Origin: Candidatus Methanophagaceae archaeon
GTDB lineage: Archaea; Halobacteriota; Syntropharchaeia; Alkanophagales; Methanospirareceae
Assembly (NCBI GenBank): GCA_003194435.1
Contig: PQXC01000001.1
Location: 70,991-134,990, forward strand
DNA length: 64,000 bases
Direction: 5' to 3'
Part shown: one piece after another, positions 1 to 64,000 of the stretch
Layout of the letters: the number at the start of each line of letters is the position of its first letter
How positions within the stretch are numbered: position 1 is the stretch's first letter
Notes under the pieces: model-generated
Seen by the model: the letters and a program-made list of their open reading frames with translations, nothing else
Databases searched by the model: none
Told to the model about the DNA's origin: nothing
Translations under genes and position numbers: made by a program

Positions 1-603
1 TATTTACGGTTGCGAGATATAGAAGATGTCCCGCTTGGGTCTGACTTCACTGTCCGTGGCATAACGAACCGGAAGGAGGGTACAACAGTAGTGGTAACAG
101 TAGAGGGTCCGGTGAAGTTGAAACCCCAATTTGTTGAGGTCGAAGGGGATACAGAAAATAACAAATTTAACAACTTCGAAGCTTCTTTCTCCACTAAGGG
201 TGCGCGAATAGGCACCTACATTGTTACTGCTGATGATGGTGATGGACATCAGGCAACAAAAACAGTGAAGTTTGTTGCGCCACCGGCTAACGTAACACCA
301 CCGCCGGGAATTGAACTGACACCAACACCTACACCTGCCGCTATGCCCATCAACCAGACTGCCGTCACCAATCGAACAGCAGCCGGAGGCAAAGGCAAGG
401 TTAACGTATCACTCGCAGCGGCACTACAAAATCATGGAGTTATAACTGCTGTGAGTATCGCAGCAGTGCTCGCAGCCGCTATCTCCGGCGTGGCTGTAAC
501 CGCGGTCAGGAGGAAGAAGAAAGTACCGCCTTATAAACGTAAGGTATTGCATACCCTGCCACCGCCACCGGGCGAGAAGTGGCGACGGTGGTTCAAGCGC
601 TAA
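1..603 (+). CDS. Partial, 5'-truncated by the window start: the open frame continues upstream of the first ATG. Cell-surface protein with a Pro/Thr-rich linker, a C-terminal TM helix and a basic tail.
   Basis: Frame 1 is open from nt 1. 'PPANVTPPPGIELTPTPTPAAMP' linker, then hydrophobic 'ITAVSIAAVLAAAISGVAVTAV' followed by 'RRKKK'. Same architecture as the 4756-5778 ORF. Confidence 0.45.
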   Translation, partial: YLRLRDIEDVPLGSDFTVRGITNRKEGTTVVVTVEGPVKLKPQFVEVEGDTENNKFNNFEASFSTKGARIGTYIVTADDGDGHQATKTVKFVAPPANVTPPPGIELTPTPTPAAMPINQTAVTNRTAAGGKGKVNVSLAAALQNHGVITAVSIAAVLAAAISGVAVTAVRRKKKVPPYKRKVLHTLPPPPGEKWRRWFKR

Positions 604-643
604 AGCTAAAATGCTAAAACTTCCATAATCATAATCGCCTACT

Positions 644-2614
644 TTACTGCGTTTTATATATCCTCCATCCACATCTACACCCTGGTTTATTATTCTTATC
701 TCCATCCCCATATTCATATATCAACCGAAATCGTGCTCTATCCTCAAATGCACTATAATTGAGCTCAAAGTGGTTTTCATTAGCAAATGCCCGCTCGTAG
801 GGTCCTATACAGACATAATCAATCCCATAATCCTTGATAAGCCGGTAGTTGCCCTTATACATCGCTATCTCATCTCGCTTCACCTTCATTATCCGCGTCC
901 AGTTCAACCCGTGCGACCACAGCCAGCCTTCATAGCCCATCACTCGCTGTCTGCCCGCCAATGCCGTTATCGGATGATTGTGCGCACTGCCGGTCAAGAA
1001 CAGTCCGTCGGGCACGGTATTATCACGTACCCAGTCCGCTATCTCCCTATCGCACGCTGACCATACCCAGTAATCATATTTTATCATCCTCACATGGGCT
1101 ATCACCCCAAACACGGTGCATGCAATGAGCAATACACAAACTGATAGTGTAGCCAGATGGGTATATCTGACTCTAACTCTGGTTCTGAGCTCATCTACCA
1201 CCCATGAGATTGACAGTGGTGCAATTGCCGCACTAACCGCAAGCCAGTGTATGAAGACCTTATAATTGTCGAAGTACCATGGTTGGTATTTCACGAAGTT
1301 AGTAATAAAGAATAGAGCGAGGAAAGGCAGAAAAAATAGCTTTGCGGATTCTCTCGCTTTAATAATGCCGAGACAAAGCAGGATGATGAGTGCACCGGCA
1401 TTCTCAGCCCAGAAACTCAGAAGCAGGATGGTCGTATCCGCAGCGGAGTAGATAACTGCGGGTATAGAAGACCAGTTCAGAGCGGTTATTATATTCTTGT
1501 TCTCGTCTGTCCACCCGGGATAGAAATTGAAGAAGTTCTCTGTCACTCCCGCTCTTATACTCAGTATCTGTGGCAATGCAAGTGCAATAAGAGGCACTAA
1601 AATGATGATGAGCTTTTTCAGTCCTGCCCTGCCTCTGTTGTCCCTATCCCCTCTGAGGAGCAGAGATGCCGGTGCTAAGAATAGTGCTACAAAAGCGGTT
1701 GCCATAAATGAATGCGCATGGATATAGGGCATCATGCCTGTAAGCATCCCGGCAATAAAAAGCTCGCTCCTTCCTCCCGCTCCGAAGAGCGACTCGAATA
1801 GCAGGTTATAGACTGCAAAAGAGAGCGCCATGCCGAACATCGCTGTCCGCTGTGGCATGAGTACAGCATACATGGGGTTCAGGAAGTGGAGTCCTCCCGA
1901 CTGGAGACCCGGTGGGAAGCCAGCGAAGATGAAGATGACACTCCCAATCATGCCAGCCATCTTCAGACCTGTCAGCCGATATGCGAGGTAATAGAACAGC
2001 CCGAATAGAGAAGCTTGAAATAGAATGTTTGGAATAATAATAGAGTGCCTCAGGTCCAACCCTCCCTTCATCAGTACCGCGGAATAGAAATCCATGAGGA
2101 ATGGATAATGCATCTCGGTATGCAAAAACTGCGGATATGACGGTGGGAACTGGAAATGGGGTTCATAGACAAAAGAAGTGATAACAGAGGTATGAAACGG
2201 GTAATCAGCCCAGACGGTATGAAAAGCATATAGGTTGCCCGCATTATCCGGACGCAAAACTCCGTAGAGATTCATGAATGCAAGATAAAGGATGATGCCC
2301 ACGAAGAAGATGAGTGTGTATTTATCATCAAAGGTGAAGGTTATATTTGTATTTCGTAGATAAGCAGTGATAATAGCGCCGATGATAATAATGATGCTGA
2401 TACAGATACCGATGCTGATGATGATGCCGATGGTAGATAGAGCACCTGAGAAGGAGGTGACGAGGAATGTTATCCAGACGGATATCGCATTCCCAATTAC
2501 GAATGATAAGAAAGCGCGTTCAAGCATGGAGAGCCTGATGCTCAGGATAGAGGAGATGATAAGCCCAAGGAGGAAGCTGACAGTGAGGTATAATATCCAG
2601 AGTAAGGGGACCAT
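644..2614 (-). CDS. Polytopic membrane protein, PMT/ArnT (GT39-like) glycosyltransferase family with a soluble C-terminal domain.
   Basis: More than 10 predicted TM helices followed by a ~150-aa hydrophilic C-terminal domain. Overall architecture resembles the 18157-20034 paralog, which carries the GT39 'HPPLGK' motif. Assignment is by architecture only. Confidence 0.4.
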   Translation of the reverse strand: MVPLLWILYLTVSFLLGLIISSILSIRLSMLERAFLSFVIGNAISVWITFLVTSFSGALSTIGIIISIGICISIIIIIGAIITAYLRNTNITFTFDDKYTLIFFVGIILYLAFMNLYGVLRPDNAGNLYAFHTVWADYPFHTSVITSFVYEPHFQFPPSYPQFLHTEMHYPFLMDFYSAVLMKGGLDLRHSIIIPNILFQASLFGLFYYLAYRLTGLKMAGMIGSVIFIFAGFPPGLQSGGLHFLNPMYAVLMPQRTAMFGMALSFAVYNLLFESLFGAGGRSELFIAGMLTGMMPYIHAHSFMATAFVALFLAPASLLLRGDRDNRGRAGLKKLIIILVPLIALALPQILSIRAGVTENFFNFYPGWTDENKNIITALNWSSIPAVIYSAADTTILLLSFWAENAGALIILLCLGIIKARESAKLFFLPFLALFFITNFVKYQPWYFDNYKVFIHWLAVSAAIAPLSISWVVDELRTRVRVRYTHLATLSVCVLLIACTVFGVIAHVRMIKYDYWVWSACDREIADWVRDNTVPDGLFLTGSAHNHPITALAGRQRVMGYEGWLWSHGLNWTRIMKVKRDEIAMYKGNYRLIKDYGIDYVCIGPYERAFANENHFELNYSAFEDRARFRLIYEYGDGDKNNKPGCRCGWRIYKTQ

Positions 2615-2641
2615 GCTTTTCTCACTTTTTTCTTTAATATT

Positions 2642-3256
2642 CTATTCTAAAAGAAGTAGCCCGAAGAAGGTTATCCCTCTATAAGTATAAGGTGATTTCA
2701 GCACTTCTACCTCATAGCCCGCATTCCTGACCGTGGTGAAGACGTCTATACCACAAGCCTCCATCCCTGGTCTCATTTTATGCTGATGCACACAGAACCT
2801 CTTCACTGCGTGGTCCATGAGGTCTACCTGCTCTTGCTCTGGTATGCACTCAGGGCAATATGCGCAGCAAAGCCCAACCATTGCAAATGCTTTGTAATAG
2901 CCTGATAGGAAAGCATACCGCTCCAGTTCATACATCTTATCGTAGAATTCTTTTATAGCATCCCAGAGGAAATGGTGTATATGGGATGGTGGCACTCCCT
3001 TGTTCGGTTTAGCGTCAAATCTTGCAACTATTGCGCGCTCATAACACATTATCAGTCTCCGTGTCTCTTCTGGTGAGGGTACATAGGGCGGACAGTTCAG
3101 GTGCTTACCGAACGCTTTACAACCATACCTGCATTTCCAGCGGGACCACTCTCCTATCTTCACCTTATCAACAGAGATGAGCTTAAAATCCGGGTGGATG
3201 CGTTTCAAATTCCGCAACAGGGTTTCTATATCCATCTCTATATCGTATTTTTTCAT
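2642..3256 (-). CDS. DUF2284-like predicted metal-binding protein (Cys-rich).
   Basis: 204 aa with conserved Cys pairs ('WKCRYGCKAFGKHLNCPPY', 'CCAYCPEC', 'CVHQH'). Overlaps the cooC-like gene by 4 nt, suggesting an operon. Confidence 0.45.
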   Translation of the reverse strand: MKKYDIEMDIETLLRNLKRIHPDFKLISVDKVKIGEWSRWKCRYGCKAFGKHLNCPPYVPSPEETRRLIMCYERAIVARFDAKPNKGVPPSHIHHFLWDAIKEFYDKMYELERYAFLSGYYKAFAMVGLCCAYCPECIPEQEQVDLMDHAVKRFCVHQHKMRPGMEACGIDVFTTVRNAGYEVEVLKSPYTYRGITFFGLLLLE

Positions 3257-4029
3257 CCCATACTTTGCTCTTTCATCTCTGTCAGGAACTCTGCAAGCTT
3301 ATTTATGCCTTCCAACTCGAAATCCAGAGGCTTTCCAACCAGACAATTCCTGGCTATCCTCTCATCCACTGGTATAGCCGCTACAACCTTATCACGAGCT
3401 ATGGAATCGAGAATAAAACTCTCGGTCTCTTCATCTGTCCTGTTCAGAATGTAATATAGCGGCTTACCTGCTCTATCTGTTATCTTATTCACCTTATCTG
3501 CAAGCCTGATTGATTCCTGAGATGGGTCAATGACCATCAATATGAGGTCGCAGCCGAGTTCTACACCCCGTCCAAAGTGCTCAATCCCTGCATCGGTATC
3601 CACAAGCGCGAATTCATCCCGGGCGGGCTGAAGCATCTGCAGAAAATCCGCACTCAAGGCGTTAAAAGGGCATGCACAACCCTCCCCGAAATCCCTTATC
3701 TTGCCTATCGCGAGCAGACTGATCCTACCTTTTTTGCTCAGGTAATCTCCTGGTATATCATCTGTTCCTATTCGCTCACCAAATACACTGGCTTTGCCTT
3801 CTCGCTTCCTCTTCGACTCCGATAGCTTCTCAAAAATCATTTTCTTACCGCCAAAGTGCATAGCGAAATCCTTCGGGAGTTCCATTCCCAACTGGATATG
3901 CAGTCCGAAGTTCGATTCGTCATTATCCACTACAATAACCCGATACCCTCTCCTATCAAGTTCGGTTGCAAGCAGAGCAGTTATGGAACTCTTACCACTA
4001 CCACCTTTACCGCATATCAGTATCTTCAT
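3253..4029 (-). CDS. cooC: CooC/AcsF-type nickel-insertion ATPase (MinD/ParA superfamily).
   Basis: Deviant Walker A 'GKGGSGKSS' at the N-terminus. 'GCACP' CxC motif typical of the CooC nickel site. 258 aa. Confidence 0.7.
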   Translation of the reverse strand: MKILICGKGGSGKSSITALLATELDRRGYRVIVVDNDESNFGLHIQLGMELPKDFAMHFGGKKMIFEKLSESKRKREGKASVFGERIGTDDIPGDYLSKKGRISLLAIGKIRDFGEGCACPFNALSADFLQMLQPARDEFALVDTDAGIEHFGRGVELGCDLILMVIDPSQESIRLADKVNKITDRAGKPLYYILNRTDEETESFILDSIARDKVVAAIPVDERIARNCLVGKPLDFELEGINKLAEFLTEMKEQSMG

Positions 4030-4277
4030 TCCTTTTGTTCCTGATTATTACTTATAAGTTCAAAAGCCTTAAGAAGGTATTCATTCACTTCTCCCGTATG
4101 CCTAACCGCTTCCATTATCGCTTCGTATACCCCTCTCTCTCCAAACCCCCTGGCTTTTTCCGCCCAGCGCTTAAAATCGCGTGCATGCTCCCTGTTATGC
4201 TCAATCCAGTATACCAGTAACATAGCCAGCTTCTTCTTATCCTCCTCCCCCTCTTCCTCTTCTATTTCCTCCGTCAT
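4026..4277 (-). CDS. Small acidic hypothetical protein (83 aa).
   Basis: ORF overlaps cooC by 4 nt and sits 2 nt downstream of mobB. 'EEEEGEED' acidic N-terminus. No recognisable motif. Confidence 0.35.
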   Translation of the reverse strand: MTEEIEEEEGEEDKKKLAMLLVYWIEHNREHARDFKRWAEKARGFGERGVYEAIMEAVRHTGEVNEYLLKAFELISNNQEQKE

Positions 4278-4279
4278 TG

Positions 4280-4759
4280 CTATACCTCATAATCCTCAAT
4301 TTTAAGAACTAATTCGACTATCTCTTGAAGATAGCTCTTTGGATTACCTGATAACCTCATTACTACGTTTGTGATTTCACCATCACCACCATCCTCATCC
4401 CCATCTCTACCCCTATCCGGGAGGGTACTCAGTGCAATCTTGGGCAAATCAGAGCTTTTGAAACCCTCAACAAGCACGAAATCCATGCCTGAATCCGCCA
4501 TATCTTTTAGCTGTTCCTTCAAGTTCAGGCTCTTACTCTTACTCCTGCTTAACTTCAATGTCACATGCTCTGAAGACCCTATAACCACCTCAGCACCGGC
4601 ATTGAATAGCCGCGTTGTATCTTTTGATTCATCCAGATCCAGCTCTTGCGCATGTTTTATACAACCTACGCTGCCATAATCTCTTAGCCTCATTATCAAA
4701 TCCTCGATTAGGGTCGTCTTACCTGACTTCTTCTCCCCTATTATTGAGATCACCTTCAT
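4280..4759 (-). CDS. mobB: MobB-like P-loop protein (molybdopterin-guanine dinucleotide biosynthesis adaptor family).
   Basis: 'VISIIGEKKSGKTTLIEDL' P-loop followed by 'GCIKHA' and 'FNAGAEVV', matching the MobB pattern (IxGxSGSGKTTL...IKH). Confidence 0.5.
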   Translation of the reverse strand: MKVISIIGEKKSGKTTLIEDLIMRLRDYGSVGCIKHAQELDLDESKDTTRLFNAGAEVVIGSSEHVTLKLSRSKSKSLNLKEQLKDMADSGMDFVLVEGFKSSDLPKIALSTLPDRGRDGDEDGGDGEITNVVMRLSGNPKSYLQEIVELVLKIEDYEV

Positions 4760-5778
4760 AGCTTCCTGCGTCTCCTTATCAATAGATACGCAATGGCGAG
4801 AAATAGTCCTATGATGGTGAAACAGAGGCTATGAGATGAGAAAGATAATACAGGCGAGGGAGAGGCAGTACCGGGTGATGCCGCTGGCGTTAATAGTGGT
4901 GTGGGAGTGGGCGTGGATGTTAAAGTGGGCGTAGCAGGTGCTGCAGTTGGTGTTATTTCTTGTTGTACTGTTACTGAAACTGACGGTGTAACAGTGGGTG
5001 TGGAAGTGGGTGTGGGTGTTGGCGTAGACGTTGACGTGGGTGCAGGCGTGGGTGTAGGTGTTGGTGCTGGCGTTGGTGTAGCTACCGGTGTTAGCTCTGA
5101 TACAATCCTGAGATTCGCACTTTTTTCGCCTGCTGTAATTCGGAATTCACCAACTGGCACTCCCCTGGTACTTAGCTTCTCCTGAAAAGCGCCATTGGTA
5201 TCAGCAATAACTTTCAAAGCCATTTTAAAATCCAGATTCACCGATGTCGTATCATCTGCGGCATCACCCGAGACCTTAACATCCTGCTCGCCTTTAAGGT
5301 CTATTGGAACCGGAACGCCAGGAACCTCCCTTGGCAGCGATAAAGAGAGTGTGGCAACCCCATTCTTTATCACAGATGGTGATTTCATCAGTGTTACCGG
5401 TATCCCAAGCACCTTTGTGATAACACTCACATTATTTTCGTCGCAGATAACCTCTATCCCTGATATCACAACCTTCATATTCTTTATCCTCTCAGCGCGA
5501 ATTGTAACCTTCTTCTCACCCTCCGGGAAGTTGATGCCCTTGAACTCGTGGTTATATCCCCCGTCACTCGATACAGGCAATGAGACCGTAAATGATGAAC
5601 CTATCCACACAGCTTCATTTGGCGTTGCTAATCCCGATATTGTAACCTCATCGCCCTGTAGCACTTCCTCTGGCACACTCAACTCCTTTACCTCCCCACT
5701 TGCTACTGTGAAAGAACAGGATAGTATCAATAGTACTGATAGCAACTTTATTATGTTCCTGTTGAACTCCATCACCAC
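4756..5778 (-). CDS. Secreted cell-surface protein with a signal peptide, a long Pro/Thr/Ser linker, a C-terminal TM helix and an Arg-rich tail.
   Basis: N-terminal 'LLSVLLILSCSFTVASG' signal. 'TPTPAPTPTPTPAPTSTSTPTPTPTSTPT' linker. C-terminal 'FTIIGLFLAIAYLLIRRRRKL'. No PGF motif. Confidence 0.5.
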   Translation of the reverse strand: MVMEFNRNIIKLLSVLLILSCSFTVASGEVKELSVPEEVLQGDEVTISGLATPNEAVWIGSSFTVSLPVSSDGGYNHEFKGINFPEGEKKVTIRAERIKNMKVVISGIEVICDENNVSVITKVLGIPVTLMKSPSVIKNGVATLSLSLPREVPGVPVPIDLKGEQDVKVSGDAADDTTSVNLDFKMALKVIADTNGAFQEKLSTRGVPVGEFRITAGEKSANLRIVSELTPVATPTPAPTPTPTPAPTSTSTPTPTPTSTPTVTPSVSVTVQQEITPTAAPATPTLTSTPTPTPLLTPAASPGTASPSPVLSFSSHSLCFTIIGLFLAIAYLLIRRRRKL

Positions 5779-5825
5779 AAAATAATAGCTGGGATCCTAT
5801 CTTTATATAGTTTATTACTCATCCA

Positions 5826-6464
5826 TCATTCATCTATTTGATGAATTGATGATTTCAAACCTCTATCAGCTCGCAGATATCTCAGGAAGTCATCCAGGAT
5901 GCTCTCTGATAATGCGACATAAACCGCTTTCTTGTCTATCACTCCACTGTAATCAGGTAATCGCTGAGAAGTTATAGCGGATTCTTCTTCTGACCAATAT
6001 TCCTTTATCTCCTTCTTACCATACTTCCTCGTTAACCTCTTTAACTCCTCGTATATCTCCATCCCCAGCGGGCATAGCAGCAATGTCGGCACCGGTCTGA
6101 TAACAACAAACGGGAAGATTCTGCAAGCGGTGGGCTTATCTTTATAAATTGAGCATTCGTTACCATTTAGATAAGGGCACGGTGTCTTCAGGTAGTTATC
6201 CACCTCGTTCTCGTTCATTTTATCGAATAGCGAGTCTCCATCAATTCTCACCAGCCGTTCTATATCGTCGTCATTTAGATGAACAGGCATCTCACGGCAG
6301 CACCTGCAACAGCGCTTGCATTCGAAATACTCCAGTATCGCCTGCGCTTGCGCCTCGAATCTCCGCCTGACCTTTTCTATCATCCCGAGATTCTGTGCTA
6401 CGGTAAACCAGAAGAGCTCATCCCCGAGCAGCTCCTTGAATTTCAGAACCTGCTTCTCCTTCAT
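5826..6464 (-). CDS. YkgJ/UPF0153 family putative Fe-S or zinc-chelating protein (CxxCxxCC).
   Basis: 'CKRCCRCC' motif plus downstream 'CPYLNGNECSIY' and 'CRIFP' cysteines, typical of the YkgJ family. Confidence 0.55.
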   Translation of the reverse strand: MKEKQVLKFKELLGDELFWFTVAQNLGMIEKVRRRFEAQAQAILEYFECKRCCRCCREMPVHLNDDDIERLVRIDGDSLFDKMNENEVDNYLKTPCPYLNGNECSIYKDKPTACRIFPFVVIRPVPTLLLCPLGMEIYEELKRLTRKYGKKEIKEYWSEEESAITSQRLPDYSGVIDKKAVYVALSESILDDFLRYLRADRGLKSSIHQIDE

Positions 6465-6497
6465 CGCCTCCGCTCTTCACCTTATACTAATACTTAT

Positions 6498-7052
6498 TCA
6501 CCGGCAATGCAACAGAAGCTCTTTTACCTTATCTATATCCTCGAATATATCAGCCTTTTCCTGCGTGTCCGGCTCCAGAGACAGTTTTCCTTCAAGTGTG
6601 TACAGGTCATCCACCAGCGTTGCAAGCTCATCCACTGCATATGCCCGATTCATGATGGACATCTTCAACACCTGTGCCATAATCATCCCCACACGAGCCT
6701 TAATCCATCTTGTGGAGGTTGGTACTGATTCGCTGTGAGCGATAGGTGGCTGAACTTCTATATCCTCCTGCTCCCTCTCCACTTCCAGCTCATATTTCCT
6801 TATCTCCACCACTTCAAATCCAAAAAGGGCTATATATTGCGAATATAGCTCCTCAAGGTCTTTATTCAGATTCCTCTTCTCATCTGCGTCTTCTAATCGC
6901 TCTATCGTCCTCAAAACCCTGATTTTATGGCGGTACAGAGCCCGAATTTTGTCCTCCGCACCCCACTTCGAGTGGATGATAGAAGGATATACCAGTTCTT
7001 GCAGTGCTCTTATTCTCTTCCTCGGGTCCAGGATAGCAAATCTATCATACAT
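6498..7052 (-). CDS. Hypothetical protein (184 aa).
   Basis: ORF only. Charged and helical composition with no recognisable motif. Confidence 0.35.
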   Translation of the reverse strand: MYDRFAILDPRKRIRALQELVYPSIIHSKWGAEDKIRALYRHKIRVLRTIERLEDADEKRNLNKDLEELYSQYIALFGFEVVEIRKYELEVEREQEDIEVQPPIAHSESVPTSTRWIKARVGMIMAQVLKMSIMNRAYAVDELATLVDDLYTLEGKLSLEPDTQEKADIFEDIDKVKELLLHCR

Positions 7053-7118
7053 TACATACTCAATATAATGAAGGGATATGAGCTTATAAACTTTTCGCCA
7101 TTGCCATTGCCATCACCA

Positions 7119-9419
7119 TCAGTTAGAATCACAGATATAGGGTACTTCTTTCTCTCTGACCTTCTGTCTTATCGGTATAGAGAAATAGAAGCTTGAACCC
7201 TTACCCTGCGCACTCTCCACCCATATCTTACCATTATGTGCCCGTATGATGCCTTTTGCAATTGCCAGTCCCAGACCGGTACCACCCTTTTCCCTGCTCA
7301 TAGAGGCATCTATTTGGGAGAATGGCAGAAACAACTTCTTCTTGCCCTCTTCTGAAATCCCAATCCCAAAATCGGTTACACTGAAAAGAACATTCTCGCC
7401 TTCATGGGCTGTGGAGGTCTCGATGATCACTTCAGCTCCATCAGGTGAGAATTTTATTGCATTATTTATCAAATTACTCATCACCTGTCTCAATCTTTCA
7501 TTATCGCCGATGATGAGAGGCAGTTCTGCCAGTTGTACCTTTAATTTGATTCCTTTCTGCCTGGCGAAAGGTTCCTGCATCTTTATCGCCTCTTTTACTG
7601 CATCATTCAGGTCCATTACCTGAAAAGCCATCTTTATTCGTCCCATTTCTATTCTGGAGATATCAAGGATGTCGTTAATCAACCTATCCAATCTGGCTAA
7701 ATTCCGCAGTATCAGCTCTATACTATCTTTCTGCCGCTGGTTCAGTCTGCCTTTATAACCTTCACGCAGCATTTGCAGCTGTGCTTTCATCGGCGTAAGC
7801 GGGGTTCTCAATTCGTGCGAGGTGATGGAGAGGAATTCGGTCTTTATCCTCGTCACTTCCTGCAGGTCCACCACTTTCATCTCCAGTTCACGGTTCAGTT
7901 TCCGTATCTCCTCTTCCGCTTTCTTTCGCGCTGTTATATCCCTAAAAATCGTTAATTTCGATATACTGCCGTCTATATTCTTTAAAGGCGTCTCAATCAG
8001 GTCGTATATCTTATTCATCCTGCTCGAGTGCCATTCCCACCTCACTGTCTGACCCTTTTCCACAACTTCATGGAGTTTGCACAGCGGGCAGGGCTCATCC
8101 CTGTTATGAAAGACACGATAGCAGATATCCCCCACGCAGTCGCCAAATTCATCACGCAGGACTTTATTCATAAATTCCACTTCATAAGTCCGCGATATCG
8201 CATACACGCCGTCCACCATGCTCTCAAATATCAAATTCAGGTTGTCCCGTTCCTCTTTCACCCGCCTCTCCAATTCTACCTCCTTTGTTATATCCCTGCT
8301 CACTCGAACAGTCCCGATAGGCACACCGTTCTTGTCCCGCAGCAGTGAAGCAGACATGCTGATATGGATTGGTTTGCCATCTTTCCTCAGCACTACTGTT
8401 CGATAATTCCTGATTACCCCCTCACGCTGTACCTGCTCCATTATCCGTTCTGCCTCCTCAGGGTCGAGGAAGAATTTCCTGTTCGACTTCCCTATCACCT
8501 CTTCTGCACGGTAGCCCATGACGCCCTCTGCACCTTTATTCCAGTCCCTCACTATCCCCTCCATGTCCACAACGGTGATTGTATCCGCAGAACTGTCTAT
8601 TATGTTATTCAGATAATCCCTGGTTGCCATCAGTTCGCGTTCCGTGCGTTTCAAATCTGTGATGTCCTTTGATACCACCGTTACAGCAGTTACCATTCCG
8701 GTTTCAGGGTCTCTAACCGGGCTCATGGTCTTTAAGAAGCATCTACCATTCTCATCCCTGTATTCATGCTGTATTGTGGTGCCGGTATCAAAGACGTGTT
8801 TCACTTTCTCTGCGAACCACCGAGACTCTCTGGATGTATGAAAAGCCTGATATGGGCGACCCAGATATTGCTCCCTCGAGAGCCCCAATCGTGATAGATG
8901 CTGTTCATTCATGAATAGATATCTGCAATTCCTGTCTACGAGATAGACGGAATCCCCTGTGGACTGCACGAGTGAGCGATACTTCTCCTCACTCCACCGT
9001 AACTCATCCTCTACTCGCTTCTTATCCTCCTGCAGTTGATAAGCATCATAAGCTCTTTTTACGGTGATAAGCAACTCATCCCTGTTCACGGGTTTCTCGT
9101 TGTGTATATACATATAATGGTATGCACCTGCTTTCAATGCCTCGATCGCATTATCCTTCGATTCGTATGTGGTAACTATAATCACGCACATATCAGGGTT
9201 AAAAGCCTTAAGGTGCTTCATTACCTCTATCCCATTGATGTCCGGGAGTTCCAGGTCGAGTAGACAAACAGGGTACTTCTCTTCGCTGGCAAGTGCCAGT
9301 GCCTCTCTACCACTACCTGCAGTCTTCACCGTGTATCCTTCTTCGGATAGGATGTTTCTCAGCGTAATGCACATATCCGGGTCATCTTCCACGATGAATA
9401 TTGATCTCACTTTTTCCAT
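7119..9419 (-). CDS. Hybrid sensor histidine kinase: N-terminal receiver, PAS domains, then HisKA and HATPase.
   Basis: Start probably at 'MEKVRSIFIVEDD'. Receiver motifs 'IFIVEDD...LLDLELPDINGIEV'. H-box 'ITSHELRTPL'. N-box/G-box 'NLINNAIKFS', 'DFGIGI', 'GGTGLGLAI'. Confidence 0.8.
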   Translation of the reverse strand: MEKVRSIFIVEDDPDMCITLRNILSEEGYTVKTAGSGREALALASEEKYPVCLLDLELPDINGIEVMKHLKAFNPDMCVIIVTTYESKDNAIEALKAGAYHYMYIHNEKPVNRDELLITVKRAYDAYQLQEDKKRVEDELRWSEEKYRSLVQSTGDSVYLVDRNCRYLFMNEQHLSRLGLSREQYLGRPYQAFHTSRESRWFAEKVKHVFDTGTTIQHEYRDENGRCFLKTMSPVRDPETGMVTAVTVVSKDITDLKRTERELMATRDYLNNIIDSSADTITVVDMEGIVRDWNKGAEGVMGYRAEEVIGKSNRKFFLDPEEAERIMEQVQREGVIRNYRTVVLRKDGKPIHISMSASLLRDKNGVPIGTVRVSRDITKEVELERRVKEERDNLNLIFESMVDGVYAISRTYEVEFMNKVLRDEFGDCVGDICYRVFHNRDEPCPLCKLHEVVEKGQTVRWEWHSSRMNKIYDLIETPLKNIDGSISKLTIFRDITARKKAEEEIRKLNRELEMKVVDLQEVTRIKTEFLSITSHELRTPLTPMKAQLQMLREGYKGRLNQRQKDSIELILRNLARLDRLINDILDISRIEMGRIKMAFQVMDLNDAVKEAIKMQEPFARQKGIKLKVQLAELPLIIGDNERLRQVMSNLINNAIKFSPDGAEVIIETSTAHEGENVLFSVTDFGIGISEEGKKKLFLPFSQIDASMSREKGGTGLGLAIAKGIIRAHNGKIWVESAQGKGSSFYFSIPIRQKVREKEVPYICDSN

Positions 9420-9494
9420 TTCCCATCTCGCTCTATTGTATAATAGCAATAGAAGAGGAGGCATCTAAAAATCGAGGTTTTGCGATTTTTCCAA

Positions 9495-9881
9495 TCATTC
9501 TAATTTAATTGCCTTTTCAACAGCTTCAAGCATTCTACGCACTGAGAATGGCTTTTCTATGAAATCCACCACCCGTTTCGAGTTGAGTAATCCAATCTCT
9601 TCAGCCTCCAGTGAATGAATCGCAGTAAGGAAGATGATCTTCATACCTGCCAACCTGCTATCCTTCTCTATCTCGTTCAACAGTTCCTTTGTGGTCAAGC
9701 CAGGCATCATGATATCGAGAAGGAGCACATCAGGTACCTCTTCTTTGAGTTTCGCAAGGCATTCATAGCCATCTCTCGCTTTTATCGTCCTGTAATTGTT
9801 CGCATCCAAGATTTGATTCACCGATAAGAGGACATCCGGTTCATCGTCCACAACCATAACCGTAGCTGTGTGCGTGCTCAT
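9495..9881 (-). CDS. Stand-alone CheY-like response-regulator receiver.
   Basis: 'VMVVDDEPDV...LLLDIMMPGLTTKEL...IIFLTA' with the conserved Asp positions. 128 aa. Ends 1 nt from the upstream regulator gene. Confidence 0.8.
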   Translation of the reverse strand: MSTHTATVMVVDDEPDVLLSVNQILDANNYRTIKARDGYECLAKLKEEVPDVLLLDIMMPGLTTKELLNEIEKDSRLAGMKIIFLTAIHSLEAEEIGLLNSKRVVDFIEKPFSVRRMLEAVEKAIKLE

Positions 9882-9882
9882 T

Positions 9883-11325
9883 TTATCTTATTCCCGAGTT
9901 GGCGATGCCAACCAGTTGTAAAGGACCTTTTTTACCTATGATAAGAGAAACGAACAGGGGGGTCGTGAATTCTGACTTATCTCGCCTCTTTGCTATAAGT
10001 GAGCCACGCCAACTTCCTCGCTCCCGTACCAGAGCAGGTATATCATCGCGAGCCCAGAAATCAGACCATGAACGCCCCAGAACCTCCCTGTCTTCATCAT
10101 AGCCCCAGACCTTTAAGAATGCCGGATTCACATACGTGAATTTACCCCCCGGGCTGGTCATGAATATGGGATGCGAAGAGATTTCGATTACGCTCGCCTT
10201 GAGTCGCCATTCCTCTTCAGCTTTTATCTTCGCAATGCCACCTGCGATTGATTCTGAGATACCCTCAAGCAAACTTCTATCAGCATCAGAGAGCGTTTTA
10301 CCCTGCCTGGTGAAGATGAGGAGAGCACCGTGAATCTCGCCTTTCGTCTTCAGAGGGATTGCGTGGAGCTCCTGAAGATTATATTCCTCAGCCATGCGAG
10401 TCATGGTCTCTGTAAGTTCATCCATATCCATACTGGTATTCGTATTCGTATTCGCGTTCAGATCGGAGCAGCAGGAGAACATAAAAGGCTCTTTTCGCTG
10501 GATTGCCTCTCTTGCTATTATTCTCTTGCAATCTTCCACTTCGTCATCACCCTCGCGGGTAGAGTAGCTGGATAATGTCTCCTCAACAGGGTCATAAATC
10601 AATATATCGCCCATATCGAAGCCAATAACATCCTGCAGATTCTTCAGTATCGTGGAGCACAACTGGTCAATTGTATAAGACCTGTTAACCGATTCTCCGA
10701 GCAGACGATGCAGTTCAGAGAGATTCTTTATACGTTCCTCGTTCCTTACTCTATCGGTGACATCGCGGATGATAGCGATGATGGAGAAGGAACCATCGGG
10801 ATTCTCCACCTGTCGCGCTTTTATATTTATGATTCTCCCCTCTTTATCCTCTACCTGCGTTTCTATCTCCTCCACTTTCCCCTCTATTACTTCCCTGATC
10901 CCACTGGTGTCATTATCATTATAGGAGCCAAAGAAAGCGTAGTGGAATTTTTCGCCAACACAATTGCCGTAGAGTGCGACTAAATAATGATTCATGAACA
11001 GGATGTTGTAATCGAAGTCGAGGATCAGAATGCCCTCAGGCATATCAGAGAGTATGCGAGAGAATATCTTCTCAGTATATGTCTTCTCATCCTCACTGAG
11101 ACGGAAGATGTGCTGCAAAGGTGCTTTACTCACGTACCATAACTTCGCTCGCCCTATCTGCTTGTATGAGATACGCCCGTCGGCACGCAACTGATTGAGG
11201 TATTTGGAGAGCGTATGGCGTTCGAGAGGTACTCGCCTGGATATCTCATCCATAGTGGCGCCAATATCCCCTATATCCTGAATGGCTGCGATGATCTTAT
11301 TGAATATCTCCCCCTCCACTTTCAT
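9883..11325 (-). CDS. Winged-HTH / PAS / GAF / PAS sensor-regulator.
   Basis: N-terminal HTH-like 'MDEISRRVPLERHTLSKYLNQLRADGRISYK'. Repeated PAS-like blocks and a GAF-like middle region. Probably first gene of a 3-gene operon with the CheY and the kinase. Confidence 0.6.
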   Translation of the reverse strand: MKVEGEIFNKIIAAIQDIGDIGATMDEISRRVPLERHTLSKYLNQLRADGRISYKQIGRAKLWYVSKAPLQHIFRLSEDEKTYTEKIFSRILSDMPEGILILDFDYNILFMNHYLVALYGNCVGEKFHYAFFGSYNDNDTSGIREVIEGKVEEIETQVEDKEGRIINIKARQVENPDGSFSIIAIIRDVTDRVRNEERIKNLSELHRLLGESVNRSYTIDQLCSTILKNLQDVIGFDMGDILIYDPVEETLSSYSTREGDDEVEDCKRIIAREAIQRKEPFMFSCCSDLNANTNTNTSMDMDELTETMTRMAEEYNLQELHAIPLKTKGEIHGALLIFTRQGKTLSDADRSLLEGISESIAGGIAKIKAEEEWRLKASVIEISSHPIFMTSPGGKFTYVNPAFLKVWGYDEDREVLGRSWSDFWARDDIPALVRERGSWRGSLIAKRRDKSEFTTPLFVSLIIGKKGPLQLVGIANSGIR

Positions 11326-11398
11326 GTCATGAAAAAATAAGAAGAGGCATCACATAAAAAGATATTGTTCGGTATCCATTAATGGTAATATCATGAAT

Positions 11399-11422
11399 AC
11401 AAAAAGCTCTACAAAAAGCTCT
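11399..11422. promoter_or_regulatory. Perfect tandem 12-mer 'ACAAAAAGCTCT' x2 in an AT-rich intergenic region upstream of the sensor-regulator operon. Candidate operator or promoter element.
   Basis: Seen directly at 11399-11422, ~75 nt upstream of the 11325 start codon and 40 nt downstream of the PolX stop. Confidence 0.25.
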
Positions 11423-11463
11423 ATTAACAAATAATTCTCTTACTATATCTTACATCTTATATT

Positions 11464-13188
11464 TTATCTTCTATCTTTTAGCATCTTCATCATCTCCTCT
11501 AACCCTCTCGTATTCACCACATCCTTCGCCTCCAGCCACCCACGCCGTGCAGTCGCCACACCATACTTTATCACATCCCGCATCTGCATCGCGTCATGGG
11601 CGTCCGTAGAGATCGCTATGGGAACACCATAATCCTTCGCCATCCTGCAATGGACATCATTCAAATCCAACCTCTCGGGGAAAGAATTCAACTCCATGAC
11701 CGTGCCCGTATCATGTGCCACTTCCATCAATCGTTCCATATCCACCTCGTATGGCTCCCTCTTGCCCAGCACACGACCCGTTGGATGCGCTATTATATCC
11801 ACATGCGGGTTCTCCATCGCCGTTATTATCCTCTTTGTCATCGTATCCTTATCCTGTGTGAACTTCGAATGTACCGCAGCAACGACCACATCCAGCTCCT
11901 TCAATATCTCATCGGGGAAGTCAAGCGAGAAATCCGACTTTATATCCACCTCCGTAGAAGACAGAACCCTGAAATTGTCAAATGTCGCATTCACTCGTTC
12001 TATCTCCTGCTGCCGCATCCTTAGTTTATCCTCGTTCATACCACCCGCAATGCCAACCGCGGGAGAGTGGTCAGCCACGGCGATATACTCATAGCCAAGC
12101 GCAATAGCAGTCTTCGCCATCTCCTCTATGCTGTTCTTTCCGTCACTCCATTTGGTATGCACGTGCAAATCGCCCCTCAAATCGCTCAGTTCTATCAACT
12201 TCGGTATCCGATTCTCCTTTGCCGCTTCCACTTCGCCACGGTCTTCCCTCAGCTCAGGCGGTATATATGCAAGACCAACACTTTTGAATACATCCTCCTC
12301 ATTCTCACCGCCTATCCGCTCTTCACCGCGAAAGATACCATATTCGTTTATCTTTAAGCCCCGCTTCACACCAAGCTCCCGTATCCTTATATTATGGTGC
12401 TTGGAGCCCGTGAAATAATGGACAGCAGCGCCAAATGACGCTGATTCCACCACTCGCAGGTCCACATCCATACCTTTCAGCACGATTGACGACTTCGTAT
12501 CTCCTTTTGCTATCACATCCTCCACACCCTCCAGGCTGGTAAACGCATCCATCACCTCCGACGGACGCTTCGAGACCACTAATATGTCTATATCACCTAT
12601 TGTCTCACGCATTCTGCGTAAACTGCCGGCAATTGTGATTCGCTCCACCGCATCCAGCTTCTTCAACTCCTTCACTATCGATTCCGCGTATGGAAGCGCC
12701 TTTGACAACAATACACGACCCTGATAACGGCGATATTGCTCTATACCCTTGAGTATGTTCTCTTCCACTTTGCGACCCAGTCCGGGTATCACACCGAGTT
12801 TGTGCGCCTTCGCCGCCGCTTCCAGCTCCTCTATGTTCGTTATTCCGAGCTCTTCATGCAGCTTCGCTATCGTCTTAGGACCCACACCCGGAATCTTCAG
12901 GAGTTCAAGCATGCCGGCTGGTACCTCTTGCTTCAGTTCCCTGTGCTTCTTGCAATCACCGGTCTGTGCGATCTCCACTATCTTCTTCGCTATGCCCTCG
13001 CCAATACCCGGTATCTTCTTTAATTCACTCACACCACCACGTTCCGCAATAACCTTCAGGTCCTGTGTTAACGTCTCTATTGTGCGAGCTGCTCGCCTGT
13101 ATGCCCTTATGCGGAACGGATTCTCACCTTTAATCTCCAGTATGGATGCAATCTCATCAAAGATACGCGCTATATCCAGGTTCACCAT
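11464..13188 (-). CDS. polX: Family X DNA polymerase (PolX) with a C-terminal PHP phosphoesterase domain.
   Basis: HhH motifs 'IPGIGEGIAKKI', 'IPGVGPKTIAKL'. Nucleotidyltransferase 'GSLRRMRETIGDIDILV'. PHP 'DLHVHTKWSDG...VADHS'. The internal Met 'MVNLDIARIF' was chosen as start to avoid overlap with the upstream gene. Confidence 0.85.
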   Translation of the reverse strand: MVNLDIARIFDEIASILEIKGENPFRIRAYRRAARTIETLTQDLKVIAERGGVSELKKIPGIGEGIAKKIVEIAQTGDCKKHRELKQEVPAGMLELLKIPGVGPKTIAKLHEELGITNIEELEAAAKAHKLGVIPGLGRKVEENILKGIEQYRRYQGRVLLSKALPYAESIVKELKKLDAVERITIAGSLRRMRETIGDIDILVVSKRPSEVMDAFTSLEGVEDVIAKGDTKSSIVLKGMDVDLRVVESASFGAAVHYFTGSKHHNIRIRELGVKRGLKINEYGIFRGEERIGGENEEDVFKSVGLAYIPPELREDRGEVEAAKENRIPKLIELSDLRGDLHVHTKWSDGKNSIEEMAKTAIALGYEYIAVADHSPAVGIAGGMNEDKLRMRQQEIERVNATFDNFRVLSSTEVDIKSDFSLDFPDEILKELDVVVAAVHSKFTQDKDTMTKRIITAMENPHVDIIAHPTGRVLGKREPYEVDMERLMEVAHDTGTVMELNSFPERLDLNDVHCRMAKDYGVPIAISTDAHDAMQMRDVIKYGVATARRGWLEAKDVVNTRGLEEMMKMLKDRR

Positions 13189-13207
13189 CTCATCTGATTC
13201 ATCACGG

Positions 13208-15070
13208 TTATCTCGGTTTCCATCTCTTATCACCGGGTTTTCTATATACTGACTTCAATGGCTCCTCGCGGGTTTCCGGATATTTCAATCTCCCGCCTTT
13301 GAACTTGAAATCGGGCGGTTTCCGCTCCGTCTCTATTAAATCTTTCGTCCTGCCCGCTATCCTGGCTTCTATGTCTTCCGCTTCCTTCTCCACTGCGCTC
13401 TTCGCTATATGCAGGTCGTCTATCTTTATCATCCCCGTTGCTGCTTCCGTTGCTGATATAAAAGCCTGTAGCTTCACACTGAGCGGCTCTATTATTCCCA
13501 CCTGGAACATATCCCTTATGCTCTTATCACGACCCGAGATACCAGCGTTCATATTACCACTGAAATGCTCCGCCCTGAGCCTCGTCAGTGTGTCTATCTG
13601 GTCCATGCCACAGTTCTTCGCTATCGCCCTCGGAATCGTCTCCAGCGCATCTGCGAACGCATCTACCACCAATTGCTCCTTACTCGGTATCCCCCGTGCA
13701 AACTTCCTCAGCCGATGGGCTGATTCAACTTCTACTGCTGCTCCGCCTGGTACCACTCTATTATCCTCGAATAATTGCGCAACTGCGTGTAAAGCGCTTT
13801 TTAGCTCCCCCACTATGCTCTCCAGAACCCTGAGTGAGGTACCCCTTATAACAATCGTTGCAGACTCTTTGCGTGGGCAGTTCTCAAAGAATACGTATTT
13901 GTCCCCTCCTATCTCTCGCTGCGACACTCTACCCGCATAGCCAAACTTGTCCGGGCTTAAGTCACTTACATCCTTAACTATCTTGGCACCCGTAGCGCGT
14001 TCAAGCCGCTCAAGATCAGTTAATTTTACACGCTTTATCAGCATTATTCCCGCATCACGGAACTTCGGCAGTGCATCAGCGTCCACACCCCATCGGCAAC
14101 ATATCACGTTTGCACCGCACTTCACTATCGGGTCTATAAGCTCATCAAAGAGTTTCGCTCTTGTGTCATGGAACTCACGGAGATGCGACGGCTTTGAGAT
14201 TTTCACATGGAAATCGAGTGCACCTAATGTCTCTCCTGCTTTACTTCGCTCTCGGGCAGGCATACCGGTGGGTAACTCTTTCCTGCCTTTTATCTTCGGC
14301 TCCGGGTGCTCAATCGGGAAGTCAAGGAGCGCTATCTTAGCATCTCTCACATCGCTCGGTAGAGCATCCAGTACTTCGCGGTCCACAACTACGCCCTCAA
14401 AGAACCGTGTCTCATTTACTTTGCCACCGCTCTTTGCCTCTATTGCAATATCATCCACATCTATATGCCTGTTCTCGCTCTCGCTTTTGCTTTTGCTCAA
14501 TCGCCTGATGCTCTCTACCACCACATCTGCCAGTATATCCTCGTCACAAAACTCACCCTTCTTAAGCGCGGTCTTTGCTACACGGTGCAGGATCTCAGTG
14601 CCAGCCTCGTCTCTTATATCCACCGTGGTTGCCATCTCCTTCAATGTCTCTTTCACAAATCCAAGTGCACGCTCATAGCCGTCCACCACGATATTTTGAT
14701 GCACCCCCGCTTTCCGTAGCTCGTATCCCCTCCTCACCAGCTCCCCTATCAGAATCATCACCGTGGCTATACCATCACCCACCCGTTCGCCCTGCGTCAG
14801 CCCGGCAGTAATCAATATATCAGCGGTTGGATGTGTGTACCTCAGCTCCTTTATCAGGCTGTAAGCATTACTTGATATAAGGTCTGCAGCTTCTACCTTC
14901 GTTGCTCCCTGGGTTATCAATATCTTGGACCCAAAGGGACCGATTACCGGCTTGAACATATCGGAGAAAGCCGCGCAAACCATCATATTCGTCTCCTGAA
15001 TCTCCTCCGGCGGCACTTCCCCTGGCGGTAACTCATCCTTTATCATCTCTATCCTATCACCATTAACCAA
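13208..15070 (-). CDS. Divergent group II chaperonin (thermosome/CCT family) paralog with an extra basic C-terminal tail.
   Basis: 'VIGPFGSKILI' (vs LGPKGMDKMLV). 'GDGIATVMILIGELV' (vs GDGTTTAVVIAGELL). 'VVPGGAAVE' (vs VVPGGGAVE). 620 aa, ending 'KFKGGRLKYPETREEPLKSVYRKPGDKRWKPR' rather than a GGM tail. Confidence 0.7.
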   Translation of the reverse strand: MVNGDRIEMIKDELPPGEVPPEEIQETNMMVCAAFSDMFKPVIGPFGSKILITQGATKVEAADLISSNAYSLIKELRYTHPTADILITAGLTQGERVGDGIATVMILIGELVRRGYELRKAGVHQNIVVDGYERALGFVKETLKEMATTVDIRDEAGTEILHRVAKTALKKGEFCDEDILADVVVESIRRLSKSKSESENRHIDVDDIAIEAKSGGKVNETRFFEGVVVDREVLDALPSDVRDAKIALLDFPIEHPEPKIKGRKELPTGMPARERSKAGETLGALDFHVKISKPSHLREFHDTRAKLFDELIDPIVKCGANVICCRWGVDADALPKFRDAGIMLIKRVKLTDLERLERATGAKIVKDVSDLSPDKFGYAGRVSQREIGGDKYVFFENCPRKESATIVIRGTSLRVLESIVGELKSALHAVAQLFEDNRVVPGGAAVEVESAHRLRKFARGIPSKEQLVVDAFADALETIPRAIAKNCGMDQIDTLTRLRAEHFSGNMNAGISGRDKSIRDMFQVGIIEPLSVKLQAFISATEAATGMIKIDDLHIAKSAVEKEAEDIEARIAGRTKDLIETERKPPDFKFKGGRLKYPETREEPLKSVYRKPGDKRWKPR

Positions 15071-15158
15071 TAAGAGCTGGTATTAAATAACTTTTAACGT
15101 AAGCGGTAAGAAATCCATTTTGCTATCCATAAAATAAATATAAAGAAAAAGAAATGAA

Positions 15159-15821
15159 ATGCTTTACTTTTCTTCACATATCAGTGAGCATAGTGAAGAT
15201 AAATTGAAAGAAATCTTTAGCATAGGCGTGCCCTTTTATACACATTTTCGTGCTAATGTAAATAAAACGATGAGAATAACGAGAAGAATAAGAAGAATAA
15301 GAAGAATAGATATAAAGAAAATAGAAAGATGGGAGCTCGTACATTCGATACTCTTTGGCACCGGGATTCTAACATTTGGATTCTTTGACGGGTTTACAGC
15401 CATGTTGATGATGGAGAAGTATGGTATAAGTGTGGAATCAAATCCATTGTGGCGGGGGATTATGTATAGCCATGGACCTGTAGTTTTTCTTCTATTCAAG
15501 CTATTCGCGGCGGTAATGGTGTTCTCAGTACCCTTCTTCTTATATAGACAGGGGGAACAGCACTGGATGACCGCGGGTTTCATGTCGGTCTTTATGATTG
15601 GTGGGATACTGGGGGCAATAGATAACTATTTGTATCTGAGGAACGGGGTTGTATATCTGCAACCAGAGATTGTATTGGCTATGGTACTGGTAATGACGCT
15701 GATAGCATTGCATATCGGGGATATACTGGACTCAAATATGGAGAGAGAGAAACTATTCAAGATTTCTGATAAGAGATGGGCTGAGCTGAAGAGTGAAATC
15801 GGCTATCCAGGTAATTTTTAA
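15159..15821 (+). CDS. Hypothetical integral membrane protein (4-5 TM). True start may be the internal Met at ~15267.
   Basis: Hydrophobic segments 'ILFGTGILTFGFF', 'VVFLLFKLFAAVMVFSVPFF', 'FMSVFMIGGILGAI', 'IVLAMVLVMTLIALHI'. Basic 'RRIRRIRRI' stretch near the N-terminus. Confidence 0.4.
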   Translation: MLYFSSHISEHSEDKLKEIFSIGVPFYTHFRANVNKTMRITRRIRRIRRIDIKKIERWELVHSILFGTGILTFGFFDGFTAMLMMEKYGISVESNPLWRGIMYSHGPVVFLLFKLFAAVMVFSVPFFLYRQGEQHWMTAGFMSVFMIGGILGAIDNYLYLRNGVVYLQPEIVLAMVLVMTLIALHIGDILDSNMEREKLFKISDKRWAELKSEIGYPGNF

Positions 15822-15869
15822 ATTATAAATAGTGCCATATGACCCATACTATATCTATCATCCCTATAC

Positions 15870-16658
15870 TTAATTAACATTCTCTTTCTCACCACCTCCG
15901 CCTTCGTATAGTTCCTCGATCAAATCAGCGTACTCCACAACCAGCGATTTACTAAGCTGCGTTATGAATGAAGTCTCTTCTACCGACAATCCTTTCTTAA
16001 GGCAGAATCGCACACGGTCGAAATCGCCGAGATATCTATCGACGGCGCTGGGACTGTGATGAGTTTCCCTTGCGATGTCCGGCGTAGCTTTTTTAGCCCG
16101 GAGCGATTTTTCACAGATGATCTTTTTATGCGTTGTGCTTCTACCCAGGTCATGTACGGTGCCCCTGCGTGGCAGCACCACGTTGTTCTCACGTTCGTAT
16201 TCAGTGATATTCTCGTGAATAGTCATGTTGGAGCACGAGAGGATGAGTGATAGGTCAGTCTCAGCCAGCGTTCCACCTTGCTTGTCCGCTTCACGTAGCA
16301 TCCTTGCAATAGCACTCTTTCGAATCTCCTTCTGTGGAACGCTCTCCGCCCTCTTCTTGATGTCTTCATAAGTGACCGCCGATAGGACAACGGGACGCAA
16401 TCGGAGATTCTTCATGCACTTCCCATACCCTCCTTTCTCCTCTTTTGCCACTGCGAACCAGAGCATCTGCCCCATTCTGAGATTCGTTATCGGTGGATAG
16501 TACTGCTCAACGATGGACTTCAGTTCCTTGACCAGCAGTCCGATGACCTTCGGTCCGCCCAACTTCGGGAATTCAGCCGATATGAAGCTGGATACCGCGG
16601 TTTCAAACGTTTTATCCAGCAGCGGTGCATAGATGCTCTGCCGTGTATTCATGCTCAA
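15870..16658 (-). CDS. DUF1670-like HTH-containing protein (paralog 1 of a tandem pair).
   Basis: 262 aa. HTH-like 'GGTLAETDLSLILSCSNMTIHENI'. C-terminal block 'HSPSAVDRYLGDFDRVRFCLKKGLSVEETSFITQLS' parallels the upstream paralog. 4-nt overlap with it. Confidence 0.45.
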   Translation of the reverse strand: MSMNTRQSIYAPLLDKTFETAVSSFISAEFPKLGGPKVIGLLVKELKSIVEQYYPPITNLRMGQMLWFAVAKEEKGGYGKCMKNLRLRPVVLSAVTYEDIKKRAESVPQKEIRKSAIARMLREADKQGGTLAETDLSLILSCSNMTIHENITEYERENNVVLPRRGTVHDLGRSTTHKKIICEKSLRAKKATPDIARETHHSPSAVDRYLGDFDRVRFCLKKGLSVEETSFITQLSKSLVVEYADLIEELYEGGGGEKENVN

Positions 16659-17482
16659 TTTGTCGCCCCCCTTTTACACGGCTCACGATCCACGGAGTTC
16701 AACGCCAGTATCTCGTCTAATCGGTCTTTGTACGCCCGGTCACCTTTGTATTTGCGGTATAACGCCTGGTAATCACGTGTCAATCGCTCTGAGACCTGGA
16801 CGAGAAAAGCGATTTCTTTCGTTGTGTATCCCTTTTCTGTAAGATACGCAACACGGGAGAAAGTCAGGATATAGCGCTTGATCGCCGTTAAAGAGTGTTT
16901 CAGTCTCCTTTCAATCTCAGTGTAGGTTCTTCGCTCCATGAAAAGCCTGACGGCTTCTACCTTGTGTGATACGCCTGGACCGATGTCTTTTTGCTGCCCT
17001 CGTGTTGGAACGATCACGCCGCGCTTTGCAAGTGCCTTAATGTCTCGCCTTACCGTTCTGACACCGCAATTCAAGAGCTTTGCTGCAATGTCCTCCTGTG
17101 TGAGCGAGACTCCCTGGTCCCAAGCTTCATGTGCAACTCTGGCGAGCCTTGCCTGACGAAGAGCAGCAAGCCCATACTTACTCCGGATTTCTTCATCTTC
17201 TTTCCCTGCATCGAGCGTTACCACCGCCGTTTTCATCTCACACTTGGCTAATGGCTTCCCTGCAGGTTCTGATGCGGCAATTCCCAGAACCTTCAACTGC
17301 CCCACATTCATCACGGTCGGATTGCTCTGTTCTGGTATGAATACCGATTTCGCTGTCTCTAATATGGCGTTGGATACGAACGGTGGGCATTCGTATCCCT
17401 GTTCCACCATATTGACGAACATCTGGTCGAGCGTTTTTGCATTTAACCTCTCAGATGCACTTCTATTCTTATCCCCTTTCAT
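16655..17482 (-). CDS. DUF1670-like HTH-containing protein (paralog 2).
   Basis: 275 aa. HTH-like 'LTQEDIAAKLLNCGVRTVRRDIKALAKRG'. C-terminal 'HSLTAIKRYILTFSRVAYLTEKGYTTKEIAFLVQVS' is collinear with paralog 1. Confidence 0.45.
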   Translation of the reverse strand: MKGDKNRSASERLNAKTLDQMFVNMVEQGYECPPFVSNAILETAKSVFIPEQSNPTVMNVGQLKVLGIAASEPAGKPLAKCEMKTAVVTLDAGKEDEEIRSKYGLAALRQARLARVAHEAWDQGVSLTQEDIAAKLLNCGVRTVRRDIKALAKRGVIVPTRGQQKDIGPGVSHKVEAVRLFMERRTYTEIERRLKHSLTAIKRYILTFSRVAYLTEKGYTTKEIAFLVQVSERLTRDYQALYRKYKGDRAYKDRLDEILALNSVDREPCKRGATN

Positions 17483-17597
17483 TCATTTTGCCTCCTCTCA
17501 ATTCGAAATGCCTCTTTATATCGTGTTTCTATATGTGCTATGTAGAGGAGGTCATATGACCTAATAGTAAATTCATGATAGTGTCCCTAAATCTCTT

Positions 17598-18190
17598 GTG
17601 ATTCAAAACGATGGAACAGTTATATTCAAAGAAGGCAATAAGTCACTTGGGATACTGGTCTTTTTCGCACTGCTGGCTATTTTTGCACCCCTCGTCGCAC
17701 CATACGACCCGCATCAGATGTATAAGCCTTTAGAGCATCCAAATTCTGCTCATTTGCTTGGCACGAATGATATAGGTCAGGATTATTGAGTATATTGAGC
17801 GAACTTATATATGGTTCAAAGGTCTCCTTATTCATCGCCTTTTTCGTATCGCTCGTCTCGCTCTTATAGAGACAGCGCTCGGTCTTCTTTCGGGCTACTT
17901 TGAATGGGTTGGTTTTTTATCATGAGGATTGTAGATGCAGTATTCATCCGACCAGGGACCAGGCATCAGGAATCTCATATTTATATTCATATTATTTGGA
18001 TGGCCATTCACTGCCCGCATTATACGCTCAGAGGTGCTATCACTCAGAAATTTCATATCAGACTTGTGAAAATGGTGGATGCTTCCGCCGCGCCGGGATT
18101 GTGCATTACGTTCACGATACTTTCGCTTACGTTCATATGGCACTATCACTTTTTTATCAAAACGTCCACCCACTTAACCATCTCAAACTT
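17598..18190 (+). pseudogene. Decayed ABC oligopeptide/nickel permease gene (DppC/OppC/NikC family), frameshifted and truncated.
   Basis: Frame A gives 'PYDP...HLLGTNDIGQDY*'. The next frame continues 'SILSELIYGSKVSLFIAFFVSLVSLL*'. Another frame gives 'LFGWPFTARIIRSEVLSLRNF'. These match successive DppC blocks (LGTDxLGRD; RLLYGARISL; AWPxYVRLVRGxxLSL) across at least 3 frames with stops. The 3' end is overlapped by the convergent 18157-20034 gene. Confidence 0.6.
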
Positions 18191-20034
18191 TCCTTATACT
18201 TATACGCTATGGGATAACCCGATATTACAGGGTAGAAGAGGAAGAAGAGAACCGCAATCGAAATAAGAAAAGCAATAACCACACATTTAAAGAAGAGACC
18301 TTTTCTCCCTGATAACCCTTTCTTTTCTAAAAAAGTTGTCCAATAAGTGAGTGCAAATATCATAAACGGCACATCGGGCGCAAAATGATAGATGAACAGG
18401 GTTCTCGTGATAAGTGCATAAGGAATCCATTGTAACAGAAAAGGAATGAGAATGAAGAGGGAAACAAAACTACACTCCCTTTTCCTTATTATATCAGCTA
18501 CGAACTTTACCGCGATAAAAATCAATGCAGGAATACTGCACCACCATATCGCCGGATTGCCGAGCAAAACAATTGTCGAAACCATTGCTGTTCCGTCCAA
18601 AGTATTGGTATTAGAATAAGAATACATCCAGAGCGGTTTAAGCATAAGGGGCCAGGACCACCAGGGCGAAGAGAAAGGATGTGTCGCTGTATTTCCTGCA
18701 TGGTATCCAAACATGCCCAATTGCAGATCGAAGACGGTTAGTGGTGTGGGAGGGGTGATACTCATATTGCATCCGGACATGTATTTGGATATGTATTCCA
18801 TATACAGCGGAAACCTGTGAATATCCAGCAGCCCATGTCCACCACCCGAAAGCATGTATGGAATGTAGGTTGTGATATAAATAGCAGCGGAAACGAACAG
18901 TCCCGCTAAAACAATTTTATAATCATCGAAAATCGGCTTTTTATTTCTACAGTTGCTAATCAATAAAAGAATCAAAATTGCTACTAAACCAAATACCGCC
19001 GTCCATTTCACAGCGAAGCAAAGACCGAAGAAAATGATGCTGAGAAAAAGAGAAGTGGATATTCTCCTTTTTTCGCTCTCTCCTTCCTCTTCCCGCTTTG
19101 AGAAGTAATCGAAGGCGAAATAAAACATTAATAAAGAGAAAAGGAGGATATAGATTTCCCCAGTCGCCAACCTTGCCAGAGAGAAATGCATAAACTCGAA
19201 GGTCATGAGGTAAGCAGCGAAGAAGCCTGCTGCTGAGCTTTTAAACATGCGTTTACCAAAAAGAAACATTATCGGTATCATCGTAGCAGCGGCTAAAACG
19301 CCTAAAATACGCCAGCCAAATGGATTCATCCCGAAACACAAAATGCCAAAGGCTATTATGAGCTTCCCAAGCGGTGGATGTGTCCATTCATAAGGCTCCT
19401 CAAGATTTAAATGCTCCTTTGCGGTTCGCACAAAATACATCTCGTCAAAGTAAGCGCCATATTTTTGCGTTATCGGGAGTTTCACAAGGTCTTGCTCATC
19501 AACCAATCTCGAAGCATTTTCTCCGCTTACCTCTACCGGCTTTATCTTTTTATTATTCGCGGATATTACCAACATCTCACCTATTTTTCCTTTTGATTCC
19601 ACTACATCGAACGATACCACAACTCGGTTGAAAGTTCGATTATATCGTTTTTTACCTTCTAATTCTGTCATATTGAACACGAACTTGAGAAATCTTGTGC
19701 TTTCATTCCCTAAATCAATTCTTTCCCAGGAGCAGAAATGCACACGCTTTGCAGGGTCATTGTCATAAGATGCGAGAATTGACCAGTTATCCGGTGGTGT
19801 CCCTCCAAAGATATCGAACTTCGTTCGTTTCGCATCCGCCAGGAAAATATAAACCTCTTTTATTTGCTGAACACTGCCGAAATCCAAAACAACTTCTGGT
19901 TCTTTGTCCGCGGACGGTGGCTGCCAGCAGGAAGAAGGCATCATGACAGAGCCCATGTTAAGAGAGGCAAAAAGCAAAAACAGGATTGTAAGTGCTGTTA
20001 TTGATGCGATTTCCAAACATGTTATTCCTTTCAT
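18157..20034 (-). CDS. GT39/PMT-family (dolichyl-phosphate-mannose protein mannosyltransferase-like) polytopic membrane glycosyltransferase with an N-terminal extracytoplasmic domain.
   Basis: 'DEMYFVRTAKEHLNLEEPYEWTHPPLGKLIIAFGILCFG...FGWRILGVLAA' matches the PMT signature (DE..F...A......HPPL.K). Signal/TM at the N-terminus, then a ~180-aa soluble domain, then many TM helices. Confidence 0.6.
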   Translation of the reverse strand: MKGITCLEIASITALTILFLLFASLNMGSVMMPSSCWQPPSADKEPEVVLDFGSVQQIKEVYIFLADAKRTKFDIFGGTPPDNWSILASYDNDPAKRVHFCSWERIDLGNESTRFLKFVFNMTELEGKKRYNRTFNRVVVSFDVVESKGKIGEMLVISANNKKIKPVEVSGENASRLVDEQDLVKLPITQKYGAYFDEMYFVRTAKEHLNLEEPYEWTHPPLGKLIIAFGILCFGMNPFGWRILGVLAAATMIPIMFLFGKRMFKSSAAGFFAAYLMTFEFMHFSLARLATGEIYILLFSLLMFYFAFDYFSKREEEGESEKRRISTSLFLSIIFFGLCFAVKWTAVFGLVAILILLLISNCRNKKPIFDDYKIVLAGLFVSAAIYITTYIPYMLSGGGHGLLDIHRFPLYMEYISKYMSGCNMSITPPTPLTVFDLQLGMFGYHAGNTATHPFSSPWWSWPLMLKPLWMYSYSNTNTLDGTAMVSTIVLLGNPAIWWCSIPALIFIAVKFVADIIRKRECSFVSLFILIPFLLQWIPYALITRTLFIYHFAPDVPFMIFALTYWTTFLEKKGLSGRKGLFFKCVVIAFLISIAVLFFLFYPVISGYPIAYKYKESLRWLSGWTF

Positions 20035-20406
20035 TTATACCCAACAAAAAGCATGTATTTAGTGCCTATGCCGTCGCAAGCACGTAGAACACTTCGCTAA
20101 CGATGCCGAAATATTACCGGTACTGCCACAGTTCCACGCAATTTACCCCTTATTATCTTCAGATTATGAGCTGATATAGAGGGGCAATAGCCACGCCACT
20201 ATCGTTCCTACCCTACCAGACCCACAGCGGGCAAAACCCTCTACCTCTATAACCATTGGATTTTATGCCATATTTTCTCTTCTTCTCTTCTTCCGTGGCT
20301 GGTCATGCTATCAACTCTTTAGCCATCCCCACTATTTTATCAAAATCTTCACGGTTGGCTCTGTACTTCGCAAACTCAACCATTCCACACAGATCAAGGC
20401 ATTTAT

Positions 20407-21780
20407 TCACCTTTGAATTGAATACGTTTCAGTGTCCGTTCTGCCTTTCAGAGCATTCATCAACTCAGTATTTAGCAGTTCTCTTTTAATACCGAGTTTG
20501 TGCGAGAAATAGAAGCGGATTGCCTTTGATACCTTCTCGTATGCGTCCTTCTCTCTGCCATTCCTGAATAAGTGCTCTGCTTCTTCAATAAATCTTCTTG
20601 CCTCGCGCACGTAGTCAACACTTTGTGCAGACTCTACGGCAATGGTGGGCTGTGGCTGTATCTCTTTTCGCCTCGCTTTTTTAAGATATTTATCAAAGAT
20701 AAACCACCCGGTTGCAATTACTCCTGTGAGGGGTATGAGGAGAAGTAGCCACCAGGGACTGCCGCGCTGCTCTTCCTTATGCCCATGCTCGGATATGGTT
20801 TCCAGAGTAACATTCTGAATAGTTCCGTTGATATAATCCGCTTTGATTCTTCGCTCAGCACCTGTGCTCTCATTCCTGTAAGGTATAGTTACCTGTGTAT
20901 GGTTCTGAGATACGAGATTAAAAGAAGCTGGTGTCTGATTAAACCCTGCATTCCTTAATTGTTTATCGTATTTCACGAAATCAGGGTTTTTGGCAAGCTC
21001 CTTCCGTATTTGCTCTTCTTGCTCCTTATGCTGCTGCATCTCCTTTTCCAGCTCTTTTTTCAATTTACCCCCATTCTGACTGATTTGATTGTTCGTTATG
21101 CGCTTTTCTATACTCTCTTGATGCTGCTGCCCGCCTGAGCCTGATTGCGATTGTTGTTTGTTGCCATAGCTGTGAGTGGAACTGCCAATCTGGATATTGA
21201 AGGAGCCACCGGAGGAGGAATAAGAAGTGGAATGGATATAAGTGCCATTGCATTGATAAATAGTGGTAATGCCCTGCGTCTGCTGACCCTGCAGCTGCTG
21301 CTGGCTGTTATTAGCCTTCACCTGAATGTCCAGCGTGTTTGATTCTACCGTTTCGCGTTTGCCCGTTTCTGGATTGGTGTAAGTTATCTTTGCCGCGTCC
21401 AGTGTGTATTTACCGGGTTTAAATGGCACTATCGGGTCGCTGTATGCAAATACCGATTCTTCCTTTGCGGGCAGTGTATATTCAAGGCATCTTATGTCCA
21501 GCCCGTTATTTCCGATAACGTTCCGATCCACAATTCGAAGAGGTATCGGCTGCTTAAAGGGGTTCTTAAACTGAAGCTTAACGATAACCTTATCTCCGAC
21601 TTTTATGTTATCCGCATTTTCAACGACTTTATGTACGACAAGCGTCTTCGTCGCTGCTGCTGCCGCTACCGCTGACGTTGATGCTGCCGTGACACCGAAT
21701 AGAAATGCAGAAATCAGGAGCAAGACTATCGCCTTCTTCCTTTTGCTTCTCTCTATGCTTATGCCCATCTCATATCTCAT
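20407..21780 (-). CDS. Membrane-anchored protein with an N-terminal signal peptide, a Gln/Ser-rich low-complexity region, a single TM helix near the C-terminus and a DUF4129-like cytoplasmic tail (BatD-like).
   Basis: Start probably at 'MRYEMGISIERSKRKKAIVLLLISAFLFGV', which overlaps the batA stop (ATGA). TM 'WWLLLLIPLTGVIATGWFIF'. Assignment is by architecture only. Confidence 0.4.
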   Translation of the reverse strand: MRYEMGISIERSKRKKAIVLLLISAFLFGVTAASTSAVAAAAATKTLVVHKVVENADNIKVGDKVIVKLQFKNPFKQPIPLRIVDRNVIGNNGLDIRCLEYTLPAKEESVFAYSDPIVPFKPGKYTLDAAKITYTNPETGKRETVESNTLDIQVKANNSQQQLQGQQTQGITTIYQCNGTYIHSTSYSSSGGSFNIQIGSSTHSYGNKQQSQSGSGGQQHQESIEKRITNNQISQNGGKLKKELEKEMQQHKEQEEQIRKELAKNPDFVKYDKQLRNAGFNQTPASFNLVSQNHTQVTIPYRNESTGAERRIKADYINGTIQNVTLETISEHGHKEEQRGSPWWLLLLIPLTGVIATGWFIFDKYLKKARRKEIQPQPTIAVESAQSVDYVREARRFIEEAEHLFRNGREKDAYEKVSKAIRFYFSHKLGIKRELLNTELMNALKGRTDTETYSIQR

Positions 21781-22751
21781 ACAACCACCCTGTACTTGCC
21801 ATAGATAATATAAATATTCACTAATAACATTATAAAAGTTGCGATAAAGAACCAATCCTTTATGCTGGTCTCTTCCCACTCTCGCTTTATGTGCCCGCTG
21901 ATACGTGCGTAAATCTCATCCAGCGTCTTTTCATTCACTGACTTGTAGTATTTCCCGCCGGTATCCGCGGCGATTTTCTTCAACGTCTGTTCATCAAGCT
22001 CGGCATACTGCGGATTGCCAAAGAGGTCGTAGCCAATGACCACCGGTTTCTCAGAGCCCAGTCCAACGGTATAAACCTGTACGCCATTTGTTTTCGCGAA
22101 CTGAATTGCCTCCTGTGGACTCACAACACCTGCATTGTTCACCCCGTCACTCAGTAAAATAACTACTTTCTTCTTGTTTGGGATAGAAGTAGCCATGTCA
22201 ATAGCGAGGGCGAGACCATCACCGATAGCAGTTCGTCCTGTTCGCGGTTCTATCGCCTCTAATTTCTCTATTGCCTTATCCTTAAAAGGGGTGAGATAAC
22301 AGGCTGTTGTCGCACCGGATTCGAATACAACGATACCCACATTATCTTTCGGTTTCAAGCTCTTTATAAGCGTTTTGGCTGCTGCTTTCGCGGCTTCTAA
22401 TCTCGTTGGCTTATAATCGGTTGCCTGCATACTCCCGGAATCATCAATTGCCAGGACCACGTTAACGCCCTTCTTAGCGCGCTTGAGAGGAATCATCGGG
22501 TCGGCAAGACCAACGATAATCAATGCCATAGCGATGACAAGGATGATAAAAGGCAGATGAGCCCTGAATTTGGTGCTACGTTTGGTTCTATTACTTGTGG
22601 CTGAAGCTTCTGCTTCTTTTACAATACTGAAGGTACTGAATTTCAGAGCCGCTTCTTTACGCTTCTTGCAATAAATCCGGTAAAAATAGTATAGCAGGGG
22701 GATAATCCCCAGAAATAGCAACACCCACGGCTCTCCAAAACTCATGCCCAT
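21777..22751 (-). CDS. von Willebrand factor A domain membrane protein (BatA-like).
   Basis: N-terminal TM pair, then the vWA MIDAS 'VVLAIDDSGSM'. 'SDGVNNAG'. C-terminal TM 'FFIATFIMLLVNIYIIY'. Confidence 0.75.
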   Translation of the reverse strand: MGMSFGEPWVLLFLGIIPLLYYFYRIYCKKRKEAALKFSTFSIVKEAEASATSNRTKRSTKFRAHLPFIILVIAMALIIVGLADPMIPLKRAKKGVNVVLAIDDSGSMQATDYKPTRLEAAKAAAKTLIKSLKPKDNVGIVVFESGATTACYLTPFKDKAIEKLEAIEPRTGRTAIGDGLALAIDMATSIPNKKKVVILLSDGVNNAGVVSPQEAIQFAKTNGVQVYTVGLGSEKPVVIGYDLFGNPQYAELDEQTLKKIAADTGGKYYKSVNEKTLDEIYARISGHIKREWEETSIKDWFFIATFIMLLVNIYIIYGKYRVVV

Positions 22752-22864
22752 TTTATCCTATTCTATAATAGCTATAATAGCAGGATCTTTTGATAAAGAT
22801 AGATGTAATCATATAGCAATAGTATTGGTATTAGTAAGTATTACAACTTCTGCGGAAGTGGCTG

Positions 22865-23329
22865 ATGAGAGTAGTAGTAGGAGGTACCTTTGACCCTTTG
22901 CATGACGGGCATAAGCAATTACTGAGGAAGGCGTATGAGTTGAGTGATGATGGTAATGGTAAGGGGGAGATAGTGATAGGTATAACCTCAGACCGGATGG
23001 CAGAAGCGACCAAGGCACGGCTGGTTCTCCCATATAAAGTAAGAGCTGCGAATATAGCTCAATACATGTATAGGGAATATCAGGTGCGAGTACGAACAGT
23101 GGAATTAGATAACAGATACGGCGTGACCCTGGATGAGGATGTTGATTATATAGTGATATCCCCGGAGACATACGATGTGGCAGTGGAGATAAACAAACTG
23201 AGGAAAGAGCGAGGTAAGAAGCCGATAGAGATAATAAAGGTGGAGCATACAAAGGCAGAAGATGGAAAGCCAATTGCATCGAGGAGGATAAAAGCTGGAG
23301 AGATAGATAAACACGGGCATCTGTTGTGA
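22865..23329 (+). CDS. Archaeal-type phosphopantetheine adenylyltransferase-like cytidylyltransferase-fold protein.
   Basis: 'VVVGGTFDPLHDGHKQLL' (H/TxGH nucleotidyltransferase motif). 154 aa. 4-nt overlap with the downstream acetyl-CoA synthetase gene. Confidence 0.55.
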   Translation: MRVVVGGTFDPLHDGHKQLLRKAYELSDDGNGKGEIVIGITSDRMAEATKARLVLPYKVRAANIAQYMYREYQVRVRTVELDNRYGVTLDEDVDYIVISPETYDVAVEINKLRKERGKKPIEIIKVEHTKAEDGKPIASRRIKAGEIDKHGHLL

Positions 23330-25416
23330 GCACGAGAGAAGAAATGCTTGAGCTTGATAAACTCTTCAATCCCAGGACTGTTGCGGTGGTTGGTGCCACA
23401 CCAAAAGAAGGGAAGGTGGGGAATACTATCCTCAAGAATTTAGTCGCATCAGGGACCGGGATGTTGAGCATATACGCAGTGAATCCCAAATACGACAGGA
23501 TTCAAGGTTTGAGGTGCTATCCGTCATTGAAGGAGATACAGGAGCAGGAGGAGAGTGATATTGACCTTGCTGTCATTGCGATACCAGCAGCAGGGGTGCC
23601 CAAGGTACTGGAGCAGTGTGGTGAGCGTGGCATAAAGAATGTGGTTGTCATCTCTGCGGGTTTCAAAGAGGCGGGGCGTGAAGGTGCAGTGCTCGAATCT
23701 GAGCTCATCGAGCTCGCCAGGCGCTATAAATTGAACCTCGTTGGTCCCAATTGCCTGGGTATAATAAACACGTATGCGAATTTAAATGCGACTTTTGGTA
23801 AGACCACACCAGATAGGGGCAGTATCGCATTCCTCAGTCAATCAGGCGCATTTGCACTCGCAGTTATTGATTGGGCGAAAGCAGCAAGGGTCGGCTTCAG
23901 CAAGATTGTATCACTGGGTAACAAAGCGGTGCTTGATGAGTGCCACTTCTTAGAATATCTGGCTAAAGACCCCGATACAGCAGTAATAACGATGTATCTC
24001 GAGGATGTGAGCGAAGGTAGCAGATTCATGAGCGTGGCGAGTGAAACATCGCGAACGAAACCGGTGGTGGTGATGAAGAGCGGCGTAACAGAAGCAGGAG
24101 CAAAAGCCGCTTCCAGCCACACGGGTAGCATAGCGGGCAGTGTGGAGGCATACAGGGCAGCCTTTGCGCAATCAGGCGTTGTGGAAGCGGCATCAATCCA
24201 GGAATTGTTCGATTTCTCGCTCTCACTGTCGCGAATCCGGAGTATAAAAGGTGGGATAGCAATAGTGACAAATTCCGGCGGTCCGGGCGTCATGGCTGCG
24301 GATGCAATAGAGGGGTCAGGGCTCGAACTTGCCACTTTTGAACGCGGGACGACGGAAAAACTCCACACTCTTCAGCTCGCCAATTCTTATAACCCCGTTG
24401 ATGTGCGTGGCGATGCAACAACCGATGAGTTCGGTACCGCACTGAACATAGTTGCAGAAGATGGGCATGTAGGTGCGATAATTGCTATCCTCTCTCCCAC
24501 TGCACCGATAGAATTTGATAAAGCGGGTGATTATGTCGTGGCGATAAATGCAAAAAAGCCGGTCATACCGGTATTCATGGGTGGCGAGACGGTAATGAGC
24601 GCAGTTGAAGCGCTTAAGAAGCACGGTATTGCGAATTATTTCGACCCCGTGAGGGCGGTGGAGAGCCTCAGGGCTGTAAGGGACTACGAAGAGCGGCATG
24701 AACGGGTATCTGAGCCACCTCCGCATTTCAATGTTGATACAGAGCGTGTCAGGGAGCAGATACGGCATAAACCGGGCTTTGAGTTACTGAAAGCGTATGG
24801 CATTCCGGTACCAGCCTACGGTAAAGCGGAGACTCCGGATGAGGCGCTTGAGATCGCTGATAGGATTGGCTATCCAGTGGCAATGAAGATTATCTCTCCT
24901 GACATAATTCATAAAACGGATGTGGGGTGTGTGAAGCTCAATGTGAACAGGAATAAGGTAAAAGAGAGTTTCTTCGAGATTATGCGCAGGGGTGAGAAAT
25001 ACACAACTGCAAGACGGATAGAAGGTGTTCTCGTGCAGCAGATGGTTGAGGGCGGTAAGGAGGTGATAATAGGTATGAAGCGTGACAGGCACTTTGGTCC
25101 ACTGCTCATGTTTGGATTGGGCGGGATTTATGTGGAAGTCTTCAGGGATGTCTCATTCAGGATTGCACCCCTGAGTATGAGTGATGCGAAGGAGATGATA
25201 AGGGATGTCAGGGCATACCGGATATTGCATGGCGTAAGAGGCGAGCCCATGTCCGATATAGATTCACTCGTCAATGTCCTGCTCAGGTTCTCGCAGTTAT
25301 GTGTGGAGTTTCCTGAGATACTGGAAGCGGATTTGAATCCAATCAAGGTATTTGAGCATGGTAAAGGCTGCTATGTGGTTGATTTCAAGATGATAAGTAG
25401 CGATTCCCACTTTTGA
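23326..25416 (+). CDS. acd: Acetyl-CoA synthetase (ADP-forming), fused alpha/beta (NDP-forming acyl-CoA synthetase family).
   Basis: CoA-binding Rossmann 'PRTVAVVGATPKEGKVG'. Succinyl-CoA-synthetase-like 'NLVGPNCLGIIN'. Catalytic His loop 'SHTGSIAG'. C-terminal ATP-grasp. 696 aa. Confidence 0.85.
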   Translation: MSTREEMLELDKLFNPRTVAVVGATPKEGKVGNTILKNLVASGTGMLSIYAVNPKYDRIQGLRCYPSLKEIQEQEESDIDLAVIAIPAAGVPKVLEQCGERGIKNVVVISAGFKEAGREGAVLESELIELARRYKLNLVGPNCLGIINTYANLNATFGKTTPDRGSIAFLSQSGAFALAVIDWAKAARVGFSKIVSLGNKAVLDECHFLEYLAKDPDTAVITMYLEDVSEGSRFMSVASETSRTKPVVVMKSGVTEAGAKAASSHTGSIAGSVEAYRAAFAQSGVVEAASIQELFDFSLSLSRIRSIKGGIAIVTNSGGPGVMAADAIEGSGLELATFERGTTEKLHTLQLANSYNPVDVRGDATTDEFGTALNIVAEDGHVGAIIAILSPTAPIEFDKAGDYVVAINAKKPVIPVFMGGETVMSAVEALKKHGIANYFDPVRAVESLRAVRDYEERHERVSEPPPHFNVDTERVREQIRHKPGFELLKAYGIPVPAYGKAETPDEALEIADRIGYPVAMKIISPDIIHKTDVGCVKLNVNRNKVKESFFEIMRRGEKYTTARRIEGVLVQQMVEGGKEVIIGMKRDRHFGPLLMFGLGGIYVEVFRDVSFRIAPLSMSDAKEMIRDVRAYRILHGVRGEPMSDIDSLVNVLLRFSQLCVEFPEILEADLNPIKVFEHGKGCYVVDFKMISSDSHF

Positions 25417-25481
25417 GGCTCAACATCCTATCTCCTGGAATTTTTATATTAATATTAAGGCAGGCTCTCTTCATTTAGCAT

Positions 25482-26042
25482 TTGGTGATGAGCGATAAGC
25501 ATAACGAAGGACTATCCATAGAGGAGAAGATATGGAAGCTCAGCGAGCTCCATGAGCTGCTGCCACTACACAGGGTATTACTCGGGCATGATGGTTCAAT
25601 GACGCTACTGCTGGAGTTAATTGTATGCAGTGAAGTTGAACTTGCTACAATCAGGCAAACGGTGGTGCCATGCCCGGAAGGCGCAGCAGAGTTACTCGGT
25701 GTTGATGCGGGTGTAGCGGCAAATGAGCGCGATATCATCATTATGAAGAAGAGCGATAGAACGCCACTGCTTTATGCACGGTCTTATACACCACTATCGA
25801 GGTTGAAGCCCGAGTTTAAAGAAGACATGATGAAAGCAGATATCCCGATAGGCAGGATAATGCAGAAGTACAGAATAGAAGCGCGGCGGGAGATACTGGA
25901 TGTGGGCTATCTGGAGCGTGAACATCGGCTGGAATCACTACTGCAGTGCACAGCGCCATTCCTATGGCGGATATACAATATAATCACCGGTGGTAAAGTA
26001 TTAATAACAGTAAAGGAGTTTTTCCCGGTCTCGTTACCTTGA
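25482..26042 (+). CDS. Chorismate-lyase-like (UbiC fold / DUF98) protein.
   Basis: 186 aa. 'LLGHDGSMTLLLE' block resembles the UbiC-family DGS.T..LE signature. Weak call. Confidence 0.35.
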   Translation: MVMSDKHNEGLSIEEKIWKLSELHELLPLHRVLLGHDGSMTLLLELIVCSEVELATIRQTVVPCPEGAAELLGVDAGVAANERDIIIMKKSDRTPLLYARSYTPLSRLKPEFKEDMMKADIPIGRIMQKYRIEARREILDVGYLEREHRLESLLQCTAPFLWRIYNIITGGKVLITVKEFFPVSLP

Positions 26043-26699
26043 ACGTGTTACACCAATTCGCTTACAGTATTGATAAACCGGGCAAATACTGCACCTGGGA
26101 CTCAGTGGCGTGCATACGCTCCTGCCATGCAGTACGAATAGCTCATTGAGGATTATCCAGTTCTGTTCGGGTACAACCCTGCGTAATGCAAATTCGGTCT
26201 CATTCGGGTTCCTGGTTGCAACGATGCCCATGCGATTGGATATGCGATGTACGTGCGTATCAACAGCGATACCGGGTTTATTATAGCCAATTGTGAGTAC
26301 TATATTTGCGGTCTTTCGACCCACACCCCGAAGCTTCAGGAGTTCATCCAGCTCATCTGGCACCTTAGAGTTATATCGCTCAACCAGAATAGAGCAGATC
26401 TCAACGATTTGCTTCGCTTTCCGGTGATAGAACCCCACTGGATATATTGCAGACTCTATATCGTCAATTCTGAGTTTTAGCATCTCTTCGGGCGTCTTCG
26501 CTAACGAGAACAAGCGCTCTGCCGCTTTTAATGTCACTTCATCATGGGTTCTCAGACTCAACAGGCATGAAATGAGTGTCAGAAACGGGTCGCCCCTCGT
26601 TGCAGGCGCCATAAGTAACGAGCTCCCCGCACGGTATCGCTTCTTCAATATCTGTATCACCTTCTCTACATCTGTATCTGTGCCCGTATCCGTATCCAT
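26034..26699 (-). CDS. nth: Endonuclease III (HhH-GPD DNA glycosylase with a 4Fe-4S cluster).
   Basis: HhH 'LLKLRGVGRKTANIVL'. GPD region 'VDTHVHRISNRMG'. C-terminal C-x6-C-x2-C-x5-C 'CTPLSPRCSICPVYQYC'. N-terminus starts with a Thr/Asp repeat (TDTGTDTD). Confidence 0.8.
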   Translation of the reverse strand: MDTDTGTDTDVEKVIQILKKRYRAGSSLLMAPATRGDPFLTLISCLLSLRTHDEVTLKAAERLFSLAKTPEEMLKLRIDDIESAIYPVGFYHRKAKQIVEICSILVERYNSKVPDELDELLKLRGVGRKTANIVLTIGYNKPGIAVDTHVHRISNRMGIVATRNPNETEFALRRVVPEQNWIILNELFVLHGRSVCTPLSPRCSICPVYQYCKRIGVTRSR

Positions 26700-26782
26700 A
26701 TCTATATCTGTATTAATCTCTCAATCTCTCTCATTGATTTGATTCCGTATGGGCTGGTATGGGATGAGTACAGCATCGTTCA

Positions 26783-27820
26783 TCATCGCCTGTGATAGAC
26801 CTTCCTCACGGGCCACGAAATCTCTATCCCCTCTTCATCATAGCGTCTCTTCAGCGCCTTTATGAACTCATGCATAACCAGATATTTAGCTGTCGGTTCT
26901 TCAACACGGAGAATAATCGAGAAATTTATGTTCGAGTCGCCGAAGGTGTGGTATCGGATAAAGGGTTCGAAAGTCTTCACCGCTCCTGGTACAGTCTCCT
27001 GTATTCGCTTGCCCACTTCCTTTGTTACTCGCTCCACCTTGTCCAGGTCAGACTCGTAAGCCACGCCACACTGGATCACCACTGACATCTCCTGCACCGG
27101 CATTGAATTATTCACGATTGTACTATCAGCGAGTTTTGAATTCGGAACCACGACATAAGTATTTGGTAGAGTCCTTATTCTTGTAGACCGCCAGCCTATA
27201 TCCTCAACAAAACCCGATATGCCACCCTCTATATCTATGAAGTCACCAACATTTATCGGGCGGTCAGAGAGGAGATGCAGCCCCGCAAATAAGTTCGCAA
27301 GTGTGTTCTGGAGTGCCAACCCAATAGCTAAGCCACCGAGCCCGAAGGATAGAAGCAGAGGGCTTATATCTATGTCAAAATGGCGTAGAATCATAAGAGC
27401 TGCGAGCAGATAAATACCCAGTGCTACTAAATTGCTTATCAACTTCGGCATCTTCTCGAATTTCTTCTGCACTCGCAGCCACCGGCTTATCAGAATGCTG
27501 AGCACACTGGATATTACCCAAGATATTAGTATAATCATGACCACGAAATAAACACCCTTTATATAACGCGAATAGGGCGTAAGGGCAGATAGAGAAAGCA
27601 GCCCGAAATATAGCCCGATGAGGATTATTAACCCACATACCGGCTTCGTTATCATCTTCAGCATCACATCATCAATATCGGTCTTTGTGCGTGCAGCTAT
27701 GCTACGGAGGTATCTGACGATGATGAAATGCACCACCTTTGTGAGAATAAGTGAACTAAGAATGATCAATGCGAAATGAAAGTATTCGCTCTGAATCAGA
27801 CCTTCCATTCCCACTTCCAT
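26783..27820 (-). CDS. MscS-family small-conductance mechanosensitive channel.
   Basis: 3 N-terminal TM helices, then the conserved 'PINVGDFIDIEGGISGFVEDIGWRSTRIRTLPNTYVVVPNS' MscS core. Confidence 0.8.
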   Translation of the reverse strand: MEVGMEGLIQSEYFHFALIILSSLILTKVVHFIIVRYLRSIAARTKTDIDDVMLKMITKPVCGLIILIGLYFGLLSLSALTPYSRYIKGVYFVVMIILISWVISSVLSILISRWLRVQKKFEKMPKLISNLVALGIYLLAALMILRHFDIDISPLLLSFGLGGLAIGLALQNTLANLFAGLHLLSDRPINVGDFIDIEGGISGFVEDIGWRSTRIRTLPNTYVVVPNSKLADSTIVNNSMPVQEMSVVIQCGVAYESDLDKVERVTKEVGKRIQETVPGAVKTFEPFIRYHTFGDSNINFSIILRVEEPTAKYLVMHEFIKALKRRYDEEGIEISWPVRKVYHRR

Positions 27821-28182
27821 ATCTATACCTATATCTATATCATTACCTTATCTCTTTAAAAAACTTCAGTCATTCATATATTCATATTCATCATTCATTC
27901 AATGACAGAGACCGAGCCAAATAGGAACTAGGAACTCATCAAATCTCATGTGTTAGATTGAATTCCTTTATCGCTTCCTTCACTGCTGTATCACAGTAAC
28001 AGTAGCCGCAATTGTGTGGTCTCCTCAGATGACCCACGCCCACCGGGTCGGACATCGGCAATCGGCAATCCGCGAATGATCGTGCCATGAAGCCACAGGT
28101 ATTTTTAAAGAGTTTTCCGGGTATTTCGTGATCTATCTGGTATACTCTATTTCGTTTGCGTTTCCCACTCTCTCGCATACTT

Positions 28183-28692
28183 TCATGACCGAAGCATAAT
28201 AGCAGGAATCCAGTCATAATAAACTTTCCCGTTCGCATCCACGAACTCAGAGCAGTTTATCCAGCCGTTTGGTGTGAGTAAGGATGTGTTATGGTGGATC
28301 TGTGGATACGAACCTGTGCGGATGGTGTAGTCGTATGTTTCGTTGGGTAAAAGAACAACGGTCTTGTCGAAGGTGATGTTATGCCAGTCGCTTGCGTAAC
28401 CTTCCCAGGTTGCGGTGGCGTTCCATGTTTTGTTCCAGATGCGAGCATATTCGGTATGCCCGCCTGTGCCTGCGCATGGATATGTGTAAAGTTTGGTTAC
28501 GATAATTGTTTGGTTTGTCGTGATTGTGCCGTTGTGCGTGCCTGCTATTGAAGGATATGGATTTGAGGTGTGCCGGTGTTGAAGACTTTTAATGCTCCTG
28601 AAGTGGTAAATATTATACTCTGAACTCTCTGCCGAATTCCCACTTTGGTCTGCGCCGTTTACAACGAAATAATAACAGTTGCCTGGTAGCAA
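28183..28692 (-). pseudogene. 5'-truncated fragment of an FN3-PKD surface-protein paralog. Retains the end of the FN3 domain plus the shared sequon-rich C-terminal domain and lacks the PKD domain.
   Basis: 'YYFVVNGADQSGNSAESSEYNIYHF' parallels 'YYFVVKSVDLSGNSAESSEYSFTT' of the 42858 gene. C-terminal 'NPYPSIAGTHNGTIT...YDWIPAIMLRS' is near-identical to the 42858 gene C-terminus. In-frame stop immediately upstream. Confidence 0.55.
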
Positions 28693-28897
28693 TCCTGCTA
28701 ATTCAATGACATGAGTCTACAAATAGTGAGTCCTTCTCTCTTTCTGTATAAATTCTCGATGCTTTGCCATATTTCACCAAACTATCCTCGGGGTGTGGTG
28801 TCGTTTATGAGTTTCTGGGAAGATTAAATTGCACTAACTATTGAGACCTGTACGCAAAGAAATAGAATGAATAATAAGAGTTCTTTGGTCTTCATTT

Positions 28898-29368
28898 TCA
28901 TGTTTCACCTCGATTGACTGATTCGTTCTTTTCTGGGACTGGGTCTATCACATCAAAATTCTCTATTTCCTCAATCTTTGATCTCAATTTTTTAAATGCC
29001 CCGTCATGCGTCATTATTTCATTCACACCGTTCATAACCATTGTAGCCAATAAAACCGCATCTCTGCCTCCTATTCCATAATTCCAATATTTGGATAGCA
29101 GTTTGAGTGCTTTCTGCATCATATCATAATCAAAATCGAGTAATTCCAGTGATCTTAGCCTTGAAATATAGTTTATGTCTTCCCAAAATTCGTTTTCTGG
29201 CTCATGGCGAACAAGATAGTGCGCTACTTCCTGAATAACAATTGTATTTGCCAATATCCCTTCTTCTCCCATGATAATTCTTCTTATTGGTTCTTTAACA
29301 TATTTGTGCTCTTCTAAGCTTTCATCAAAATAATATATCCACATGTTGCTATCTATCATTATCATCAA
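28898..29368 (-). CDS. vapC: PIN-domain ribonuclease toxin VapC.
   Basis: 'MIDSNMWIYYFDE' (first acidic residue). 'VIQEVAHYL'. 'GGRDAVLLATMV'. 'IMTHDGAFKKL'. This is the PIN acidic quartet pattern. 4-nt overlap with the upstream vapB. Confidence 0.75.
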   Translation of the reverse strand: MMIMIDSNMWIYYFDESLEEHKYVKEPIRRIIMGEEGILANTIVIQEVAHYLVRHEPENEFWEDINYISRLRSLELLDFDYDMMQKALKLLSKYWNYGIGGRDAVLLATMVMNGVNEIMTHDGAFKKLRSKIEEIENFDVIDPVPEKNESVNRGET

Positions 29369-29598
29369 CGCATCTTCCAGATACTTTTGATCTCTTCTGG
29401 AGTAATGGTTTTATTGCCACTTTTTATCTTTCCTTCCATTCTTTTGACGAACTCTTCTGGACTGATTAAAGGCAAAAGCATTATCTTTTTACCTTCTTTT
29501 TTAATTTCGAGCTCCTCTCCAGGTTTTAGGTATAACTCTTCTCTTATCTTTTCTGGAATTTGAATTCTTCCTTTTTCGTCTATGACTGCTATTGCCAT
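29365..29598 (-). CDS. vapB: AbrB/SpoVT-fold antitoxin VapB.
   Basis: 'MAIAVIDEKGRIQIPEKIREELYLKPGEELEI' swapped-hairpin motif. 77 aa. Immediately upstream of vapC. Confidence 0.7.
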   Translation of the reverse strand: MAIAVIDEKGRIQIPEKIREELYLKPGEELEIKKEGKKIMLLPLISPEEFVKRMEGKIKSGNKTITPEEIKSIWKMR

Positions 29599-29745
29599 AT
29601 TACATCCTCCTCATGATGCATTGCCCGGCGGTTCCGCTCATTTTTTATCACTCATTTACTTTATTGTAGAAGTTATATAAAAGAGCTATATAAATGCTAT
29701 AGCTTATTTGTTATTTGTTGTTCTGAACACCCCTATTTCCGAATG

Positions 29746-29943
29746 TCATGATAGTTTAATAGCGGGAATCCAGTCATAATAAACTTTCCCGTTTGCATCC
29801 ACGAACTCAGAGCAGTTTATCCAGCCATTCTTTGTTGGCAGTGCATCAGTGTGGTGAATTTGCGGATAAGAGCCCGTCACTATCGTTATATTGTATGTCT
29901 CATAAGGCATTAATATCACTGTTTTATTGAAATAAATGTTCAT
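29746..29943 (-). pseudogene. Short 3' fragment of a beta-helix surface-protein paralog (last ~65 aa of the shared C-terminal domain) with its 3' flank conserved.
   Basis: 'YNITIVTGSYPQIHHTDALPTKNGWINCSEFVDANGKVYYDWIPAIKLS' matches the C-terminus of the 39379-41742 gene, including the '...IPAIKLS' ending. The ~80 nt downstream (29681-29760) matches the sequence downstream of 41742. Confidence 0.55.
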
Positions 29944-30107
29944 CCAGTCCTCTTTGTAACCTTTCCATTCCGCATAAGCACGCCCAGTTCAGGCAGTGAG
30001 ATTTCGCTGCTCTTTTATCCGTGTATCCATCCTTATGATCCTTGAAGCACCACAATAAGGGCATCTCGTCCGTGACATTGGCAATGTTCTCCATTGTTAT
30101 ATTGTTA

Positions 30108-32870
30108 TTACCCCTCCAGCCTCACCCAGCTCACACCGTCCGCATCCTCACTCACCCTCAGCACGTACTCCATATAATCCTTCACATCCTCTATATGCGT
30201 AATAAGCAGAATCTGCCTGAACTTCTTTGACAACTCACTCAGTGCTGTTATGATATTCCTCTTTCGAAGCATGTCCTGCGAGCCGAATATCTCATCGAGG
30301 ATGATGAAATTGGTTTGAGTTGCACTCCTCTCCGATACAACTGCGGAAATAGCCAATCGAAGACAGAGATTCGCAAGGTCCTCCTCACCGCCTGAGAACC
30401 TGTTCAGCTCATACGCAGTACCATCCTCACAGATGAAGACTTCATAATTCTCATCCAGCTCGAGCCTGCTGTACTTGCCATCCGTCAGCCGCCTCAGCAT
30501 ATCTGATGCATAATCTGCGAGCAATGGACGGATCATACCTACCATATACACCTTGAAATCGTTCATTATCTTCTCAAGCAGATTTAAATACATTATATCC
30601 TCCTCTTCCTGCTCCTTTTCTTTTATTAGCCGTTCCTGCTCCTCTATATCCGCCTGCACACGCGCTCTCTCACTGCACAGGTTCTCAAATTCGTGCTTCT
30701 TGCCCATGAGCTTTAACTTCACCTCGCTCAGAGCCTCACTCTCGCGTTCATACCTCGATTTCAACTCTACATACGCCATTTTATCAAATGCCAGCCCCTC
30801 TACCTGCTTCTGTAATGCCGTTATCTCATCCACAATCCCGCGTTCCTCATCACGCAACTCCTGAATGCTGGACTTCACCACCTCTATCCTCTTTATCTCG
30901 GCTTTTAACCCTATTATCTCGTGATATACCTGCTCAAGTTCTTTTAATTCCGATATAACAGTATTATATTCATTCTCATTGAACTCAACATCAGCAACAG
31001 ACTTCAAATCGCTCTTTATCTGCTCCAACTCCTTATGCCAGCGTTGCAGCTCACGTTCTTCATGTGCCATCCTCACCTCTAACTCCCTCTTGGCTCTCAC
31101 ACGCTTCTCAAGTTCGTTTATTTTCGCTATTACACCTTTATAACGATTATCATCAAATTCAACCCCTTCCAATGGCTTCAAAGTGGCTAAAAGCTCCTTC
31201 AATTCCTCATGCCAGCTATCCAATTCCCGATTCTCCTGCTCTATCTTTGTATCCAGCTCTCTTCGCATGTTCACACGCTTCTCAAGCCCCTGCAATTGCT
31301 TTGTGAGCGACTCCTCAAGCTTACCCTTTGAAATAAGTTCCTGTTTCTTGCTCTTGTACTCATTGAATACCATAGAGAGCTTTTCCTTACTGCTTCTCAG
31401 CTCTTCATTCAGTTTCTTTATCAAGAACTCATAATGGGTTCCTAATTGCCGCTCGCATAGCGGGCACTCGCCTCCAGGACCCAGACTTTCTATCTGTTCT
31501 ATCTTCTCCCTGTTCGCCTCTATATCGCGCTTAATCTGTATTGCTCTCGTTTTATAACCGCCAATTGCGGAATGCAACCGCTCTTTATCGCGCCTCAGCT
31601 CTTCTATCTTACCCTTCACCGCCTCCAGTTGCGCATCAGCATCCTCAAACATGCGCCTATCTGCCTTTAAACGCTCGATCTTAGCTTCTCTGCTCTTTAT
31701 CTCCCGCATTGCTCGCTCTTTTCGCCTCATCAGCTCTTCTTTCTGGTGATACCGGTCACGTAGCTGCTCCAGCTCGTCCTTGAGACGCATCTGTGCATCG
31801 AATAAATCCTCTACACCCCTGAACTCCGCTATTTTAGCTTCCAGTTCCTTTATTAGTGCTTTTCGCTGTTTTATCTCTTCCACAGTCTTCTCTTGCCGCC
31901 CTGTCAGCTCTATCTTATGCTGGTAGCGATTCCGTAGCTGTTCCAGCTCGGTTTTGCGCGCTTTATACTCGAAATACCGCTTTTCCTCTGCCTGTATAGC
32001 CTGAAGCCGCTTTTGCTTCTCAATCAATGCAGCAAGCTCCTTCTCCTTCTCCTCCCGGCTCTTCCGGATGTTCTCCAGGTAGCTCCTTCGCTCGCCCAGC
32101 ATATTGGTCAGCTCCACGTATCTCTCATATTTCTCAGTTGCGAGTTCCAGCTCATGCTTCGTTGCCAGAACTACACGCTCCTTCTCCTCTTTTTCTGATT
32201 CTATCTCCTTTATAAGCGGTATAATAGACTCTTTATCCTTATCCAGCTCCGCCCTCTTTGTCTGAAGTAATTCTATCTTCTTCCTGCCTTCTTTATCCAC
32301 AATTGCTGCTTTTATACCCTCTATCTTCTTCTCCTTGCCTCTTCTATCCTCCCTTAGCGCCTGTATGCTATTCTCTATCCGTTCAATGCCAAGCATACGC
32401 AACATGAGCTTCTTTCGTTCCGCAGCCTTCATTGTTGATAGCGCATTCAACTCCTTCTGTCGCGCGAAGACGGAAGTGAAGAATGACTGGTAATCCATGC
32501 CTATTTTATGCTCCAGCACTTCCGTCACCTCCTCCGCATTGCTGGTGATGAGTTTTCCATTGATAACAAGCTTCGCTTTTGGCATCAGATTCCTGCCCGC
32601 CATCTCTCTTACCACTTTATAGTAGTCGCCACCCAGCTCAAACTCCAGCTCTACCTGGCATGGCTCATGTGGTGATGCACCTCTGCGTTTTATAAGCTCC
32701 TTAGTTGTTCGTGCAGCATGATGCCCGAATAGAACCCAGCCTATTGCCTCCACCAGTGTCGTCTTACCCACTCCATTCAGTCCAATGATTCCAATCACGC
32801 CATCAGGGAACTCTATACATGCGTTCTTATATTTGCGATAATTTCGGAGTGTAAGCGTCTTCAGCAGCAT
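30108..32870 (-). CDS. Rad50/SbcC-like SMC-family ATPase with a central zinc hook. Orphan: no Mre11/SbcD partner adjacent.
   Basis: Walker A 'GLNGVGKTTLVEAI'. Long coiled coil. 'GGECPLCERQLG' CxxC hook in the mid-coil. Signature 'FSGGE'. Walker B 'FIILDEIFGSQD'. H-loop 'LLITHIED'. 920 aa. Confidence 0.75.
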   Translation of the reverse strand: MLLKTLTLRNYRKYKNACIEFPDGVIGIIGLNGVGKTTLVEAIGWVLFGHHAARTTKELIKRRGASPHEPCQVELEFELGGDYYKVVREMAGRNLMPKAKLVINGKLITSNAEEVTEVLEHKIGMDYQSFFTSVFARQKELNALSTMKAAERKKLMLRMLGIERIENSIQALREDRRGKEKKIEGIKAAIVDKEGRKKIELLQTKRAELDKDKESIIPLIKEIESEKEEKERVVLATKHELELATEKYERYVELTNMLGERRSYLENIRKSREEKEKELAALIEKQKRLQAIQAEEKRYFEYKARKTELEQLRNRYQHKIELTGRQEKTVEEIKQRKALIKELEAKIAEFRGVEDLFDAQMRLKDELEQLRDRYHQKEELMRRKERAMREIKSREAKIERLKADRRMFEDADAQLEAVKGKIEELRRDKERLHSAIGGYKTRAIQIKRDIEANREKIEQIESLGPGGECPLCERQLGTHYEFLIKKLNEELRSSKEKLSMVFNEYKSKKQELISKGKLEESLTKQLQGLEKRVNMRRELDTKIEQENRELDSWHEELKELLATLKPLEGVEFDDNRYKGVIAKINELEKRVRAKRELEVRMAHEERELQRWHKELEQIKSDLKSVADVEFNENEYNTVISELKELEQVYHEIIGLKAEIKRIEVVKSSIQELRDEERGIVDEITALQKQVEGLAFDKMAYVELKSRYERESEALSEVKLKLMGKKHEFENLCSERARVQADIEEQERLIKEKEQEEEDIMYLNLLEKIMNDFKVYMVGMIRPLLADYASDMLRRLTDGKYSRLELDENYEVFICEDGTAYELNRFSGGEEDLANLCLRLAISAVVSERSATQTNFIILDEIFGSQDMLRKRNIITALSELSKKFRQILLITHIEDVKDYMEYVLRVSEDADGVSWVRLEG

Positions 32871-32918
32871 CTATCAACTTTTTCAACTTTTTATAATATG
32901 AATTTTAACTTAAACATT

Positions 32919-34412
32919 ATGGTTATAACTGAGTCAAGAACAGTGAAGATACTGGATACTACGTTGCGTGACGGTGAGCAGACTCCTGGTGTATCATTGA
33001 CACCGGAACAGAAACTGCAGATTGCACGGCAGCTTGACCTCCTTGGGGTTGATATCATCGAGGCGGGTACAGCAATCATCTCAGAAGGTGAGCAAAGGGC
33101 AATCAAGTCAATAGCAAGAGCAGGTTTAAGAGCAGAAATAAGCTCTTTCGCTCGTCTATTACGCGGTGACATTGATGCTGCAATTGATTGTGATGTTGAC
33201 ACCGTGAATTTAGTCGCACCGGTCTCTGACGACCACATAAAGAAGAAATTGAAGATAGACCGGGAAACGCTGCGAAGGATGACGATGGATGCAGCGGAAT
33301 ATGTGAAAGAGCATGGCTTGAAGGTGGAAATAAGTGCTGAGGATGCTTCAAGAGCCGATATGGCGTTTTTGAAATCGCTATTCACTGAACTCTCAGATGC
33401 AGGTGTGGTTGACCGCCTGTGTTTCTGTGATACTGTGGGTGTGCTGTATCCAGAGCGAACGAAGGAGATATTCAGTGCTCTCAGCGATTTAAGTACGCCC
33501 ATCTCGGCTCACTGCCATAATGACTTCGGACTGGCAACTGCTAACTCGATTGCTGCTGTGCTGGCAGGTGCTCAGGTCGTACACGTAACGGTAAATGGCA
33601 TGGGAGAGCGAGCGGGTAATGCGTCACTGGAAGAGGTGGTTACTGCGCTTGACCTGCTTTATGGTGTGAAGAGCGGGATAGTGAAGGAGAAGTTGTATGA
33701 GACTTCTCGATTGGTACGGAACGTGACAAAGATGCCGGTTGCACCAAACAAGCCGCTGATGGGTGATAATGCATTCACACATGAATCGGGGATGCATGTG
33801 CACGGAACACTGGCAGATACGAGTCTATATGAGCCTATGGACCCGGGTCTAATAGGCAGGAAGAGGCGATTTGCGTTTGGGAAGCATACAGGTAGGGCAT
33901 CAGTGAAGATGGCACTGGAAGAGATGGGTATCACTGCTGATGACTCAGGGATGGAGAAGATACTGTCAAGGGTGAAAGAACTCGGCGATAAAGGTAAATT
34001 GGTCACTGATTCGGATTTCCAGGCGATTGTGGACGATATACTGCATATAGAGCGAAAGGAGAGGATAAAACTACTTGACCTGTCTGTTGTCTCTGGCAAG
34101 AATATATATCCAACGGCATCTATAAGATTGGAGATAGACGGAGAGGACAAAGTGGAGGCGGGCGTTGGCGTGGGTCCAGTGGATGCAGCGCTAAATGCAC
34201 TGCGAAAGGCGATGTCTGGTTCGGAGATGAACGATCTGCGACTTGAGGAGTACCATGTGGATGCTATCACCGGTGGCACTGATGCACTGGTGAATGTCGT
34301 GGTGAAGATGAGCAGAGGAGACAGGACGATAACAGCGAGTGGTGTAAGCGAAGATATAGTCCTCGCATCAATGCATGCCATGATTAAAGGTATCAACCGA
34401 TTATACAGTTGA
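32919..34412 (+). CDS. (R)-citramalate synthase / 2-isopropylmalate synthase family (CimA/LeuA).
   Basis: 'ILDTTLRDGEQTPGVSL' DRE-TIM N-terminus. 'HCHNDFGLATANS'. C-terminal LeuA-dimerisation-like regulatory domain. The ORF continues upstream to 32898, but Met 'MVITESR' was taken as start to leave a promoter gap. Confidence 0.8.
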   Translation: MVITESRTVKILDTTLRDGEQTPGVSLTPEQKLQIARQLDLLGVDIIEAGTAIISEGEQRAIKSIARAGLRAEISSFARLLRGDIDAAIDCDVDTVNLVAPVSDDHIKKKLKIDRETLRRMTMDAAEYVKEHGLKVEISAEDASRADMAFLKSLFTELSDAGVVDRLCFCDTVGVLYPERTKEIFSALSDLSTPISAHCHNDFGLATANSIAAVLAGAQVVHVTVNGMGERAGNASLEEVVTALDLLYGVKSGIVKEKLYETSRLVRNVTKMPVAPNKPLMGDNAFTHESGMHVHGTLADTSLYEPMDPGLIGRKRRFAFGKHTGRASVKMALEEMGITADDSGMEKILSRVKELGDKGKLVTDSDFQAIVDDILHIERKERIKLLDLSVVSGKNIYPTASIRLEIDGEDKVEAGVGVGPVDAALNALRKAMSGSEMNDLRLEEYHVDAITGGTDALVNVVVKMSRGDRTITASGVSEDIVLASMHAMIKGINRLYS

Positions 34413-34459
34413 TCTCTCTTAACATAACATACAGGATATAGGATGTGGTGTGACTAACG

Positions 34460-36790
34460 ATGTTTGATTATATTGTGGTGGTGGTCGGTGAAGAGCATGA
34501 GGTAAAGCGATTGGAGCATTTCCCATGGCATGAAGGTGTACTCCAGAACTCTATTCTCATACCCGTCTCGGAAGGTAGCTGGAACGGTCCAGCGGGCAAT
34601 GGGCTTGGTACTTTATTCGCGATAAAAAACGCATCTAACGCAGCGGGAAAAGAACTTGTTGAGGAAGTGAAACAGGGTAAGAGTGTCCTTATCGTGCATA
34701 CAGCGGGTAAAGGCACAAGGAACGTACTGACGAGGACCTGTAAGGAGAAAGCATTCATAGATGTTCCTGGTTTGACCATACTTGAGGGTGTGATAAAGCA
34801 ATTTCAGCGGTTCTCTATCCCACACAGGATAATGGTTACATGGGGTGACCAGTTCCTCTTCATCGCTGATACTCCTGAATCCTTAATTGAATGCGCACAT
34901 TCTACGCATGTCATGCTCTTTGGCTTGAAATCAGAGTTTACAGAGGAGATTGTCTCCAAATATGGTATTCAGATAGTTAGATGTGAAGATAAAGGTAAAG
35001 GCTGTGAACTGCTTGATTTTGACGATACACGGAACTATGAAGTGGTGAAGAGTAAGATGGAGAGGTACAGAGGCAGTGAGGTGCTGTTGAATCTGGGGTT
35101 ATTCACGCTGAGCGGAGTTTTGACCGAACGGCTGCTGGATGCTTTCAGCGATAGGCTTGAAGAGAGGGCCGGGGAGTTCAATTCTGATGAGTTATGGCAG
35201 TTATGGTGCTCTCCAGACTCTGTTACTACTAACAAATGGCTACGGGAGCGTGCAGAACGGTTAAAGCGGGAGATGACGATGACATCCGACCTGAACTTGA
35301 TAAAGAGCTTTGCAATAAGTGAACAAAGCATCTGGCTCGATTTCGGGACGAATAAGAGCTATTACAGGAATATGATGCGACTTTTGTCAGGAGGGGCTGA
35401 GGCTGTGCAATTAAGGAGATTCCTGAATGTCGAGCTCCGCTCCGACACTGACGGCTGCGAGATTCTGGATTCAATCTATGTGAATTCCGGAATAGAGAGA
35501 GGGCGGATAAAGAGGAGTGTGGTATCGAATACAACTGCGAAAGCCGCATTACTCGAAGATGCTTGCGTGCTCAATTCCCGATTGAACAGAATAAACGGTA
35601 AAAACTGTGTTGTTTATAACCTCGTTGATAGCGATTCGGTGGAGCTTACTGACTGTGTGCTGGTGGATGTCTTTCATCCAGCCAGGGGAAGGATAAGACT
35701 CAGGTTCCCAATAGGTAAGGAGAGCAGACCTAAGGAGGAGTGGTGGTCCTCACGCCTGCCCGGTAACGAATATACATTGAGCGAAGTTGCAGCTATGACC
35801 AGGGGTATTACTGATGAAGAGATGCAGTCCACCAGGCTAAGACATGCACGGCTGGCAGATGCGAGGGTGAAAGAGAGGGAAAGGGTGAGGGATATGATTG
35901 AGCACCCGATGAAGCTCAAGCCCCTCATCATAAACAAGCCCTGGGGCTATGAGTTATGGTGTGCCTCACCACGGAACTATATCGAAGGTGAGGAATTTAC
36001 GCTCTGTGAGCTCAATACTTTCTTCTCAGAAGCGATATTCGGCATGAAGATGGAGGAATTCCCGCTGATAGTGAAGATAATAAAAGCAGATGAGAACCTT
36101 TCGGTACAGGTACATCCTGATGACGGGTATGCACGCAAGATGGGTGATGTAATGGGCAAGGAAGAGGCGTGGTATGTTCTCGAAGCGAAAGAGGATGCGA
36201 GGATTTATTTAGGATTCCGGGATTCCCTACGCAGTGGTGAATTCCTGGAACTGGTAAAAAGAGGCAAGATATTGAACTACATGAATTCGTTTTATGCTCA
36301 ACCCGGCGATATCTACCACATCCCTGCCGGTGTCATACATGCCCTGGGCGCGGGTACAAAGGTATATGAAGTGAGTACCGCGTCAGAAAGGACATTCAGA
36401 GTCTATGATTATGGCAGGGGCAGGGAGCTACATCTGAATGATGCTATGAATGTCATTAGACTTGAGGTGCTACGGGGATTGAAGCATGGAGGAGGGCATC
36501 TGCAGGGTAAACATCTGGATTTGAGGCTTATCTCTGTTCATAATAGTAATGGTAATGGTATGAATCCGGGCACAGACATGGGTATGGACATAAAGAATGC
36601 GGGTGTCCTCACCTGTGTAAGGGGGCAGGTAACTCTGGTCGGTGATGCAAAGGTAAAACTGCCATTAAAGACCTTCGAGACCGCACTCGTGCCTGTACCT
36701 GTAACTGCGAGTGGTGGTAGTGCCAGTGGCAGTGGCATCAGACTGGAAGGCGAAGGTGACCTTATATACGCCAGTTTTATTAGCTCTTAG
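34460..36790 (+). CDS. Two-domain protein: N-terminal sugar-nucleotide pyrophosphorylase-like domain (~480 aa) fused to a C-terminal class I phosphomannose isomerase cupin (ManA type).
   Basis: N-terminal 'GNGLGTLF' and 'HTAGKGTRN' resemble nucleotidyltransferase G-x-G-T-R loops. C-terminal 'LKPLIINKPWGYELW...FPLIVKIIKADENLSVQVHPDDGYA...GKEEAWYVLEA' matches the B. subtilis-type ManA signature (QVHPDD...GKTE.WYI). Confidence 0.6.
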   Translation: MFDYIVVVVGEEHEVKRLEHFPWHEGVLQNSILIPVSEGSWNGPAGNGLGTLFAIKNASNAAGKELVEEVKQGKSVLIVHTAGKGTRNVLTRTCKEKAFIDVPGLTILEGVIKQFQRFSIPHRIMVTWGDQFLFIADTPESLIECAHSTHVMLFGLKSEFTEEIVSKYGIQIVRCEDKGKGCELLDFDDTRNYEVVKSKMERYRGSEVLLNLGLFTLSGVLTERLLDAFSDRLEERAGEFNSDELWQLWCSPDSVTTNKWLRERAERLKREMTMTSDLNLIKSFAISEQSIWLDFGTNKSYYRNMMRLLSGGAEAVQLRRFLNVELRSDTDGCEILDSIYVNSGIERGRIKRSVVSNTTAKAALLEDACVLNSRLNRINGKNCVVYNLVDSDSVELTDCVLVDVFHPARGRIRLRFPIGKESRPKEEWWSSRLPGNEYTLSEVAAMTRGITDEEMQSTRLRHARLADARVKERERVRDMIEHPMKLKPLIINKPWGYELWCASPRNYIEGEEFTLCELNTFFSEAIFGMKMEEFPLIVKIIKADENLSVQVHPDDGYARKMGDVMGKEEAWYVLEAKEDARIYLGFRDSLRSGEFLELVKRGKILNYMNSFYAQPGDIYHIPAGVIHALGAGTKVYEVSTASERTFRVYDYGRGRELHLNDAMNVIRLEVLRGLKHGGGHLQGKHLDLRLISVHNSNGNGMNPGTDMGMDIKNAGVLTCVRGQVTLVGDAKVKLPLKTFETALVPVPVTASGGSASGSGIRLEGEGDLIYASFISS

Positions 36791-36869
36791 GATTTTATAT
36801 GTAATGTTTGTTGGTGTTGGCATTGCTGTTGCTGTGGTGTAGTGTGGTGGAGTGTGAATGTGAAGTTGA

Positions 36870-38168
36870 ATGAAGTGGCTGAATAGAATCACAGGCAGAG
36901 GCAGAGCTGTAGCTGAAATACCCTCTATTGTAGCGTTCCATGAGATAGATACATGGCTGGAGAAGGTTTCTGAGTTGTTATTCCGTGGTCTGGGCACGAA
37001 TGCGATGGCACTGTATGAAGAGATAGCGGATAAACGTGAGGAACTCAAGCAATACATCTCTGAATTGCGTGATGCTGAGCCGAAGGCGGATATGCCTGCA
37101 CAGATTACAAAAATAGGACTTCTGAGCCGTGACAAAATGGTAAAGCTCCTTTATTCTCTCTGTGATAAGATAGTCATACCATCTCAAACGGACTATAAGA
37201 CTGTTCTGGATTTCCATAAGATGGCTTCTCACAATATAGAATCGGTACTGGCGAAGCTATCTAAGAATATTTATTATGTTCGCTCGCTGTTCCCTGACGA
37301 AGCCAGGGAAGTTGAAGCCAATCTCAATCAGCTGAGAGACATTCTCAACCGACTGATAGCGCCGATGAAGGGCAAGGAGAGTAAGATTATGGATTTGAGT
37401 CGTGTACATGCATTGATACAGAGAATAAGAGAACAGATGGCGGAGATAGAGTCAGAAAGGGAGGAGATTCGAGCAGAAGAGGAGGAGCGATCAGCCATCG
37501 AGCACGAAATAGAGCTATCAGAGCGGAGATTACGAGCGATAGAAGAAGAATCGGAATGGAAACGGCTAAAGGAGTATGAAGCGGAACTAACAGCCGTAGA
37601 GGAGGAACTGAACACGCTAAGTCACGGTATAAATAATCTGTTTACTCCTTTACAGAAGTCACTCAGCCTGCTGAAGAAGCAGGACAGGTCCGGGCGGGTT
37701 AGTCTTTCACCCGCTGTAAGAAAGGCGGTAACAGCCATTCTGTCATCTCCGGTTCAAGCGTTGAATGAGGACGAGGACATAGAGGATTATCTCCGGTCTA
37801 TAAGGGCAGTAATCCTTGAGATGGACGCTCTGAAGGAACGCACGCGAGACAGAGCACTGAAATGGATAGACCATCTCCTGAATACCGATACCGACCTGCC
37901 GGGTATCAGGGCGAGGTATGAGCTTTTATCATCAAGGGCAGAGGAGCTCAGGCGTGAACTATCAGCATTGGAGATAACGAATGAGAAGGAGCGGCTCGAA
38001 CACGCTATTACAGCAGCTAAAGGGCAACTCACTCGCCTGGATGATTTAATAGCTAAGAGGAGACGGGGCATAGAGTTGCAGAAGAAAGAACTGGCAGCGA
38101 AAGAGATAATGCTCCAGAAAGAACTGGAAGAGATTACAGGTAAGAGGATAGAGGTCAAGTTTGAATGA
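36870..38168 (+). CDS. Hypothetical coiled-coil protein (432 aa).
   Basis: Heptad-rich, E/R/K/L-dominated central region ('EREEIRAEEEERSAIEHEIELSERRLRAIEEESEWKRLKEYEAEL'). No enzymatic motif. Confidence 0.4.
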   Translation: MKWLNRITGRGRAVAEIPSIVAFHEIDTWLEKVSELLFRGLGTNAMALYEEIADKREELKQYISELRDAEPKADMPAQITKIGLLSRDKMVKLLYSLCDKIVIPSQTDYKTVLDFHKMASHNIESVLAKLSKNIYYVRSLFPDEAREVEANLNQLRDILNRLIAPMKGKESKIMDLSRVHALIQRIREQMAEIESEREEIRAEEEERSAIEHEIELSERRLRAIEEESEWKRLKEYEAELTAVEEELNTLSHGINNLFTPLQKSLSLLKKQDRSGRVSLSPAVRKAVTAILSSPVQALNEDEDIEDYLRSIRAVILEMDALKERTRDRALKWIDHLLNTDTDLPGIRARYELLSSRAEELRRELSALEITNEKERLEHAITAAKGQLTRLDDLIAKRRRGIELQKKELAAKEIMLQKELEEITGKRIEVKFE

Positions 38169-38267
38169 AGATGGATGACCATATAGAAATAGGGTATAGG
38201 GAGATGCAAGTGATGACGATTCGTGAGGTATTGAGTACGGAATACAGGGAGTAGGGAGTGGTGACGC

Positions 38268-39191
38268 ATGATGGAACTGAAGCTGAATAAAGCTGTGGAC
38301 TGCATCGGCGACTTCACTTATAACTTCTTATGGCACCATAAGGGTACAAAGCTCAATCCCACAGATAGGATTCCTTCTCAGGTCGGAACCAGCTATACGT
38401 ATGAGGATATAGTGGAGGCACTGCGGAGTGGTGAGGACGTGCATATAAAGGGCAATGTTGGTAGCAGACTTGGCTCGAGTCTGGGTGTTGACCTCTGCTA
38501 TTTCGGCGGTAACGGTAAGGAAATAGCCGAAACAGGCTCAATAATAGTGGATGGTGATGTGGGCTCCTATATGGGTATGAGCATGGTTTCGGGCGCCATA
38601 TACGTTAGAGGTGAGATAAAGGAGCCTCTGGGTAATGTGGTAGAGGTAAAATCCGATCTGGAGGGTTATAAAAAGTTCGTCTCGCTCACATGGCTGCTCC
38701 ATCATCCAGAGGCAAGTCTCCTGGAGCCAAACGAGTATAGAGGGGGTGAACTGGTTCTTAAAGATGGTCTCGTGAGGAGTACACTCGCAGCTCGATGTCG
38801 TGCCCCTGTTAGAATACGTGTGCAGGGTGATACAGGTATAAGCACAGGCATATTGATGCGTAATGGCACGATAGTTGTGGAGGGTAATGCGGGTATGAAT
38901 ACGGGGGCGTTACTCAATGGCGGTTCTGTGGTGATACTGGGAGATGCAGCGGAATTCACGGGTGTGGAGATGCGCAGTGGGGTTGTGCTTGTAACTGGCA
39001 AATGCAAAGGCTACGTCGGTGCTAAGATGACCGGTGGACATATTATCTGCCGAATGAGAATGACAAGACCGGTTCCTCCGGTTAAGGAGCGAGCACTTAC
39101 AGGCGAGGATATCGCTCTACTCTCGGATTTCGGAATCTCTGGCGTGTTCGTAATGAATTATCGGAGGTATGAGATAAATAAAAGGATTTAA
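38268..39191 (+). CDS. GXGXG-motif beta-helix protein (glutamate-synthase alpha-subunit C-terminal domain / FwdC-like).
   Basis: Repeated 'G.VG...G..M.GG.I.V.G' units: 'GNVGSRLGSSLGVDLCYFGGNG', 'DGDVGSYMGMSMVSGAIYVRG', 'EGNAGMNTGALLNGGSVVILG', 'TGKCKGYVGAKMTGGHII'. Confidence 0.5.
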   Translation: MMELKLNKAVDCIGDFTYNFLWHHKGTKLNPTDRIPSQVGTSYTYEDIVEALRSGEDVHIKGNVGSRLGSSLGVDLCYFGGNGKEIAETGSIIVDGDVGSYMGMSMVSGAIYVRGEIKEPLGNVVEVKSDLEGYKKFVSLTWLLHHPEASLLEPNEYRGGELVLKDGLVRSTLAARCRAPVRIRVQGDTGISTGILMRNGTIVVEGNAGMNTGALLNGGSVVILGDAAEFTGVEMRSGVVLVTGKCKGYVGAKMTGGHIICRMRMTRPVPPVKERALTGEDIALLSDFGISGVFVMNYRRYEINKRI

Positions 39192-39378
39192 GGATTTTAT
39201 AGAGAAACGCTCATTCCCGCATTTCATTGTATGGATACACAGAGAAAGGAGCAGCAAAGTATTTGTTCACGATGGTTTAGGGCGATGAGGATGAGCGAAC
39301 AAAAAACCAAAAACTTTTATATTTATTCCCTCCTATTATAAAAATCGGGTAATACACCCAAATAAAGAGGCGATTGGA

Positions 39379-41742
39379 ATGAATAAAGATATAAAATATC
39401 TCGTGTTTGGAATGTGTGTGGCATTTGTGCTATTCAGTGCCTTCGCGGGTGTGAGTGTGGGTGTGACGTTGGCGTCTGCAACAACGATATACGTGCCTGA
39501 CAACTACGCGAAGATTCAGTGGGCTATTGATAGTGCAAGTGTTGGGGATACGATTGTTGTTAGGGATGGAACTTATGTTGAGAATATAGATATAAACAAA
39601 CCACACCTAACGATTAGGTCTGAGAATGGGTCTGCCAACTGCGTTGTTCAGGCTGCCAAATCTTATTACCACGTCTTCAATGTGACCGCAGATAATGTTA
39701 CCATCAAAGGCTTCACCGTTACCGGGGCTACCGGCTATTATAAAGCTGGAATTTATCTCTATAACTCGGATTACTGTAGGATAGAGAATGTAATCGCCTC
39801 GAACAACTATTGGGGTATCTATCTGTGTTCTTCCAGCAACAACACTATCTATAACAACAACGCCTCGAACAACATCGATGGAATCCACCTCCACTCTTCC
39901 AGCAGCAACACCATAGCAAACAACACCGCAAACTCGAACTACCGGTATGGCATCTATCTGTATGATTCCAGCAACAATACTATCTATAATAACAACGCCT
40001 CGAACAACGATGATGGCATCGTTCTGGGTGATTCCAGCAGCAACAATATCTATAACAATACCGCAAACTCAAACAACCATTGTGGTATTGAGCTGTGGGG
40101 TTCCAGCATCAGCAGCAACAACAACAATATCTATAGCAATACCGCCTCGGACAACTATCGTGGTATTGAGCTGTGGGGTTCCAGCAACAACAATATCTAT
40201 AACAACAACGTAAACTCGAACAACTATTATGGCATCTCTCTGTGGTTTTCCAGCAACAACAGCATCACCAACAACGTAATGAATAGCGATGGCATTCACA
40301 TTGGAGGCTCTCAACTACAATACTGGAACACTCATACAATGGAGGGCAACACCGTCAATGGTAAACCTCTTTATTATTTTAAGAACCAGATCGGAGGTAA
40401 GGTTCCAGAGGATGCAGGGCAGGTCATCGTTGCCAACTGTACGGGAATGAGAATAGAGAATCTGAATATTAGCAATACCGATGTAGGAGTTCAATTAGGA
40501 TTCTCATCGCATAATATTATTAAAAACAACACCGCAAACTCGAACGATGATGATGGCATCTCTCTGTATTCTTCCAGCAACAACACTATCTATAACAACA
40601 CCGCAAACTCGAACGATGATGATGGCATCTCTCTGGGTTCTTCCAGCAACAACACTATCTATAACAACAACGCCTCGAACAACTATTGGGGTATCTATCT
40701 GTGGCATTCCAGCAACAATAATACTATCTATAACAACAATGCCTCGAACAACAATGACGGCATCTATGTGTATTCTTCCAGCAACAACACTATCTATAAC
40801 AACACCGCAAACTCGAACGATGATGATGGCATCTCTCTGTGTTCTTCCAGCAACAATAATATCTATAACAACGCAAACTCAAACAACGGGTATGGCATCT
40901 ATCTGGGTGATTCCAGCAACAACAATACTATCTATAACAACAACGCAAACTCGAACAATGATGATGGCATCTCTCTGGGTTTTTCCAGCAACAACAAAAT
41001 CTACAATAACAACGCCTCGAACAACGATGATGGCATCTCCCTGGATTATTCCAGCAACAACAAAATCTACTTCAACAACTTCATAAACAACACAGATAAC
41101 GTTTATTCTTATTATGGTTATACTTATGGATCTGAAAATAAATGGAATTCGACGGAAGAAATAACATACACATACAAAGGAAAAACTTACGAGAACTACC
41201 TCGGTAACTACTGGGACGATTATACTGGAACAGATACGAACAAAGATGGAATTGGCGACACGCCTTACAGCATAGATTCAGACAAAGACAATCATCCACT
41301 AATGGAGCCTTGGGAGAATTACTTTGCACCATCAGAGAATATTTTTGATACAGGAAAGCCGGCAAATCCATACCCTTCCATATCGGGCACGCACAACGGC
41401 ACAATCACGCCAAACCAGACAATTACTGTATCCACGCTTTACACTTATCCATGTGCGGGCACAGGCGGGCACACCGAATATGCTCGTATCTGGAACAAAA
41501 CATGGAACGCAACCGCAACCTGGAACGGCTATGTAGACGACTGGCACAACATCCCCTTTAATGAACCATTCACACTTGTAAAAGACGAAGTTTACAACTA
41601 CACTATCAGAACAGGCTCCTATCCGCAAATTCATCATAACACTTCCTTACTCACACCAAACGGCTGGATAAACTGCACCAAATTTACAGATGCGAACGGG
41701 AAAGTTTATTATGACTGGATTCCTGCTATTAAACTATCCTGA
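39379..41742 (+). CDS. Secreted right-handed parallel beta-helix (NosD/pectin-lyase-fold) repeat surface protein with the shared sequon-rich C-terminal domain.
   Basis: Signal peptide 'LVFGMCVAFVLFSAFAGVSVG'. 'TIYVPDNYAKIQWAIDSASVGDTIVVRDGTY'. About 20 copies of a 22-aa PbH1-like repeat 'SSNNTIYNNNASNNDDGIxL'. C-terminal 'NPYPSISGTHNGT...IPAIKLS'. Confidence 0.7.
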   Translation: MNKDIKYLVFGMCVAFVLFSAFAGVSVGVTLASATTIYVPDNYAKIQWAIDSASVGDTIVVRDGTYVENIDINKPHLTIRSENGSANCVVQAAKSYYHVFNVTADNVTIKGFTVTGATGYYKAGIYLYNSDYCRIENVIASNNYWGIYLCSSSNNTIYNNNASNNIDGIHLHSSSSNTIANNTANSNYRYGIYLYDSSNNTIYNNNASNNDDGIVLGDSSSNNIYNNTANSNNHCGIELWGSSISSNNNNIYSNTASDNYRGIELWGSSNNNIYNNNVNSNNYYGISLWFSSNNSITNNVMNSDGIHIGGSQLQYWNTHTMEGNTVNGKPLYYFKNQIGGKVPEDAGQVIVANCTGMRIENLNISNTDVGVQLGFSSHNIIKNNTANSNDDDGISLYSSSNNTIYNNTANSNDDDGISLGSSSNNTIYNNNASNNYWGIYLWHSSNNNTIYNNNASNNNDGIYVYSSSNNTIYNNTANSNDDDGISLCSSSNNNIYNNANSNNGYGIYLGDSSNNNTIYNNNANSNNDDGISLGFSSNNKIYNNNASNNDDGISLDYSSNNKIYFNNFINNTDNVYSYYGYTYGSENKWNSTEEITYTYKGKTYENYLGNYWDDYTGTDTNKDGIGDTPYSIDSDKDNHPLMEPWENYFAPSENIFDTGKPANPYPSISGTHNGTITPNQTITVSTLYTYPCAGTGGHTEYARIWNKTWNATATWNGYVDDWHNIPFNEPFTLVKDEVYNYTIRTGSYPQIHHNTSLLTPNGWINCTKFTDANGKVYYDWIPAIKLS
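39790..41090 (+). repeat. In-frame tandem nucleotide repeats (period ~66 nt) encoding the PbH1-like units of the beta-helix protein.
   Basis: Near-identical blocks such as 'ttccagcaacaacactatctataacaacaccgcaaactcgaacgatgatgatggcatctctctg' recur many times between ~39.8 and 41.1 kb. Confidence 0.7.
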
Positions 41743-41838
41743 CATTCGGAAACAGGAGTGTTCAGAACAACTAACAACAAATAACTATAGCAAATTATTT
41801 TATATAACTTCTATAACGAAGTAAATAGGTGATAAAAA

Positions 41839-42774
41839 ATGGCAAAGAGGTTAGGCTTGAAGGTATTGGCAATCTCTATTGCCTTAGTAATAGTCGCAAG
41901 CAGCGTGGCGATGTATGGGTATAGCGGAACAGAAGGGGGAGAAGGGATAAGCGAAAGCGGAGGCGGAAAAGGCGTTATCTCGCTTGTGGCTCCGCCTTTT
42001 ATCGGCGTCGCCGGCGCGGGTGAGGCGATGGGTGGCAACGGTGGAGGCGCTTTCCCCAAAGACAAAGCGGGAATCTCTGCATATATAAACACAAGTCAGA
42101 CGATAGACATCGAAAAAATAAAGACGATTTTCACTGAAGTGGAAGAAGTAGGCGACAACTATATCATTGGAATAACACCTATCTCCGACTTCGGCGGTGA
42201 TATAGATGTGCATGTATATGCAGACACGGACGGATGGATTGTTGCTTATCTCGAGACAGATGAGCCAGCGGCGAAGATAATGCAGTGGGGAACTGCGGAT
42301 GTGAACAATCCAACCATTGGCGTAATAAAATCCACCACGCTTGAAGATGCGCTATACAAAGCAGGTGATGCTGCCGGCGTTGGAATTGTGGCAAGCAAAA
42401 TAAAATACTACGATTTCGAGTTTCCAAATGCGGACAGCATGACTTTGTTTGTCAGAACAAGGGCAACAGCGGGGACAAATATCGCACAGGTTGAGATTCC
42501 AGCGGATTATATGCTCTTCGAGGCTTCTTATTACCACTATGTCACAGGCTACTATAGGTATAGCTATAGCACAAATTCAAAGTTAAAAGTGGACGGGGCA
42601 ACGATCAGTAGTCTTTCAATTTCAGGTTATGGCGGAAGGAAATGGGGCAGAGCATTTGACTCATATAAAGGAGCAATCACTACTGGAACGCTGCACAAAA
42701 TAGAAATAGCTTACGGTTCTGACTATTCTGGTTCAGCCGGCGTAGCAACGGTGCTGATATATAGGACTGGATGA
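41839..42774 (+). CDS. Hypothetical secreted/membrane-anchored protein (311 aa) with a Gly-rich N-terminal region.
   Basis: N-terminal hydrophobic 'LKVLAISIALVIVASSVAMYG', then 'GTEGGEGISESGGGKG...GAGEAMGGNGGGAF'. No known motif. Sits between the two surface-protein genes. Confidence 0.4.
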   Translation: MAKRLGLKVLAISIALVIVASSVAMYGYSGTEGGEGISESGGGKGVISLVAPPFIGVAGAGEAMGGNGGGAFPKDKAGISAYINTSQTIDIEKIKTIFTEVEEVGDNYIIGITPISDFGGDIDVHVYADTDGWIVAYLETDEPAAKIMQWGTADVNNPTIGVIKSTTLEDALYKAGDAAGVGIVASKIKYYDFEFPNADSMTLFVRTRATAGTNIAQVEIPADYMLFEASYYHYVTGYYRYSYSTNSKLKVDGATISSLSISGYGGRKWGRAFDSYKGAITTGTLHKIEIAYGSDYSGSAGVATVLIYRTG

Positions 42775-42857
42775 AGAGATGGGGAATGAGGGATAACAAA
42801 TGCTAAAAACGGGCATAGAGACGCTTAAGGAAATCAGGGATATATTAGGAGGTTAAA

Positions 42858-44219
42858 ATGAAATCTAAGGAATTTACTTATTTTATCTTAGCCTTTACAT
42901 TGATGATTCTCGTAAACACGGCATCAGCAGCGATTAACATAACCGATGCGGATGCAATATACGAAGTAAACTTGTCCACCGTGAGTGTTCCAACAAGTCC
43001 AGTTCCAATTAAAACCGTTTTCGTGGTCAACGGAGATACATCTTCAGACAAGAATTTATCCCCCGTAAGCATTCCAACCCAGCCCTCTCCACTAAAAGAA
43101 ATTTTCATCATCAACGAAGATGCAACGCTTAAAAAGAATCTTTTCACGGTGAGCATTCCCACTGAGCCTTTACCCATCAGAGAAATATTTATTCATCTCG
43201 AAGATGCAAAGTATTTTGAAGAATTGCTCTTCCCAAAAGAGCTCATAAATGATACCACACCGCCAATAATCACAAACATAACCGTAACGAACATAACAGA
43301 CGATTCTGCAACGATAAAATGGGATACGGATGAGTTCGCAGATAGTCTTGTTAAATACGGAACATCCTCGGGCGCTTACACAAAGCAGGAATACGACGAA
43401 TTATTCGTGAAGAACCACTCTGTTTCGTTATACAATCTCTCGTCGGGGACAAAATATTATTTCGTTGTGAAGAGCGTTGATCTAAGCGGGAATTCGGCAG
43501 AGAGCTCAGAATATAGTTTTACCACTTTAGGAACATTAAACCAACCGCCGATCGCAAGTTTCACATACTACCCTGAAAATCCTTTACTTGGCGAGCAGAT
43601 AACCTTTGATGCATCTTCTTCCTACGACTCAGACGGAAACATTACGAATTACGAATGGGACTTCGGCGATGGAAACGTCACGAACACAACGCATGAAATA
43701 CTAAATCATTCCTATTCAGAAGCAGGAAGTTATGAGGTAACATTAACAGTAACAGACGATGATGGAGTGACAAATTCAACTACAAAAGAAATAACGGTCT
43801 ATCCACCAGTAGCAATCTTCGACACCGGCACACCCTCAAATCCATACCCTTCAATAGCAGGCGTGCACAACGGCACAATCACACCAAACCAAACAATTAT
43901 TGCAACTAAGCTTTACACTTATCCCTGTGAAGGCACAGGCGGGCACATCGAATATGCTCGCATCTGGAACAAAACATGGAACGCAACCGCAACCTGGGAA
44001 GGCTATGTAGACGACTGGCACAACATCTCCTTTAATGAACCATTCACACTTATAAAAGACGAAGTTTACAACTACACCATTCGCACAGGCTCTTATCCAC
44101 AGATTCACCATAACACATCCTTACTCACACCAAACGGCTGGATAAACTGCACTAAATTTACAGATGCGAACGGGAAAGTTTATTATGACTGGATACCTGC
44201 TATTATGCTTCGGTCATGA
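42858..44219 (+). CDS. Secreted surface protein: N-terminal tripled short repeat, FN3-like domain, PKD domain, then the shared sequon-rich C-terminal domain.
   Basis: Signal 'FTYFILAFTLMILVNTASAA'. Tripled 'VSxPTxPxPIKxxF(V/I)xNxD' repeat. FN3-like 'TDDSATIKWDTDEFADSLVKYGTSSG...YYFVVKSVDLSGN'. PKD 'ITFDASSSYDSDGNITNYEWDFGDGN...GSYEVTLTVTDDDG'. C-terminal 'NPYPSIAGVHNGT...IPAIMLRS'. Confidence 0.7.
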   Translation: MKSKEFTYFILAFTLMILVNTASAAINITDADAIYEVNLSTVSVPTSPVPIKTVFVVNGDTSSDKNLSPVSIPTQPSPLKEIFIINEDATLKKNLFTVSIPTEPLPIREIFIHLEDAKYFEELLFPKELINDTTPPIITNITVTNITDDSATIKWDTDEFADSLVKYGTSSGAYTKQEYDELFVKNHSVSLYNLSSGTKYYFVVKSVDLSGNSAESSEYSFTTLGTLNQPPIASFTYYPENPLLGEQITFDASSSYDSDGNITNYEWDFGDGNVTNTTHEILNHSYSEAGSYEVTLTVTDDDGVTNSTTKEITVYPPVAIFDTGTPSNPYPSIAGVHNGTITPNQTIIATKLYTYPCEGTGGHIEYARIWNKTWNATATWEGYVDDWHNISFNEPFTLIKDEVYNYTIRTGSYPQIHHNTSLLTPNGWINCTKFTDANGKVYYDWIPAIMLRS

Positions 44220-44254
44220 AAGGATGCGAGCGTTTAAAATAGGCGTTCCAAAAT

Positions 44255-44297
44255 CTGGATTTGGCATCCACAATTGTGTGTCGTAATCCAAATCCAG
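44255..44297 (+). terminator. 10-bp inverted repeat (CTGGATTTGG ... CCAAATCCAG, 23-nt loop) followed by a T-rich tract. Candidate transcription terminator for the 42858 gene.
   Basis: Seen directly 36 nt downstream of the stop at 44219. Oligo-T 'tcttttat' at 44316-44323. Confidence 0.3.
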
Positions 44298-44382
44298 TCC
44301 ACCACACTCACTTGTCTTTTATCCTATCCGCGAAACGTTAAGCGAAAGTATATAAGGAGGGATAGCTATGAAGAATAAGTGA

Positions 44383-44706
44383 GTGATTATGAGAGACCCA
44401 TCGTTTTGGAGCGATGTTGTTACACGAGTACTCAGCACCTACACCGTCGTGATTTTCGCGATGTGGTGGAGCGGGTTCATTGTCGCACTGGTCGTGAACT
44501 TGGAGTGGCTGGACTTGGTCTGGTACTGGGTGCGAGGCTTGCCTTTGGTCGCGCAGATCATCGTCTGGGTGTTGTTTCTCCCCGGCATGGTGGGGCTGTG
44601 GACCTGGGAATCCTACTATCCAGCTATGATACGTCTATTGGTATTTGGAGGAATCGTGGGCTGGACTGCTCTTGCTGTGTCCAGCTTCTTACGTGTCGTG
44701 CGATAG
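44383..44706 (+). CDS. Small Trp-rich 3-TM membrane protein (107 aa) on a locally GC-rich islet.
   Basis: 'VVIFAMWWSGFIVALVV', 'LPLVAQIIVWVLFLPGMVGLWTW', 'LLVFGGIVGWTALAVSSF'. Local GC is visibly higher than the flanks, with GTC/GTG/CTG codons in place of the AT-rich usage elsewhere. Confidence 0.35.
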   Translation: MIMRDPSFWSDVVTRVLSTYTVVIFAMWWSGFIVALVVNLEWLDLVWYWVRGLPLVAQIIVWVLFLPGMVGLWTWESYYPAMIRLLVFGGIVGWTALAVSSFLRVVR

Positions 44707-45025
44707 ACGTCTCTGCAGCTCCGGAGAGTCGGAGTCGACCGAGTCGAAAGGGGACACGAGCTGGAGTGAAGACTTCATAGCGCCCTGTCGGCAAGAAAAG
44801 AAGGCTCATGATAGCGATGCATCATGATGATTCGGGAATGAGCGAACGTGGAGACATGTTTTGGATTTGGAACAGGAGAAACGGCAATATTCTCCTTGGA
44901 ATGATAGCTCGTATCCTGTTCAGATTTGGCAAAAAGGAGCGATTCAAACCACCAGGGCATTCAAAAGGTTCAACAGAGATGAGAGTAATGTAATGCAAAG
45001 TAAAAATTTGATACCGAATTACAAA

Positions 45026-46438
45026 TTATTCCATATAAATAACTAACGACTCACTCTCCTTCTCCTCTTCACCCATCTTAGCTCTTATCTCCTCTCTTTC
45101 ACGTTCAAACCCTCTCCTGCCCATCAATGCGTATGTGAGTCGCTTACCCTCCTCCACGCCCGGCTGGTCGAAAGCGTTCACATTCAGTAATTCACCCATC
45201 ACTGTCGTCACCAGCTCGAAGAAGTACATCAACGCGCCAACAGTAAAAGCATTTATCGCAGGTATAACTATTGTCTTATTCGGTCTCATGTGATTGGTCA
45301 ATGCTAACTCAGTGGCAAATTGCTCTGTCTTCATCAATTCCCCCAGTGTATGCCCGCCGAAATACTCCAGTTCATTCCAGCCACGGAAAACAGCCGGTAG
45401 ACTCACATCATTCTCATAACTCTCCACTCGGATAAAGGTGATAACTTTATCAAAAGGACCTTCATTGAACAACTGGAGCAACGAATGCTGATCGGCAGCG
45501 CCAATAGCTTTAAGCGGTGTGCTTCCCGCATTTACCGTATTATTATCCCTGTCATGCTCTTTACCAAGGCTCTCCGCCCACAACTGCATGTACCAGTTGC
45601 CGAAATAGCGGAGTTTACGTGAATATGGCATCAATACCGAGATATTATATCCCTTATCAATTGCTAAATATTCCAGAACCGCGAACATATACGCGGGATT
45701 ATCCCATATATCAGGCTTTTTACAGGCTTCATCCATGTGCCGCGCCCCATTGAGTACCTCTTTAATGTCTATTCCCGATACTGCAGCAGGAAACAAGCCA
45801 GCAGGCGAGAATACGGAGAATCTACCTCCTACTCGTTTCGGGATTTCCAGACACCGAATACCCTCGCGCTCCGCTACCCTCCTCAGTACACCATCCCCAT
45901 CACCTTCATCCGTGGTTATAATAAAATGCTCCGCATAAGCTTTCCCGACGGAACGCTTCATCATCTCATAGCACTTCACGAAATTAGCCATCGGCTCCGG
46001 CGTTGTTCCTGATTTACTTACCACATTTATCAGTGTCTCCTCCATATCTATAATATCGAAGAGCCCTGCTGTCTCGTCAGGGTCACAATTGTCAATCACG
46101 AAGAATCTCGGTCTTCCATTCCGTTTTGATGCCGGTAACAGGTTATAATATGGATGAGATAATGCTGTATGCAATGCAATACTGCCCCATGAGGAACCTC
46201 CAATCCCGATGAGAACGAAATTTTCATATTTCGTGGCTTCTTCATTCGCTAAGGATATAATCTCATCCACATTCTTATAAGGGAGTTCCATGAATTGTAA
46301 CCGCCCTTCGCTTCTATCGCTCTTCAATTTCCTGTCTATCTCCTTTATACGGTGCTCCATATCCTCTATCGCCCCGATACTGATGCCCCGCTCCCCTATA
46401 CGGGATTCCATCATATTACTGAAATCCAGTTTCATCAT
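45026..46438 (-). CDS. pgi: Glucose-6-phosphate isomerase (PGI family).
   Basis: SIS-domain 'FVLIGIGGSSWGSIAL'. 470 aa. Conserved C-terminal catalytic region 'GELLNVNAFDQPGVEEGK'. Confidence 0.8.
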   Translation of the reverse strand: MMKLDFSNMMESRIGERGISIGAIEDMEHRIKEIDRKLKSDRSEGRLQFMELPYKNVDEIISLANEEATKYENFVLIGIGGSSWGSIALHTALSHPYYNLLPASKRNGRPRFFVIDNCDPDETAGLFDIIDMEETLINVVSKSGTTPEPMANFVKCYEMMKRSVGKAYAEHFIITTDEGDGDGVLRRVAEREGIRCLEIPKRVGGRFSVFSPAGLFPAAVSGIDIKEVLNGARHMDEACKKPDIWDNPAYMFAVLEYLAIDKGYNISVLMPYSRKLRYFGNWYMQLWAESLGKEHDRDNNTVNAGSTPLKAIGAADQHSLLQLFNEGPFDKVITFIRVESYENDVSLPAVFRGWNELEYFGGHTLGELMKTEQFATELALTNHMRPNKTIVIPAINAFTVGALMYFFELVTTVMGELLNVNAFDQPGVEEGKRLTYALMGRRGFEREREEIRAKMGEEEKESESLVIYME

Positions 46439-46456
46439 CTTTCATCGTCGTGCTCA

Positions 46457-47344
46457 TCACTTCACTATCTTGGTTATATCAATCTCAATGATATCCTCAG
46501 CGCCGAGCGCCTTCAATCTCGGTATCAATATATTCACCTTCTTTTTACTCACCACCGTCTCCACCGCGTAATATCTCCGCTCCGTACTATCGGAATCATA
46601 GAGCTGCGCTATCGTTGGCTTCTTCATCGCTGGTAGTGCAGATATGACCGCACGCAGCTTATCCTCTGCAACGTTCATACTCAGTAATACCCTGCCCCGT
46701 GCCTCTATCACGCCACTGAGCAGTGTTTTTATCTCCTCTATCTCACGCCTCTTGCCCGGCTCACGCCACGAGTCCTTATTCGCTATCAACTTCGTTGAGG
46801 ATTCGAGAATAGTATGAATAATGCGCCAGTTGTTCTTCCGAAGTGTCTCCCCCGTCTCTGTTAGCTCTACTATCCCATCCATCATATCCTTCGCTTCCGT
46901 AGCGCCATAAGAGAAGAAAATCTGGACGGGTATGCCGAGTTCATCGAAGAACGCTTTTGTAAGGTTTGGATATTCTGTACTGATCCGACTATTGGGTTTT
47001 ATATCCTCTGCTGCTCTTATATCACTATCTGCCTGAACTGCCAGTACAATTCTCACTTTACCATTCTTCTCCGCGGTCTTGCTGTAGCTCAAATCTGCTA
47101 TCTCCTCAACATCCGCGCCCCTCTCTACTATCCAATCCTTTCCTGTTATCCCTATGTCAAAATACCCCTTCTCTACATACTCCGGTATCTCCTGTGGTCT
47201 CAATATCTTCACCTTCTCTATCCTCGGGTCATCAATCTGTGGATTATACTCTCTACTTGTTACTTTTATCTCCAGGTCCGCCTGTTTGAATAGCTGCAGC
47301 GTCTGCGCCTCCAAACTACCTTTTGGTATCGCTATGCTTATCAT
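46457..47344 (-). CDS. hisG: ATP phosphoribosyltransferase, long form with a C-terminal regulatory domain.
   Basis: 'MISIAIPKGSLEAQTL' N-terminus. 'GYFDIGITGKDW'. PRPP loop 'STEYPNLTKAFF'. C-terminal His-binding regulatory domain. 295 aa. Confidence 0.85.
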   Translation of the reverse strand: MISIAIPKGSLEAQTLQLFKQADLEIKVTSREYNPQIDDPRIEKVKILRPQEIPEYVEKGYFDIGITGKDWIVERGADVEEIADLSYSKTAEKNGKVRIVLAVQADSDIRAAEDIKPNSRISTEYPNLTKAFFDELGIPVQIFFSYGATEAKDMMDGIVELTETGETLRKNNWRIIHTILESSTKLIANKDSWREPGKRREIEEIKTLLSGVIEARGRVLLSMNVAEDKLRAVISALPAMKKPTIAQLYDSDSTERRYYAVETVVSKKKVNILIPRLKALGAEDIIEIDITKIVK

Positions 47345-47454
47345 CTCCTCTACCTTCTTCTATTCATAGATGTTTATGACTTACGATTATAGTTATAGAT
47401 ATCAATAAATACCGGGAGTAGCATTTTAAATTATGTAGAAAGAGGCATTATGGT

Positions 47455-47976
47455 ATGGTAAGGATAGAAATAAGGAAGGCAGAAAACACGGATTTATGGG
47501 ACATCGCAAATATATGGCGCAGGAATATAAAAACGATAAATACAGCTTCTGATATCGCCAGATTATACCACTATTTCAAGAAATATTTCCTCATTGCGGT
47601 CATTCACAAGGAAGAGGAAAAGGAAGAAGGGTATGATATTATCGGTTTTATTGCTGGAGCAGTGAGAGATGGACACGGGCATGTCTCCGGGATCGCCGTG
47701 GAGCGTGAGTATAGGAGGCAGGGAATAGGTGGTAGCTTATTGCGGCGGTTGTACGAGGAATTCTACAATGACGGTTTTGAGCGAGTTACACTGGAAGTGC
47801 GGAAGAGTAACAAAGAAGCAATAAGGTTCTATGAGGGTCAGGGTTTTAAACCCGCTTTTGTTATACATGGCTATTACGCAGACGGTGAAGATGCCATAGT
47901 GTATGAGAAAAGATTTACATTTACCGATGAGAATCCTATTAGCCACAGGAAGGAAGGCAGAGTGGATGGTTCGTGA
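47455..47976 (+). CDS. GNAT family N-acetyltransferase (RimI-like).
   Basis: Acetyl-CoA binding 'VSGIAVEREYRRQGIGGSLLRRL'. 173 aa. Confidence 0.65.
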   Translation: MVRIEIRKAENTDLWDIANIWRRNIKTINTASDIARLYHYFKKYFLIAVIHKEEEKEEGYDIIGFIAGAVRDGHGHVSGIAVEREYRRQGIGGSLLRRLYEEFYNDGFERVTLEVRKSNKEAIRFYEGQGFKPAFVIHGYYADGEDAIVYEKRFTFTDENPISHRKEGRVDGS

Positions 47977-49507
47977 TGCGATAAAGGATATAAATGCAGA
48001 TGTAAATGGTGGTTCAGATTCTGCACTGCAATGTGAATGCGAAGTACTCACACAAGACCTGGATATAGCAGCATTCTCAACACCAGGGTCCTTGAGAAGG
48101 GCACTCGCTACACATACACAGCATGGTAACGGTAATAAGTATGACCTCATTCTGGTCTCAGGGCTTTGCAAAGCCGACTTCTCTCATTTAGAGCGAGAGT
48201 TGAAGACACCAATTCGGTTAGGACCGCGGAACGCATACGACATCGCAGAAACTTTAAAAATCGCTGATAGAATAGAATTCTCTGCACGGATACCTGCTGA
48301 TGTATTACTGAGAATGAAGAGGGAGGAGGATGCTAAACAGCTCTTACAGGTATTAGAGGGAAGAGCGAAGGGTAAGTTCAGGCTGAGGGGAGTGAAAATA
48401 GGAGGGGGTGCGAGGATGAAGGTCTGTGCAGAGCTTGTGGATGCAACTCTGATGGATGATGCTGATATACAACACAGAATGGGATATTTCATCGAGTGTG
48501 GCGCCGATATTGTGGATATTGGCGTTCATATAGGTGCGAATCCTGGGGATGTGAGAAGGACGATTAAGGCTGCTCGCAGTTTCGCACCTGAGCTCCCCAT
48601 CTCCGTTGATACCATGGAGCCGGAACTCATACTTGCAGGCATAGACTCAGGTGCCGATATGGTGCTCAGCCTCAACAGTGCGAATATCTCTGCAGTTGGG
48701 GATGCAATAGCGAGAAATGATATAGTAGCAGTTGTTGTACCCGATACCGATACCAATGCCAATACCACTGTCGGTCTTAAATTATCCACACTGTTTATGA
48801 ACATAAATACCGCACGTGAGATGGGCATCAAGCGCATAATAGCAGACCCTGTTCTTGATGCCGTCGGCTACGGAATAGGAGAGTCACTGCACCGGTATTA
48901 TCTCTTCAGGCTGCTGGATAAGTGTACACCACTATTCTTCGGTGCCGGTAACGTAACGGAGCTCATGGATGCTGATTCTACAGGCGTGAACGCACTTTTA
49001 GCTGGCATTGCCTCTGATATAGGTGCTGATATCCTTTTTACACCCGAATACAGTGCCAAGGCGAAGGGTAGTGTGAAGGAATTGCGAGTGGCATCGGAGA
49101 TGATGATGCTCTCGAAAGCTCGTAATAGCACACCTAAGGACCTCGGACTCGATCTTCTCATCATGAAAGAGAAGCGAAGTAAGCCGGTATTGCGAATTGA
49201 CGCTGACGCCGATGCAGAGGTTATAGAAGCGAAGAGCGCGAAGAAATGGCGACTCGACCCCGCAGGGTCTTTTGAAATCGGTATCTGTGAGGTTGGAGGC
49301 AGACGAAAGATATATGCTAAGCACCTGCCCTCTGGTATCCAGATAGTGGGTTTGAATGCGAAGGAAGTGATGGATACAATCCTGCGGCTGAAGAAGGTCT
49401 CGCTGCTGGAGCATGCATCATACCTGAGCAGGGAATTGATGAAGGCTGAGCTCGCACTATACCTTAACAGGGGTTATGAGCAGGATGAAACTCTATTTAG
49501 ATATTAG
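47966..49507 (+). CDS. Dihydropteroate-synthase-like pterin-binding protein with a C-terminal DUF4346-like domain (archaeal methanopterin/folate-analog biosynthesis family).
   Basis: Pterin-binding TIM-barrel blocks 'ADIVDIGVHIG', 'PISVDTMEPELILAGIDSGADMVLSL', 'IIADPVLDAVGYGIG'. About 150-aa C-terminal extension typical of the archaeal DHPS-like proteins. Internal Met 'MVRDAIKD' chosen as start, giving an 11-nt overlap with the rimI-like gene. Confidence 0.55.
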   Translation: MVRDAIKDINADVNGGSDSALQCECEVLTQDLDIAAFSTPGSLRRALATHTQHGNGNKYDLILVSGLCKADFSHLERELKTPIRLGPRNAYDIAETLKIADRIEFSARIPADVLLRMKREEDAKQLLQVLEGRAKGKFRLRGVKIGGGARMKVCAELVDATLMDDADIQHRMGYFIECGADIVDIGVHIGANPGDVRRTIKAARSFAPELPISVDTMEPELILAGIDSGADMVLSLNSANISAVGDAIARNDIVAVVVPDTDTNANTTVGLKLSTLFMNINTAREMGIKRIIADPVLDAVGYGIGESLHRYYLFRLLDKCTPLFFGAGNVTELMDADSTGVNALLAGIASDIGADILFTPEYSAKAKGSVKELRVASEMMMLSKARNSTPKDLGLDLLIMKEKRSKPVLRIDADADAEVIEAKSAKKWRLDPAGSFEIGICEVGGRRKIYAKHLPSGIQIVGLNAKEVMDTILRLKKVSLLEHASYLSRELMKAELALYLNRGYEQDETLFRY

Positions 49508-49566
49508 TTTGATATAGATAGGATAAACAGGTGCATCGGCTCATGTCATGCTTTATGTTTTATATT

Positions 49567-50913
49567 TTATGCTTCTTGCTTCTTCTCCTTCACTTCTGAA
49601 ATCGCTTCCCCATCCCGGAATAAGATTCTTAGCATGTCACCGGTCGTGATATCCATCACACTCCTCACCACCTTTTGTTCCTTCAAGCAGATACTATAAC
49701 CCCGTTCGAGGATTGCTCGCGGACTTAAAGCATCCAGTTTACCGGTAAGAGCCTGTAAGCCCTTCTTGTGTAGCTGCACACGATGCATAACCTCTGCAAT
49801 CAGGGTCCTCTTCAGTTCATCCACCATCTGCCGATATTGGTTTATCCTCTCGGTGGGCTTTCTGAACAGGACGTTCTTTTCTATACTCTCAAGTCTCCGC
49901 CTTTGCTGCTCTATCATCTTGTAGATGTTCTGCCGCAGTTGCAGTTCAAGCGTACTCAGATTCTTCTCTATCTGCCGCTTATCAGGCACGACCAGCTCAG
50001 CAGCTTCTGATGGTGTTGCCGCTCGCCGGTCTGCAACGAAATCCGAGATGGTGAAGTCGGTTTCATGCCCCACTGCCGATATTACAGGTATTTCAGATGA
50101 GAATATCGCTCTTGCTACACTCTCCTCGTTAAATGCCCACAGCTCTTCTATTGAACCACCACCTCGTCCCACCACGAGCACATCCACCTTCTTAAGTTCC
50201 CTATTCACACGATTCATCAGCTTGATGGCATTAACAATCTGAGGAGCGGCTTCTTCGCCCTGTACTGCTACCGGTGCCAGCAGGATATGCACATGCGGGA
50301 ATCGCCGCCTCGTGATGTTTATCATATCACGGATGGCTGCACCGGTAGGGGAGGTGATAATGCCTATGGTATGGGGAATAACCGGTATCGGCTTCTTATG
50401 TGCGGCATCGAACATGCCTTCGTCCTTAAGCTTCTTCTTCAACTGCTCAAAAGCTCGATATAGCGCACCTATACCCGACTCCTGCAGCTCTTCTACATAC
50501 AACTGATACCTGCCCCGTTTCTCATACACGCTTATATGCCCCCGGACTATCACACTCATACCATCTTCAAGCGTGAATTTCAGTAATGCATTCCTATCAC
50601 GAAACATCACACACCGCAGCTCTGAATATTCATCCTTGAGTGTGAAATAGACATGCCCGGAAGTGGGTTGACTCACATTGGAGAGCTCTCCCTTTACATA
50701 AATATCCCTTAATAACTCATCACTATCCAATTTCTGCCTGATGTAGCGCGTTATTTCCCATACAGAGTATATACGAGTATGAGTTTTTTCTTTTTCTTCT
50801 CCGTCTCCTACTTCTCCTTCGCCCGGTACATCTTCCTCTATCACCGCAGCAGCAGTATCATCTTCTTTCTTCAGATGCAGGAAGTCCAGTAGTGTTATCT
50901 TTGGCTTTACCAT
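49567..50913 (-). CDS. xseA: Exodeoxyribonuclease VII large subunit.
   Basis: OB-fold N-terminus 'YVKGELSNVSQPTSGHVYFTLKDE'. Catalytic core 'VLVVGRGGGSIEELWAFNEE'. Coiled-coil C-terminus. 448 aa. No xseB-sized ORF adjacent. Confidence 0.8.
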   Translation of the reverse strand: MVKPKITLLDFLHLKKEDDTAAAVIEEDVPGEGEVGDGEEKEKTHTRIYSVWEITRYIRQKLDSDELLRDIYVKGELSNVSQPTSGHVYFTLKDEYSELRCVMFRDRNALLKFTLEDGMSVIVRGHISVYEKRGRYQLYVEELQESGIGALYRAFEQLKKKLKDEGMFDAAHKKPIPVIPHTIGIITSPTGAAIRDMINITRRRFPHVHILLAPVAVQGEEAAPQIVNAIKLMNRVNRELKKVDVLVVGRGGGSIEELWAFNEESVARAIFSSEIPVISAVGHETDFTISDFVADRRAATPSEAAELVVPDKRQIEKNLSTLELQLRQNIYKMIEQQRRRLESIEKNVLFRKPTERINQYRQMVDELKRTLIAEVMHRVQLHKKGLQALTGKLDALSPRAILERGYSICLKEQKVVRSVMDITTGDMLRILFRDGEAISEVKEKKQEA

Positions 50914-50914
50914 T

Positions 50915-51481
50915 TTATAGCATCTCTTTTATGAGTGCGGGTTTCTTCAATATAAGTGAGGGGTATCCCAGATAGGGAACACGCACCCTTGCTACCGCTA
51001 TGACCCATTCTGGCTTCACTGGCTCAATCCGGACCCACCTGCCATCACTAACCCTCACAGCCAGACACTGCTGGTCATAGGCACTATTATTGTCACCCTT
51101 TGTAATGTAACCCGCATGAGGCGCAGGTCTACCATCAGGCATCTTATCCCCCTTGTTCACCCAGTACATCGCACGGTGTATAATCGGTGTTACGGAGGAG
51201 AACCCATCTGGTCTGTATATAATCACGTCCCCGTAATTATTGAATGATTTATAATTGCATTGCATACCCTCCTCGTACGTTATGATATGTGTGCGATGCG
51301 GTGATTGTACGAATATCAAATCCCCTACCTGCATGTTTGGTACCATACTCCCGGACTCAACAGCATAGCCGATGTGCCACGTACCCGTGAGCGCATATGC
51401 CACCACTATTATAAGACCAACAATCAACACCGCCTCCGTCAGACTCTTACCTGTTTCTATCAGTGCCCCCTTCATTCCCAT
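50915..51481 (-). CDS. Signal peptidase I, archaeal/eukaryal Sec11 (S26B) type.
   Basis: N-terminal TM 'AVLIVGLIIVVAYALTG'. 'VESGSMVPNMQVGDLIFVQS' (SGSMxP catalytic Ser block). 188 aa. Confidence 0.65.
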   Translation of the reverse strand: MGMKGALIETGKSLTEAVLIVGLIIVVAYALTGTWHIGYAVESGSMVPNMQVGDLIFVQSPHRTHIITYEEGMQCNYKSFNNYGDVIIYRPDGFSSVTPIIHRAMYWVNKGDKMPDGRPAPHAGYITKGDNNSAYDQQCLAVRVSDGRWVRIEPVKPEWVIAVARVRVPYLGYPSLILKKPALIKEML

Positions 51482-51606
51482 ATTTTCAACCTCGTTTGCT
51501 ATTTGTATTTATCTGGTATTATACTCCCTTTACTACTATAAAAGGTTTAAAAATGAGAGCATAACATAATAAGGAGTATAAAGAATAGGAAGAGGAAGGA
51601 GTAGAG

Positions 51607-52671
51607 ATGAAAAGTAAAAGTACTAGTACTGGTCTCGTCTATCATGCCTCTTATTTGAGACATTATACAGGGCGTACTCACCCTGAGAGAGCCGAACGAC
51701 TGCTATCTATAATGAAAAAACTGGATGCGGAGGGTATAACTGGGAGAGTGGAACTGCTATCGCCGGTAAAAGCATCCAGGGAGCAGATAGGATACGTCCA
51801 CCAGGGCGCATATATATCGAAAGTGGAAGTGATGAGTGCTCGTGGTGGGGGTATGCTCGACCCTGATACGCCAATCTGCCCTGATAGCTTTGAGATAGCC
51901 CTACTCGCGGCAGGAGGTGTGCTCAAAGCGGTAGATACAATAATGGAAGAACGCACAATGAAGCATATATTTGCACTGATAAGACCGCCCGGGCATCATG
52001 CTACCTCGAGCAGGGGTATGGGGTTCTGCATATTCAACAATATTGCGATTGCTGCTGAGCATTTAAAGCGTGAATATGGTATTAAGCGCATTTTAATTGC
52101 TGATTGGGATGTACATCATGGTAATGGTACGCAGGAGGCGTTCTTAAATGACCCTTCTGTCCTCTACTTCTCTCTGCATCAGTATCCCTATTATCCCGGC
52201 ACTGGCTGGCTGACTGAAGTGGGTAAAGGAGCAGGAGAAGGCTACACAATAAACGTCCCGCTTCCTGCCGGTACCGATGATGGCGGATACCTTTATGCAT
52301 TGGATAATCTGCTGATGCCAGTAGCACGGGAGTTCAAGCCCGAATTTGTACTCGTGTCTGCTGGTTTCGACCCCCATGTTGACGACCCGCTGGCTTCTAT
52401 GAAGGTAACTTCTCATGGCTTTGGATTGTTCACGGATGTAATAAAGGAGATAGCAGTAGAGAACAGCAATGGCAGGCTCGCAATAACTCTGGAAGGTGGA
52501 TATAATCTGTCAGCAATTGCAGAATCAGCTTCTGCTGTCTTCTATTCCCTGCTCGCCGGAACTGATGATAAGGATAAGCATCGGGAAGCAGTGACACCAG
52601 GAGAAGTAGTGAAGAGAAGAGTAGAAGAGGTGAGAGATGTATTGAGTAGATACTGGAGTATGCGCTCATGA
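51607..52671 (+). CDS. Histone-deacetylase-family amidohydrolase (AcuC / acetylpolyamine amidohydrolase-like).
   Basis: 'RPPGHHA'. 'GFCIFNNIAIAA'. 'ILIADWDVHHGNGTQE'. 'GGYN' near the C-terminus. These are HDAC Zn-site and charge-relay motifs. Confidence 0.75.
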   Translation: MKSKSTSTGLVYHASYLRHYTGRTHPERAERLLSIMKKLDAEGITGRVELLSPVKASREQIGYVHQGAYISKVEVMSARGGGMLDPDTPICPDSFEIALLAAGGVLKAVDTIMEERTMKHIFALIRPPGHHATSSRGMGFCIFNNIAIAAEHLKREYGIKRILIADWDVHHGNGTQEAFLNDPSVLYFSLHQYPYYPGTGWLTEVGKGAGEGYTINVPLPAGTDDGGYLYALDNLLMPVAREFKPEFVLVSAGFDPHVDDPLASMKVTSHGFGLFTDVIKEIAVENSNGRLAITLEGGYNLSAIAESASAVFYSLLAGTDDKDKHREAVTPGEVVKRRVEEVRDVLSRYWSMRS

Positions 52672-52678
52672 ATGTCGT

Positions 52679-53740
52679 GTGATACATATGATAGAGATAG
52701 ACGGTTCAGTAGGAGAGGGGGGAGGGCAGATAGTAAGAACCGCAATCGCTCTTGCTGCTATAACCGGGCAGGAAGTGGAGATAAGGAACATAAGAGCTAA
52801 TAGACCCAATCCTGGTCTTGCAGCACAACATCTACATGCCGTTAAAGCAGTAGAGAGATTGTCAGGCGGTAAGACTGAGGGGCTGCAATTGCATTCCCAG
52901 AAGCTGAAGTTCTCACCTGGCGATTTGAAGTGCATCAATACTGAGCTGGATATAGGTACCGCAGGTAGCATAACATTGTTATTGCAATGTCTTATCCCGG
53001 TTGCATTGTTCGCGGATTGTGAGAGTGTGGTGAGGGTAAAAGGTGGAACAGATGTGAGATGGGCTCCCCCGATTGATTTCTACACAGGTGTATTCCTGAA
53101 AGCTCTGAATGCTATGGGCTGTGATATCCAGATTGATGTGAAGCAGCGGGGTTATTATCCAAGGGGTGGAGGGTTGGTAGAAGTGCGAATATCACCTCTG
53201 GATGGTACGCTAAGAGGGTTTAAACCTGAACCAGAGCAGCAGGGGCCAGAACCAGAGAGCAGAATGGTAGTAAGTGGCATCTCGCATTCCCGCGGTCTGC
53301 CCGCACATGTAACAGAGCGGCAGGCGAGAGCAGCGGAGCAGGTATTGCATGATTACGGCTACAGCGCTGCAATAGAGTTAGAGCGTGATGTGGGCGATAA
53401 AACGCCATCAGGAGCAGCATCAACTGGCAGTGGCATTACCCTATGGCTGGGCTATAAGAGCGGCAGTGCACTTGGTAAGCCAGGAAAGAGAGCGGAACTC
53501 GTGGGTGAAGAAGCAGCTCATGAGATAATAAAAGAACTGAATTCCTCTTCCACCGTTGATATACACCTCGCTGACCAGCTTATACCCTATATTGCTCTTG
53601 CGGATACCGGTTCAGAGCTGAAGGTCAGGGAGATGACGGAACATCTCAGGACGAATATATACGTGACGAAGAGATTCCTGGCTGATATCGAGTTTGAAGT
53701 TATAAAGAGCAGTGATGTGGTGGTAATCAGGAGAGAATAA
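52679..53740 (+). CDS. rtcA: RNA 3'-terminal phosphate cyclase.
   Basis: 'MIEIDGSVGEGGGQIVRTAIALAAITGQ' N-terminus. Adenylation His region 'LADQLIPYIALA'. 353 aa. Confidence 0.85.
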   Translation: MIHMIEIDGSVGEGGGQIVRTAIALAAITGQEVEIRNIRANRPNPGLAAQHLHAVKAVERLSGGKTEGLQLHSQKLKFSPGDLKCINTELDIGTAGSITLLLQCLIPVALFADCESVVRVKGGTDVRWAPPIDFYTGVFLKALNAMGCDIQIDVKQRGYYPRGGGLVEVRISPLDGTLRGFKPEPEQQGPEPESRMVVSGISHSRGLPAHVTERQARAAEQVLHDYGYSAAIELERDVGDKTPSGAASTGSGITLWLGYKSGSALGKPGKRAELVGEEAAHEIIKELNSSSTVDIHLADQLIPYIALADTGSELKVREMTEHLRTNIYVTKRFLADIEFEVIKSSDVVVIRRE

Positions 53741-53835
53741 ACTTATTACAGCCCCTTCCACTAACCACTAACTACCGTTCGGCACATAACAAAATATAAA
53801 AAATATGTGAGGAAACATTATATTTTAATAAACTA

Positions 53836-55806
53836 ATGAGAGCGGTTTGGAGCGGTTCTATAAGCTGGGGACTTGTAAATATACCGATAAAATTATATTC
53901 GGCAGTGGAATCCAGGGGAGCAGATTTCAAGTTGTTGTGTAAGGAGCATAAATCGCCGATACGTTATAAGCGGGTCTGTGAAGCTGGAGGAGAAGAGGTT
54001 GGATGGAACGATATTGTTAATGGATTAGAACTGGAAAAAGGCAATTATTTTATACTCACAAAAGATGAACTGGATAAACTAAAACCAGAAGGAAAGGAGA
54101 ATCTGGAGATATTAGAATTTGTGGATAAAAGAGAATTGGAGCCGATTTACTATGATAAGAGCTATTTCGCAGTGCCAAAGGAAAAGAGCGAGAAGGCGTA
54201 TTTCCTGCTCAAAGAACTGCTGGATGAAATGGGAATCATCGCAATAGGTAAATTTGTGATGCGGAACAAGGAGTATATATGCGCTTTACAGCCTTTTAGG
54301 GAGGGTATGCTTTTATCTACACTCCATTATCACCAGTATGTCAGAGACATCGGCGAAATCGTGATGGGAGAGCGACCCGAGATAGGTGCTGAGGAGAAGG
54401 AGTTGGGCAAGCTGCTCATAGAGAAGCATCTCAAAAAAGAACTTCATCTGGAGAAGTTCAGGGATACATTCATGGAACGATTGAAAGATTTGATAAGGAG
54501 GAAGATGGAAGGTAAAGAGATAGAAATAGGTGAATTGCCGAAGCGAGAAGAGAAAAGCCTCGTGGATGCATTAAAAGCGAGTGTGGAAGGTATTGAAAAA
54601 CCAGCGCCAACAATACCTGTAACAACACCAATAGCGTATCCGGAGGAGCGCGCGAAAGGGGTGGAGCGCATTAGCATTAGCCGAGAATACCTCCCTATGC
54701 TATGCGAAAAGGGGATAGAAAGGGTTCTCGATGAAAAAGGCTATATTTTTGAACCCAAGATGGATGGGACGAGGTGTATAGCAGAGGTGTACGAGGAGGT
54801 GAGGCTGATCAACAGAAGAGGGAGGGATATAAGCAAGAGATACCCCGAGATAGTGAAGGAACTGGGAAGGGTAACACATAACTGTGTTTTAGATGGAGAA
54901 ATCGTGTGTTTTAATGAAGAAGGGGTTCCCGATTTCAATCTATTACAAAAAAGAGAGCAAATTGATTCGGATTTACTGATAGAAGCCAGAGCAAAGGGGA
55001 TACCTGCAACATATGTGGTATTTGACATCCTGGCAAGAGGAGAAGAAGATTTATCAGAGAAGCCGTTGGGTGAGAGGAAGAAGATATTGGATGAAACGGT
55101 GCAAGATGCTGAGCACATCATGAAAATTGATTATGAGGCGGATGGTAGAAAGCTCTGGGACGAGATAAGGAAAAAGGGGATGGAGGGCGTGGTTGCCAAA
55201 AGAGTGGATAGTGCTTATTACCCCGGAATGAGGAAATGGGATTGGCTCAAGCTGAAAAATTTGAAGACAATTGATGTGGTGCTCGTGGGTTATACCACTG
55301 AGAAACGAGAGATAAGCGCTCTGGGAATGGCTCTCTATCAGGATGCTGACCTGGTTTACATAGGCAGTGTGGGAACGGGCTTTAGTGAGAATTTAATAAA
55401 GATGTTGAAGCGCGAGATAAGGGAATTAAAGTTAAAAACAGATAAAGCACCGGTAGTTAACCCGGAGAAAGTTAAGCATAAGGGAATGAAATGGATCAAA
55501 CCGCATCTTGTGGGCGAGATACAGTATCTCGAGGTGACTGGCGGCGGTGAGTTAAGGGCGCCGAGTTTTAAGGGGTTAAGGTGGGATAAGCCCATAGAAG
55601 AATGCAGTTTCGACCAGTTGTGGAAGGGGAGAATAGAAGAGTGCATTGAGATATTTAATCACGAGGCGGCTCAGCCTGTGAGTGTATATGAACATGAACG
55701 ACTGTGTGAGGATTACCTTGTTGAGCAGCCTACGCTGTTAAAAGGCGGTAGTGCTATTCCATATGCCTGGGTTAAGGCAAAACTGGAGGCATATAGGAGG
55801 GGATAG
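53836..55806 (+). CDS. Fusion protein: N-terminal Ku DNA-end-binding domain (~aa 1-260) joined to a C-terminal ATP-dependent DNA ligase (LigD-type ligase domain, ~aa 283-656).
   Basis: Ku: 'AVWSGSISWGLVNIPIKLYSAVE' (bacterial/archaeal Ku N-terminal signature), 'YFAVPKEKSEKAYFLLKELL'. Ligase: motif I 'EPKMDGTRCI' (KxDG). Motif III 'YVVFDIL'. Motif IV 'DGEIV'. Motif V 'EGVVAKR'. Motif VI 'KWDWLKLK'. One uninterrupted 656-aa ORF. Confidence 0.8.
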   Translation: MRAVWSGSISWGLVNIPIKLYSAVESRGADFKLLCKEHKSPIRYKRVCEAGGEEVGWNDIVNGLELEKGNYFILTKDELDKLKPEGKENLEILEFVDKRELEPIYYDKSYFAVPKEKSEKAYFLLKELLDEMGIIAIGKFVMRNKEYICALQPFREGMLLSTLHYHQYVRDIGEIVMGERPEIGAEEKELGKLLIEKHLKKELHLEKFRDTFMERLKDLIRRKMEGKEIEIGELPKREEKSLVDALKASVEGIEKPAPTIPVTTPIAYPEERAKGVERISISREYLPMLCEKGIERVLDEKGYIFEPKMDGTRCIAEVYEEVRLINRRGRDISKRYPEIVKELGRVTHNCVLDGEIVCFNEEGVPDFNLLQKREQIDSDLLIEARAKGIPATYVVFDILARGEEDLSEKPLGERKKILDETVQDAEHIMKIDYEADGRKLWDEIRKKGMEGVVAKRVDSAYYPGMRKWDWLKLKNLKTIDVVLVGYTTEKREISALGMALYQDADLVYIGSVGTGFSENLIKMLKREIRELKLKTDKAPVVNPEKVKHKGMKWIKPHLVGEIQYLEVTGGGELRAPSFKGLRWDKPIEECSFDQLWKGRIEECIEIFNHEAAQPVSVYEHERLCEDYLVEQPTLLKGGSAIPYAWVKAKLEAYRRG

Positions 55807-56094
55807 AGATTGGAAAACCTTATTTAAAGTTAAGTAAATTAACTAAATGAAACATAACCTTTATTCTCAGCAATCTTTTTTGTTTGTATAACTCTTGCCG
55901 TTCAATACGTTCAATAATTTGTTGTCTCTTAAAACCGGTTCTCACTTTCTCACTGAAAGTCTTCTTGCTCTTGCATCTGAGTAGCGCAGTACAGTATTCA
56001 AAGTTTATAGGTCACAAAATTTATGAACTGCTCTCCACCAGAAAGGTATCAGAAAACTTTATTTAGGTATTCAATCCAATTATAAAGAGAAAAA

Positions 56095-56125
56095 ATAAAA
56101 ACTATAAATAGAAACCAGAGGGGAG
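56095..56125 (+). promoter_or_regulatory. Candidate archaeal TATA box ('CTATAAATAG') with a Shine-Dalgarno-like 'GAGGGGAG' directly upstream of the nrdH-like/nrdD genes.
   Basis: Seen at 56102-56111 and 56116-56123. ATG at 56126. Preceded by a 320-bp AT-rich intergenic region. Confidence 0.3.
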
Positions 56126-56407
56126 ATGATAAGGGTCTATTCAACGAAGGTTTGCCCACATTGCAAGCAGGTGAAGGATTTTTTAGCTGCAGCAGGCGTG
56201 AAATATGAAGATGTGGATATTACAACTCCTGAAGCACTTACCGAACTGAGAATGAACGGTGTATTCACGCTTATTACTCCCGTTCTCCAGGTTGGTTCTA
56301 CATTTATCACTCATGAGGAGCTATTTGATGGTGAGGATTTGAAGGTGGAAACGCTAAAAAAATTGATTGGGGAAAAGGAAGAAGGAGGAGGAAAAGAGGA
56401 GGTATAG
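56126..56407 (+). CDS. Glutaredoxin-like (NrdH-like) small redox protein.
   Basis: 'VYSTKVCPHCKQVKDFL' CxxC thioredoxin-fold motif. 93 aa. Directly upstream of nrdD. Confidence 0.6.
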   Translation: MIRVYSTKVCPHCKQVKDFLAAAGVKYEDVDITTPEALTELRMNGVFTLITPVLQVGSTFITHEELFDGEDLKVETLKKLIGEKEEGGGKEEV

Positions 56408-56416
56408 AAGATAGAA

Positions 56417-58714
56417 ATGAGAAAACGATTTGGTAGGGATATGGATAAGGATACGATACAGACGACTCTGGATGGTATGGCATTGCGGTTCCCGAAGGTG
56501 AGAACCAGCGATGGGCATATCCTGGATTGGGATAGGGAGGCGATAGTGAATCAGCTTTTACGAGAGACGAAACTGAGTGAGGATTTTTATGGGTGCCCCG
56601 GGATAACAGAGGAGGAGGCGCGTGATATAGCGAAGAAGGCGGAATTGAAGATAAAAACGATGGGTATAACACAGCTATCGGGTCCTCTCGTGCGCGAGAT
56701 AGTGAACCAGATCTTACTGGAGGATTACAAAAAGCTGGAATGGCGGAATGTATGCACTCGTGTGGGCACGCCGGTCTATGATGCGCACCTCATAGATATA
56801 GGAGAGGGATTTGAAGCAAATGAGAATGCGAATCTACAGGATAATGCGGAGACCTCGCATAAGAAGAAAGCGGACAAGATATGCAAGGAGCAATATCTGT
56901 TGCTACTGCCGCCGAAGTTGGCGGATGCGCATCTGAGCGGGGACTTACATATACACGACCTTGAGTATTTTGGTACACGCGGGTTCTGTCAGGACTGGGA
57001 TTTACGCTACTTCTTCTATTACGGGCTGATGCCCGATGGGTCGGGTACGAAGGCGTCAGTAGCGGGACCGGCGAAGAAGCCTGAAGTTGCTATCCTTCAT
57101 GCTGTCAAGATACTTGGTTCTGCACAGACGAATTTCGCAGGTGGGCAGGGGTTCTTCAATTTCCTCGTATTTATTGCGCCCTATCTTGAAGGGCTGTCAT
57201 ACGAGGAGATAGAGCAGCTCATGCAGATGTTTGTATATGAGATGACGCAGATGCAGGTGGCACGTGGCGGGCAACTGGTCTTCAGTTCCGTCCAGCTCAC
57301 ACCCGGCGTGCCGAAGATATGGCGTGATAAGCCGGTGGTTTATAAAGGCGCGGTCTGGAATGGAGAGCAGGCGCCACTGAGGACATACGGCGAATTTGAG
57401 CGTGAGGTGCGTCTGGCGTTCAAAGCGCTCATGAATGTCATGCTTAAGGGCGATTACTGGGGTAAACCTTTCAACTTCCCGAAGCCGGAGGTGGCAATAG
57501 AGCCTCAATTCCTGGAGGAGGATGAGGAGTTCAATAAGAACCATCCAGAATTGCCCACCTGGGGTGAGCTCTATGACCTCGCATTTAGACTGGCGGCTGA
57601 GTATGGCACGCCCTACTTCGATAATAAGATACCGGAGTATAGGGGTGCAGGCGAGGGTGTTTCATGCTATCAGTGCTGTGCATATTCGTTCAAGACATCA
57701 CCGGATGATGAAGGGTTCAATGATAAGATGTATTTCCGAAATGGCAAGCATTTCTCGATGGGCGGTTGGCAGGTAGTAACAATAAACTGTCCGAGAGCGG
57801 CATATCGTGCAGAAGGGGATGATGATAAGCTATTTGAGGAGTTAAAGAAACAGATTGACCTCTCAATAGAGATATTCAGAGTGAAGAAGCAATGGATGGA
57901 TAAGATAGTGAGAGCAGGGCGAATGCCTTTCGCCACACAGCGCCCAAAAGACCCTTATACGGGTGAGAAGGGCGATGTCGCTGTCTATTTAGACGAACTT
58001 GTGTATATCGTGGGAGTGGTGGGGATAAATGAGATGGTGCAATACCACTACGGGAAGCAGATGCACGAAGATAGAGGTGCTTTACGGCTCGCAGTTCGTG
58101 CAATGACGGAGATGGAACTGTATGTGAAAGAATTAACAGAAAGAGAAGGTTTTGAGATCAGCTTCTCACGCACACCCGCGGAGACAGTGGCACAGCGATT
58201 CGCAGTTGCCGATCTGCTGAATGAAGAGTTCAGGGAGAAGGCGATGACGGTAGTGAAGGGCGACCTGCCACGGGCTTTAGAGCTGATGGGCAAGACGAGG
58301 GATTTACCGATTTATTACACTAACGGGACTCATGTGCCTCCAAATGCCGATATCTCGCTCGCCAAGCGAATAAGCATTGAGCATATCTTCTTCCCCATCG
58401 TTGATGGTGGTGACATCATGCACATATTCCTCGGCGAGGGGTATCCCGACTGGCGGGGTATAAAGAGTCTGGCAATGAAGATAGCAACGAAGACGCAAAC
58501 GGGCTATTTCGCATTCACGAAAGATATGACCGTATGCATGGATTGCTCGCATGTGACGATGGGTTTGAAGGAAGAGTGTGAGAACTGCCATTCCCGTAAT
58601 CTGGATTATATATCGAGGATAACGGGCTATCTGCAATCGGTGAGTGGATGGAATGCGGGTAAGAAGCAGGAGTTGCTGGACCGTATGCGATACGGAGCGG
58701 ATGAGGTCAGGTAA
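56417..58714 (+). CDS. nrdD: Anaerobic ribonucleoside-triphosphate reductase (class III, glycyl-radical).
   Basis: N-terminal ATP-cone-like region. C-terminal Zn ribbon 'CMDCSHV...CENCHS'. Glycyl-radical motif 'SRITGYLQ'. 765 aa. Confidence 0.85.
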   Translation: MRKRFGRDMDKDTIQTTLDGMALRFPKVRTSDGHILDWDREAIVNQLLRETKLSEDFYGCPGITEEEARDIAKKAELKIKTMGITQLSGPLVREIVNQILLEDYKKLEWRNVCTRVGTPVYDAHLIDIGEGFEANENANLQDNAETSHKKKADKICKEQYLLLLPPKLADAHLSGDLHIHDLEYFGTRGFCQDWDLRYFFYYGLMPDGSGTKASVAGPAKKPEVAILHAVKILGSAQTNFAGGQGFFNFLVFIAPYLEGLSYEEIEQLMQMFVYEMTQMQVARGGQLVFSSVQLTPGVPKIWRDKPVVYKGAVWNGEQAPLRTYGEFEREVRLAFKALMNVMLKGDYWGKPFNFPKPEVAIEPQFLEEDEEFNKNHPELPTWGELYDLAFRLAAEYGTPYFDNKIPEYRGAGEGVSCYQCCAYSFKTSPDDEGFNDKMYFRNGKHFSMGGWQVVTINCPRAAYRAEGDDDKLFEELKKQIDLSIEIFRVKKQWMDKIVRAGRMPFATQRPKDPYTGEKGDVAVYLDELVYIVGVVGINEMVQYHYGKQMHEDRGALRLAVRAMTEMELYVKELTEREGFEISFSRTPAETVAQRFAVADLLNEEFREKAMTVVKGDLPRALELMGKTRDLPIYYTNGTHVPPNADISLAKRISIEHIFFPIVDGGDIMHIFLGEGYPDWRGIKSLAMKIATKTQTGYFAFTKDMTVCMDCSHVTMGLKEECENCHSRNLDYISRITGYLQSVSGWNAGKKQELLDRMRYGADEVR

Positions 58715-58846
58715 GGCAATCAGGAATCCTCATAGCCTACTATAACAGGGAGAGGGTGCCGCAGAGGGGCGTGGAGAAGTGGAATTTTACGACAGGTTGT
58801 TTTCGGTGTTGCAGTTTGCAGTGCTGCTTGCGCTTTCTTTCGTATG

Positions 58847-61800
58847 CTACATGAACTCATCCAGTGCCTTCTGCTTATCAGCAGTAGGGAAGAGCAACTC
58901 AACGTCTCGCTTCAGCAGTTCCAATCGCTGTCTCGTGTATTTACTCAGGTGATACTCATCAGCTATGCGCAGTGATTCCGATAGATATTTCTTTATTCCC
59001 GCAGCGTGCACCGTAGGCAGTAATTTCCCGCCGCATCGGCTGCACCTGCCCGTAAGTGGCACTCTCCGGTATTTCGCATTGCAGCGACTGCACCGCACCC
59101 TCTGAGTGCCGAACGCGCGGAGATTGCCCTTTATATCGCGCAGAAAATGGTTCTTTATCACCGTCTCCGCAACTTCACGTGCATCCACCGCTCTTATAAG
59201 TCTTGCCAGCCTCAATTGTGCATCTACCTTATCCATCATCGTACCCAGCGTCTTGTAGAGCGAGTTCAAAGGACCTGCTGCAATCTCCGTTGTATCATGC
59301 GTGTAGCCGAACCCGTAAACATCGCCCGGGTGGTCTATTCGCGTGGCTGCCGTCTCTACTGCGACCTCTTTTGGATGCTTACCCAACTCGGCGGCGAGAT
59401 AGAAGTCCAGAGGGTATTCCCACATGATAGAGAGGTTATGTGCCTCTTTATCCACCTCCTTCGGGTTTATTACCGGTATGAGAACTAAAGGTGCATCCAT
59501 TCTGCCCCCGATCTTATCGGGCAAGAAAGATAGCGAGAAGTTCAGTAGCGCATCCAGCAGCAGAATTATTGAGTCCTCATCGCCGTCACAGTTGCCGGTC
59601 AGCACAGAGCCATTTGCCAAAAAATTGTGATGCCCTTCTACTTCTATATCGTATAAGAACCCAAATTCCGACTTAACCGGTTCTATCTCCTTTATTTCGT
59701 CAAGAACAGCATCGCCGAACGAAGAGATACGAGGTGCTTTCTCTTTTGCCAATACTGCTCTCAATGCTTCGTTCTTTCTTTTCTCTACGAAACCGATTGC
59801 CTCACCAAATTTTCGCGCATATCGCGAACTTATAAAGAGATAATGAAGGTCAAAGACCGGTAATTCCTCTCCACTTTTACCTTTACCCTTTCGCTCGTAG
59901 AATCGTCTGGCAACACCTCCGGCAGCTTTTGTCTCTCTTTTCAAGCGGCAGAATATACCAAATCGGAGCAACTGCAATCCGATGTCCCGCAGTAGCTTCT
60001 CGCTCACTGAGCAACAGGAGACCACAAGTCTGTTTCTTTCCACAGAGCCATCACCTGAGAAATAGGCACTCAGCAACCACTTCATCTTATCGCGAGGAAT
60101 ATTCCACAGTAACGGTGGAATTCGCTTATCTTTTGCTCCTTTGCCCGTACCCAGAACATCCACAAATAGATGGTATATCAATCGGTTTGATATGACGAGC
60201 ACTCCCTCTCCCTCTTTTATGCTCGGTGAAAAACCAAAAACATCTTTGACGCAGTTCACCATGTCATCTAAGAGCTTCTTTTCCCGCGATGAGATGCTGA
60301 CCTGATAGAATTCCTTTTCAGTGCTTCTTGCATAGCCTTCTGCGAGATAATAGCCAATAAGCCGCATGAAAGGCTCGTCAAGCCTGATCATTCGCGGAAT
60401 TGCCGTATTACCTCTTTTAACACCGAGCTGGCATTCACGCGGGATTGCAGTCCAATCGCGGTGCGACCGCTTGAGTAACGAATGCAAAATAGGTAGCGGG
60501 ATGCTATCACGATAAACATAATTTGAAAATGTCTTTTTCCTGATTCCCATCTGCTCGGCAGCGCGTTTGAGCCCTCCCAGGTCTTTTATTAGCTCTTCTA
60601 CTACTGCTCGCACTCCTCTTACCATCACGTCCCGATAAAGGTCATCAAAGTGCAAAAATTCTTTCAGAAGGTCTATTTCTGCTCTCTCCTCTTCTTTAAG
60701 CTCGAGCTTTTCCGGCACTAATAGCATATCTTTATCATCCAGTTCCAGAACTTTTTTGTACTGGATTTTACCGTTTGCGTTTGCGTTTGTGTTTGCGTTG
60801 GACCATACCGTAGTTCGGTGCTCGGGTGACGCGACGAATTCTCTGCCCGACCTGGTTCTCACACGCACGAGATGTGCCGGTGCAGGTGTTTTAATCACTG
60901 ATTTGATCTCCTTCAGTTCAAACTGCCCATTCTCTGGATTCAATGCATACGTCTTAATTCCTTCAATTGTTCTTCGTGTTGTACCAAAATCATCAACAAC
61001 CTCTTCATGTGCGTTTTCGCCATTACTATTATACAGCGACTCCAGGTCTATACTTTTTAATCCCCCGGCAGAGTCCGTGACCAGAACTTCGGTATTTGGC
61101 GTCAAACAGTTCCTTCGCTTCGCTGCATGGAAGAAAGGATGTGCATAACAGGCAGAGGCACGCGTGAATCCTATTATCCTGCCCAGTATTCCTGCGGAGG
61201 TGTGTGGTGCCAGTCCAAGCACAAACTGCCCGATCAGGTCCTCCTTAGTTCTTACATTGTAATAGCGTGGTATTTGATAGAACTTCTCCAGCAGCTCGTC
61301 CAGGAACTTCGTAACACGGATGAGATAAGGAACGGCATTAGCAGAGATGATGATATCCTGTTGCTTCAACTCCACTATCTGCGTATCGCTTCTCAGCTCC
61401 TCACCGTTTATATCATGCAAATAGCCAAGCTCTCGTGCTCGTTCAACGCTTAATCCTATCTCACGGAGCTTGAAATGCGTTAATGGTAAATTAGTGAAGT
61501 CGTATCTTATCGTGCCATCTTTATAGACAAAGACGTCATGTTTCGCCCTTAATATGCCCTTAGCAAGATGTTCAGGCACTTTGTTGCCCGAGATGAGTCC
61601 CGTTACACATTTAACATCATGCTTCGTCAATTCGTGCTCATCACCGAGCCTCTTTATTGCATCATGATAGAACTGGTAGAGGTCTATACTCATACTCCGC
61701 CTGTTATTGTTACTGCTCCTGCTGTTGCTTCTGCTACTCCCCCCATGGGTCTTGAGATTGGAGGAGCCACATTTATCGCATCTGGAATAGCAAGATAGTA

Positions 61801-63664
61801 ATACGTTCCCGCAGTCCATGCATCTCTTCACTCCCACCTCTACATCTATCACCTTTGACTTCAACGCTTCCTTTAGTGACCTGTTCTTACCGCCTGCCGC
61901 GCCTACCGGGAAGATTGCATGTGGTGCGGGAGTCATCATTCTTTCTCGCGATTTCTCCGGTCTACCCATTCGCATACCGATTCTCGTAGGTGCTTTTGGC
62001 TTATGCTTCAATCGCACGGATTCGTCCTTCTTCAATCCCCTTCCAATGCCCAGACCGCGAAGAAAAGCATCAGGCTCCTCTATTACTATATAGCGGTAGC
62101 GGGCATTTCTGTCTCTGTGGAAGGGAATAAGCAGGTCTTCCAGAATCGGTATCACTCTGCCGTTCTCATCCTCGGGTATGAGCAGTTTACCATCCCGCAA
62201 CGCACCGCTCTTACATACCCAGTCGGATAGGAATTCCCTGTCTTCGCCACTTATATCCTCCCACAGGTATGTATATGCGGGATGCAACGGCAGGTCGTAA
62301 CGTAACGAGAGCGCAATTGCTTCTTCCTGTGTGGGTATCTTCGAGCGCCATTTAGACGCTTCATCCTTGGATTTCAACTCCAATTCCCGCAGCCAGTATT
62401 CGTGTGCATACGCTCCGGGCTTTAATAATTGCCCGGTCTCCAAAAAGTCACCATAATCTATTAGCACCTCGCCCAGGTCAACAATTTCTAATATTTCATC
62501 GGCATCAACATCGTCATGGCTTTCAAGCTTGCGGAGGTCGCCATTCCTCAGTTTCACCACCGGTCCCTCAATGGAATCCACGGGCACAATACATGCAGCT
62601 TTGCCTGGTAGCTCGGGCTTTACCTGCGTGCCGGGGGCGATGAATCCGAGCAGCGACATCGTAGCCGGGTGCATTCCAATAGCGGCGAAGCCTGAGTTCC
62701 TCGCACGTCCATAGCGAAGCCGAAAGGAGCCCTTATTCGCTGGACGCCCAAACACCGGTCTACCAGCAATCAAATCGTCCAGAAACGCTTTCTTCCTGGT
62801 CTCGCGCTTGCTCTTTATCAGTTTATCCAGCCATTCCCAGCCATCAATGCCGAGCTTCTCCACATATCGCTTTAGCTTCGGCGCCTTCATCGCTATACCC
62901 TCCGTGAGTACAAGTACCATACCCCCTCTTATCCTGTTCGTCGCCACCCTCTCAAGGTCTTTATAGGCATCCACCTCCTTATCCTCCGTCGGGTCACCAT
63001 CTATGCATATCGGGCAGTTTCTCACTATCTCCCTTATCTCATCATCCGACGGTGTATATTGCAACCCGCTTATGCGCGCATAGGCTGATACTTCCAGCAC
63101 ATAGCGCCATATCTCCTCATCCCGCGGTGAATACGCTGCGAATCCCATCCGTTTCCTTATATAGTCAGCAGCCAGCACGGAGAGTGCCTGCGCGGTGCCG
63201 CCAGCACTTCTTATCGGACCCGAATAGAATATCTTTATGTATTCTGTGGAGTCATCGTTCCTCCCGACCTCTATACGTGATATCCCATCCAGTGGTGCTG
63301 CGACCACACCTTCCGTGAGAACAGCCACTGAGGTCCTGACCGCTTTCTCAATGACCTCTTGGCGCTTGTAATTCCCGAACTTAGCGGTAGCGAAATCGAG
63401 TGCGATCTTTAATGCCACCTCCTCTCTGCCATAGCCCTCGTGCTCCAGTTCCCTTATGCGCGCACCCACACCTTTTATCCCTATCAATGCCTCCACTCGC
63501 TCTGCAAGGTCACTCGTCACCTTTATTTCGGGCTGCAGAGCAGGATCAAGACCCTTACTCCTCGCTCGCTTCGCTATCTCAAGTTCGTTCGCTAAGCCCT
63601 TCTTCAGTAGCCCATGATACTGGTTCTGGTTCTTGTTCCGGTTCTTCAAATGCTCTGCCATCAT
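58847..63664 (-). CDS. DNA polymerase II (PolD) large subunit DP2, interrupted by an in-frame intein.
   Basis: Exteins match the DP2 pattern ('...GRIIGFTRASACYAHPFFHAAKRRN | CDGDEDSIILLLDALLNFS...', Zn-finger 'CSRCNAKY...CSRCGGKL' at the C-terminal end). 1605 aa total, 1099 aa without the intein. Confidence 0.9.
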   Translation of the reverse strand: MMAEHLKNRNKNQNQYHGLLKKGLANELEIAKRARSKGLDPALQPEIKVTSDLAERVEALIGIKGVGARIRELEHEGYGREEVALKIALDFATAKFGNYKRQEVIEKAVRTSVAVLTEGVVAAPLDGISRIEVGRNDDSTEYIKIFYSGPIRSAGGTAQALSVLAADYIRKRMGFAAYSPRDEEIWRYVLEVSAYARISGLQYTPSDDEIREIVRNCPICIDGDPTEDKEVDAYKDLERVATNRIRGGMVLVLTEGIAMKAPKLKRYVEKLGIDGWEWLDKLIKSKRETRKKAFLDDLIAGRPVFGRPANKGSFRLRYGRARNSGFAAIGMHPATMSLLGFIAPGTQVKPELPGKAACIVPVDSIEGPVVKLRNGDLRKLESHDDVDADEILEIVDLGEVLIDYGDFLETGQLLKPGAYAHEYWLRELELKSKDEASKWRSKIPTQEEAIALSLRYDLPLHPAYTYLWEDISGEDREFLSDWVCKSGALRDGKLLIPEDENGRVIPILEDLLIPFHRDRNARYRYIVIEEPDAFLRGLGIGRGLKKDESVRLKHKPKAPTRIGMRMGRPEKSRERMMTPAPHAIFPVGAAGGKNRSLKEALKSKVIDVEVGVKRCMDCGNVLLSCYSRCDKCGSSNLKTHGGSSRSNSRSSNNNRRSMSIDLYQFYHDAIKRLGDEHELTKHDVKCVTGLISGNKVPEHLAKGILRAKHDVFVYKDGTIRYDFTNLPLTHFKLREIGLSVERARELGYLHDINGEELRSDTQIVELKQQDIIISANAVPYLIRVTKFLDELLEKFYQIPRYYNVRTKEDLIGQFVLGLAPHTSAGILGRIIGFTRASACYAHPFFHAAKRRNCLTPNTEVLVTDSAGGLKSIDLESLYNSNGENAHEEVVDDFGTTRRTIEGIKTYALNPENGQFELKEIKSVIKTPAPAHLVRVRTRSGREFVASPEHRTTVWSNANTNANANGKIQYKKVLELDDKDMLLVPEKLELKEEERAEIDLLKEFLHFDDLYRDVMVRGVRAVVEELIKDLGGLKRAAEQMGIRKKTFSNYVYRDSIPLPILHSLLKRSHRDWTAIPRECQLGVKRGNTAIPRMIRLDEPFMRLIGYYLAEGYARSTEKEFYQVSISSREKKLLDDMVNCVKDVFGFSPSIKEGEGVLVISNRLIYHLFVDVLGTGKGAKDKRIPPLLWNIPRDKMKWLLSAYFSGDGSVERNRLVVSCCSVSEKLLRDIGLQLLRFGIFCRLKRETKAAGGVARRFYERKGKGKSGEELPVFDLHYLFISSRYARKFGEAIGFVEKRKNEALRAVLAKEKAPRISSFGDAVLDEIKEIEPVKSEFGFLYDIEVEGHHNFLANGSVLTGNCDGDEDSIILLLDALLNFSLSFLPDKIGGRMDAPLVLIPVINPKEVDKEAHNLSIMWEYPLDFYLAAELGKHPKEVAVETAATRIDHPGDVYGFGYTHDTTEIAAGPLNSLYKTLGTMMDKVDAQLRLARLIRAVDAREVAETVIKNHFLRDIKGNLRAFGTQRVRCSRCNAKYRRVPLTGRCSRCGGKLLPTVHAAGIKKYLSESLRIADEYHLSKYTRQRLELLKRDVELLFPTADKQKALDEFM
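59591..61108 (-). mobile_element. Intein (~506 aa) with a double-motif LAGLIDADG homing-endonuclease domain inserted in DP2.
   Basis: Begins 'CLTPNTEVLV' (Cys1) immediately after extein 'AAKRRN'. Ends '...GSVLTGN' followed by extein Cys+1 ('CDGDED'). LAGLIDADG blocks 'LIGYYLAEGYA' and 'LLSAYFSGDGSV'. C-terminal splicing block 'YDIEVEGHHNFLANGSVLTGN'. Confidence 0.8.
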
Positions 63665-63819
63665 TAATCAATCATTACTGATTATATTCGATTATATTCA
63701 TAAGGGTATAGGGGTAAGGTAAGGAAAAGGAAGAAAAAGTTCGTTTTTATTTTTTCAATTTTTAGATTTAGAGATAGTTCTATTTTTTATATGCAATAAG
63801 ATATCAGTAGATAGTATAA

Positions 63820-64000
63820 TGGATAACAGAGAGATAGAGATATTGGCTATTGTAGTAGCATCTGCTATATTACTGAGCCAGAGTCTTCCCCTCGTTGCCG
63901 CTGTTGGGCTAAAAGATAGGACGCATGTGCATGTAATAGTGATATTTAAGGACAAACCTGACTCACAATTGATACAGAGATATCAGGGTGGGGTAAACTA
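63820..64000 (+). CDS. Partial, 3'-truncated by the window end: N-terminus of a secreted protein, possibly a subtilisin-like protease propeptide (inhibitor I9-like).
   Basis: 'MDNREIEILAIVVASAILLSQSLPLVAAVG' signal-like, then 'HVHVIVIFKDKPD', which resembles the S8 pro-domain start. Divergent from DP2 across an AT-rich 155-nt spacer. Confidence 0.3.

Follow-up and report, generated by a model that had tools for sequence, protein, structure and literature searches.

Modules that recur at the ends of many otherwise unrelated secreted proteins have been described from several systems. SLH, dockerin and other surface docking modules are terminal on many unrelated secreted proteins, are present in many copies per genome and occur together with cohesin proteins. 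T9SS C-terminal domains and PGF-CTERM/archaeosortase signals are likewise C-terminal tags on large and diverse sets of exported proteins, and T9SS is a system of the Bacteroidota that is not known in archaea. A different kind of module is represented by the PA-IIL-type/thrombocorticin lectins and by CBM6/CBM35, which are small beta-sandwiches; in the PA-IIL lectins, the free C-terminus is part of the binding site. DUF4082 (PF13313) denotes a domain of no known function that occurs in secreted proteins of bacteria and archaea. Comparative genomics of ANME archaea has covered dockerin and cohesin, but not the domain that is the subject of this study (PMC9012536).

The domain described here, with which a large part of the secreted proteins encoded by Methanophagales (ANME-1) ends, resembles each of these groups in part. 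It shares with SLH and dockerin its position on diverse cargo, its copy number and its company of cohesin proteins, but, being ~130 aa long, predicted to be all-beta, heavily decorated with sequons and nearly confined to ANME-1, it is unlike SLH and the ~70-aa Ca-binding dockerin. Unlike the T9SS C-terminal domain and PGF-CTERM, it has no hydrophobic helix, is probably globular, is conserved throughout its length and is also found alone, in tandem or internally. With the lectins and CBMs it would share a small beta-sandwich form, and there are weak, non-significant matches to them in both sequence and structure; an involvement of the C-terminus in ligand binding as in PA-IIL would suit its obligate C-terminal position.

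Results

The window, by which we mean the whole 64-kb stretch of DNA that was analysed, contains exactly four copies of the domain when searched by tblastn with both of its host proteins. This bears out the original prediction of a discrete module common to two secreted proteins and two relics. The domain is ~134 aa long in the window (~130 residues family-wide). Copy A (41338-41742, + strand; tblastn 41329-41739) encodes 134 aa plus stop with seven sequons, reads NIFDTGKPANPYPSISGTHNGT...DWIPAIKLS*, and forms the C-terminus of host gene 1 (39379-41742, +), a secreted NosD/parallel beta-helix protein of 787 aa with the signal peptide MNKDIKYLVFGMCVAFVLFSAFAGVSVGVTLASA, Pfam matches to NosD (1.2e-73) and Beta_helix (5e-64), and ten TIGR03804 repeats. 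Copy B (43812-44219, +; tblastn 43803-44216) encodes 135 aa plus stop with eight sequons and terminates host gene 2 (42858-44219, +), a secreted FN3-PKD protein of 453 aa that carries a signal peptide, matches PKD_4 (1.9e-23), fn3 (2.4e-06) and Pur_ac_phosph_N (5.9e-10) in Pfam, and has orthologues at loci L001, L046 and L045. The coordinates first given for copy A are accurate, whereas the start first given for copy B, 43810, is 2 nt out of frame.

Both remaining copies are on the minus strand. A decayed paralogue (28183-28901) is a frameshifted gene in which copy C is intact at 28183-28566 (tblastn 28566-28186). Among its upstream remnants, the 'KVFNTGTP' linker is in a different reading frame, and FN3 pieces (28612-28786) and an ORF encoding a signal peptide (28824-28901) are also left; the FN3-PKD protein aligns to the paralogue at 83% over 127 aa, with additional FN3 fragments matching in other frames (tblastn). 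Relic D (29749-29982), directly downstream of a Rad50-like gene, retains only the C-terminal 78 aa of the domain (67% over 78 aa, tblastn); part of it together with its 3' flank (29659-29877) is 93% identical in nucleotide sequence to locus L009 of WYZ-LMO13, at the end of that contig. Relics of the domain are also found in other genomes. An exact look-up of the window protein among public assemblies found nothing on record.

Beyond the window, the family comprises 1,123 representatives of 50%-identity clusters at E <= 1e-3, 876 of them at E <= 1e-30. Species-representative genomes hold at least 552 copies, nearly all labelled Methanophagales, ANME-1 or close labels, and a single MAG accounts for 12 of the top 80 matches; outside Methanophagales (ANME-1) the family is all but absent. 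In 144 of 147 representatives, no more than 10 residues separate the end of the domain from the C-terminus, and the proteins close with DWIPAI(K/R)L plus 0-2 residues; a hydrophobic stretch in the last 40 residues occurs in none of the 147, nor does a C-terminal helix or charged tail. By a crude test, an N-terminal hydrophobic signal is present in 83 of 126 M-starting representatives. The cargo is diverse, with NosD (27/83), PKD (18/83) and CARDB (8/83) accompanied by PQQ, FG-GAP, Kelch, cohesin, LTD and SNase domains and by peptidases C25, C39 and S8. Cohesin is confined to N-terminal cargo regions, as in protein P0123, where the domain comes after it in one or two copies. Some proteins consist of a signal peptide and the domain only (P0097, P0103, P0268-P0280), and in others copies are arranged in tandem or lie internally (P0121-P0123). 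Across 80 related loci, no conserved gene for a partner or for machinery lies beside the domain genes, beyond the orthologous synteny of a 311-aa secreted protein; a 311-aa gene adjoining a stand-alone copy in L082 is unrelated.

Neither Pfam, NCBIfam nor PDB returned a significant match to the window domain, to family members, to the family profile or to consensus sequences. The SLH, Dockerin_1 and Cohesin Pfam models do not match the domain itself, and literature searches on the domain motifs, ANME-1 surface proteins and DUF4082 gave no description of it. The domain is without a curated family and matches no characterised one. The only recurrent Pfam signal is DUF4082, seen at E <= 1 in 16 of 142 members (best 1.2e-4), all of them sub-threshold. 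Five of ten trimmed domains reach E values of 6e-5 to 1.6e-3, their residues 21-111 aligning collinearly with positions 21-115 of the 143-position profile, and the best score, 23.5 bits for one trimmed member (E = 6e-5), lies under the gathering cut-off of 28.4. The window copies have no DUF4082 match at E <= 10 and the family consensus has none. AlphaFold models of the domain are all-beta, of low confidence and without a fold assignment, and the domain is probably a globular, all-beta beta-sandwich. With model 1, Foldseek lists non-significant neighbours (E 0.086-0.16) that include CBM6, CBM35 and the Ca-dependent fucose lectin thrombocorticin, which is also the top, non-significant PDB sequence match (phmmer, E = 0.36); the better model (model 2) gives no such lectin/CBM matches.

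Median identity across paralogues and genera is 64%, and across 294 copies the motif FDT..YPSI.G.H.GTI..LYTY.C.GTGGH.E..W.GY..W.N..F..Y.Y.I.TGSYPQI.H..G.I.C..F.D.NG..Y..IPAI.L is kept at >=90%. The boundary motif F-D-T-G, likewise conserved at >=90%, is lost in the diverged copy L081, which reads GFITPKGTYPSI. Conserved residues include C39, C113, H19, H45, H100, D68 and D118, with losses of the two cysteines being uncorrelated; aromatic residues make up 14% of the domain, and a D.NG motif is conserved near its C-terminus. Comparison of copies A and B gives a dN/dS of 0.07/0.41 (~0.18), which indicates that the window copies have been under purifying selection.

The three full copies in the window carry 7, 8 and 8 N-x-S/T sequons and the half copy carries 3, compared with 2.0-2.5 expected from same-composition shuffles (p <= 0.003 for the full copies); other genes of the window average 0.37 per 100 aa. 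Six sequon positions (20, 26, 53, 71, 87 and 112) recur across 74 relatives, each in 62-86% of the sequences, and where the Asn is present a Ser/Thr occupies +2 in 84-100%, in agreement with the conserved sequons originally proposed. Sequon density in 125 representative proteins is 4.86 per 100 aa within the domain (observed/expected 3.66), against 2.90 (1.72) in the N-terminal parts of the same proteins, and the domain is the denser part in 112 of the 125 (Wilcoxon p = 3e-18). A density above background, as had been claimed, is upheld for the full copies and against the hosts at large, but not against the N-terminal part of the FN3-PKD protein in the window, which has 13 sequons versus 4.5 expected, an enrichment over composition that matches that of the domain. 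Since no more than 1-4 sequons are present in diverged members and in the 158-aa stand-alone proteins, glycosylation is not intrinsic to the fold. With its signal peptides and its conserved, enriched sequons, the family fits the profile of N-glycosylated archaeal surface (glyco)proteins. Two PMT/GT39-like glycosyltransferases had also been reported in the window, of which only one, at 18157-20034, is verifiable; the membrane ORFs 644-2614 and 20407-21879 have no Pfam match and no similarity to it. The suggested connection between such enzymes and the domain is not supported, as the single verified gene lies ~20 kb away on the other strand and enzymes of its family are known for O-mannosylation rather than for N-glycosylation; in archaea, N-x-S/T sequons are N-glycosylated by AglB.

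Copies A and B are identical at 350 of 391 nt (89.5%), in keeping with the ~90% stated originally. Their synonymous divergence is mosaic (dS 0.78, 0.11 and 0.48), with clustered differences (p = 0.007), and the domain of the FN3-PKD protein is 88% identical in amino acids to that of its in-genome paralogue versus 72% and 85% to those of its orthologues, whose N-terminal parts are 86% and 91% identical. Because the domain and host-gene phylogenies disagree and the synonymous differences cluster, these sequence comparisons support swapping of the domain between genes by cassette exchange or gene conversion, consistent with the recent duplication or gene conversion among paralogues that was first suggested. 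At locus L001 of WYZ-LMO13, the FN3-PKD orthologue is followed by sequence 98% identical to the 3' flank of the beta-helix gene; this was considered as a further domain swap and set aside as a possible assembly loop through the repeat.

Discussion

The current study identifies a C-terminal domain that recurs at the ends of diverse secreted proteins in the Methanophagales. We infer an anchoring or sorting role for it solely from its architecture, i.e. its extreme C-terminal position, the diversity of its cargo and the lack of a C-terminal helix. Tentatively, the most likely role is that of a glycosylated envelope-docking module. Host proteins would be exported via Sec by means of the N-terminal signal peptides read from their sequences, after which, as the sequon conservation suggests, the archaeal oligosaccharyltransferase would N-glycosylate the domain at approximately six conserved N-x-S/T sites. 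The folded, glycosylated domain may then hold its cargo, which ranges over beta-helix, PKD, CARDB, propeller, cohesin, peptidase and nuclease domains, non-covalently on the envelope, on an S-layer or sheath protein or its glycans, much as bacteria use SLH, dockerin or cell-wall-binding modules. At the DNA level, the domain would constitute a self-contained 3' cassette, which recombination or gene conversion would carry from one paralogue to another and keep alike, leaving behind relics like the two of the window, a step supported by the sequence comparisons. In P0123, the arrangement of cohesin ahead of one or two domain copies parallels the anchoring scaffoldins of cellulosomes, in which cohesin is combined with SLH.

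Several observations sit uneasily with docking. The 80 loci contain no neighbouring partner or machinery gene. Stand-alone copies occur as well as tandem and internal ones, and the domain is therefore able to act by itself, which would suit an adhesin or lectin equally. Furthermore, a domain of 130 residues that bears 6-8 glycans would have little protein surface left with which to dock onto another protein. The main rival, which we regard as unlikely, is a lectin- or CBM-like adhesion module that binds an external ligand, such as the exopolysaccharide matrix, the surface of a partner bacterium or a mineral, and tethers enzymes and binding proteins there instead of to the cell's own envelope. 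The secreted stand-alone copies are compatible with this, as are the all-beta predicted structure, the aromatic content, the conserved D.NG, the CBM6, CBM35 and thrombocorticin neighbours of model 1 and the recurrent DUF4082 similarity to a domain of secreted bacterial proteins. However, none of these similarities reaches significance, the lectin/CBM neighbours disappear with the better model, and the cargo is not enriched in carbohydrate-active enzymes. It is improbable that the domain has no dedicated function at all and is merely a recently amplified spacer or 'cap' that gene conversion keeps alike, its sequons reflecting general glycosylation of ANME-1 exoproteins. The conversion signals, the frequent relics and the equally sequon-enriched N-terminal part of the FN3-PKD protein would be expected in such a case, but conservation of the same residues at >=90% extends over 294 copies drawn from numerous genomes and genera, some of them too diverged for recent conversion. 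The low dN/dS, the excess of sequons over the host parts and the nearly invariant C-terminal position argue against it as well.

An extreme C-terminal site on hundreds of unrelated secreted proteins, together with a boundary motif as conserved as F-D-T-G, could also mark a secretion or sorting signal that dedicated machinery recognises and removes after export or attachment, similar to the T9SS C-terminal domain or to sortase/archaeosortase substrates. This we consider quite improbable. A C-terminal helix, as in PGF-CTERM/archaeosortase substrates, or a charged tail is found in none of the 147 representatives, and the domain part of the scanned proteins has no match in NCBIfam, a library that presumably includes sorting-signal models such as Por_Secre_tail and PGF-CTERM, nor does the T9SS model Por_Secre_tail (TIGR04183) find a match through NCBIfam or Pfam. 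No conserved machinery gene is located nearby in the 80 loci, copies occur in tandem, internally or devoid of cargo, F-D-T-G is absent from the diverged L081 copy, and conserving both the glycosylation sites and the entire domain would be wasteful if it were discarded. Least probable is an enzyme or metal-binding module, with the conserved cysteines, histidines and aspartates forming a Cys-His-Asp or His-cluster site, or with 'IFDTGS/K', which we take to resemble the pepsin active-site motif, forming an 'IFDTG' aspartic site for self-processing. No peptidase or enzyme family of Pfam matches the window copies at E <= 10 or the 142 members at E <= 1, diverged members lack D4, the cysteines are lost independently of one another, and the predicted fold seems too small and too glycosylated for a typical enzyme. 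Both the pepsin-like 'IFDTG' and the sortase-like Cys/His readings were rejected given the lack of a family match and the loss of the Asp in diverged members.

The envelope-docking reading, which we continue to favour, has a more far-reaching and doubtful extension, in which the domain would be the 'address label' of a so far unrecognised system of surface display in archaea. In that case, almost all of the ANME-1 exoproteome would be held on the sheath or S-layer by this one module, with the conserved N-glycans forming part of the attachment and the label itself being a freely exchanged 3' cassette.

Much of the methane in anoxic sediments is consumed by ANME-1 archaea, which have not been cultured and whose envelope and contact with bacterial partners are poorly known. 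If the function of the domain turned out to be generic, it would be merely one more uncharacterised lineage-specific domain. As it stands, more than 1,000 protein families of the ANME-1 exoproteome carry one and the same conserved module, which provides a sequence signature with which ANME-1 surface proteins can be catalogued in metagenomes, as well as a defined target for work with antibodies, reporter fusions and glycoproteomics. It also presents a clear natural case of domain-cassette exchange between paralogues. Moreover, it offers a testable hypothesis for how enzymes and adhesins may be retained at the surface with no C-terminal membrane anchor on these proteins. Should the domain indeed serve as an address label, it would define, and give experimental access to, the surface that mediates the syntrophic contacts of ANME-1.

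Results

Two genes in the window encode proteins sharing an ending of ~134 aa (NIFDTG.P.NPYPSI.G.HNGTITPNQTI...DWIPAI.L in translation): a 787-aa NosD/parallel-beta-helix protein with a Sec-type signal peptide (39379-41742, + strand), identified by its ORF and NosD/beta-helix repeats, and a 453-aa FN3-PKD protein consisting of a signal peptide, an FN3-like domain, a PKD domain and the terminal domain (42858-44219, +). With both host proteins as tblastn queries, exactly four domain copies are found in the window. Besides the two intact ones, there is a full-length copy (28566-28186, -) in a decayed gene whose 'KVFNTGTP' linker, pieces of FN3 (28612-28786) and signal-peptide ORF (28824-28901) are all shifted into other frames, as well as a 78-aa C-terminal piece (29982-29749, -), a truncated relic adjoining the 3' end of a Rad50-like gene. 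The original prediction had placed the copies correctly, save that the second began 2 nt off the reading frame, and its ~90% nucleotide identity for the intact copies compares with a measured 89.5% (350/391 nt). Exactly between the decayed copies lies a VapBC-like toxin-antitoxin pair (28898-29598, -), comprising a PIN-domain toxin (28898-29368) and a MazE/AbrB-type antitoxin (29365-29598). Between the two intact domain-bearing genes is encoded a 311-aa protein (41839-42774, +) with an N-terminal hydrophobic segment and a Gly-rich stretch, which has no match in Pfam or NCBIfam; its gene is syntenic with the FN3-PKD orthologue at five related loci, including L001 (contig PIXU01000260.1 of the MAG WYZ-LMO13) and L046.

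A word-indexed search returned 629 matches, the named ones stemming from Methanophagales or 'Methanomicrobia archaeon' MAGs, and when 1.84 billion representatives were searched exhaustively with a profile, 1,123 proteins matched at E <= 1e-3, 876 of them at E <= 1e-30. Scanning one genome per species yielded at least 552 domain copies, almost all in Methanophagales/ANME-1 assemblies. WYZ-LMO13 contributes 12 copies among the best 80 matches and holds the closest relative listed (92%); FN3-PKD gene orthologues occur both there and in Candidatus Methanoxibalbensis ujae (order Methanophagales), which identifies the source of the window as an ANME-1 archaeon. A few matches in MAGs labelled bacterial or thaumarchaeal, with 70-77% identity, appear to reflect binning carry-over. 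Conservation of the domain is unusually high, with a median pairwise identity of 64% and ~50 positions kept at >= 90% in 294 copies, including two Cys, three His and the motifs YPSI, GTGGH.E, TGSYPQI.H, D.NG and IPAI.L.

In 144 of 147 representatives, no more than 10 residues separate the end of the domain from the C-terminus; most of the 147 have an N-terminal hydrophobic signal, and none has a hydrophobic C-terminal segment. Its cargo is very diverse, encompassing NosD/beta-helix, PKD, CARDB, PQQ and FG-GAP propellers, Kelch, cohesin, LTD and SNase, together with C25, C39 and S8 peptidases. Among individual family members, P0121 and P0123 carry the domain as a tandem pair (the latter with an N-terminal cohesin), P0122 has an extra copy at its N-terminus, and P0097, P0103 and the 158-aa group P0268-P0280 consist of signal peptide and domain only. 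In the metagenome relatives P0278, P0282, P0284, P0286 and P0296, a common short module (Y.LSWHVI.GGG...S.SY.....VGQ..G.S....Y....GYW.G), which has no Pfam match, follows the signal peptide and is fused directly to the domain. Diverged copies of ~52% identity and few sequons (N-x-S/T) are present at the related loci L081 (IMGVR_UViG_3300029813_000255, 4623-5390) and L082 (6001-6477), clustered with small secreted proteins of a CarboxypepD_reg-like type and with giant surface proteins (DUF2341, Laminin_G_3) in which sequons are very abundant; in that stretch, the 'viral' IMG/VR contig of L081 looks cellular.

Full domain copies contain 7-8 sequons, compared with 2.0-2.5 in composition-preserving shuffles (p <= 0.003). 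Among 74 relatives, each of the sequons at positions 20, 26, 53, 71, 87 and 112 is present in 62-86%, and wherever those Asn are present, Ser/Thr follows at +2 in 84-100% of cases, which argues for selection acting on the sequon rather than on Asn by itself. Across 125 representative proteins, the domain has 4.86 sequons per 100 aa (observed/expected 3.66), whereas the N-terminal parts of the same proteins have 2.90 (1.72) and 36 other window genes 0.37 (1.07), in keeping with the above-background density originally reported. In 112 of the 125, sequons are denser in the domain than in the N-terminal part (p = 3e-18), which rules out family-wide that its density merely equals that of the rest of the protein after correction for composition. 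The exception in the window is the FN3-PKD protein, whose N-terminal part is as enriched as its domain (13 observed vs 4.5 expected). Diverged members and stand-alone ones carry just 1-4 sequons, so the putative glycosylation is best read as a feature acquired by the main ANME-1 branch rather than as a requirement of the fold.

Only one of the two PMT/GT39-like enzymes originally linked to the domain could be verified (18157-20034). It is distant from the domain genes and belongs to an O-mannosyltransferase-type family, and the proposed link found no support. The large ORFs at 644-2614 (-), which by eye has the look of a membrane protein, and 20407-21879 (-) have no Pfam match at E <= 1e-3, and neither resembles the verified enzyme. 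A 776-aa protein encoded 2.6 kb upstream of the beta-helix gene (34460-36790, +) weakly matches a phosphomannose-isomerase catalytic domain (E = 1.9e-5) and may have a putative role in sugar-nucleotide supply. Elsewhere in the window, a single 656-aa ORF (53836-55806, +) combines a Ku70/80 beta-barrel domain (Pfam Ku 2.7e-40) with an ATP-dependent DNA ligase (Pfam DNA_ligase_A_M 1.5e-35) and thus encodes a predicted fused NHEJ-type protein in an archaeon, and the gene for the DNA polymerase II large subunit DP2 (58847-63664, -) contains an intein insertion that bears a LAGLIDADG homing-endonuclease domain (Intein_splicing, LAGLIDADG_3).

Discussion

As judged from sequence, the domain is a discrete C-terminal module under purifying selection (dN/dS of the intact window copies is ~0.18 overall), and the proteins bearing it carry export signals. 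It also appears to move between genes. For the intact copies, dS is 0.78 over codons 1-40, 0.11 over codons 41-90 and 0.48 over codons 91-134, and the synonymous differences cluster, leaving up to 31 synonymous-capable codons in one identical run (permutation p = 0.007). The N-terminal 317 residues of the FN3-PKD protein are 86% and 91% identical to the orthologues at L046 and L001, respectively, whereas its domain is only 72% and 85% identical to theirs, yet shares 88% identity with the domain that ends the unrelated beta-helix protein of its own genome. Because of these features, and because domain relics are present in further genomes, gene conversion or cassette replacement of the domain between genes is supported, in line with the gene conversion among paralogs first proposed. 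At L001, the stretch 3' of the orthologue's domain (3373-3618) is 98-100% identical to sequence 3' of the window beta-helix gene; at this junction the order of genes may differ, or the assembly may have looped through the repeated domain, and owing to the latter possibility the junction was left out of the evidence for exchange.

The original prediction would have failed had the domain matched a well-known characterised family; none was found in Pfam or NCBIfam, even at E <= 10 for the window copies, and PDB searches by single sequence and profile gave no significant match. The only recurrent signal is DUF4082 (PF13313), detected in 16 of 142 members at E <= 1 (best 1.2e-4) and in 5 of 10 trimmed domains (E 6e-5 to 1.6e-3, collinear over ~90 residues), with all scores below the gathering score and no match from the family consensus. 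Remote homology is plausible but unproven, and the domain may descend from the DUF4082 superfamily. This likeness gives no functional information, since DUF4082 is itself uncharacterised.

Of the surface anchoring and sorting roles first proposed, we infer the former from the C-terminal placement of the domain and its diverse cargo. Presumably, the domain would be N-glycosylated and would dock non-covalently on the envelope, keeping its cargo there; by sequence, the C-terminus of these proteins has neither a membrane-spanning nor a lipid-anchor signal. Such docking would be analogous to that of SLH, dockerin and cell-wall-binding modules, and proteins that combine cohesin with the domain are reminiscent of anchoring scaffoldins. 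As the chief alternative, the domain may be a lectin- or CBM-like adhesin binding the matrix or partner cells. The existence of cargo-less, tandem and internal copies, together with the conserved glycosites, makes a sorting signal cleaved from its cargo less likely, while a purely neutral spacer homogenised by conversion is unlikely given its conservation across genera.

In the literature and databases searched, no curated family, solved structure or paper describes the domain. We regard it as a new, lineage-specific version of a familiar idea, namely a terminal module that would address secreted proteins to the cell surface. With its function suggested in this way, the domain is a sound finding and a useful one for the study of ANME-1.

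Follow-up and report, generated by a model that had tools for sequence, protein, structure and literature searches.

A Ku-DNA ligase fusion restricted to ANME-1 archaea: a candidate single-chain enzyme for minimal non-homologous end joining

The DNA analysed here, hereafter called the window, is a stretch of 64,000 nucleotides from a Candidatus Methanophagaceae archaeon. It contains a gene in which Ku is fused to a DNA ligase, preceded by an HDAC-family gene and a gene for RtcA. The features referred to in the text are as follows:

11464-13233, reverse strand: PolX-PHP gene, about 40 kb from the fusion gene
51607-52671, forward strand: HDAC-family gene (Hist_deacetyl, 1e-97)
52679-53740, forward strand: RtcA gene (TIGR03399, 382 bits)
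53741-53835, forward strand: upstream spacer of 95 nt, 74% A+T over its last 70 nt
53836-55806, forward strand: whole Ku-ligase fusion gene (ATG start, 656 aa, TAG stop)
53836-54360, forward strand: Ku core (beta-barrel/ring) domain, residues 1-175 (Pfam Ku)
54361-54588, forward strand: Ku C-terminal arm, residues 176-251 (within the full-length TIGR02772 match)
54589-54687, forward strand: interdomain linker, residues 252-284 (alignment, low pLDDT)
54688-55260, forward strand: ligase nucleotidyltransferase (adenylation) domain, residues 285-475 (Pfam DNA_ligase_A_M)
55261-55608, forward strand: ligase OB-fold domain, residues 476-591 (Pfam DNA_ligase_A_C, 490-585)
55609-55803, forward strand: C-terminal tail, residues 592-656 (highly conserved; no known family or fold match)
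55875-55886, forward strand: oligo-T run cttttttgtttg, some 70 nt past the stop

The sequence-only reading of the window had claimed that Ku and a complete ATP-dependent ligase are joined in one polypeptide with neither stop nor frameshift between them, and this is borne out by the open reading frame and by the Pfam and NCBIfam models. The frame at 53836-55806 has 0 internal stops and the DNA is clean across the junction. Ku (residues 1-251) is followed by a disordered linker (252-284), a LigD-type ligase (285-591) and a three-helix tail (592-656). The Ku and ligase halves each passed the curated equivalog cut-offs, and we consider the domain identities of the fusion protein and the integrity of its ligase motifs to be established.

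In the Ku half, Pfam Ku matches residues 12-174 (E 2.7e-40), and residues 2-250 align with positions 1-259 of the 259 in Ku_bact TIGR02772 (239.4 bits, cut-off 150). The solved bacterial Ku structures 8v53, 9i91 and 9vnq match this half with an E-value of 1e-41, and both the core (dN/dS 0.06-0.17) and the C-terminal arm (0.08-0.12) are constrained. The arm terminates in a conserved SLVDALKASVE motif, which in unfused relatives is the extreme C-terminus of the protein, ...ALKAS(L/V/I)(K/E)*. An AlphaFold2 monomer built from a shallow alignment has low confidence over the Ku half, and formation of a ring by the fused chain is therefore predicted from homology. By the same token, the fused chain probably dimerises through Ku and binds DNA ends.

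The ligase half matches DNA_ligase_A_M over residues 287-474 (E 1.5e-35) and DNA_ligase_A_C over residues 490-585 (E 3.9e-22), and residues 298-591 align with positions 11-301 of the 302 in NHEJ_ligase_lig TIGR02779 (262 bits, cut-off 227.75). The set of nucleotidyltransferase motifs that had been recognised by eye was located in full: I (KMDGTR, 308), III (LDGEIV, 352), IIIa (YVVFDIL, 393), IV (EGVVAK, 450) and V (WLKLK, 470), together with motif VI in the OB domain (LRAPSFKGLRWDK, 573). All six are intact and unchanged across the family alignment, with K308 as the catalytic lysine. The ligase domain of Mycobacterium tuberculosis LigD (1vs0) matches this half both by sequence (E 1e-35) and by Foldseek (7e-24). 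The nucleotidyltransferase domain is modelled with a pLDDT of about 90, and the OB domain is the sole basic region of the protein (pI 9.0). Models of multidomain DNA ligase D stay far below their cut-offs (TIGR02776, 240 bits against 373; NF004628 and NF007210, 221 and 227 bits against 895 and 989), and the fusion protein has no Pfam match to the primase-polymerase (PF21686) or the 3'-phosphoesterase (PF13298). The fused ligase is predicted to be capable of ATP-dependent adenylylation and ligation. We discounted the possibility that translation begins internally at M288: P287-M288 is conserved even in LigDs that carry N-terminal domains, and no Shine-Dalgarno-like sequence precedes the codon.

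Beyond what the sequence-only reading described, the protein ends in an extra, highly conserved module of three helices (593-610, 617-630 and 643-655). This mildly acidic tail (pI 5.3) is the most constrained part of the protein (dN/dS 0.03-0.09) and is modelled with a pLDDT of about 90 in the full-length chain and 82 when modelled alone. Among the 13,863 sequences compared it is confined to this protein family. No match was found in Pfam, among PDB sequences (best E 1.2) or by Foldseek against the PDB (best E 2.4); profile and single-sequence searches of a 5.8-billion protein index returned zero hits, but as they also missed the known members they say nothing about its uniqueness. Binding of a partner protein, or docking inside the complex, is the most likely role of the acidic tail, and DNA binding is unlikely.

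The linker is rich in Pro, Ala and Thr and varies in length and sequence; in the family alignment it is missing from P0007/L002. AlphaFold2 assigns a pLDDT below 50 to residues 249-282, and the dN/dS of the linker is 0.3-0.6, compared with 0.03-0.18 in all of the domains. Across the fusions, the longest tethers have about 35 residues, whereas P0007 has almost none. The fusion point could be located by comparison with L072, the split pair nearest to the fusions at about 55% identity, in which stop and start codons overlap as ATGA at exactly this position: the ku gene ends in ...EALKASIEK-TGA, overlapping the ATG of a ligase that begins MKYLPMLCKKG. The junction in P0007/L002, ALKASVE-REYQPMLC, is a near-direct concatenation of these two ends. 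In a simple neighbour-joining tree of the ligase part, drawn without support values, the fusion proteins form one clade, and two Ku-less ligases that carry the tail (L065 and L066) are basal to it in the same support-free tree. We suggest that the protein had a single origin, through the in-frame fusion of a translationally coupled ku and lig pair whose ligase had neither a polymerase nor a phosphoesterase domain. The stop/start overlap would have been lost in this event, a disordered tether of 25-35 residues taking its place in most lineages, and the three-helix tail may already have been present in this ligase lineage before the fusion.

An ancestral 4-nt ATGA overlap is of the kind that a single-base error could fuse, and isolated chimeric frames do exist in public data, so that ku and lig could in principle be separate adjacent genes merged by an indel error. 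However, more than 10 independent contigs, taken from four data sources and several studies, carry the same fusion with linkers of differing sequence and length, the sequence across the junction is clean, and there is strong in-frame purifying selection on both halves and on the tail. At least 8 diverged orthologues of 65-93% identity, found in independent assemblies of ENA, JGI, NCBI and Logan, retain a single frame (loci with a single frame: the window, L064, L070, L007, L003, L001, L071 and L002), and a 30-member fusion cluster was drawn from the same four sources; one orthologue, L006, is disrupted. Given the recurrence in many independent assemblies together with the purifying selection, the fusion cannot be put down to misassembly or a frameshift error, an explanation to which we give next to no credence.

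The chimeric frames mentioned above were examined as possible independent fusions. P0199 (776 aa; Ku, ligase and Prim-Pol) has a Ku that is cut at residue 176 and a ligase that begins at profile position 74 and lacks motif I; with a truncated Ku and a ligase without motif I, we regard it as a deletion or an assembly chimera, not as a bacterial fusion of its own. P0229 was set aside for similar defects. When 1.84 billion representative proteins were scanned exhaustively with phmmer, no further intact Ku-ligase fusion emerged. In a survey of fused and split genes, fusions were found in the Methanophagales (ANME-1), whereas ku and lig are split in 55 of 55 non-ANME loci (L008-L062), where the two frames lie in the same order and often overlap. 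The fusion is thus restricted to one clade, in which it is recurrent and under purifying selection. The sequence-only reading had stated that it would be refuted if the arrangement proved to be common and annotated in relatives. Half of this applies: the fusion is common in ANME-1 and deposited, but the proteins are named only "Ku protein" or "NHEJ DNA ligase".

The genes upstream of the fusion gene had suggested an HDAC-RtcA end-repair cluster. Both neighbours are where they were said to be, co-directional and with spacers of 8 nt and 95 nt, and the longer spacer holds no obvious oligo-T terminator. These observations would fit a co-transcribed module for healing and sealing ends, in which RtcA prepares or adenylylates the ends and the ligase joins them; RtcA is able to adenylylate 5'-phosphate DNA ends. 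Furthermore, the arrangement is retained in L068 and L069, and an Rtc gene lies less than 10 kb away in two other loci (RtcA at 5 kb in L002 and RtcB at 8 kb in L064, both on the opposite strand). However, with at least 99.7% identity to the window, L068 and L069 add no evolutionary information. Neither HDAC nor RtcA is adjacent to the fusion gene in any of the eight diverged orthologous loci: L064 and L070 (93% identity each), L005 (92%), L007 (85%), L003 (81%), L001 (68%), L071 (67%) and L002 (65%). Near L001 there is an HDAC-family gene, but it is a paralogue of 29% identity and lies on the opposite strand. RtcB, with which RtcA pairs in Rtc RNA repair, is absent from the window, as tblastn with the ANME-1 RtcB of L064 found nothing there. 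Since the adjacency is limited to near-identical contigs and absent from all eight diverged loci, the cluster reading fails: HDAC and RtcA are no conserved partners and most likely adjoin the fusion gene by chance in this species, and we consider a joint module very improbable.

The composition of the 95-nt spacer points in the same direction. Its AT-rich sequence holds TATA-like boxes before the ATG (aaaatataaaaaat at about 31-45 nt and ttatatttta at about 10-19 nt), and it is probably the fusion gene's own archaeal promoter. The upstream regions of orthologues in unrelated contexts are mostly AT-rich as well, and aligning them revealed no conserved promoter sequence that accompanies the gene. 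The oligo-T run after the stop is a possible archaeal terminator between the fusion gene and grx-nrdD.

The genomic position of the fusion gene differs in nearly every lineage, and because of these changing neighbourhoods an accessory or mobile role, as opposed to core chromosome repair, has to be considered. The enzyme might circularise or protect the linear DNA of an integrated element, or belong to a stress-induced cassette controlled by an IrrE/CapP-like protease. In L064, genes for MmeI-type restriction-modification and for a phage integrase lie within 5 kb downstream, and in L001, L002, L071 and L065 a gene for an IrrE/CapP-like M78 peptidase follows immediately downstream; the downstream gene of about 290 aa in L001 and L002, which had been considered as a hidden LigD polymerase domain, is this peptidase. 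Some phages encode Ku homologues that recruit a host ligase. Against such a role, no relative of the fusion was found among 2.9 million viral contigs, and PADLOC gave no defence-model match for the fusion, HDAC or RtcA. The window, for its part, consists of ordinary chromosomal sequence (XseA, NrdD, PolD, PGI and HisG) with neither a tRNA nor an integrase beside the fusion gene; searches of it with Rfam at gathering thresholds and with ARAGORN gave no hits, so that no tRNA-linked island explains the position of the gene. The divergence of the orthologues is, moreover, compatible with vertical descent inside one order. We therefore regard an accessory or mobile function as improbable.

We favor the hypothesis that the protein is a single-chain minimal enzyme for non-homologous end joining (NHEJ), specific to ANME-1 (Methanophagales) and arisen once by fusion, and consider this to be likely from the sequence evidence. 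The Ku halves of two chains would form a homodimeric ring that is threaded onto the broken DNA end, and every protomer would bring its own ligase (nucleotidyltransferase and OB domains), attached right after the ALKAS motif at the C-terminus of Ku. Because the ligase is fused at the C-terminal region through which bacterial Ku recruits LigD, it would be delivered to the end at a fixed 1:1 stoichiometry and without a recruitment step. The ligase would then be adenylylated on K308 and seal 5'-phosphate and 3'-OH ends. Such a role in the repair of double-strand breaks would leave end processing to unlinked enzymes, for example PolX-PHP, which the sequence-only reading correctly placed some 40 kb away. 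The absence of a LigD-type polymerase or phosphoesterase from the window, also stated by that reading, was confirmed by tblastn, and no LigD Pol or PE coding sequence was found in 147 kb around 14 family loci.

The lack of such a partner for dirty double-strand breaks could also be taken to mean that the fused enzyme acts mainly on single-strand lesions, by sealing nicks or by processing abasic sites or 5'-dRP groups near ends, and AP/5'-dRP lyase activity in Bacillus subtilis Ku and 5'-dRP lyase activity in the LigD ligase domain (PMC13201618) are in line with this idea. However, Ku ring proteins require a free end for loading, and the sequence offers nothing that separates a role at nicks from end joining, the two not being mutually exclusive. 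A main function at single-strand lesions seems hardly credible to us.

In the bacterial systems of M. tuberculosis, B. subtilis and Pseudomonas aeruginosa, which consist of a Ku homodimer and LigD, both parts are homologous to those of the fusion (matches to 8v53 and 1vs0) and the order of the genes in ku-ligD operons is the same. The minimal C-terminus of bacterial Ku is the LigD-recruiting element (PMC13201618, PMC4889933), and it is exactly at this region that the ligase is attached in ANME-1. In contrast to the bacterial systems, there is here one polypeptide, with a ligase that has no polymerase or phosphoesterase domain, with a neutral Pro/Ala linker in place of the Lys-rich extended Ku C-terminus, and with the three-helix tail added after the OB domain. 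The nearest relatives of both halves, at 40-56% identity, are unfused pairs of ku followed by a ligase-only gene, in the same order, from a metagenome (L072), Thermoplasmata (L012), Woesearchaeota (L010), Euryarchaeota (L014-L016), Bacteroidota (L011) and Alphaproteobacteria (L008). Their LigD-type ligases of about 300 aa start with ...(P)ML(A/C)xxG and their Ku proteins end in ALKAS(L/V/I)(K/E), but the two frames of a pair either overlap at stop and start (ATGA in L072) or are separated by a short gap, and there is no tail.

Archaeal NHEJ is also represented by Methanocella paludicola, in which the genes for Ku, Lig, Pol and PE lie together but code for four separate proteins. The predicted ANME-1 system would likewise be Ku-dependent and composed of LigD-type modules, but it has Ku and Lig fused and no Pol or PE gene in the 147 kb of flanks. 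Passages of two papers cite the Methanocella system (PMC4797286, PMC7719229). Eukaryotic Ku70/80 with DNA ligase IV-XRCC4 resembles the proposed scheme by analogy only, in that a ring loads on the end and delivers an ATP-dependent ligase. When superimposed on the DNA-bound catalytic cores of LigIV and Lig1, the modelled ligase half gives an rmsd of 3.6-6 A, but eukaryotic recruitment is non-covalent, Ku is a heterodimer and the ligase has an N-terminal DNA-binding domain. The C-terminal non-catalytic modules, BRCT repeats in LigIV and three helices in the fusion, are unrelated.

To our knowledge, no system studied previously has Ku and its ligase in one protein. The sequence-only reading knew of no earlier description of the arrangement; we likewise found none in the searchable literature, and two systematic surveys of Ku and NHEJ do not mention it, one of them assigning to prokaryotic Ku the core domain alone. 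The "Ku-LigD fusion protein" of PMC6648351 is not a fusion, the term being used loosely there for the mycobacterial pair of Ku and LigD. Prokaryotic Ku has been described as a stand-alone single-domain protein of about 250-320 aa (PMC11936186), a generalisation that the fusion contradicts: Ku is here the N-terminal 251 residues of a 656-aa protein. The fusion is a real, clade-restricted and undescribed variant of the known Ku/LigD end-joining system, and it adds a predicted capacity for NHEJ to the uncultured ANME-1 archaea, for which the literature searched makes no mention of the process.

In bacterial NHEJ, the way in which the ligase is recruited and positioned by Ku is under active study, and a natural fusion with a range of tethers provides evolutionary evidence on the geometry and the 1:1 stoichiometry of the working complex. 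As a single gene of 2 kb with both predicted core activities of NHEJ, it would also be a compact candidate for prokaryotic genome editing by CRISPR-assisted NHEJ. A further hypothesis, which we regard as rather doubtful, is that end joining by this one gene is self-sufficient and that the tail is a new adaptor recruiting an unlinked processing enzyme such as PolX-PHP. If so, the single gene might confer end joining on heterologous hosts, and Ku, ligase and PolX would make up an archaeal pathway whose composition resembles eukaryotic NHEJ more than it does the bacterial LigD system. There is, finally, an annotation gap, in that current pipelines name the protein by one half only, the GenBank entries for the fusion proteins reading either "Ku" or "NHEJ ligase".

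The open reading frame at 53836-55806 (+) runs from an ATG through 656 codons to a TAG stop and, as the sequence-only reading had proposed, encodes Ku and a complete ATP-dependent DNA ligase in a single polypeptide. Both halves exceeded their equivalog cut-offs: TIGR02772 (prokaryotic Ku) spans residues 1-251 end to end (239 bits, cut-off 150) and TIGR02779 (NHEJ ligase domain) matches residues 285-591 (262 bits, cut-off 227.75), and Pfam gave matches to Ku (E 2.7e-40), DNA_ligase_A_M (1.5e-35) and DNA_ligase_A_C (3.9e-22). The ligase half retains each of the six nucleotidyltransferase/OB motifs in intact form (KMDGTR 308, LDGEIV 352, YVVFDIL 393, EGVVAK 450, WLKLK 470, LRAPSFKGLRWDK 573). The nearest solved structures are bacterial Ku proteins for the first half (8v53, 9i91, 9vnq; E 1e-41) and the M. 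tuberculosis LigD ligase domain for the second (1vs0, 6nhx; E 1e-35; Foldseek 7e-24). The family alignment and an AlphaFold2 model are concordant on the layout, listed here with dN/dS (Nei-Gojobori, codon alignments):

Residues 1-175, Ku core; dN/dS 0.06-0.17
Residues 176-251, helical C-terminal arm of Ku, terminating in SLVDALKASVE; 0.08-0.12
Residues 252-284, Pro/Ala/Thr-rich linker of variable length, predicted disordered (pLDDT below 50), absent from P0007, the protein of orthologous locus L002; 0.3-0.6
Residues 285-475, NTase domain (pLDDT about 90); 0.07-0.18
Residues 476-591, OB domain (pLDDT about 90); 0.07-0.17
Residues 592-656, C-terminal tail of three confidently predicted helices; 0.03-0.09

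Artefacts of sequencing or assembly can be ruled out, as can gene decay. One stop-free frame across both halves was seen on the DNA of L001, L002, L003/L004, L007, L064 and L068-L071, and also of the truncated L005. A large protein index (ENA, JGI, NCBI and Logan assemblies) yielded seven distinct full-length Ku+ligase proteins of 629-667 aa with 65-100% identity, and the 90% cluster containing the window protein has 30 members from many contigs. The GenBank hosts are Methanophagales/Methanophagaceae (ANME-1) MAGs, where the proteins are named either "Ku protein" (PXF53937.1, RJS75228.1) or "non-homologous end-joining DNA ligase" (MCW3128906.1). Each name covers one half. The objection that the sequence-only reading had raised against itself, a fusion already common and annotated in relatives, therefore holds in part: the fusion is common in ANME-1 and already deposited, but only half-annotated. 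One further orthologue with 84-88% identity (L006:1-1587; GenBank JAODGL010000143.1, isolate AMOR_1b; also P0008) lacks about 130 codons of the NTase domain and contains an in-frame TAG; the cause is either loss of function (a pseudogene) or misassembly.

When 1.84 billion representatives at 50% identity were scanned exhaustively with phmmer, a single full-length fusion cluster emerged, represented by P0007 and followed only by fragments and then by single-domain ligases and Ku proteins. Two high-GC bacterial chimeric ORFs were rejected as further Ku fusions because essential parts are missing, including ligase motif I: P0199 (776 aa) consists of Ku(1-176), a ligase without that motif, OB and Prim-Pol, and P0229 (340 aa) of half a Prim-Pol plus Ku. 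They are probably isolated products of deletion or misassembly within ku-ligD operons, and naive domain-architecture counts would score them as false Ku fusions. A scan of 2.9 million viral contigs turned up no relatives. The sequence-only reading knew of no such arrangement, and the literature searched yielded no earlier description: phrase searches, with subscription-only papers and InterPro architecture tables outside their scope, returned nothing relevant on a Ku-ligase fusion, no paper treated ANME-1 together with NHEJ, and neither "fused" nor "fusion" occurs in a 2020 NHEJ survey. A 2025 survey describes prokaryotic Ku as the core domain only, except for an HEH extension in Streptomyces coelicolor (PMC11936186). 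The Ku-ligase fusion is real, conserved and clade-restricted.

How the fusion arose is suggested by its split relatives. Searching 185,579 species-representative genomes gave 60 loci, and at every non-ANME locus (L008-L062) ku and ligase are separate ORFs, often overlapping where the ligase gene lies directly 3' of ku on the same strand. Lineages with this adjacency include Thermoplasmata, other Euryarchaeota, Woesearchaeota, Bacteroidota, Gemmatimonadota and Devosia. The split Ku proteins end in ...(E/D)ALKAS(L/V)(K/E)* and the ligases begin with ...ML(A/C)xxG. In L072, the closest split pair (from a metagenome scan; about 55% identity in both halves), ku ends in EALKASIEK-TGA, with the TGA overlapping the ligase start codon as ATGA, and the ligase starts with MKYLPMLCKKG and ends in DECTFEQVE* exactly where the ANME-1 tail begins. 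The linker-less junction in P0007, ALKASVE-REYQPMLC, is nearly a concatenation of these two termini. A small indel at the coupled stop/start would therefore account for the fusion, with the linker inserted afterwards; alternatively, P0007 may have lost its linker secondarily.

The tail is the most conserved segment of the protein, mildly acidic (pI 5.3) and without a match in Pfam, PDB sequences or Foldseek. Among all 13,863 sequences collected it is restricted to the fusion family, in which we include two ligase+tail genes without an upstream Ku, L065 (62% identity) and L066 (about 50%). Both are placed below the fusion clade, which suggests that the tail was gained first and the fusion came second, an order that is only tentative because the neighbor-joining tree of the ligase part has no support values. 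This acidic tail more probably serves in protein interaction or docking than in DNA binding.

The C-terminal region of Ku recruits LigD in B. subtilis and M. tuberculosis (PMC4889933, PMC13201618). In the fusion, two chains would dimerise via Ku into a ring on the DNA end, each bearing its own ligase directly after the Ku C-terminal region. A covalent tether would then take the place of recruitment, fixing a 1:1 ratio with two ligase modules per ring. As the sequence-only reading had noted, nothing in the window codes for a LigD polymerase or phosphoesterase; such domains are also absent from the fusion protein and from 147 kb of family flanks. The enzyme alone should therefore join ligatable ends only. 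End processing would need unlinked enzymes such as the family-X DNA polymerase with a PHP domain (PolX-PHP, 589 aa), which lies about 40 kb from the fusion gene, as the sequence-only reading had stated, at 11464-13233 (-). In its architecture the fusion is a new variation on the known Ku/LigD end-joining system, with an uncharacterised extra domain, the tail, and we do not consider it a new kind of system. It bears on NHEJ mechanism and on annotation, and may be handy as a compact tool.

The proposed HDAC-RtcA end-repair cluster fared less well, although its coordinates were right. The surroundings of the fusion gene in the window and in other lineages are:

Window, 51607-52671, HDAC-family gene
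Window, 52679-53740, RtcA
Window, upstream on the other strand, S26-like peptidase and XseA (49567-50913)
Window, downstream, glutaredoxin and NrdD
L064 (93%), divergent Metallophos gene upstream; MmeI-type restriction-modification gene and integrase downstream
L003 (81%), V-ATPase subunit and hydrolase upstream; RadC downstream
L001 (68%), NAD synthase upstream
L002 (65%), purine biosynthesis operon upstream

The order XseA/S26/HDAC/RtcA/KuLig/Grx/NrdD occurs only in the window, L068 and L069, the latter two at least 99.7% identical to it, and neither HDAC nor RtcA is found in the available flanks of L070, L005 and L007. Weak traces elsewhere are an HDAC paralogue of 29% identity encoded on the other strand (L001), RtcA 5 kb off on the opposite strand (L002) and RtcB, absent from the window, 8 kb off (L064). 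An operon reading is not supported. The 95-nt spacer before the fusion gene is rich in A+T and contains TATA-like boxes, and 3' of the gene there is an oligo-T run. These features are consistent with an independent transcription unit but do not prove one.

XseA (74% identical to that of the window), XseB and MutS lie about 6-10 kb upstream of the fusion gene in L001 (L001:1-4118), XseA itself at about 9 kb, so that some long-range synteny persists while the immediate neighbours differ. In L064, the MmeI/Eco57I-type restriction-modification gene and the phage-integrase gene (L064:12955-16893) lie at most 5 kb 3' of the fusion gene, which suggests that here the fusion gene borders a variable island. 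Directly behind the Ku-ligase or ligase+tail gene, overlapping it or within 100 nt, the more divergent half of the family has a conserved gene of about 290 aa:

L001:11989-12858
L002:11890-12768
L071:3082-3945
L065:1855-2700

The products, 51-67% identical to each other, are IrrE/ImmA-like M78 metallopeptidases (HExxH; PF06114, E 7e-8; PADLOC CapP, E 1.3e-9). DNA damage activates the IrrE and CapP proteases of bacteria, so these peptidases may regulate the repair gene in response to damage; a partner repressor was not seen.

The DNA-repair genes of the window (PolX-PHP, SMC/Rad50-like ATPase, XseA and Ku-ligase) are scattered rather than clustered. Five long ORFs match nothing in Pfam at E <= 1e-5; the one at 644-2614 has the length of Ku-ligase by chance and is unrelated, with no tblastn match. 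Other genes are:

644-2614 (-), 656 aa, no Pfam match
20407-21879 (-), 490 aa, no Pfam match
30108-32870 (-), SMC/Rad50-like ATPase, 920 aa
34460-36790 (+), 776 aa, no Pfam match
36870-38168 (+), 432 aa, no Pfam match
41839-42774 (+), 311 aa, no Pfam match
58847-63664 (-), DNA polymerase D large subunit (DP2), 1605 aa

DP2 contains an intein (Intein_splicing 888-1354) that carries a homing-endonuclease domain of the LAGLIDADG type (LAGLIDADG_3 1195-1291) and interrupts the polymerase sequence.

Follow-up and report, generated by a model that had tools for sequence, protein, structure and literature searches.

The DP2 gene of the analyzed window, a 64,000-nucleotide stretch of a Candidatus Methanophagaceae contig, very probably carries a genuine class 1 intein that can splice and has a LAGLIDADG homing endonuclease nested within it. 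It interrupts the catalytic loop of the large subunit of PolD, the replicative DNA polymerase, in this methane-oxidizing ANME-1 (Methanophagales) archaeon, and the same reading takes the element to be mobile and its penultimate Gly (G:6) to be native.

The interrupted DP2 gene and its intein-free alleles

Translation of the minus strand between positions 58847 and 63664 gave the PolD DP2 precursor as one uninterrupted ORF of 1605 aa with the intein and 1100 aa of extein, and all the features described below lie on this strand. The minus-strand location of the gene had been left unmentioned in the preliminary description. The precursor was identical to PXF53940.1, from a Candidatus Methanophagaceae (ANME-1) metagenome-assembled genome, and matched the Pfam domains PolC_DP2_N, PolC_DP2_central, and PolC_DP2_cat, the last of them split in two by the insert. 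According to translation and domain matches, the N-extein (aa 1-852; 61109-63664) ends with ...HPFFHAAKRRN, and the C-extein (247 aa plus stop; 58847-59590) has Cys+1 as its first residue. This Cys opens the CDGDED segment (59573-59590), which was invariant in alignment A1 and, in the second double-psi beta-barrel of DP2, continues with the aspartates of the catalytic loop. The DP2 catalytic loop has been described as containing two invariant Asp and an intein insertion site (PMC4996933).

The intein (59591-61108), delimited by translation, HMMs, intein-free homologs, and structure, comprises 506 aa from Cys1 to Gly505-Asn506. It starts at Cys853, right after HAAKRRN, and ends with ...EGHHNFLANGSVLTGN (Asn1358), followed by CDGDED. 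The preliminary description had placed an insert of about 506 aa, with a Cys start after HAAKRRN and a VLTGN end before CDGDED, at 59591-61108, and translation reproduced these coordinates exactly. The TIGR01445 (intein_Nterm) match started at residue 853, position 1 of the model (E=8e-11), and that of TIGR01443 (intein_Cterm) stopped at residue 1359, the +1 Cys (E=1e-6 to 1e-7). Overall, the Pfam and NCBIfam E-values for the insert were from 1e-7 to 1e-19, far beyond chance; moreover, other DP2 inteins matched it at E-values from 1e-209 to 1e-60, and PRK14715, a model of intein-containing DP2, gave 298 bits from the intein portion alone. The insertion point, between the Asn of KRRN and the Cys of CDGDED, was the same in 25 other inteins. 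Alignment to PolD inteins at this site upheld the boundaries, the flanks being equal to those of the Pab and Pho PolII inteins, and the assignment to an intein in PolD DP2 was one on which HMMs, alignment, and structural matches agreed.

As had been proposed, removal of the insert restored a contiguous DP2 block, giving a 1100-aa protein, and KRRN/CDGDED was gapless in about 24 genome and more than 40 metagenome intein-free DP2 genes (>60 in total). The scan of genome contigs returned no ANME-1 genome with more than 50% identity; the empty alleles of close relatives came from metagenomes, scanned for the spliced junction. The search for homologous proteins gave only proteins below 1000 aa, and full-length alleles were taken from the members of a protein cluster (representative P0055, 1582 aa). 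Intein-free alleles were indeed present among close relatives: L034-L036, full-length alleles from a close ANME-1 relative, showed 91% amino acid identity and a dS of 0.29 to the window DP2. The empty site of L034 (CCATTCTTCCATGCAGCGAAGCGAAGGAAC/TGCGACGGCGATGAGGACTCAATAATTCTG) was identical to the window flanks at 58/60 nt.

Splicing motifs and the penultimate residue

The class 1 residues were all in place: Cys1, Ser-x-x-His (B:7/B:10), Asp F:4, the block F His, Asn G:7, and Cys+1. Block A (CLTPNTEVLVTD; 61073-61108), recognized by the TIGR01445 match and alignment, contributes Cys1 as the nucleophile. Block B (GREFVASPEHRTTVW; 60803-60847), placed by alignments and a residue map, contains Ser B:7, His B:10 (60818-60820), and Arg B:11 (60815-60817), and its S94-P-E-H97 aligned with TVDH of the Pab PolII intein. 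Block F (FLYDIEVEGHHNFLA; 59615-59659), placed in the same way, reads FLYD487IEVEGHH494NF and contains Asp F:4 (59648-59650) and the block F His (59627-59629), which was invariant (H499 in A1 numbering) across an 18-sequence alignment. Block G (NGSVLTGN; 59591-59614), covered by TIGR01443 through the +1 Cys, closes with Gly G:6 (59594-59596) and Asn G:7 (59591-59593). The C-terminal junction, Asn1358/Cys1359, has the class 1 order of Asn followed by Cys at +1, and the intein departs from the class 1 consensus at G:6 only, where Gly1357 replaces the non-obligatory penultimate His; the codon, GGC, bears out the initial reading of this residue. Assignment to class 3 was rejected, as Cys1 is present, F:4 is Asp, B:12 is Thr, and only the Thr at G:5 fits the Trp-Cys-Thr triplet.

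An HN dipeptide occurs 12 residues before the proposed junction, and if this upstream His-Asn (GHHN/F) were the true C-terminus, FLANGSVLTGN would belong to the extein. However, the residue after this HN is Phe, a non-nucleophile; nothing is found between KRRN and CDGDED in the more than 60 intein-free DP2 genes; and TIGR01443 aligns through ...TGN-C. Moreover, all 32 related inteins, the solved Pab PolII intein among them, have as their block F the motif F/Y-x-D/S...H-N/T, with some 10 residues after it. An upstream terminus, already ruled out by the alignment and the empty-site comparison, thus has a negligible probability, and the HHNF noted in the preliminary description belongs to conserved block F and is not the terminus.

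The predicted fold was consistent with an intein. The AlphaFold2 model (pLDDT 90.1, pTM 0.89) had as its best PDB matches the intein endonucleases PI-PkoII (Foldseek E=6e-31), TliVMA, and PI-PfuI, and at the sequence level phmmer matched 2cw7 at 1e-20 and 2lcj at 7e-10. The modeled splicing domain superposed on the Pab and Pho PolII inteins at 2.4-2.5 Å, with 27-28% identity, and superposition with three mini-inteins (Pab, Pho, RadA) at 1.9-2.5 Å supported a predicted HINT fold.

Next, we compared the junction with those of related inteins. The sequence ...VLTGN/CDGDED was identical in L057-L060, L101-L103, P0055, P0056, P0059, and P0060. The DP2 sequence comes from a metagenome-assembled genome, where a Gly codon could be a sequencing or assembly error, but no fewer than 10 contigs or proteins, assembled independently and drawn from two lineages with a 28% extein difference, share the Gly-Asn junction, and two substitutions are required to turn GGC into a His codon. 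We therefore give next to no credence to such an error, and these comparisons indicate that Gly at G:6 is native, attributable neither to an error nor to a mis-set boundary.

Among the 32 distinct junctions at the DP2 site, the penultimate His was found in only three, all of them HQ. The Asn-terminated dipeptides were GN (5), AN (5), NN (4), KN (1), and SN (1), so that none of the 16 members of this subfamily has a penultimate His, and in every one of them whose N-terminal part could be read, B:11 is Arg or Lys and F:4 is Asp. The C-terminal junction had been described as non-canonical. This is accurate against the general intein consensus, but not at the DP2 site, where the His-less state is the rule and belongs to a variation on record as compatible with splicing (PMC4031507, PMC5050341). 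His at G:6 is missing from about 5% of functional inteins, and in the His-less Ssp DnaE intein the Arg at B:11 aids Asn cyclization (PMC4031507). In addition, an intein with penultimate Gly spliced completely, its change from Gly to His made splicing slower, and the block F His was able to assume the role of the penultimate His (PMC5050341). On the aligned junctions, the G:6 His is ancestrally lost from the Asn-terminated subfamily, with Gly, Ala, Asn, Lys, or Ser apparently tolerated in its place.

Protein splicing by the window intein is suggested by conservation, purifying selection on the splicing blocks, and the catalytic-loop site. After translation, Cys1 would form a thioester with the N-extein, which would be passed to Cys+1 by transesterification; cyclization of Asn506 would then set the intein free, and the ...KRRN-CDGDED... 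loop would be rebuilt by an S-to-N shift. Since the rebuilt loop carries the catalytic aspartates, the polymerase would be active only once spliced. Asn cyclization may be aided by the invariant block F His (His494), in place of the penultimate His, and probably also by Arg98 (B:11), as proposed for Ssp DnaE; covariation and analogy with other inteins point to such compensation by the two residues.

More tentatively, and with rather less than even expectation, the Asn-terminated DP2 inteins of ANME-1 and relatives may constitute a clade with a functionally free penultimate site (G/A/N/K/S, never His), in which Asn cyclization would proceed via a fixed trio of Arg/Lys B:11, Asp F:4, and the block F His. 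The B:11 pattern could reflect shared subfamily ancestry rather than functional coupling. If such a clade exists, it would be a natural mutational series to dissect His-independent C-terminal cleavage, and a single insertion site would harbor two mechanistically distinct solutions, the sister clade using a terminal Gln with different partners.

Endonuclease, selection, and mobility

Two stretches of the insert matched LAGLIDADG_3 (PF14528; E=3e-19), with acidic residues in LIGYYLAE257G and LSAYFSGD353G. Motif 1 (FMRLIGYYLAEGYA; 60329-60370), with catalytic Glu257, has nearly invariant G, Y, and G residues, and in motif 2 (MKWLLSAYFSGDGSV; 60041-60085), with catalytic Asp353, Y354 and D358 (A1 numbering) are invariant. 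Endonuclease block D (GAKDKRIPPLL; 60107-60139) retains its Lys and Pro (K333 and P336, conserved in A1). The model predicted an alpha-beta-beta-alpha-beta-beta-alpha pseudo-dimeric endonuclease fold, with structural matches to PI-PkoII, PI-PfuI, PI-SceI, and I-DmoI. The claim of an intact, two-motif endonuclease is therefore favored by the presence of both catalytic acids, the confident predicted fold, and an endonuclease dN/dS of 0.15-0.29.

Residues 172-219 formed helices in the AlphaFold model, and this linker includes a helix-turn-helix-like segment (LKRAAEQMGIRKKTFSNYVYRDSIPLPILHSLLKR; 60467-60571) with a weak, below-cutoff match to NF046037 (E=6e-4). Searched alone against Pfam, the linker domain gave no match; from the weak NCBIfam match and the predicted helices, it is presumed to be a DNA-binding accessory domain. 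A hexanucleotide repeat, (AACGCA)n (60772-60799; TRF period 6, 4.7 copies), encodes an (Ala-Asn)n loop just past block B. This is the sole internal low-confidence loop of the model, and its length differed among alleles (SNANTNANANG, SNANANG, SNANRNANG, and SNG).

The comparison of alleles gave an intein dN/dS of 0.19 for the window versus L101 (N-splice 0.18, endonuclease 0.29, C-splice 0.07) and of 0.16 versus L096, with values of 0.07-0.25 in the splicing blocks. For the very close allele L058, the figures were 0.38 for the intein and 1.5 for the linker, with very few substitutions behind them. Within one pair of alleles, the intein dS was 0.47, compared with 1.7-2.1 or saturation for the exteins. 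Because dN/dS was 0.07-0.29 and the intein dS was far below that of the extein, the intein appears to be a selected, laterally transferred element. In P0002, the intein was 76% identical and the C-extein 55%, and in P0001 these values were 67% and 77%, respectively. Moreover, the intein was present or absent among close relatives, L034-L036 being empty. A co-conversion tract was sought in the extein flanks of the window and L101, and none was obvious; the 30 nt on each side differed at 4 and 6 positions. From these sequence comparisons, the intein behaves as a mobile homing element that has moved between ANME-1 lineages, and the dN/dS values, the dS gap, and the presence/absence polymorphism point to a putative site-specific cleavage of the intein-less allele. 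Metagenomes of similar accession numbers nevertheless retain empty alleles whose target is almost identical; their persistence could be explained by an endonuclease that is currently weak or by low gene flow.

These data also bear on whether the insert could be a decayed relic that, having lost the penultimate His, splices poorly or not at all, in a cell that uses another polymerase. The G:6 His aids Asn cyclization in many inteins, and some non-His inteins are poor splicers unless His is put back (PMC4031507, PMC5050341). However, the insert splits the DP2 catalytic loop, the remaining splicing residues are intact, the ORF is unbroken, the allele indels are all in-frame, and the splicing blocks are under the constraint given above. 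Likewise, all 16 subfamily members, in distant hosts, are His-less, a pattern that one would not expect if the element were dead and lodged in a conserved gene of replication. A relic is thus very improbable, and a splicing-competent intein remains the preferred reading.

Another proposal is that the non-His penultimate residue adaptively tunes the rate or conditions (redox, temperature) of PolD maturation, the intein being a post-translational regulator of replication and not a neutral parasite. In a phage intein, penultimate Gly splices faster than His and adaptive tuning has been proposed (PMC5050341); a Cys1-Cys+1 disulfide and temperature govern the Pab PolII intein, which occupies this site (PMC8175363); and Gly has been kept in two ANME-1 lineages. 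However, close subfamily relatives differ freely at G:6 (G, A, N, K, S), which resembles relaxed constraint and not tuning, and the empty alleles of close relatives indicate that the host has no need of the intein. The conservation of Gly in the two lineages is not independent evidence, because they share the intein through recent transfer. We consider adaptive tuning unlikely, and the Gly is better read as a tolerated residue of a mobile, splicing-competent intein.

Significance and comparison with known inteins

Intein homing, the insertion of inteins into the PolD catalytic loop, and the absence of the penultimate His from some of them are already established; the finding is correct but ordinary, and its import for basic biology is small. 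It documents a mobile intein in ANME-1, which is unculturable, and the presence/absence polymorphism is a possible marker of gene flow between ANME-1 populations. ANME-1 archaea are generally not extreme hyperthermophiles. The pattern of G:6 and B:11 over the 32 allelic inteins offers a comparative data set for Asn/Gln cyclization chemistry. In the study of the Pab PolII intein, a terminal Asn spliced faster than Gln, and for this reason the window intein, a non-halophile DP2 intein with an Asn end, is a possible scaffold for protein engineering. A literature search on halophile PolII inteins, within a limited set of papers, found none.

The nearest characterized systems are the PolII (DP2) mini-inteins of Pyrococcus abyssi and P. 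horikoshii (PDB 2LCJ, 5BKH, 7OEC), which occupy the same protein and the same HAAKRRN/CDGDED site (PMC8175363). Like the window intein, they have class 1 chemistry with Cys1 and Cys+1, and their splicing domain is homologous (phmmer E=7e-10 to 1e-8). In contrast, they are 166-185 aa long and lack an endonuclease, whereas the window intein has 506 aa and contains one; they also have a His-Gln end, Thr B:7, Pro B:11, and Ser F:4, where the window intein has Gly-Asn, Ser B:7, Arg B:11, and Asp F:4. The 'pol-IIa' DP2 intein allele is widely distributed (PMC4071816), and the listing of P. horikoshii under it suggests that this allele is the KRRN/CDGDED site.

In Thermococcus, Archaeoglobaceae, Halobacteria, and Heimdallarchaeota, DP2 carries full-length inteins, taken to represent this pol-IIa allele, at the site of the window intein; they are 446-517 aa long with a LAGLIDADG endonuclease and show 31-39% whole-intein identity to it. 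Most of them, like the window intein, are without His at G:6 (A, K, G, S, R, E, or F), but they have a terminal Gln, a Cys-Phe start, and Ser, Cys, or Asn at F:4, instead of Asn, Cys-Leu, and Asp.

The best overall match in endonuclease and splicing architecture was PI-PkoII, the PolB intein of Thermococcus kodakarensis (PDB 2CW7; TM 0.68, with the phmmer and Foldseek E-values given above), although its host is a family B polymerase and not PolD, its identity is 19%, and it is not allelic to the window intein. Regarding the C-terminal junction, the mycobacteriophage Bethlehem gp51 (RDF) intein has, like the window intein, a class 1 mechanism and penultimate Gly, and it splices completely (PMC5050341), and the Ssp DnaE intein shares the class 1 mechanism, a non-His G:6, and the Arg B:11 that aids its Asn cyclization (PMC4031507). 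Both differ from the window intein in having unrelated host proteins and sites and no close sequence kinship, and splicing is experimental in these two inteins and predicted in the window intein.

Limits of the insert in the DP2 gene

The gene for DP2, the PolD large subunit, was located on the minus strand of the window (58847..63664) as a single unbroken ORF of 1605 aa that includes the intein, and its product has the same sequence as PXF53940.1, a protein of a metagenome-assembled genome assigned to Candidatus Methanophagaceae (ANME-1). Pfam detected three PolD DP2 domains in this protein, with the catalytic domain interrupted by the insert and thus matched in two stretches, as well as Intein_splicing and two LAGLIDADG_3 stretches. 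The translation reads ...HPFFHAAKRRN / CLTPNTEVLV ... EGHHNFLANGSVLTGN / CDGDEDSI..., where slashes mark the insert limits, and gave 506 aa for 59591..61108 on the minus strand, exactly the position proposed in the preliminary description. The start at Cys after HAAKRRN and the end before CDGDED, also proposed there, were matched by NCBIfam: intein_Nterm begins at residue 853 (Cys1), and intein_Cterm ends at residue 1359 (Cys+1). Removal of the insert had been said to restore a contiguous DP2 block, and KRRN was indeed followed directly by CDGDED in about 24 of 33 DP2 loci from the reference genome scan; the metagenome scan, with the spliced DP2 junction as the query, found the same point uninterrupted in more than 40 of 80 loci.

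An end at the upstream His-Asn of 'HHNF' was rejected. This is the conserved block F motif, which every related intein carries some 10 residues ahead of its true terminus; in the Pab PolII intein, a DP2 mini-intein of Pyrococcus abyssi with a solved structure, its counterpart in the alignment is 'YHNV'. Moreover, ending there would place Phe at +1 and add 11 residues to a loop where no intein-free homolog has any. On these grounds, the boundary stays directly before CDGDED.

At its 5' end (63620..63645), the DP2 gene carries 4.3 copies of a hexanucleotide repeat, CTGGTT as read on the plus strand, coding for the N-terminal 'NKNQNQ'; the alleles P0055 and P0060 are shorter there (KNKNQYH). The length of a Ser/Asn/Arg-rich stretch after the zinc finger, GGSSRSNSRSSNNNRRSMS, is also allele-dependent. 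Nearby on the plus strand, a single ORF of 656 aa (53836..55806), conserved in about 30 ANME-1 sequences, joins a Ku beta-barrel (aa 12-174) to the adenylation and OB domains (aa 287-585) of an ATP-dependent DNA ligase, an archaeal Ku-ligase fusion for non-homologous end joining. The stretch 56126..58714 (+) holds two genes convergent with that for DP2: one codes for a glutaredoxin-like protein of 93 aa, and directly downstream of it follows the gene for NrdD, an anaerobic ribonucleotide reductase of 765 aa.

Fold, catalytic residues and the probable need for splicing

The AlphaFold2 model of the intein, built from 18 sequences, was confident (mean pLDDT 90.1, pTM 0.89). Its best PDB matches were the intein homing endonucleases PI-PkoII (E=6e-31, TM 0.68), TliVMA, PI-PfuI, and PI-SceI, and its splicing domain superposed on the Pab mini-intein and that of P. 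horikoshii (Pho) at 2.4-2.5 Å, with 27-28% identity. Alignment and a residue map showed all class 1 catalytic positions to be kept: Cys1, Ser94-x-x-His97 (B:7 and B:10), Asp487 (F:4), His494 (block F), Asn506 (G:7), and Cys+1. The endonuclease had been taken as intact from its two LAGLIDADG motifs; in agreement, both retain an acidic residue (Glu257, Asp353), and the block D Lys and Pro are also present. A helical domain (model helices 172-219) separates the endonuclease from the N-terminal splicing lobe; its helix-turn-helix-like segment was recognized from a sub-threshold NCBIfam match and the model helices, and we infer a putative DNA-binding role for the domain.

The sole disordered internal loop of the model, an (Ala-Asn)n loop directly after block B, is coded by a second hexanucleotide repeat, AACGCA (4.7 copies, 60772..60799, minus strand). 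Its copy number varies among otherwise 96-97% identical alleles (SNANTNANANG, SNANANG, SNANRNANG), and the lineage of locus L101 lacks it (SNG); such variation resembles in-frame microsatellite expansion within a loop that tolerates it.

Sauguet et al. (PMC4996933) located two invariant aspartates, critical to polymerase activity, in the DP2 catalytic loop, which belongs to the second double-psi beta-barrel. The CDGDED motif was invariant in our alignment, and identical flanks have been reported for the Pab and Pho inteins (PMC8175363). In an unspliced precursor, 506 residues would stand directly ahead of the catalytic aspartates. PolD is reported to be essential (PMC7708050), and splicing of the window precursor is predicted to be necessary.

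The penultimate glycine

At least 10 sequences from independent assemblies (L057-L060, L101-L103, P0055, P0056, P0059, P0060), spanning two lineages with exteins 72-78% identical, share the junction ...VLTGN/CDGDED; the Gly is thus genuine, and an artefact was rejected. We then compared 32 distinct C-terminal junctions at the KRRN/CDGDED site. Those ending in Asn were GN (5), AN (5), NN (4), KN (1), and SN (1); those ending in Gln were AQ (4), GQ (3), HQ (3), and one each of KQ, SQ, RQ, EQ, and FQ; and one ended in Asp (ID). The penultimate position, G:6, was His in just three of the 32, every one Gln-terminated. The preliminary description of Gly as a non-canonical junction was accurate, but its significance was overstated; by this survey, Gly is not unusual for the site. 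The Asp-terminated case is a 414-aa intein of an uncultured archaeon (CAZZMN010000032.1), ending ...GGLITID/CDGDED and with no conserved His in block F (…DGNKTFVAG…), a junction type rarer than Gly-Asn.

Alignment separated two subfamilies. That of the window has a Cys-Leu start, S/F-P-x-H-[R/K] in block B, Asp at F:4, and an x-Asn end, with G:6 His in none of its 16 distinct junctions. The second, from Pyrococcus, Thermococcus, Archaeoglobaceae, Halobacteria, and Heimdallarchaeota, mini-inteins included, has a Cys-Phe start, T-x-x-H, Ser/Cys/Asn at F:4, and an x-Gln end. The free variation among G, A, N, K, and S in the window subfamily suggests that the G:6 side chain is no longer important there.

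Among His-less inteins, restoring His is beneficial in some cases and detrimental in others; in Ssp DnaE, Asn cyclisation is assisted by a reoriented Arg at B:11 (PMC4031507). Complete splicing has been shown for a phage class 1 intein whose penultimate residue is Gly; changing this Gly to His slows the reaction, and an upstream block F His can take over the G:6 role (Kelley et al., PMC5050341). In Arg98 (B:11) and the invariant His494, the window intein has two residues that may by analogy stand in for G:6 His, but their covariation with the His-less state could still be a matter of phylogenetic inertia. Only tentatively do we propose that catalysis in the Asn-terminated subfamily follows another, fixed layout, with Arg/Lys at B:11, Asp at F:4, and the block F His, and with G:6 freely variable.

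Selection, mobility and known DP2 inteins

Nei-Gojobori comparison of the window intein with that of L101 gave dN 0.091, dS 0.47, and dN/dS 0.19 overall; by region, the respective values were 0.097, 0.55, and 0.18 (N-terminal splicing lobe), 0.094, 0.55, and 0.17 (linker), 0.090, 0.31, and 0.29 (endonuclease), and 0.070, 0.96, and 0.07 (C-terminal splicing lobe). Against the intein of locus L096, they were 0.209, 1.28, and 0.16. With ratios of 0.07-0.29 across regions, every part of the intein is under purifying selection, endonuclease included. The intein dS of 0.47 is far below that of the window and L101 exteins (C-extein 1.68, N-extein saturated, combined 2.1), so the intein is younger than the split of the two hosts, which points to lateral transfer. 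Intein and C-extein identities to the window were also incongruent between two related proteins, at 76% and 55% for P0002 and 67% and 77% for P0001.

The intein-free allele sought in close relatives was found as full-length DP2 in L034-L036 (91% protein identity, dS 0.29), whose empty site matches the window spliced junction at 58 of 60 nt. At the sequence level, this is the presence/absence polymorphism expected of a homing element. Two ANME-1-like contigs about 75% identical (L047, L048) and L081 are intein-free with KRRN/ADGDED, where Ala replaces the otherwise conserved +1 Cys. As this nucleophile is missing, these alleles may be refractory to productive invasion; an intein there could splice solely if Cys arrived with it. 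Seven more distant DP2 loci (L062, L064, L086, L087, L093, L104, L105) have KRRD/CDGDED, with Asp for Asn before Cys, and all are intein-free in this sample.

The window element belongs to the established set of DP2 catalytic-loop inteins. According to PMC4071816, 75 Halobacteria and 16 other Euryarchaeota carry a 'pol-IIa' allele; it probably corresponds to the KRRN/CDGDED site, and such inteins would then be widespread in Euryarchaeota. In contrast to the Pab and Pho mini-inteins, which end in Gln, the window intein is full-length, ends in Asn, and lacks G:6 His; all three features are of kinds already known.
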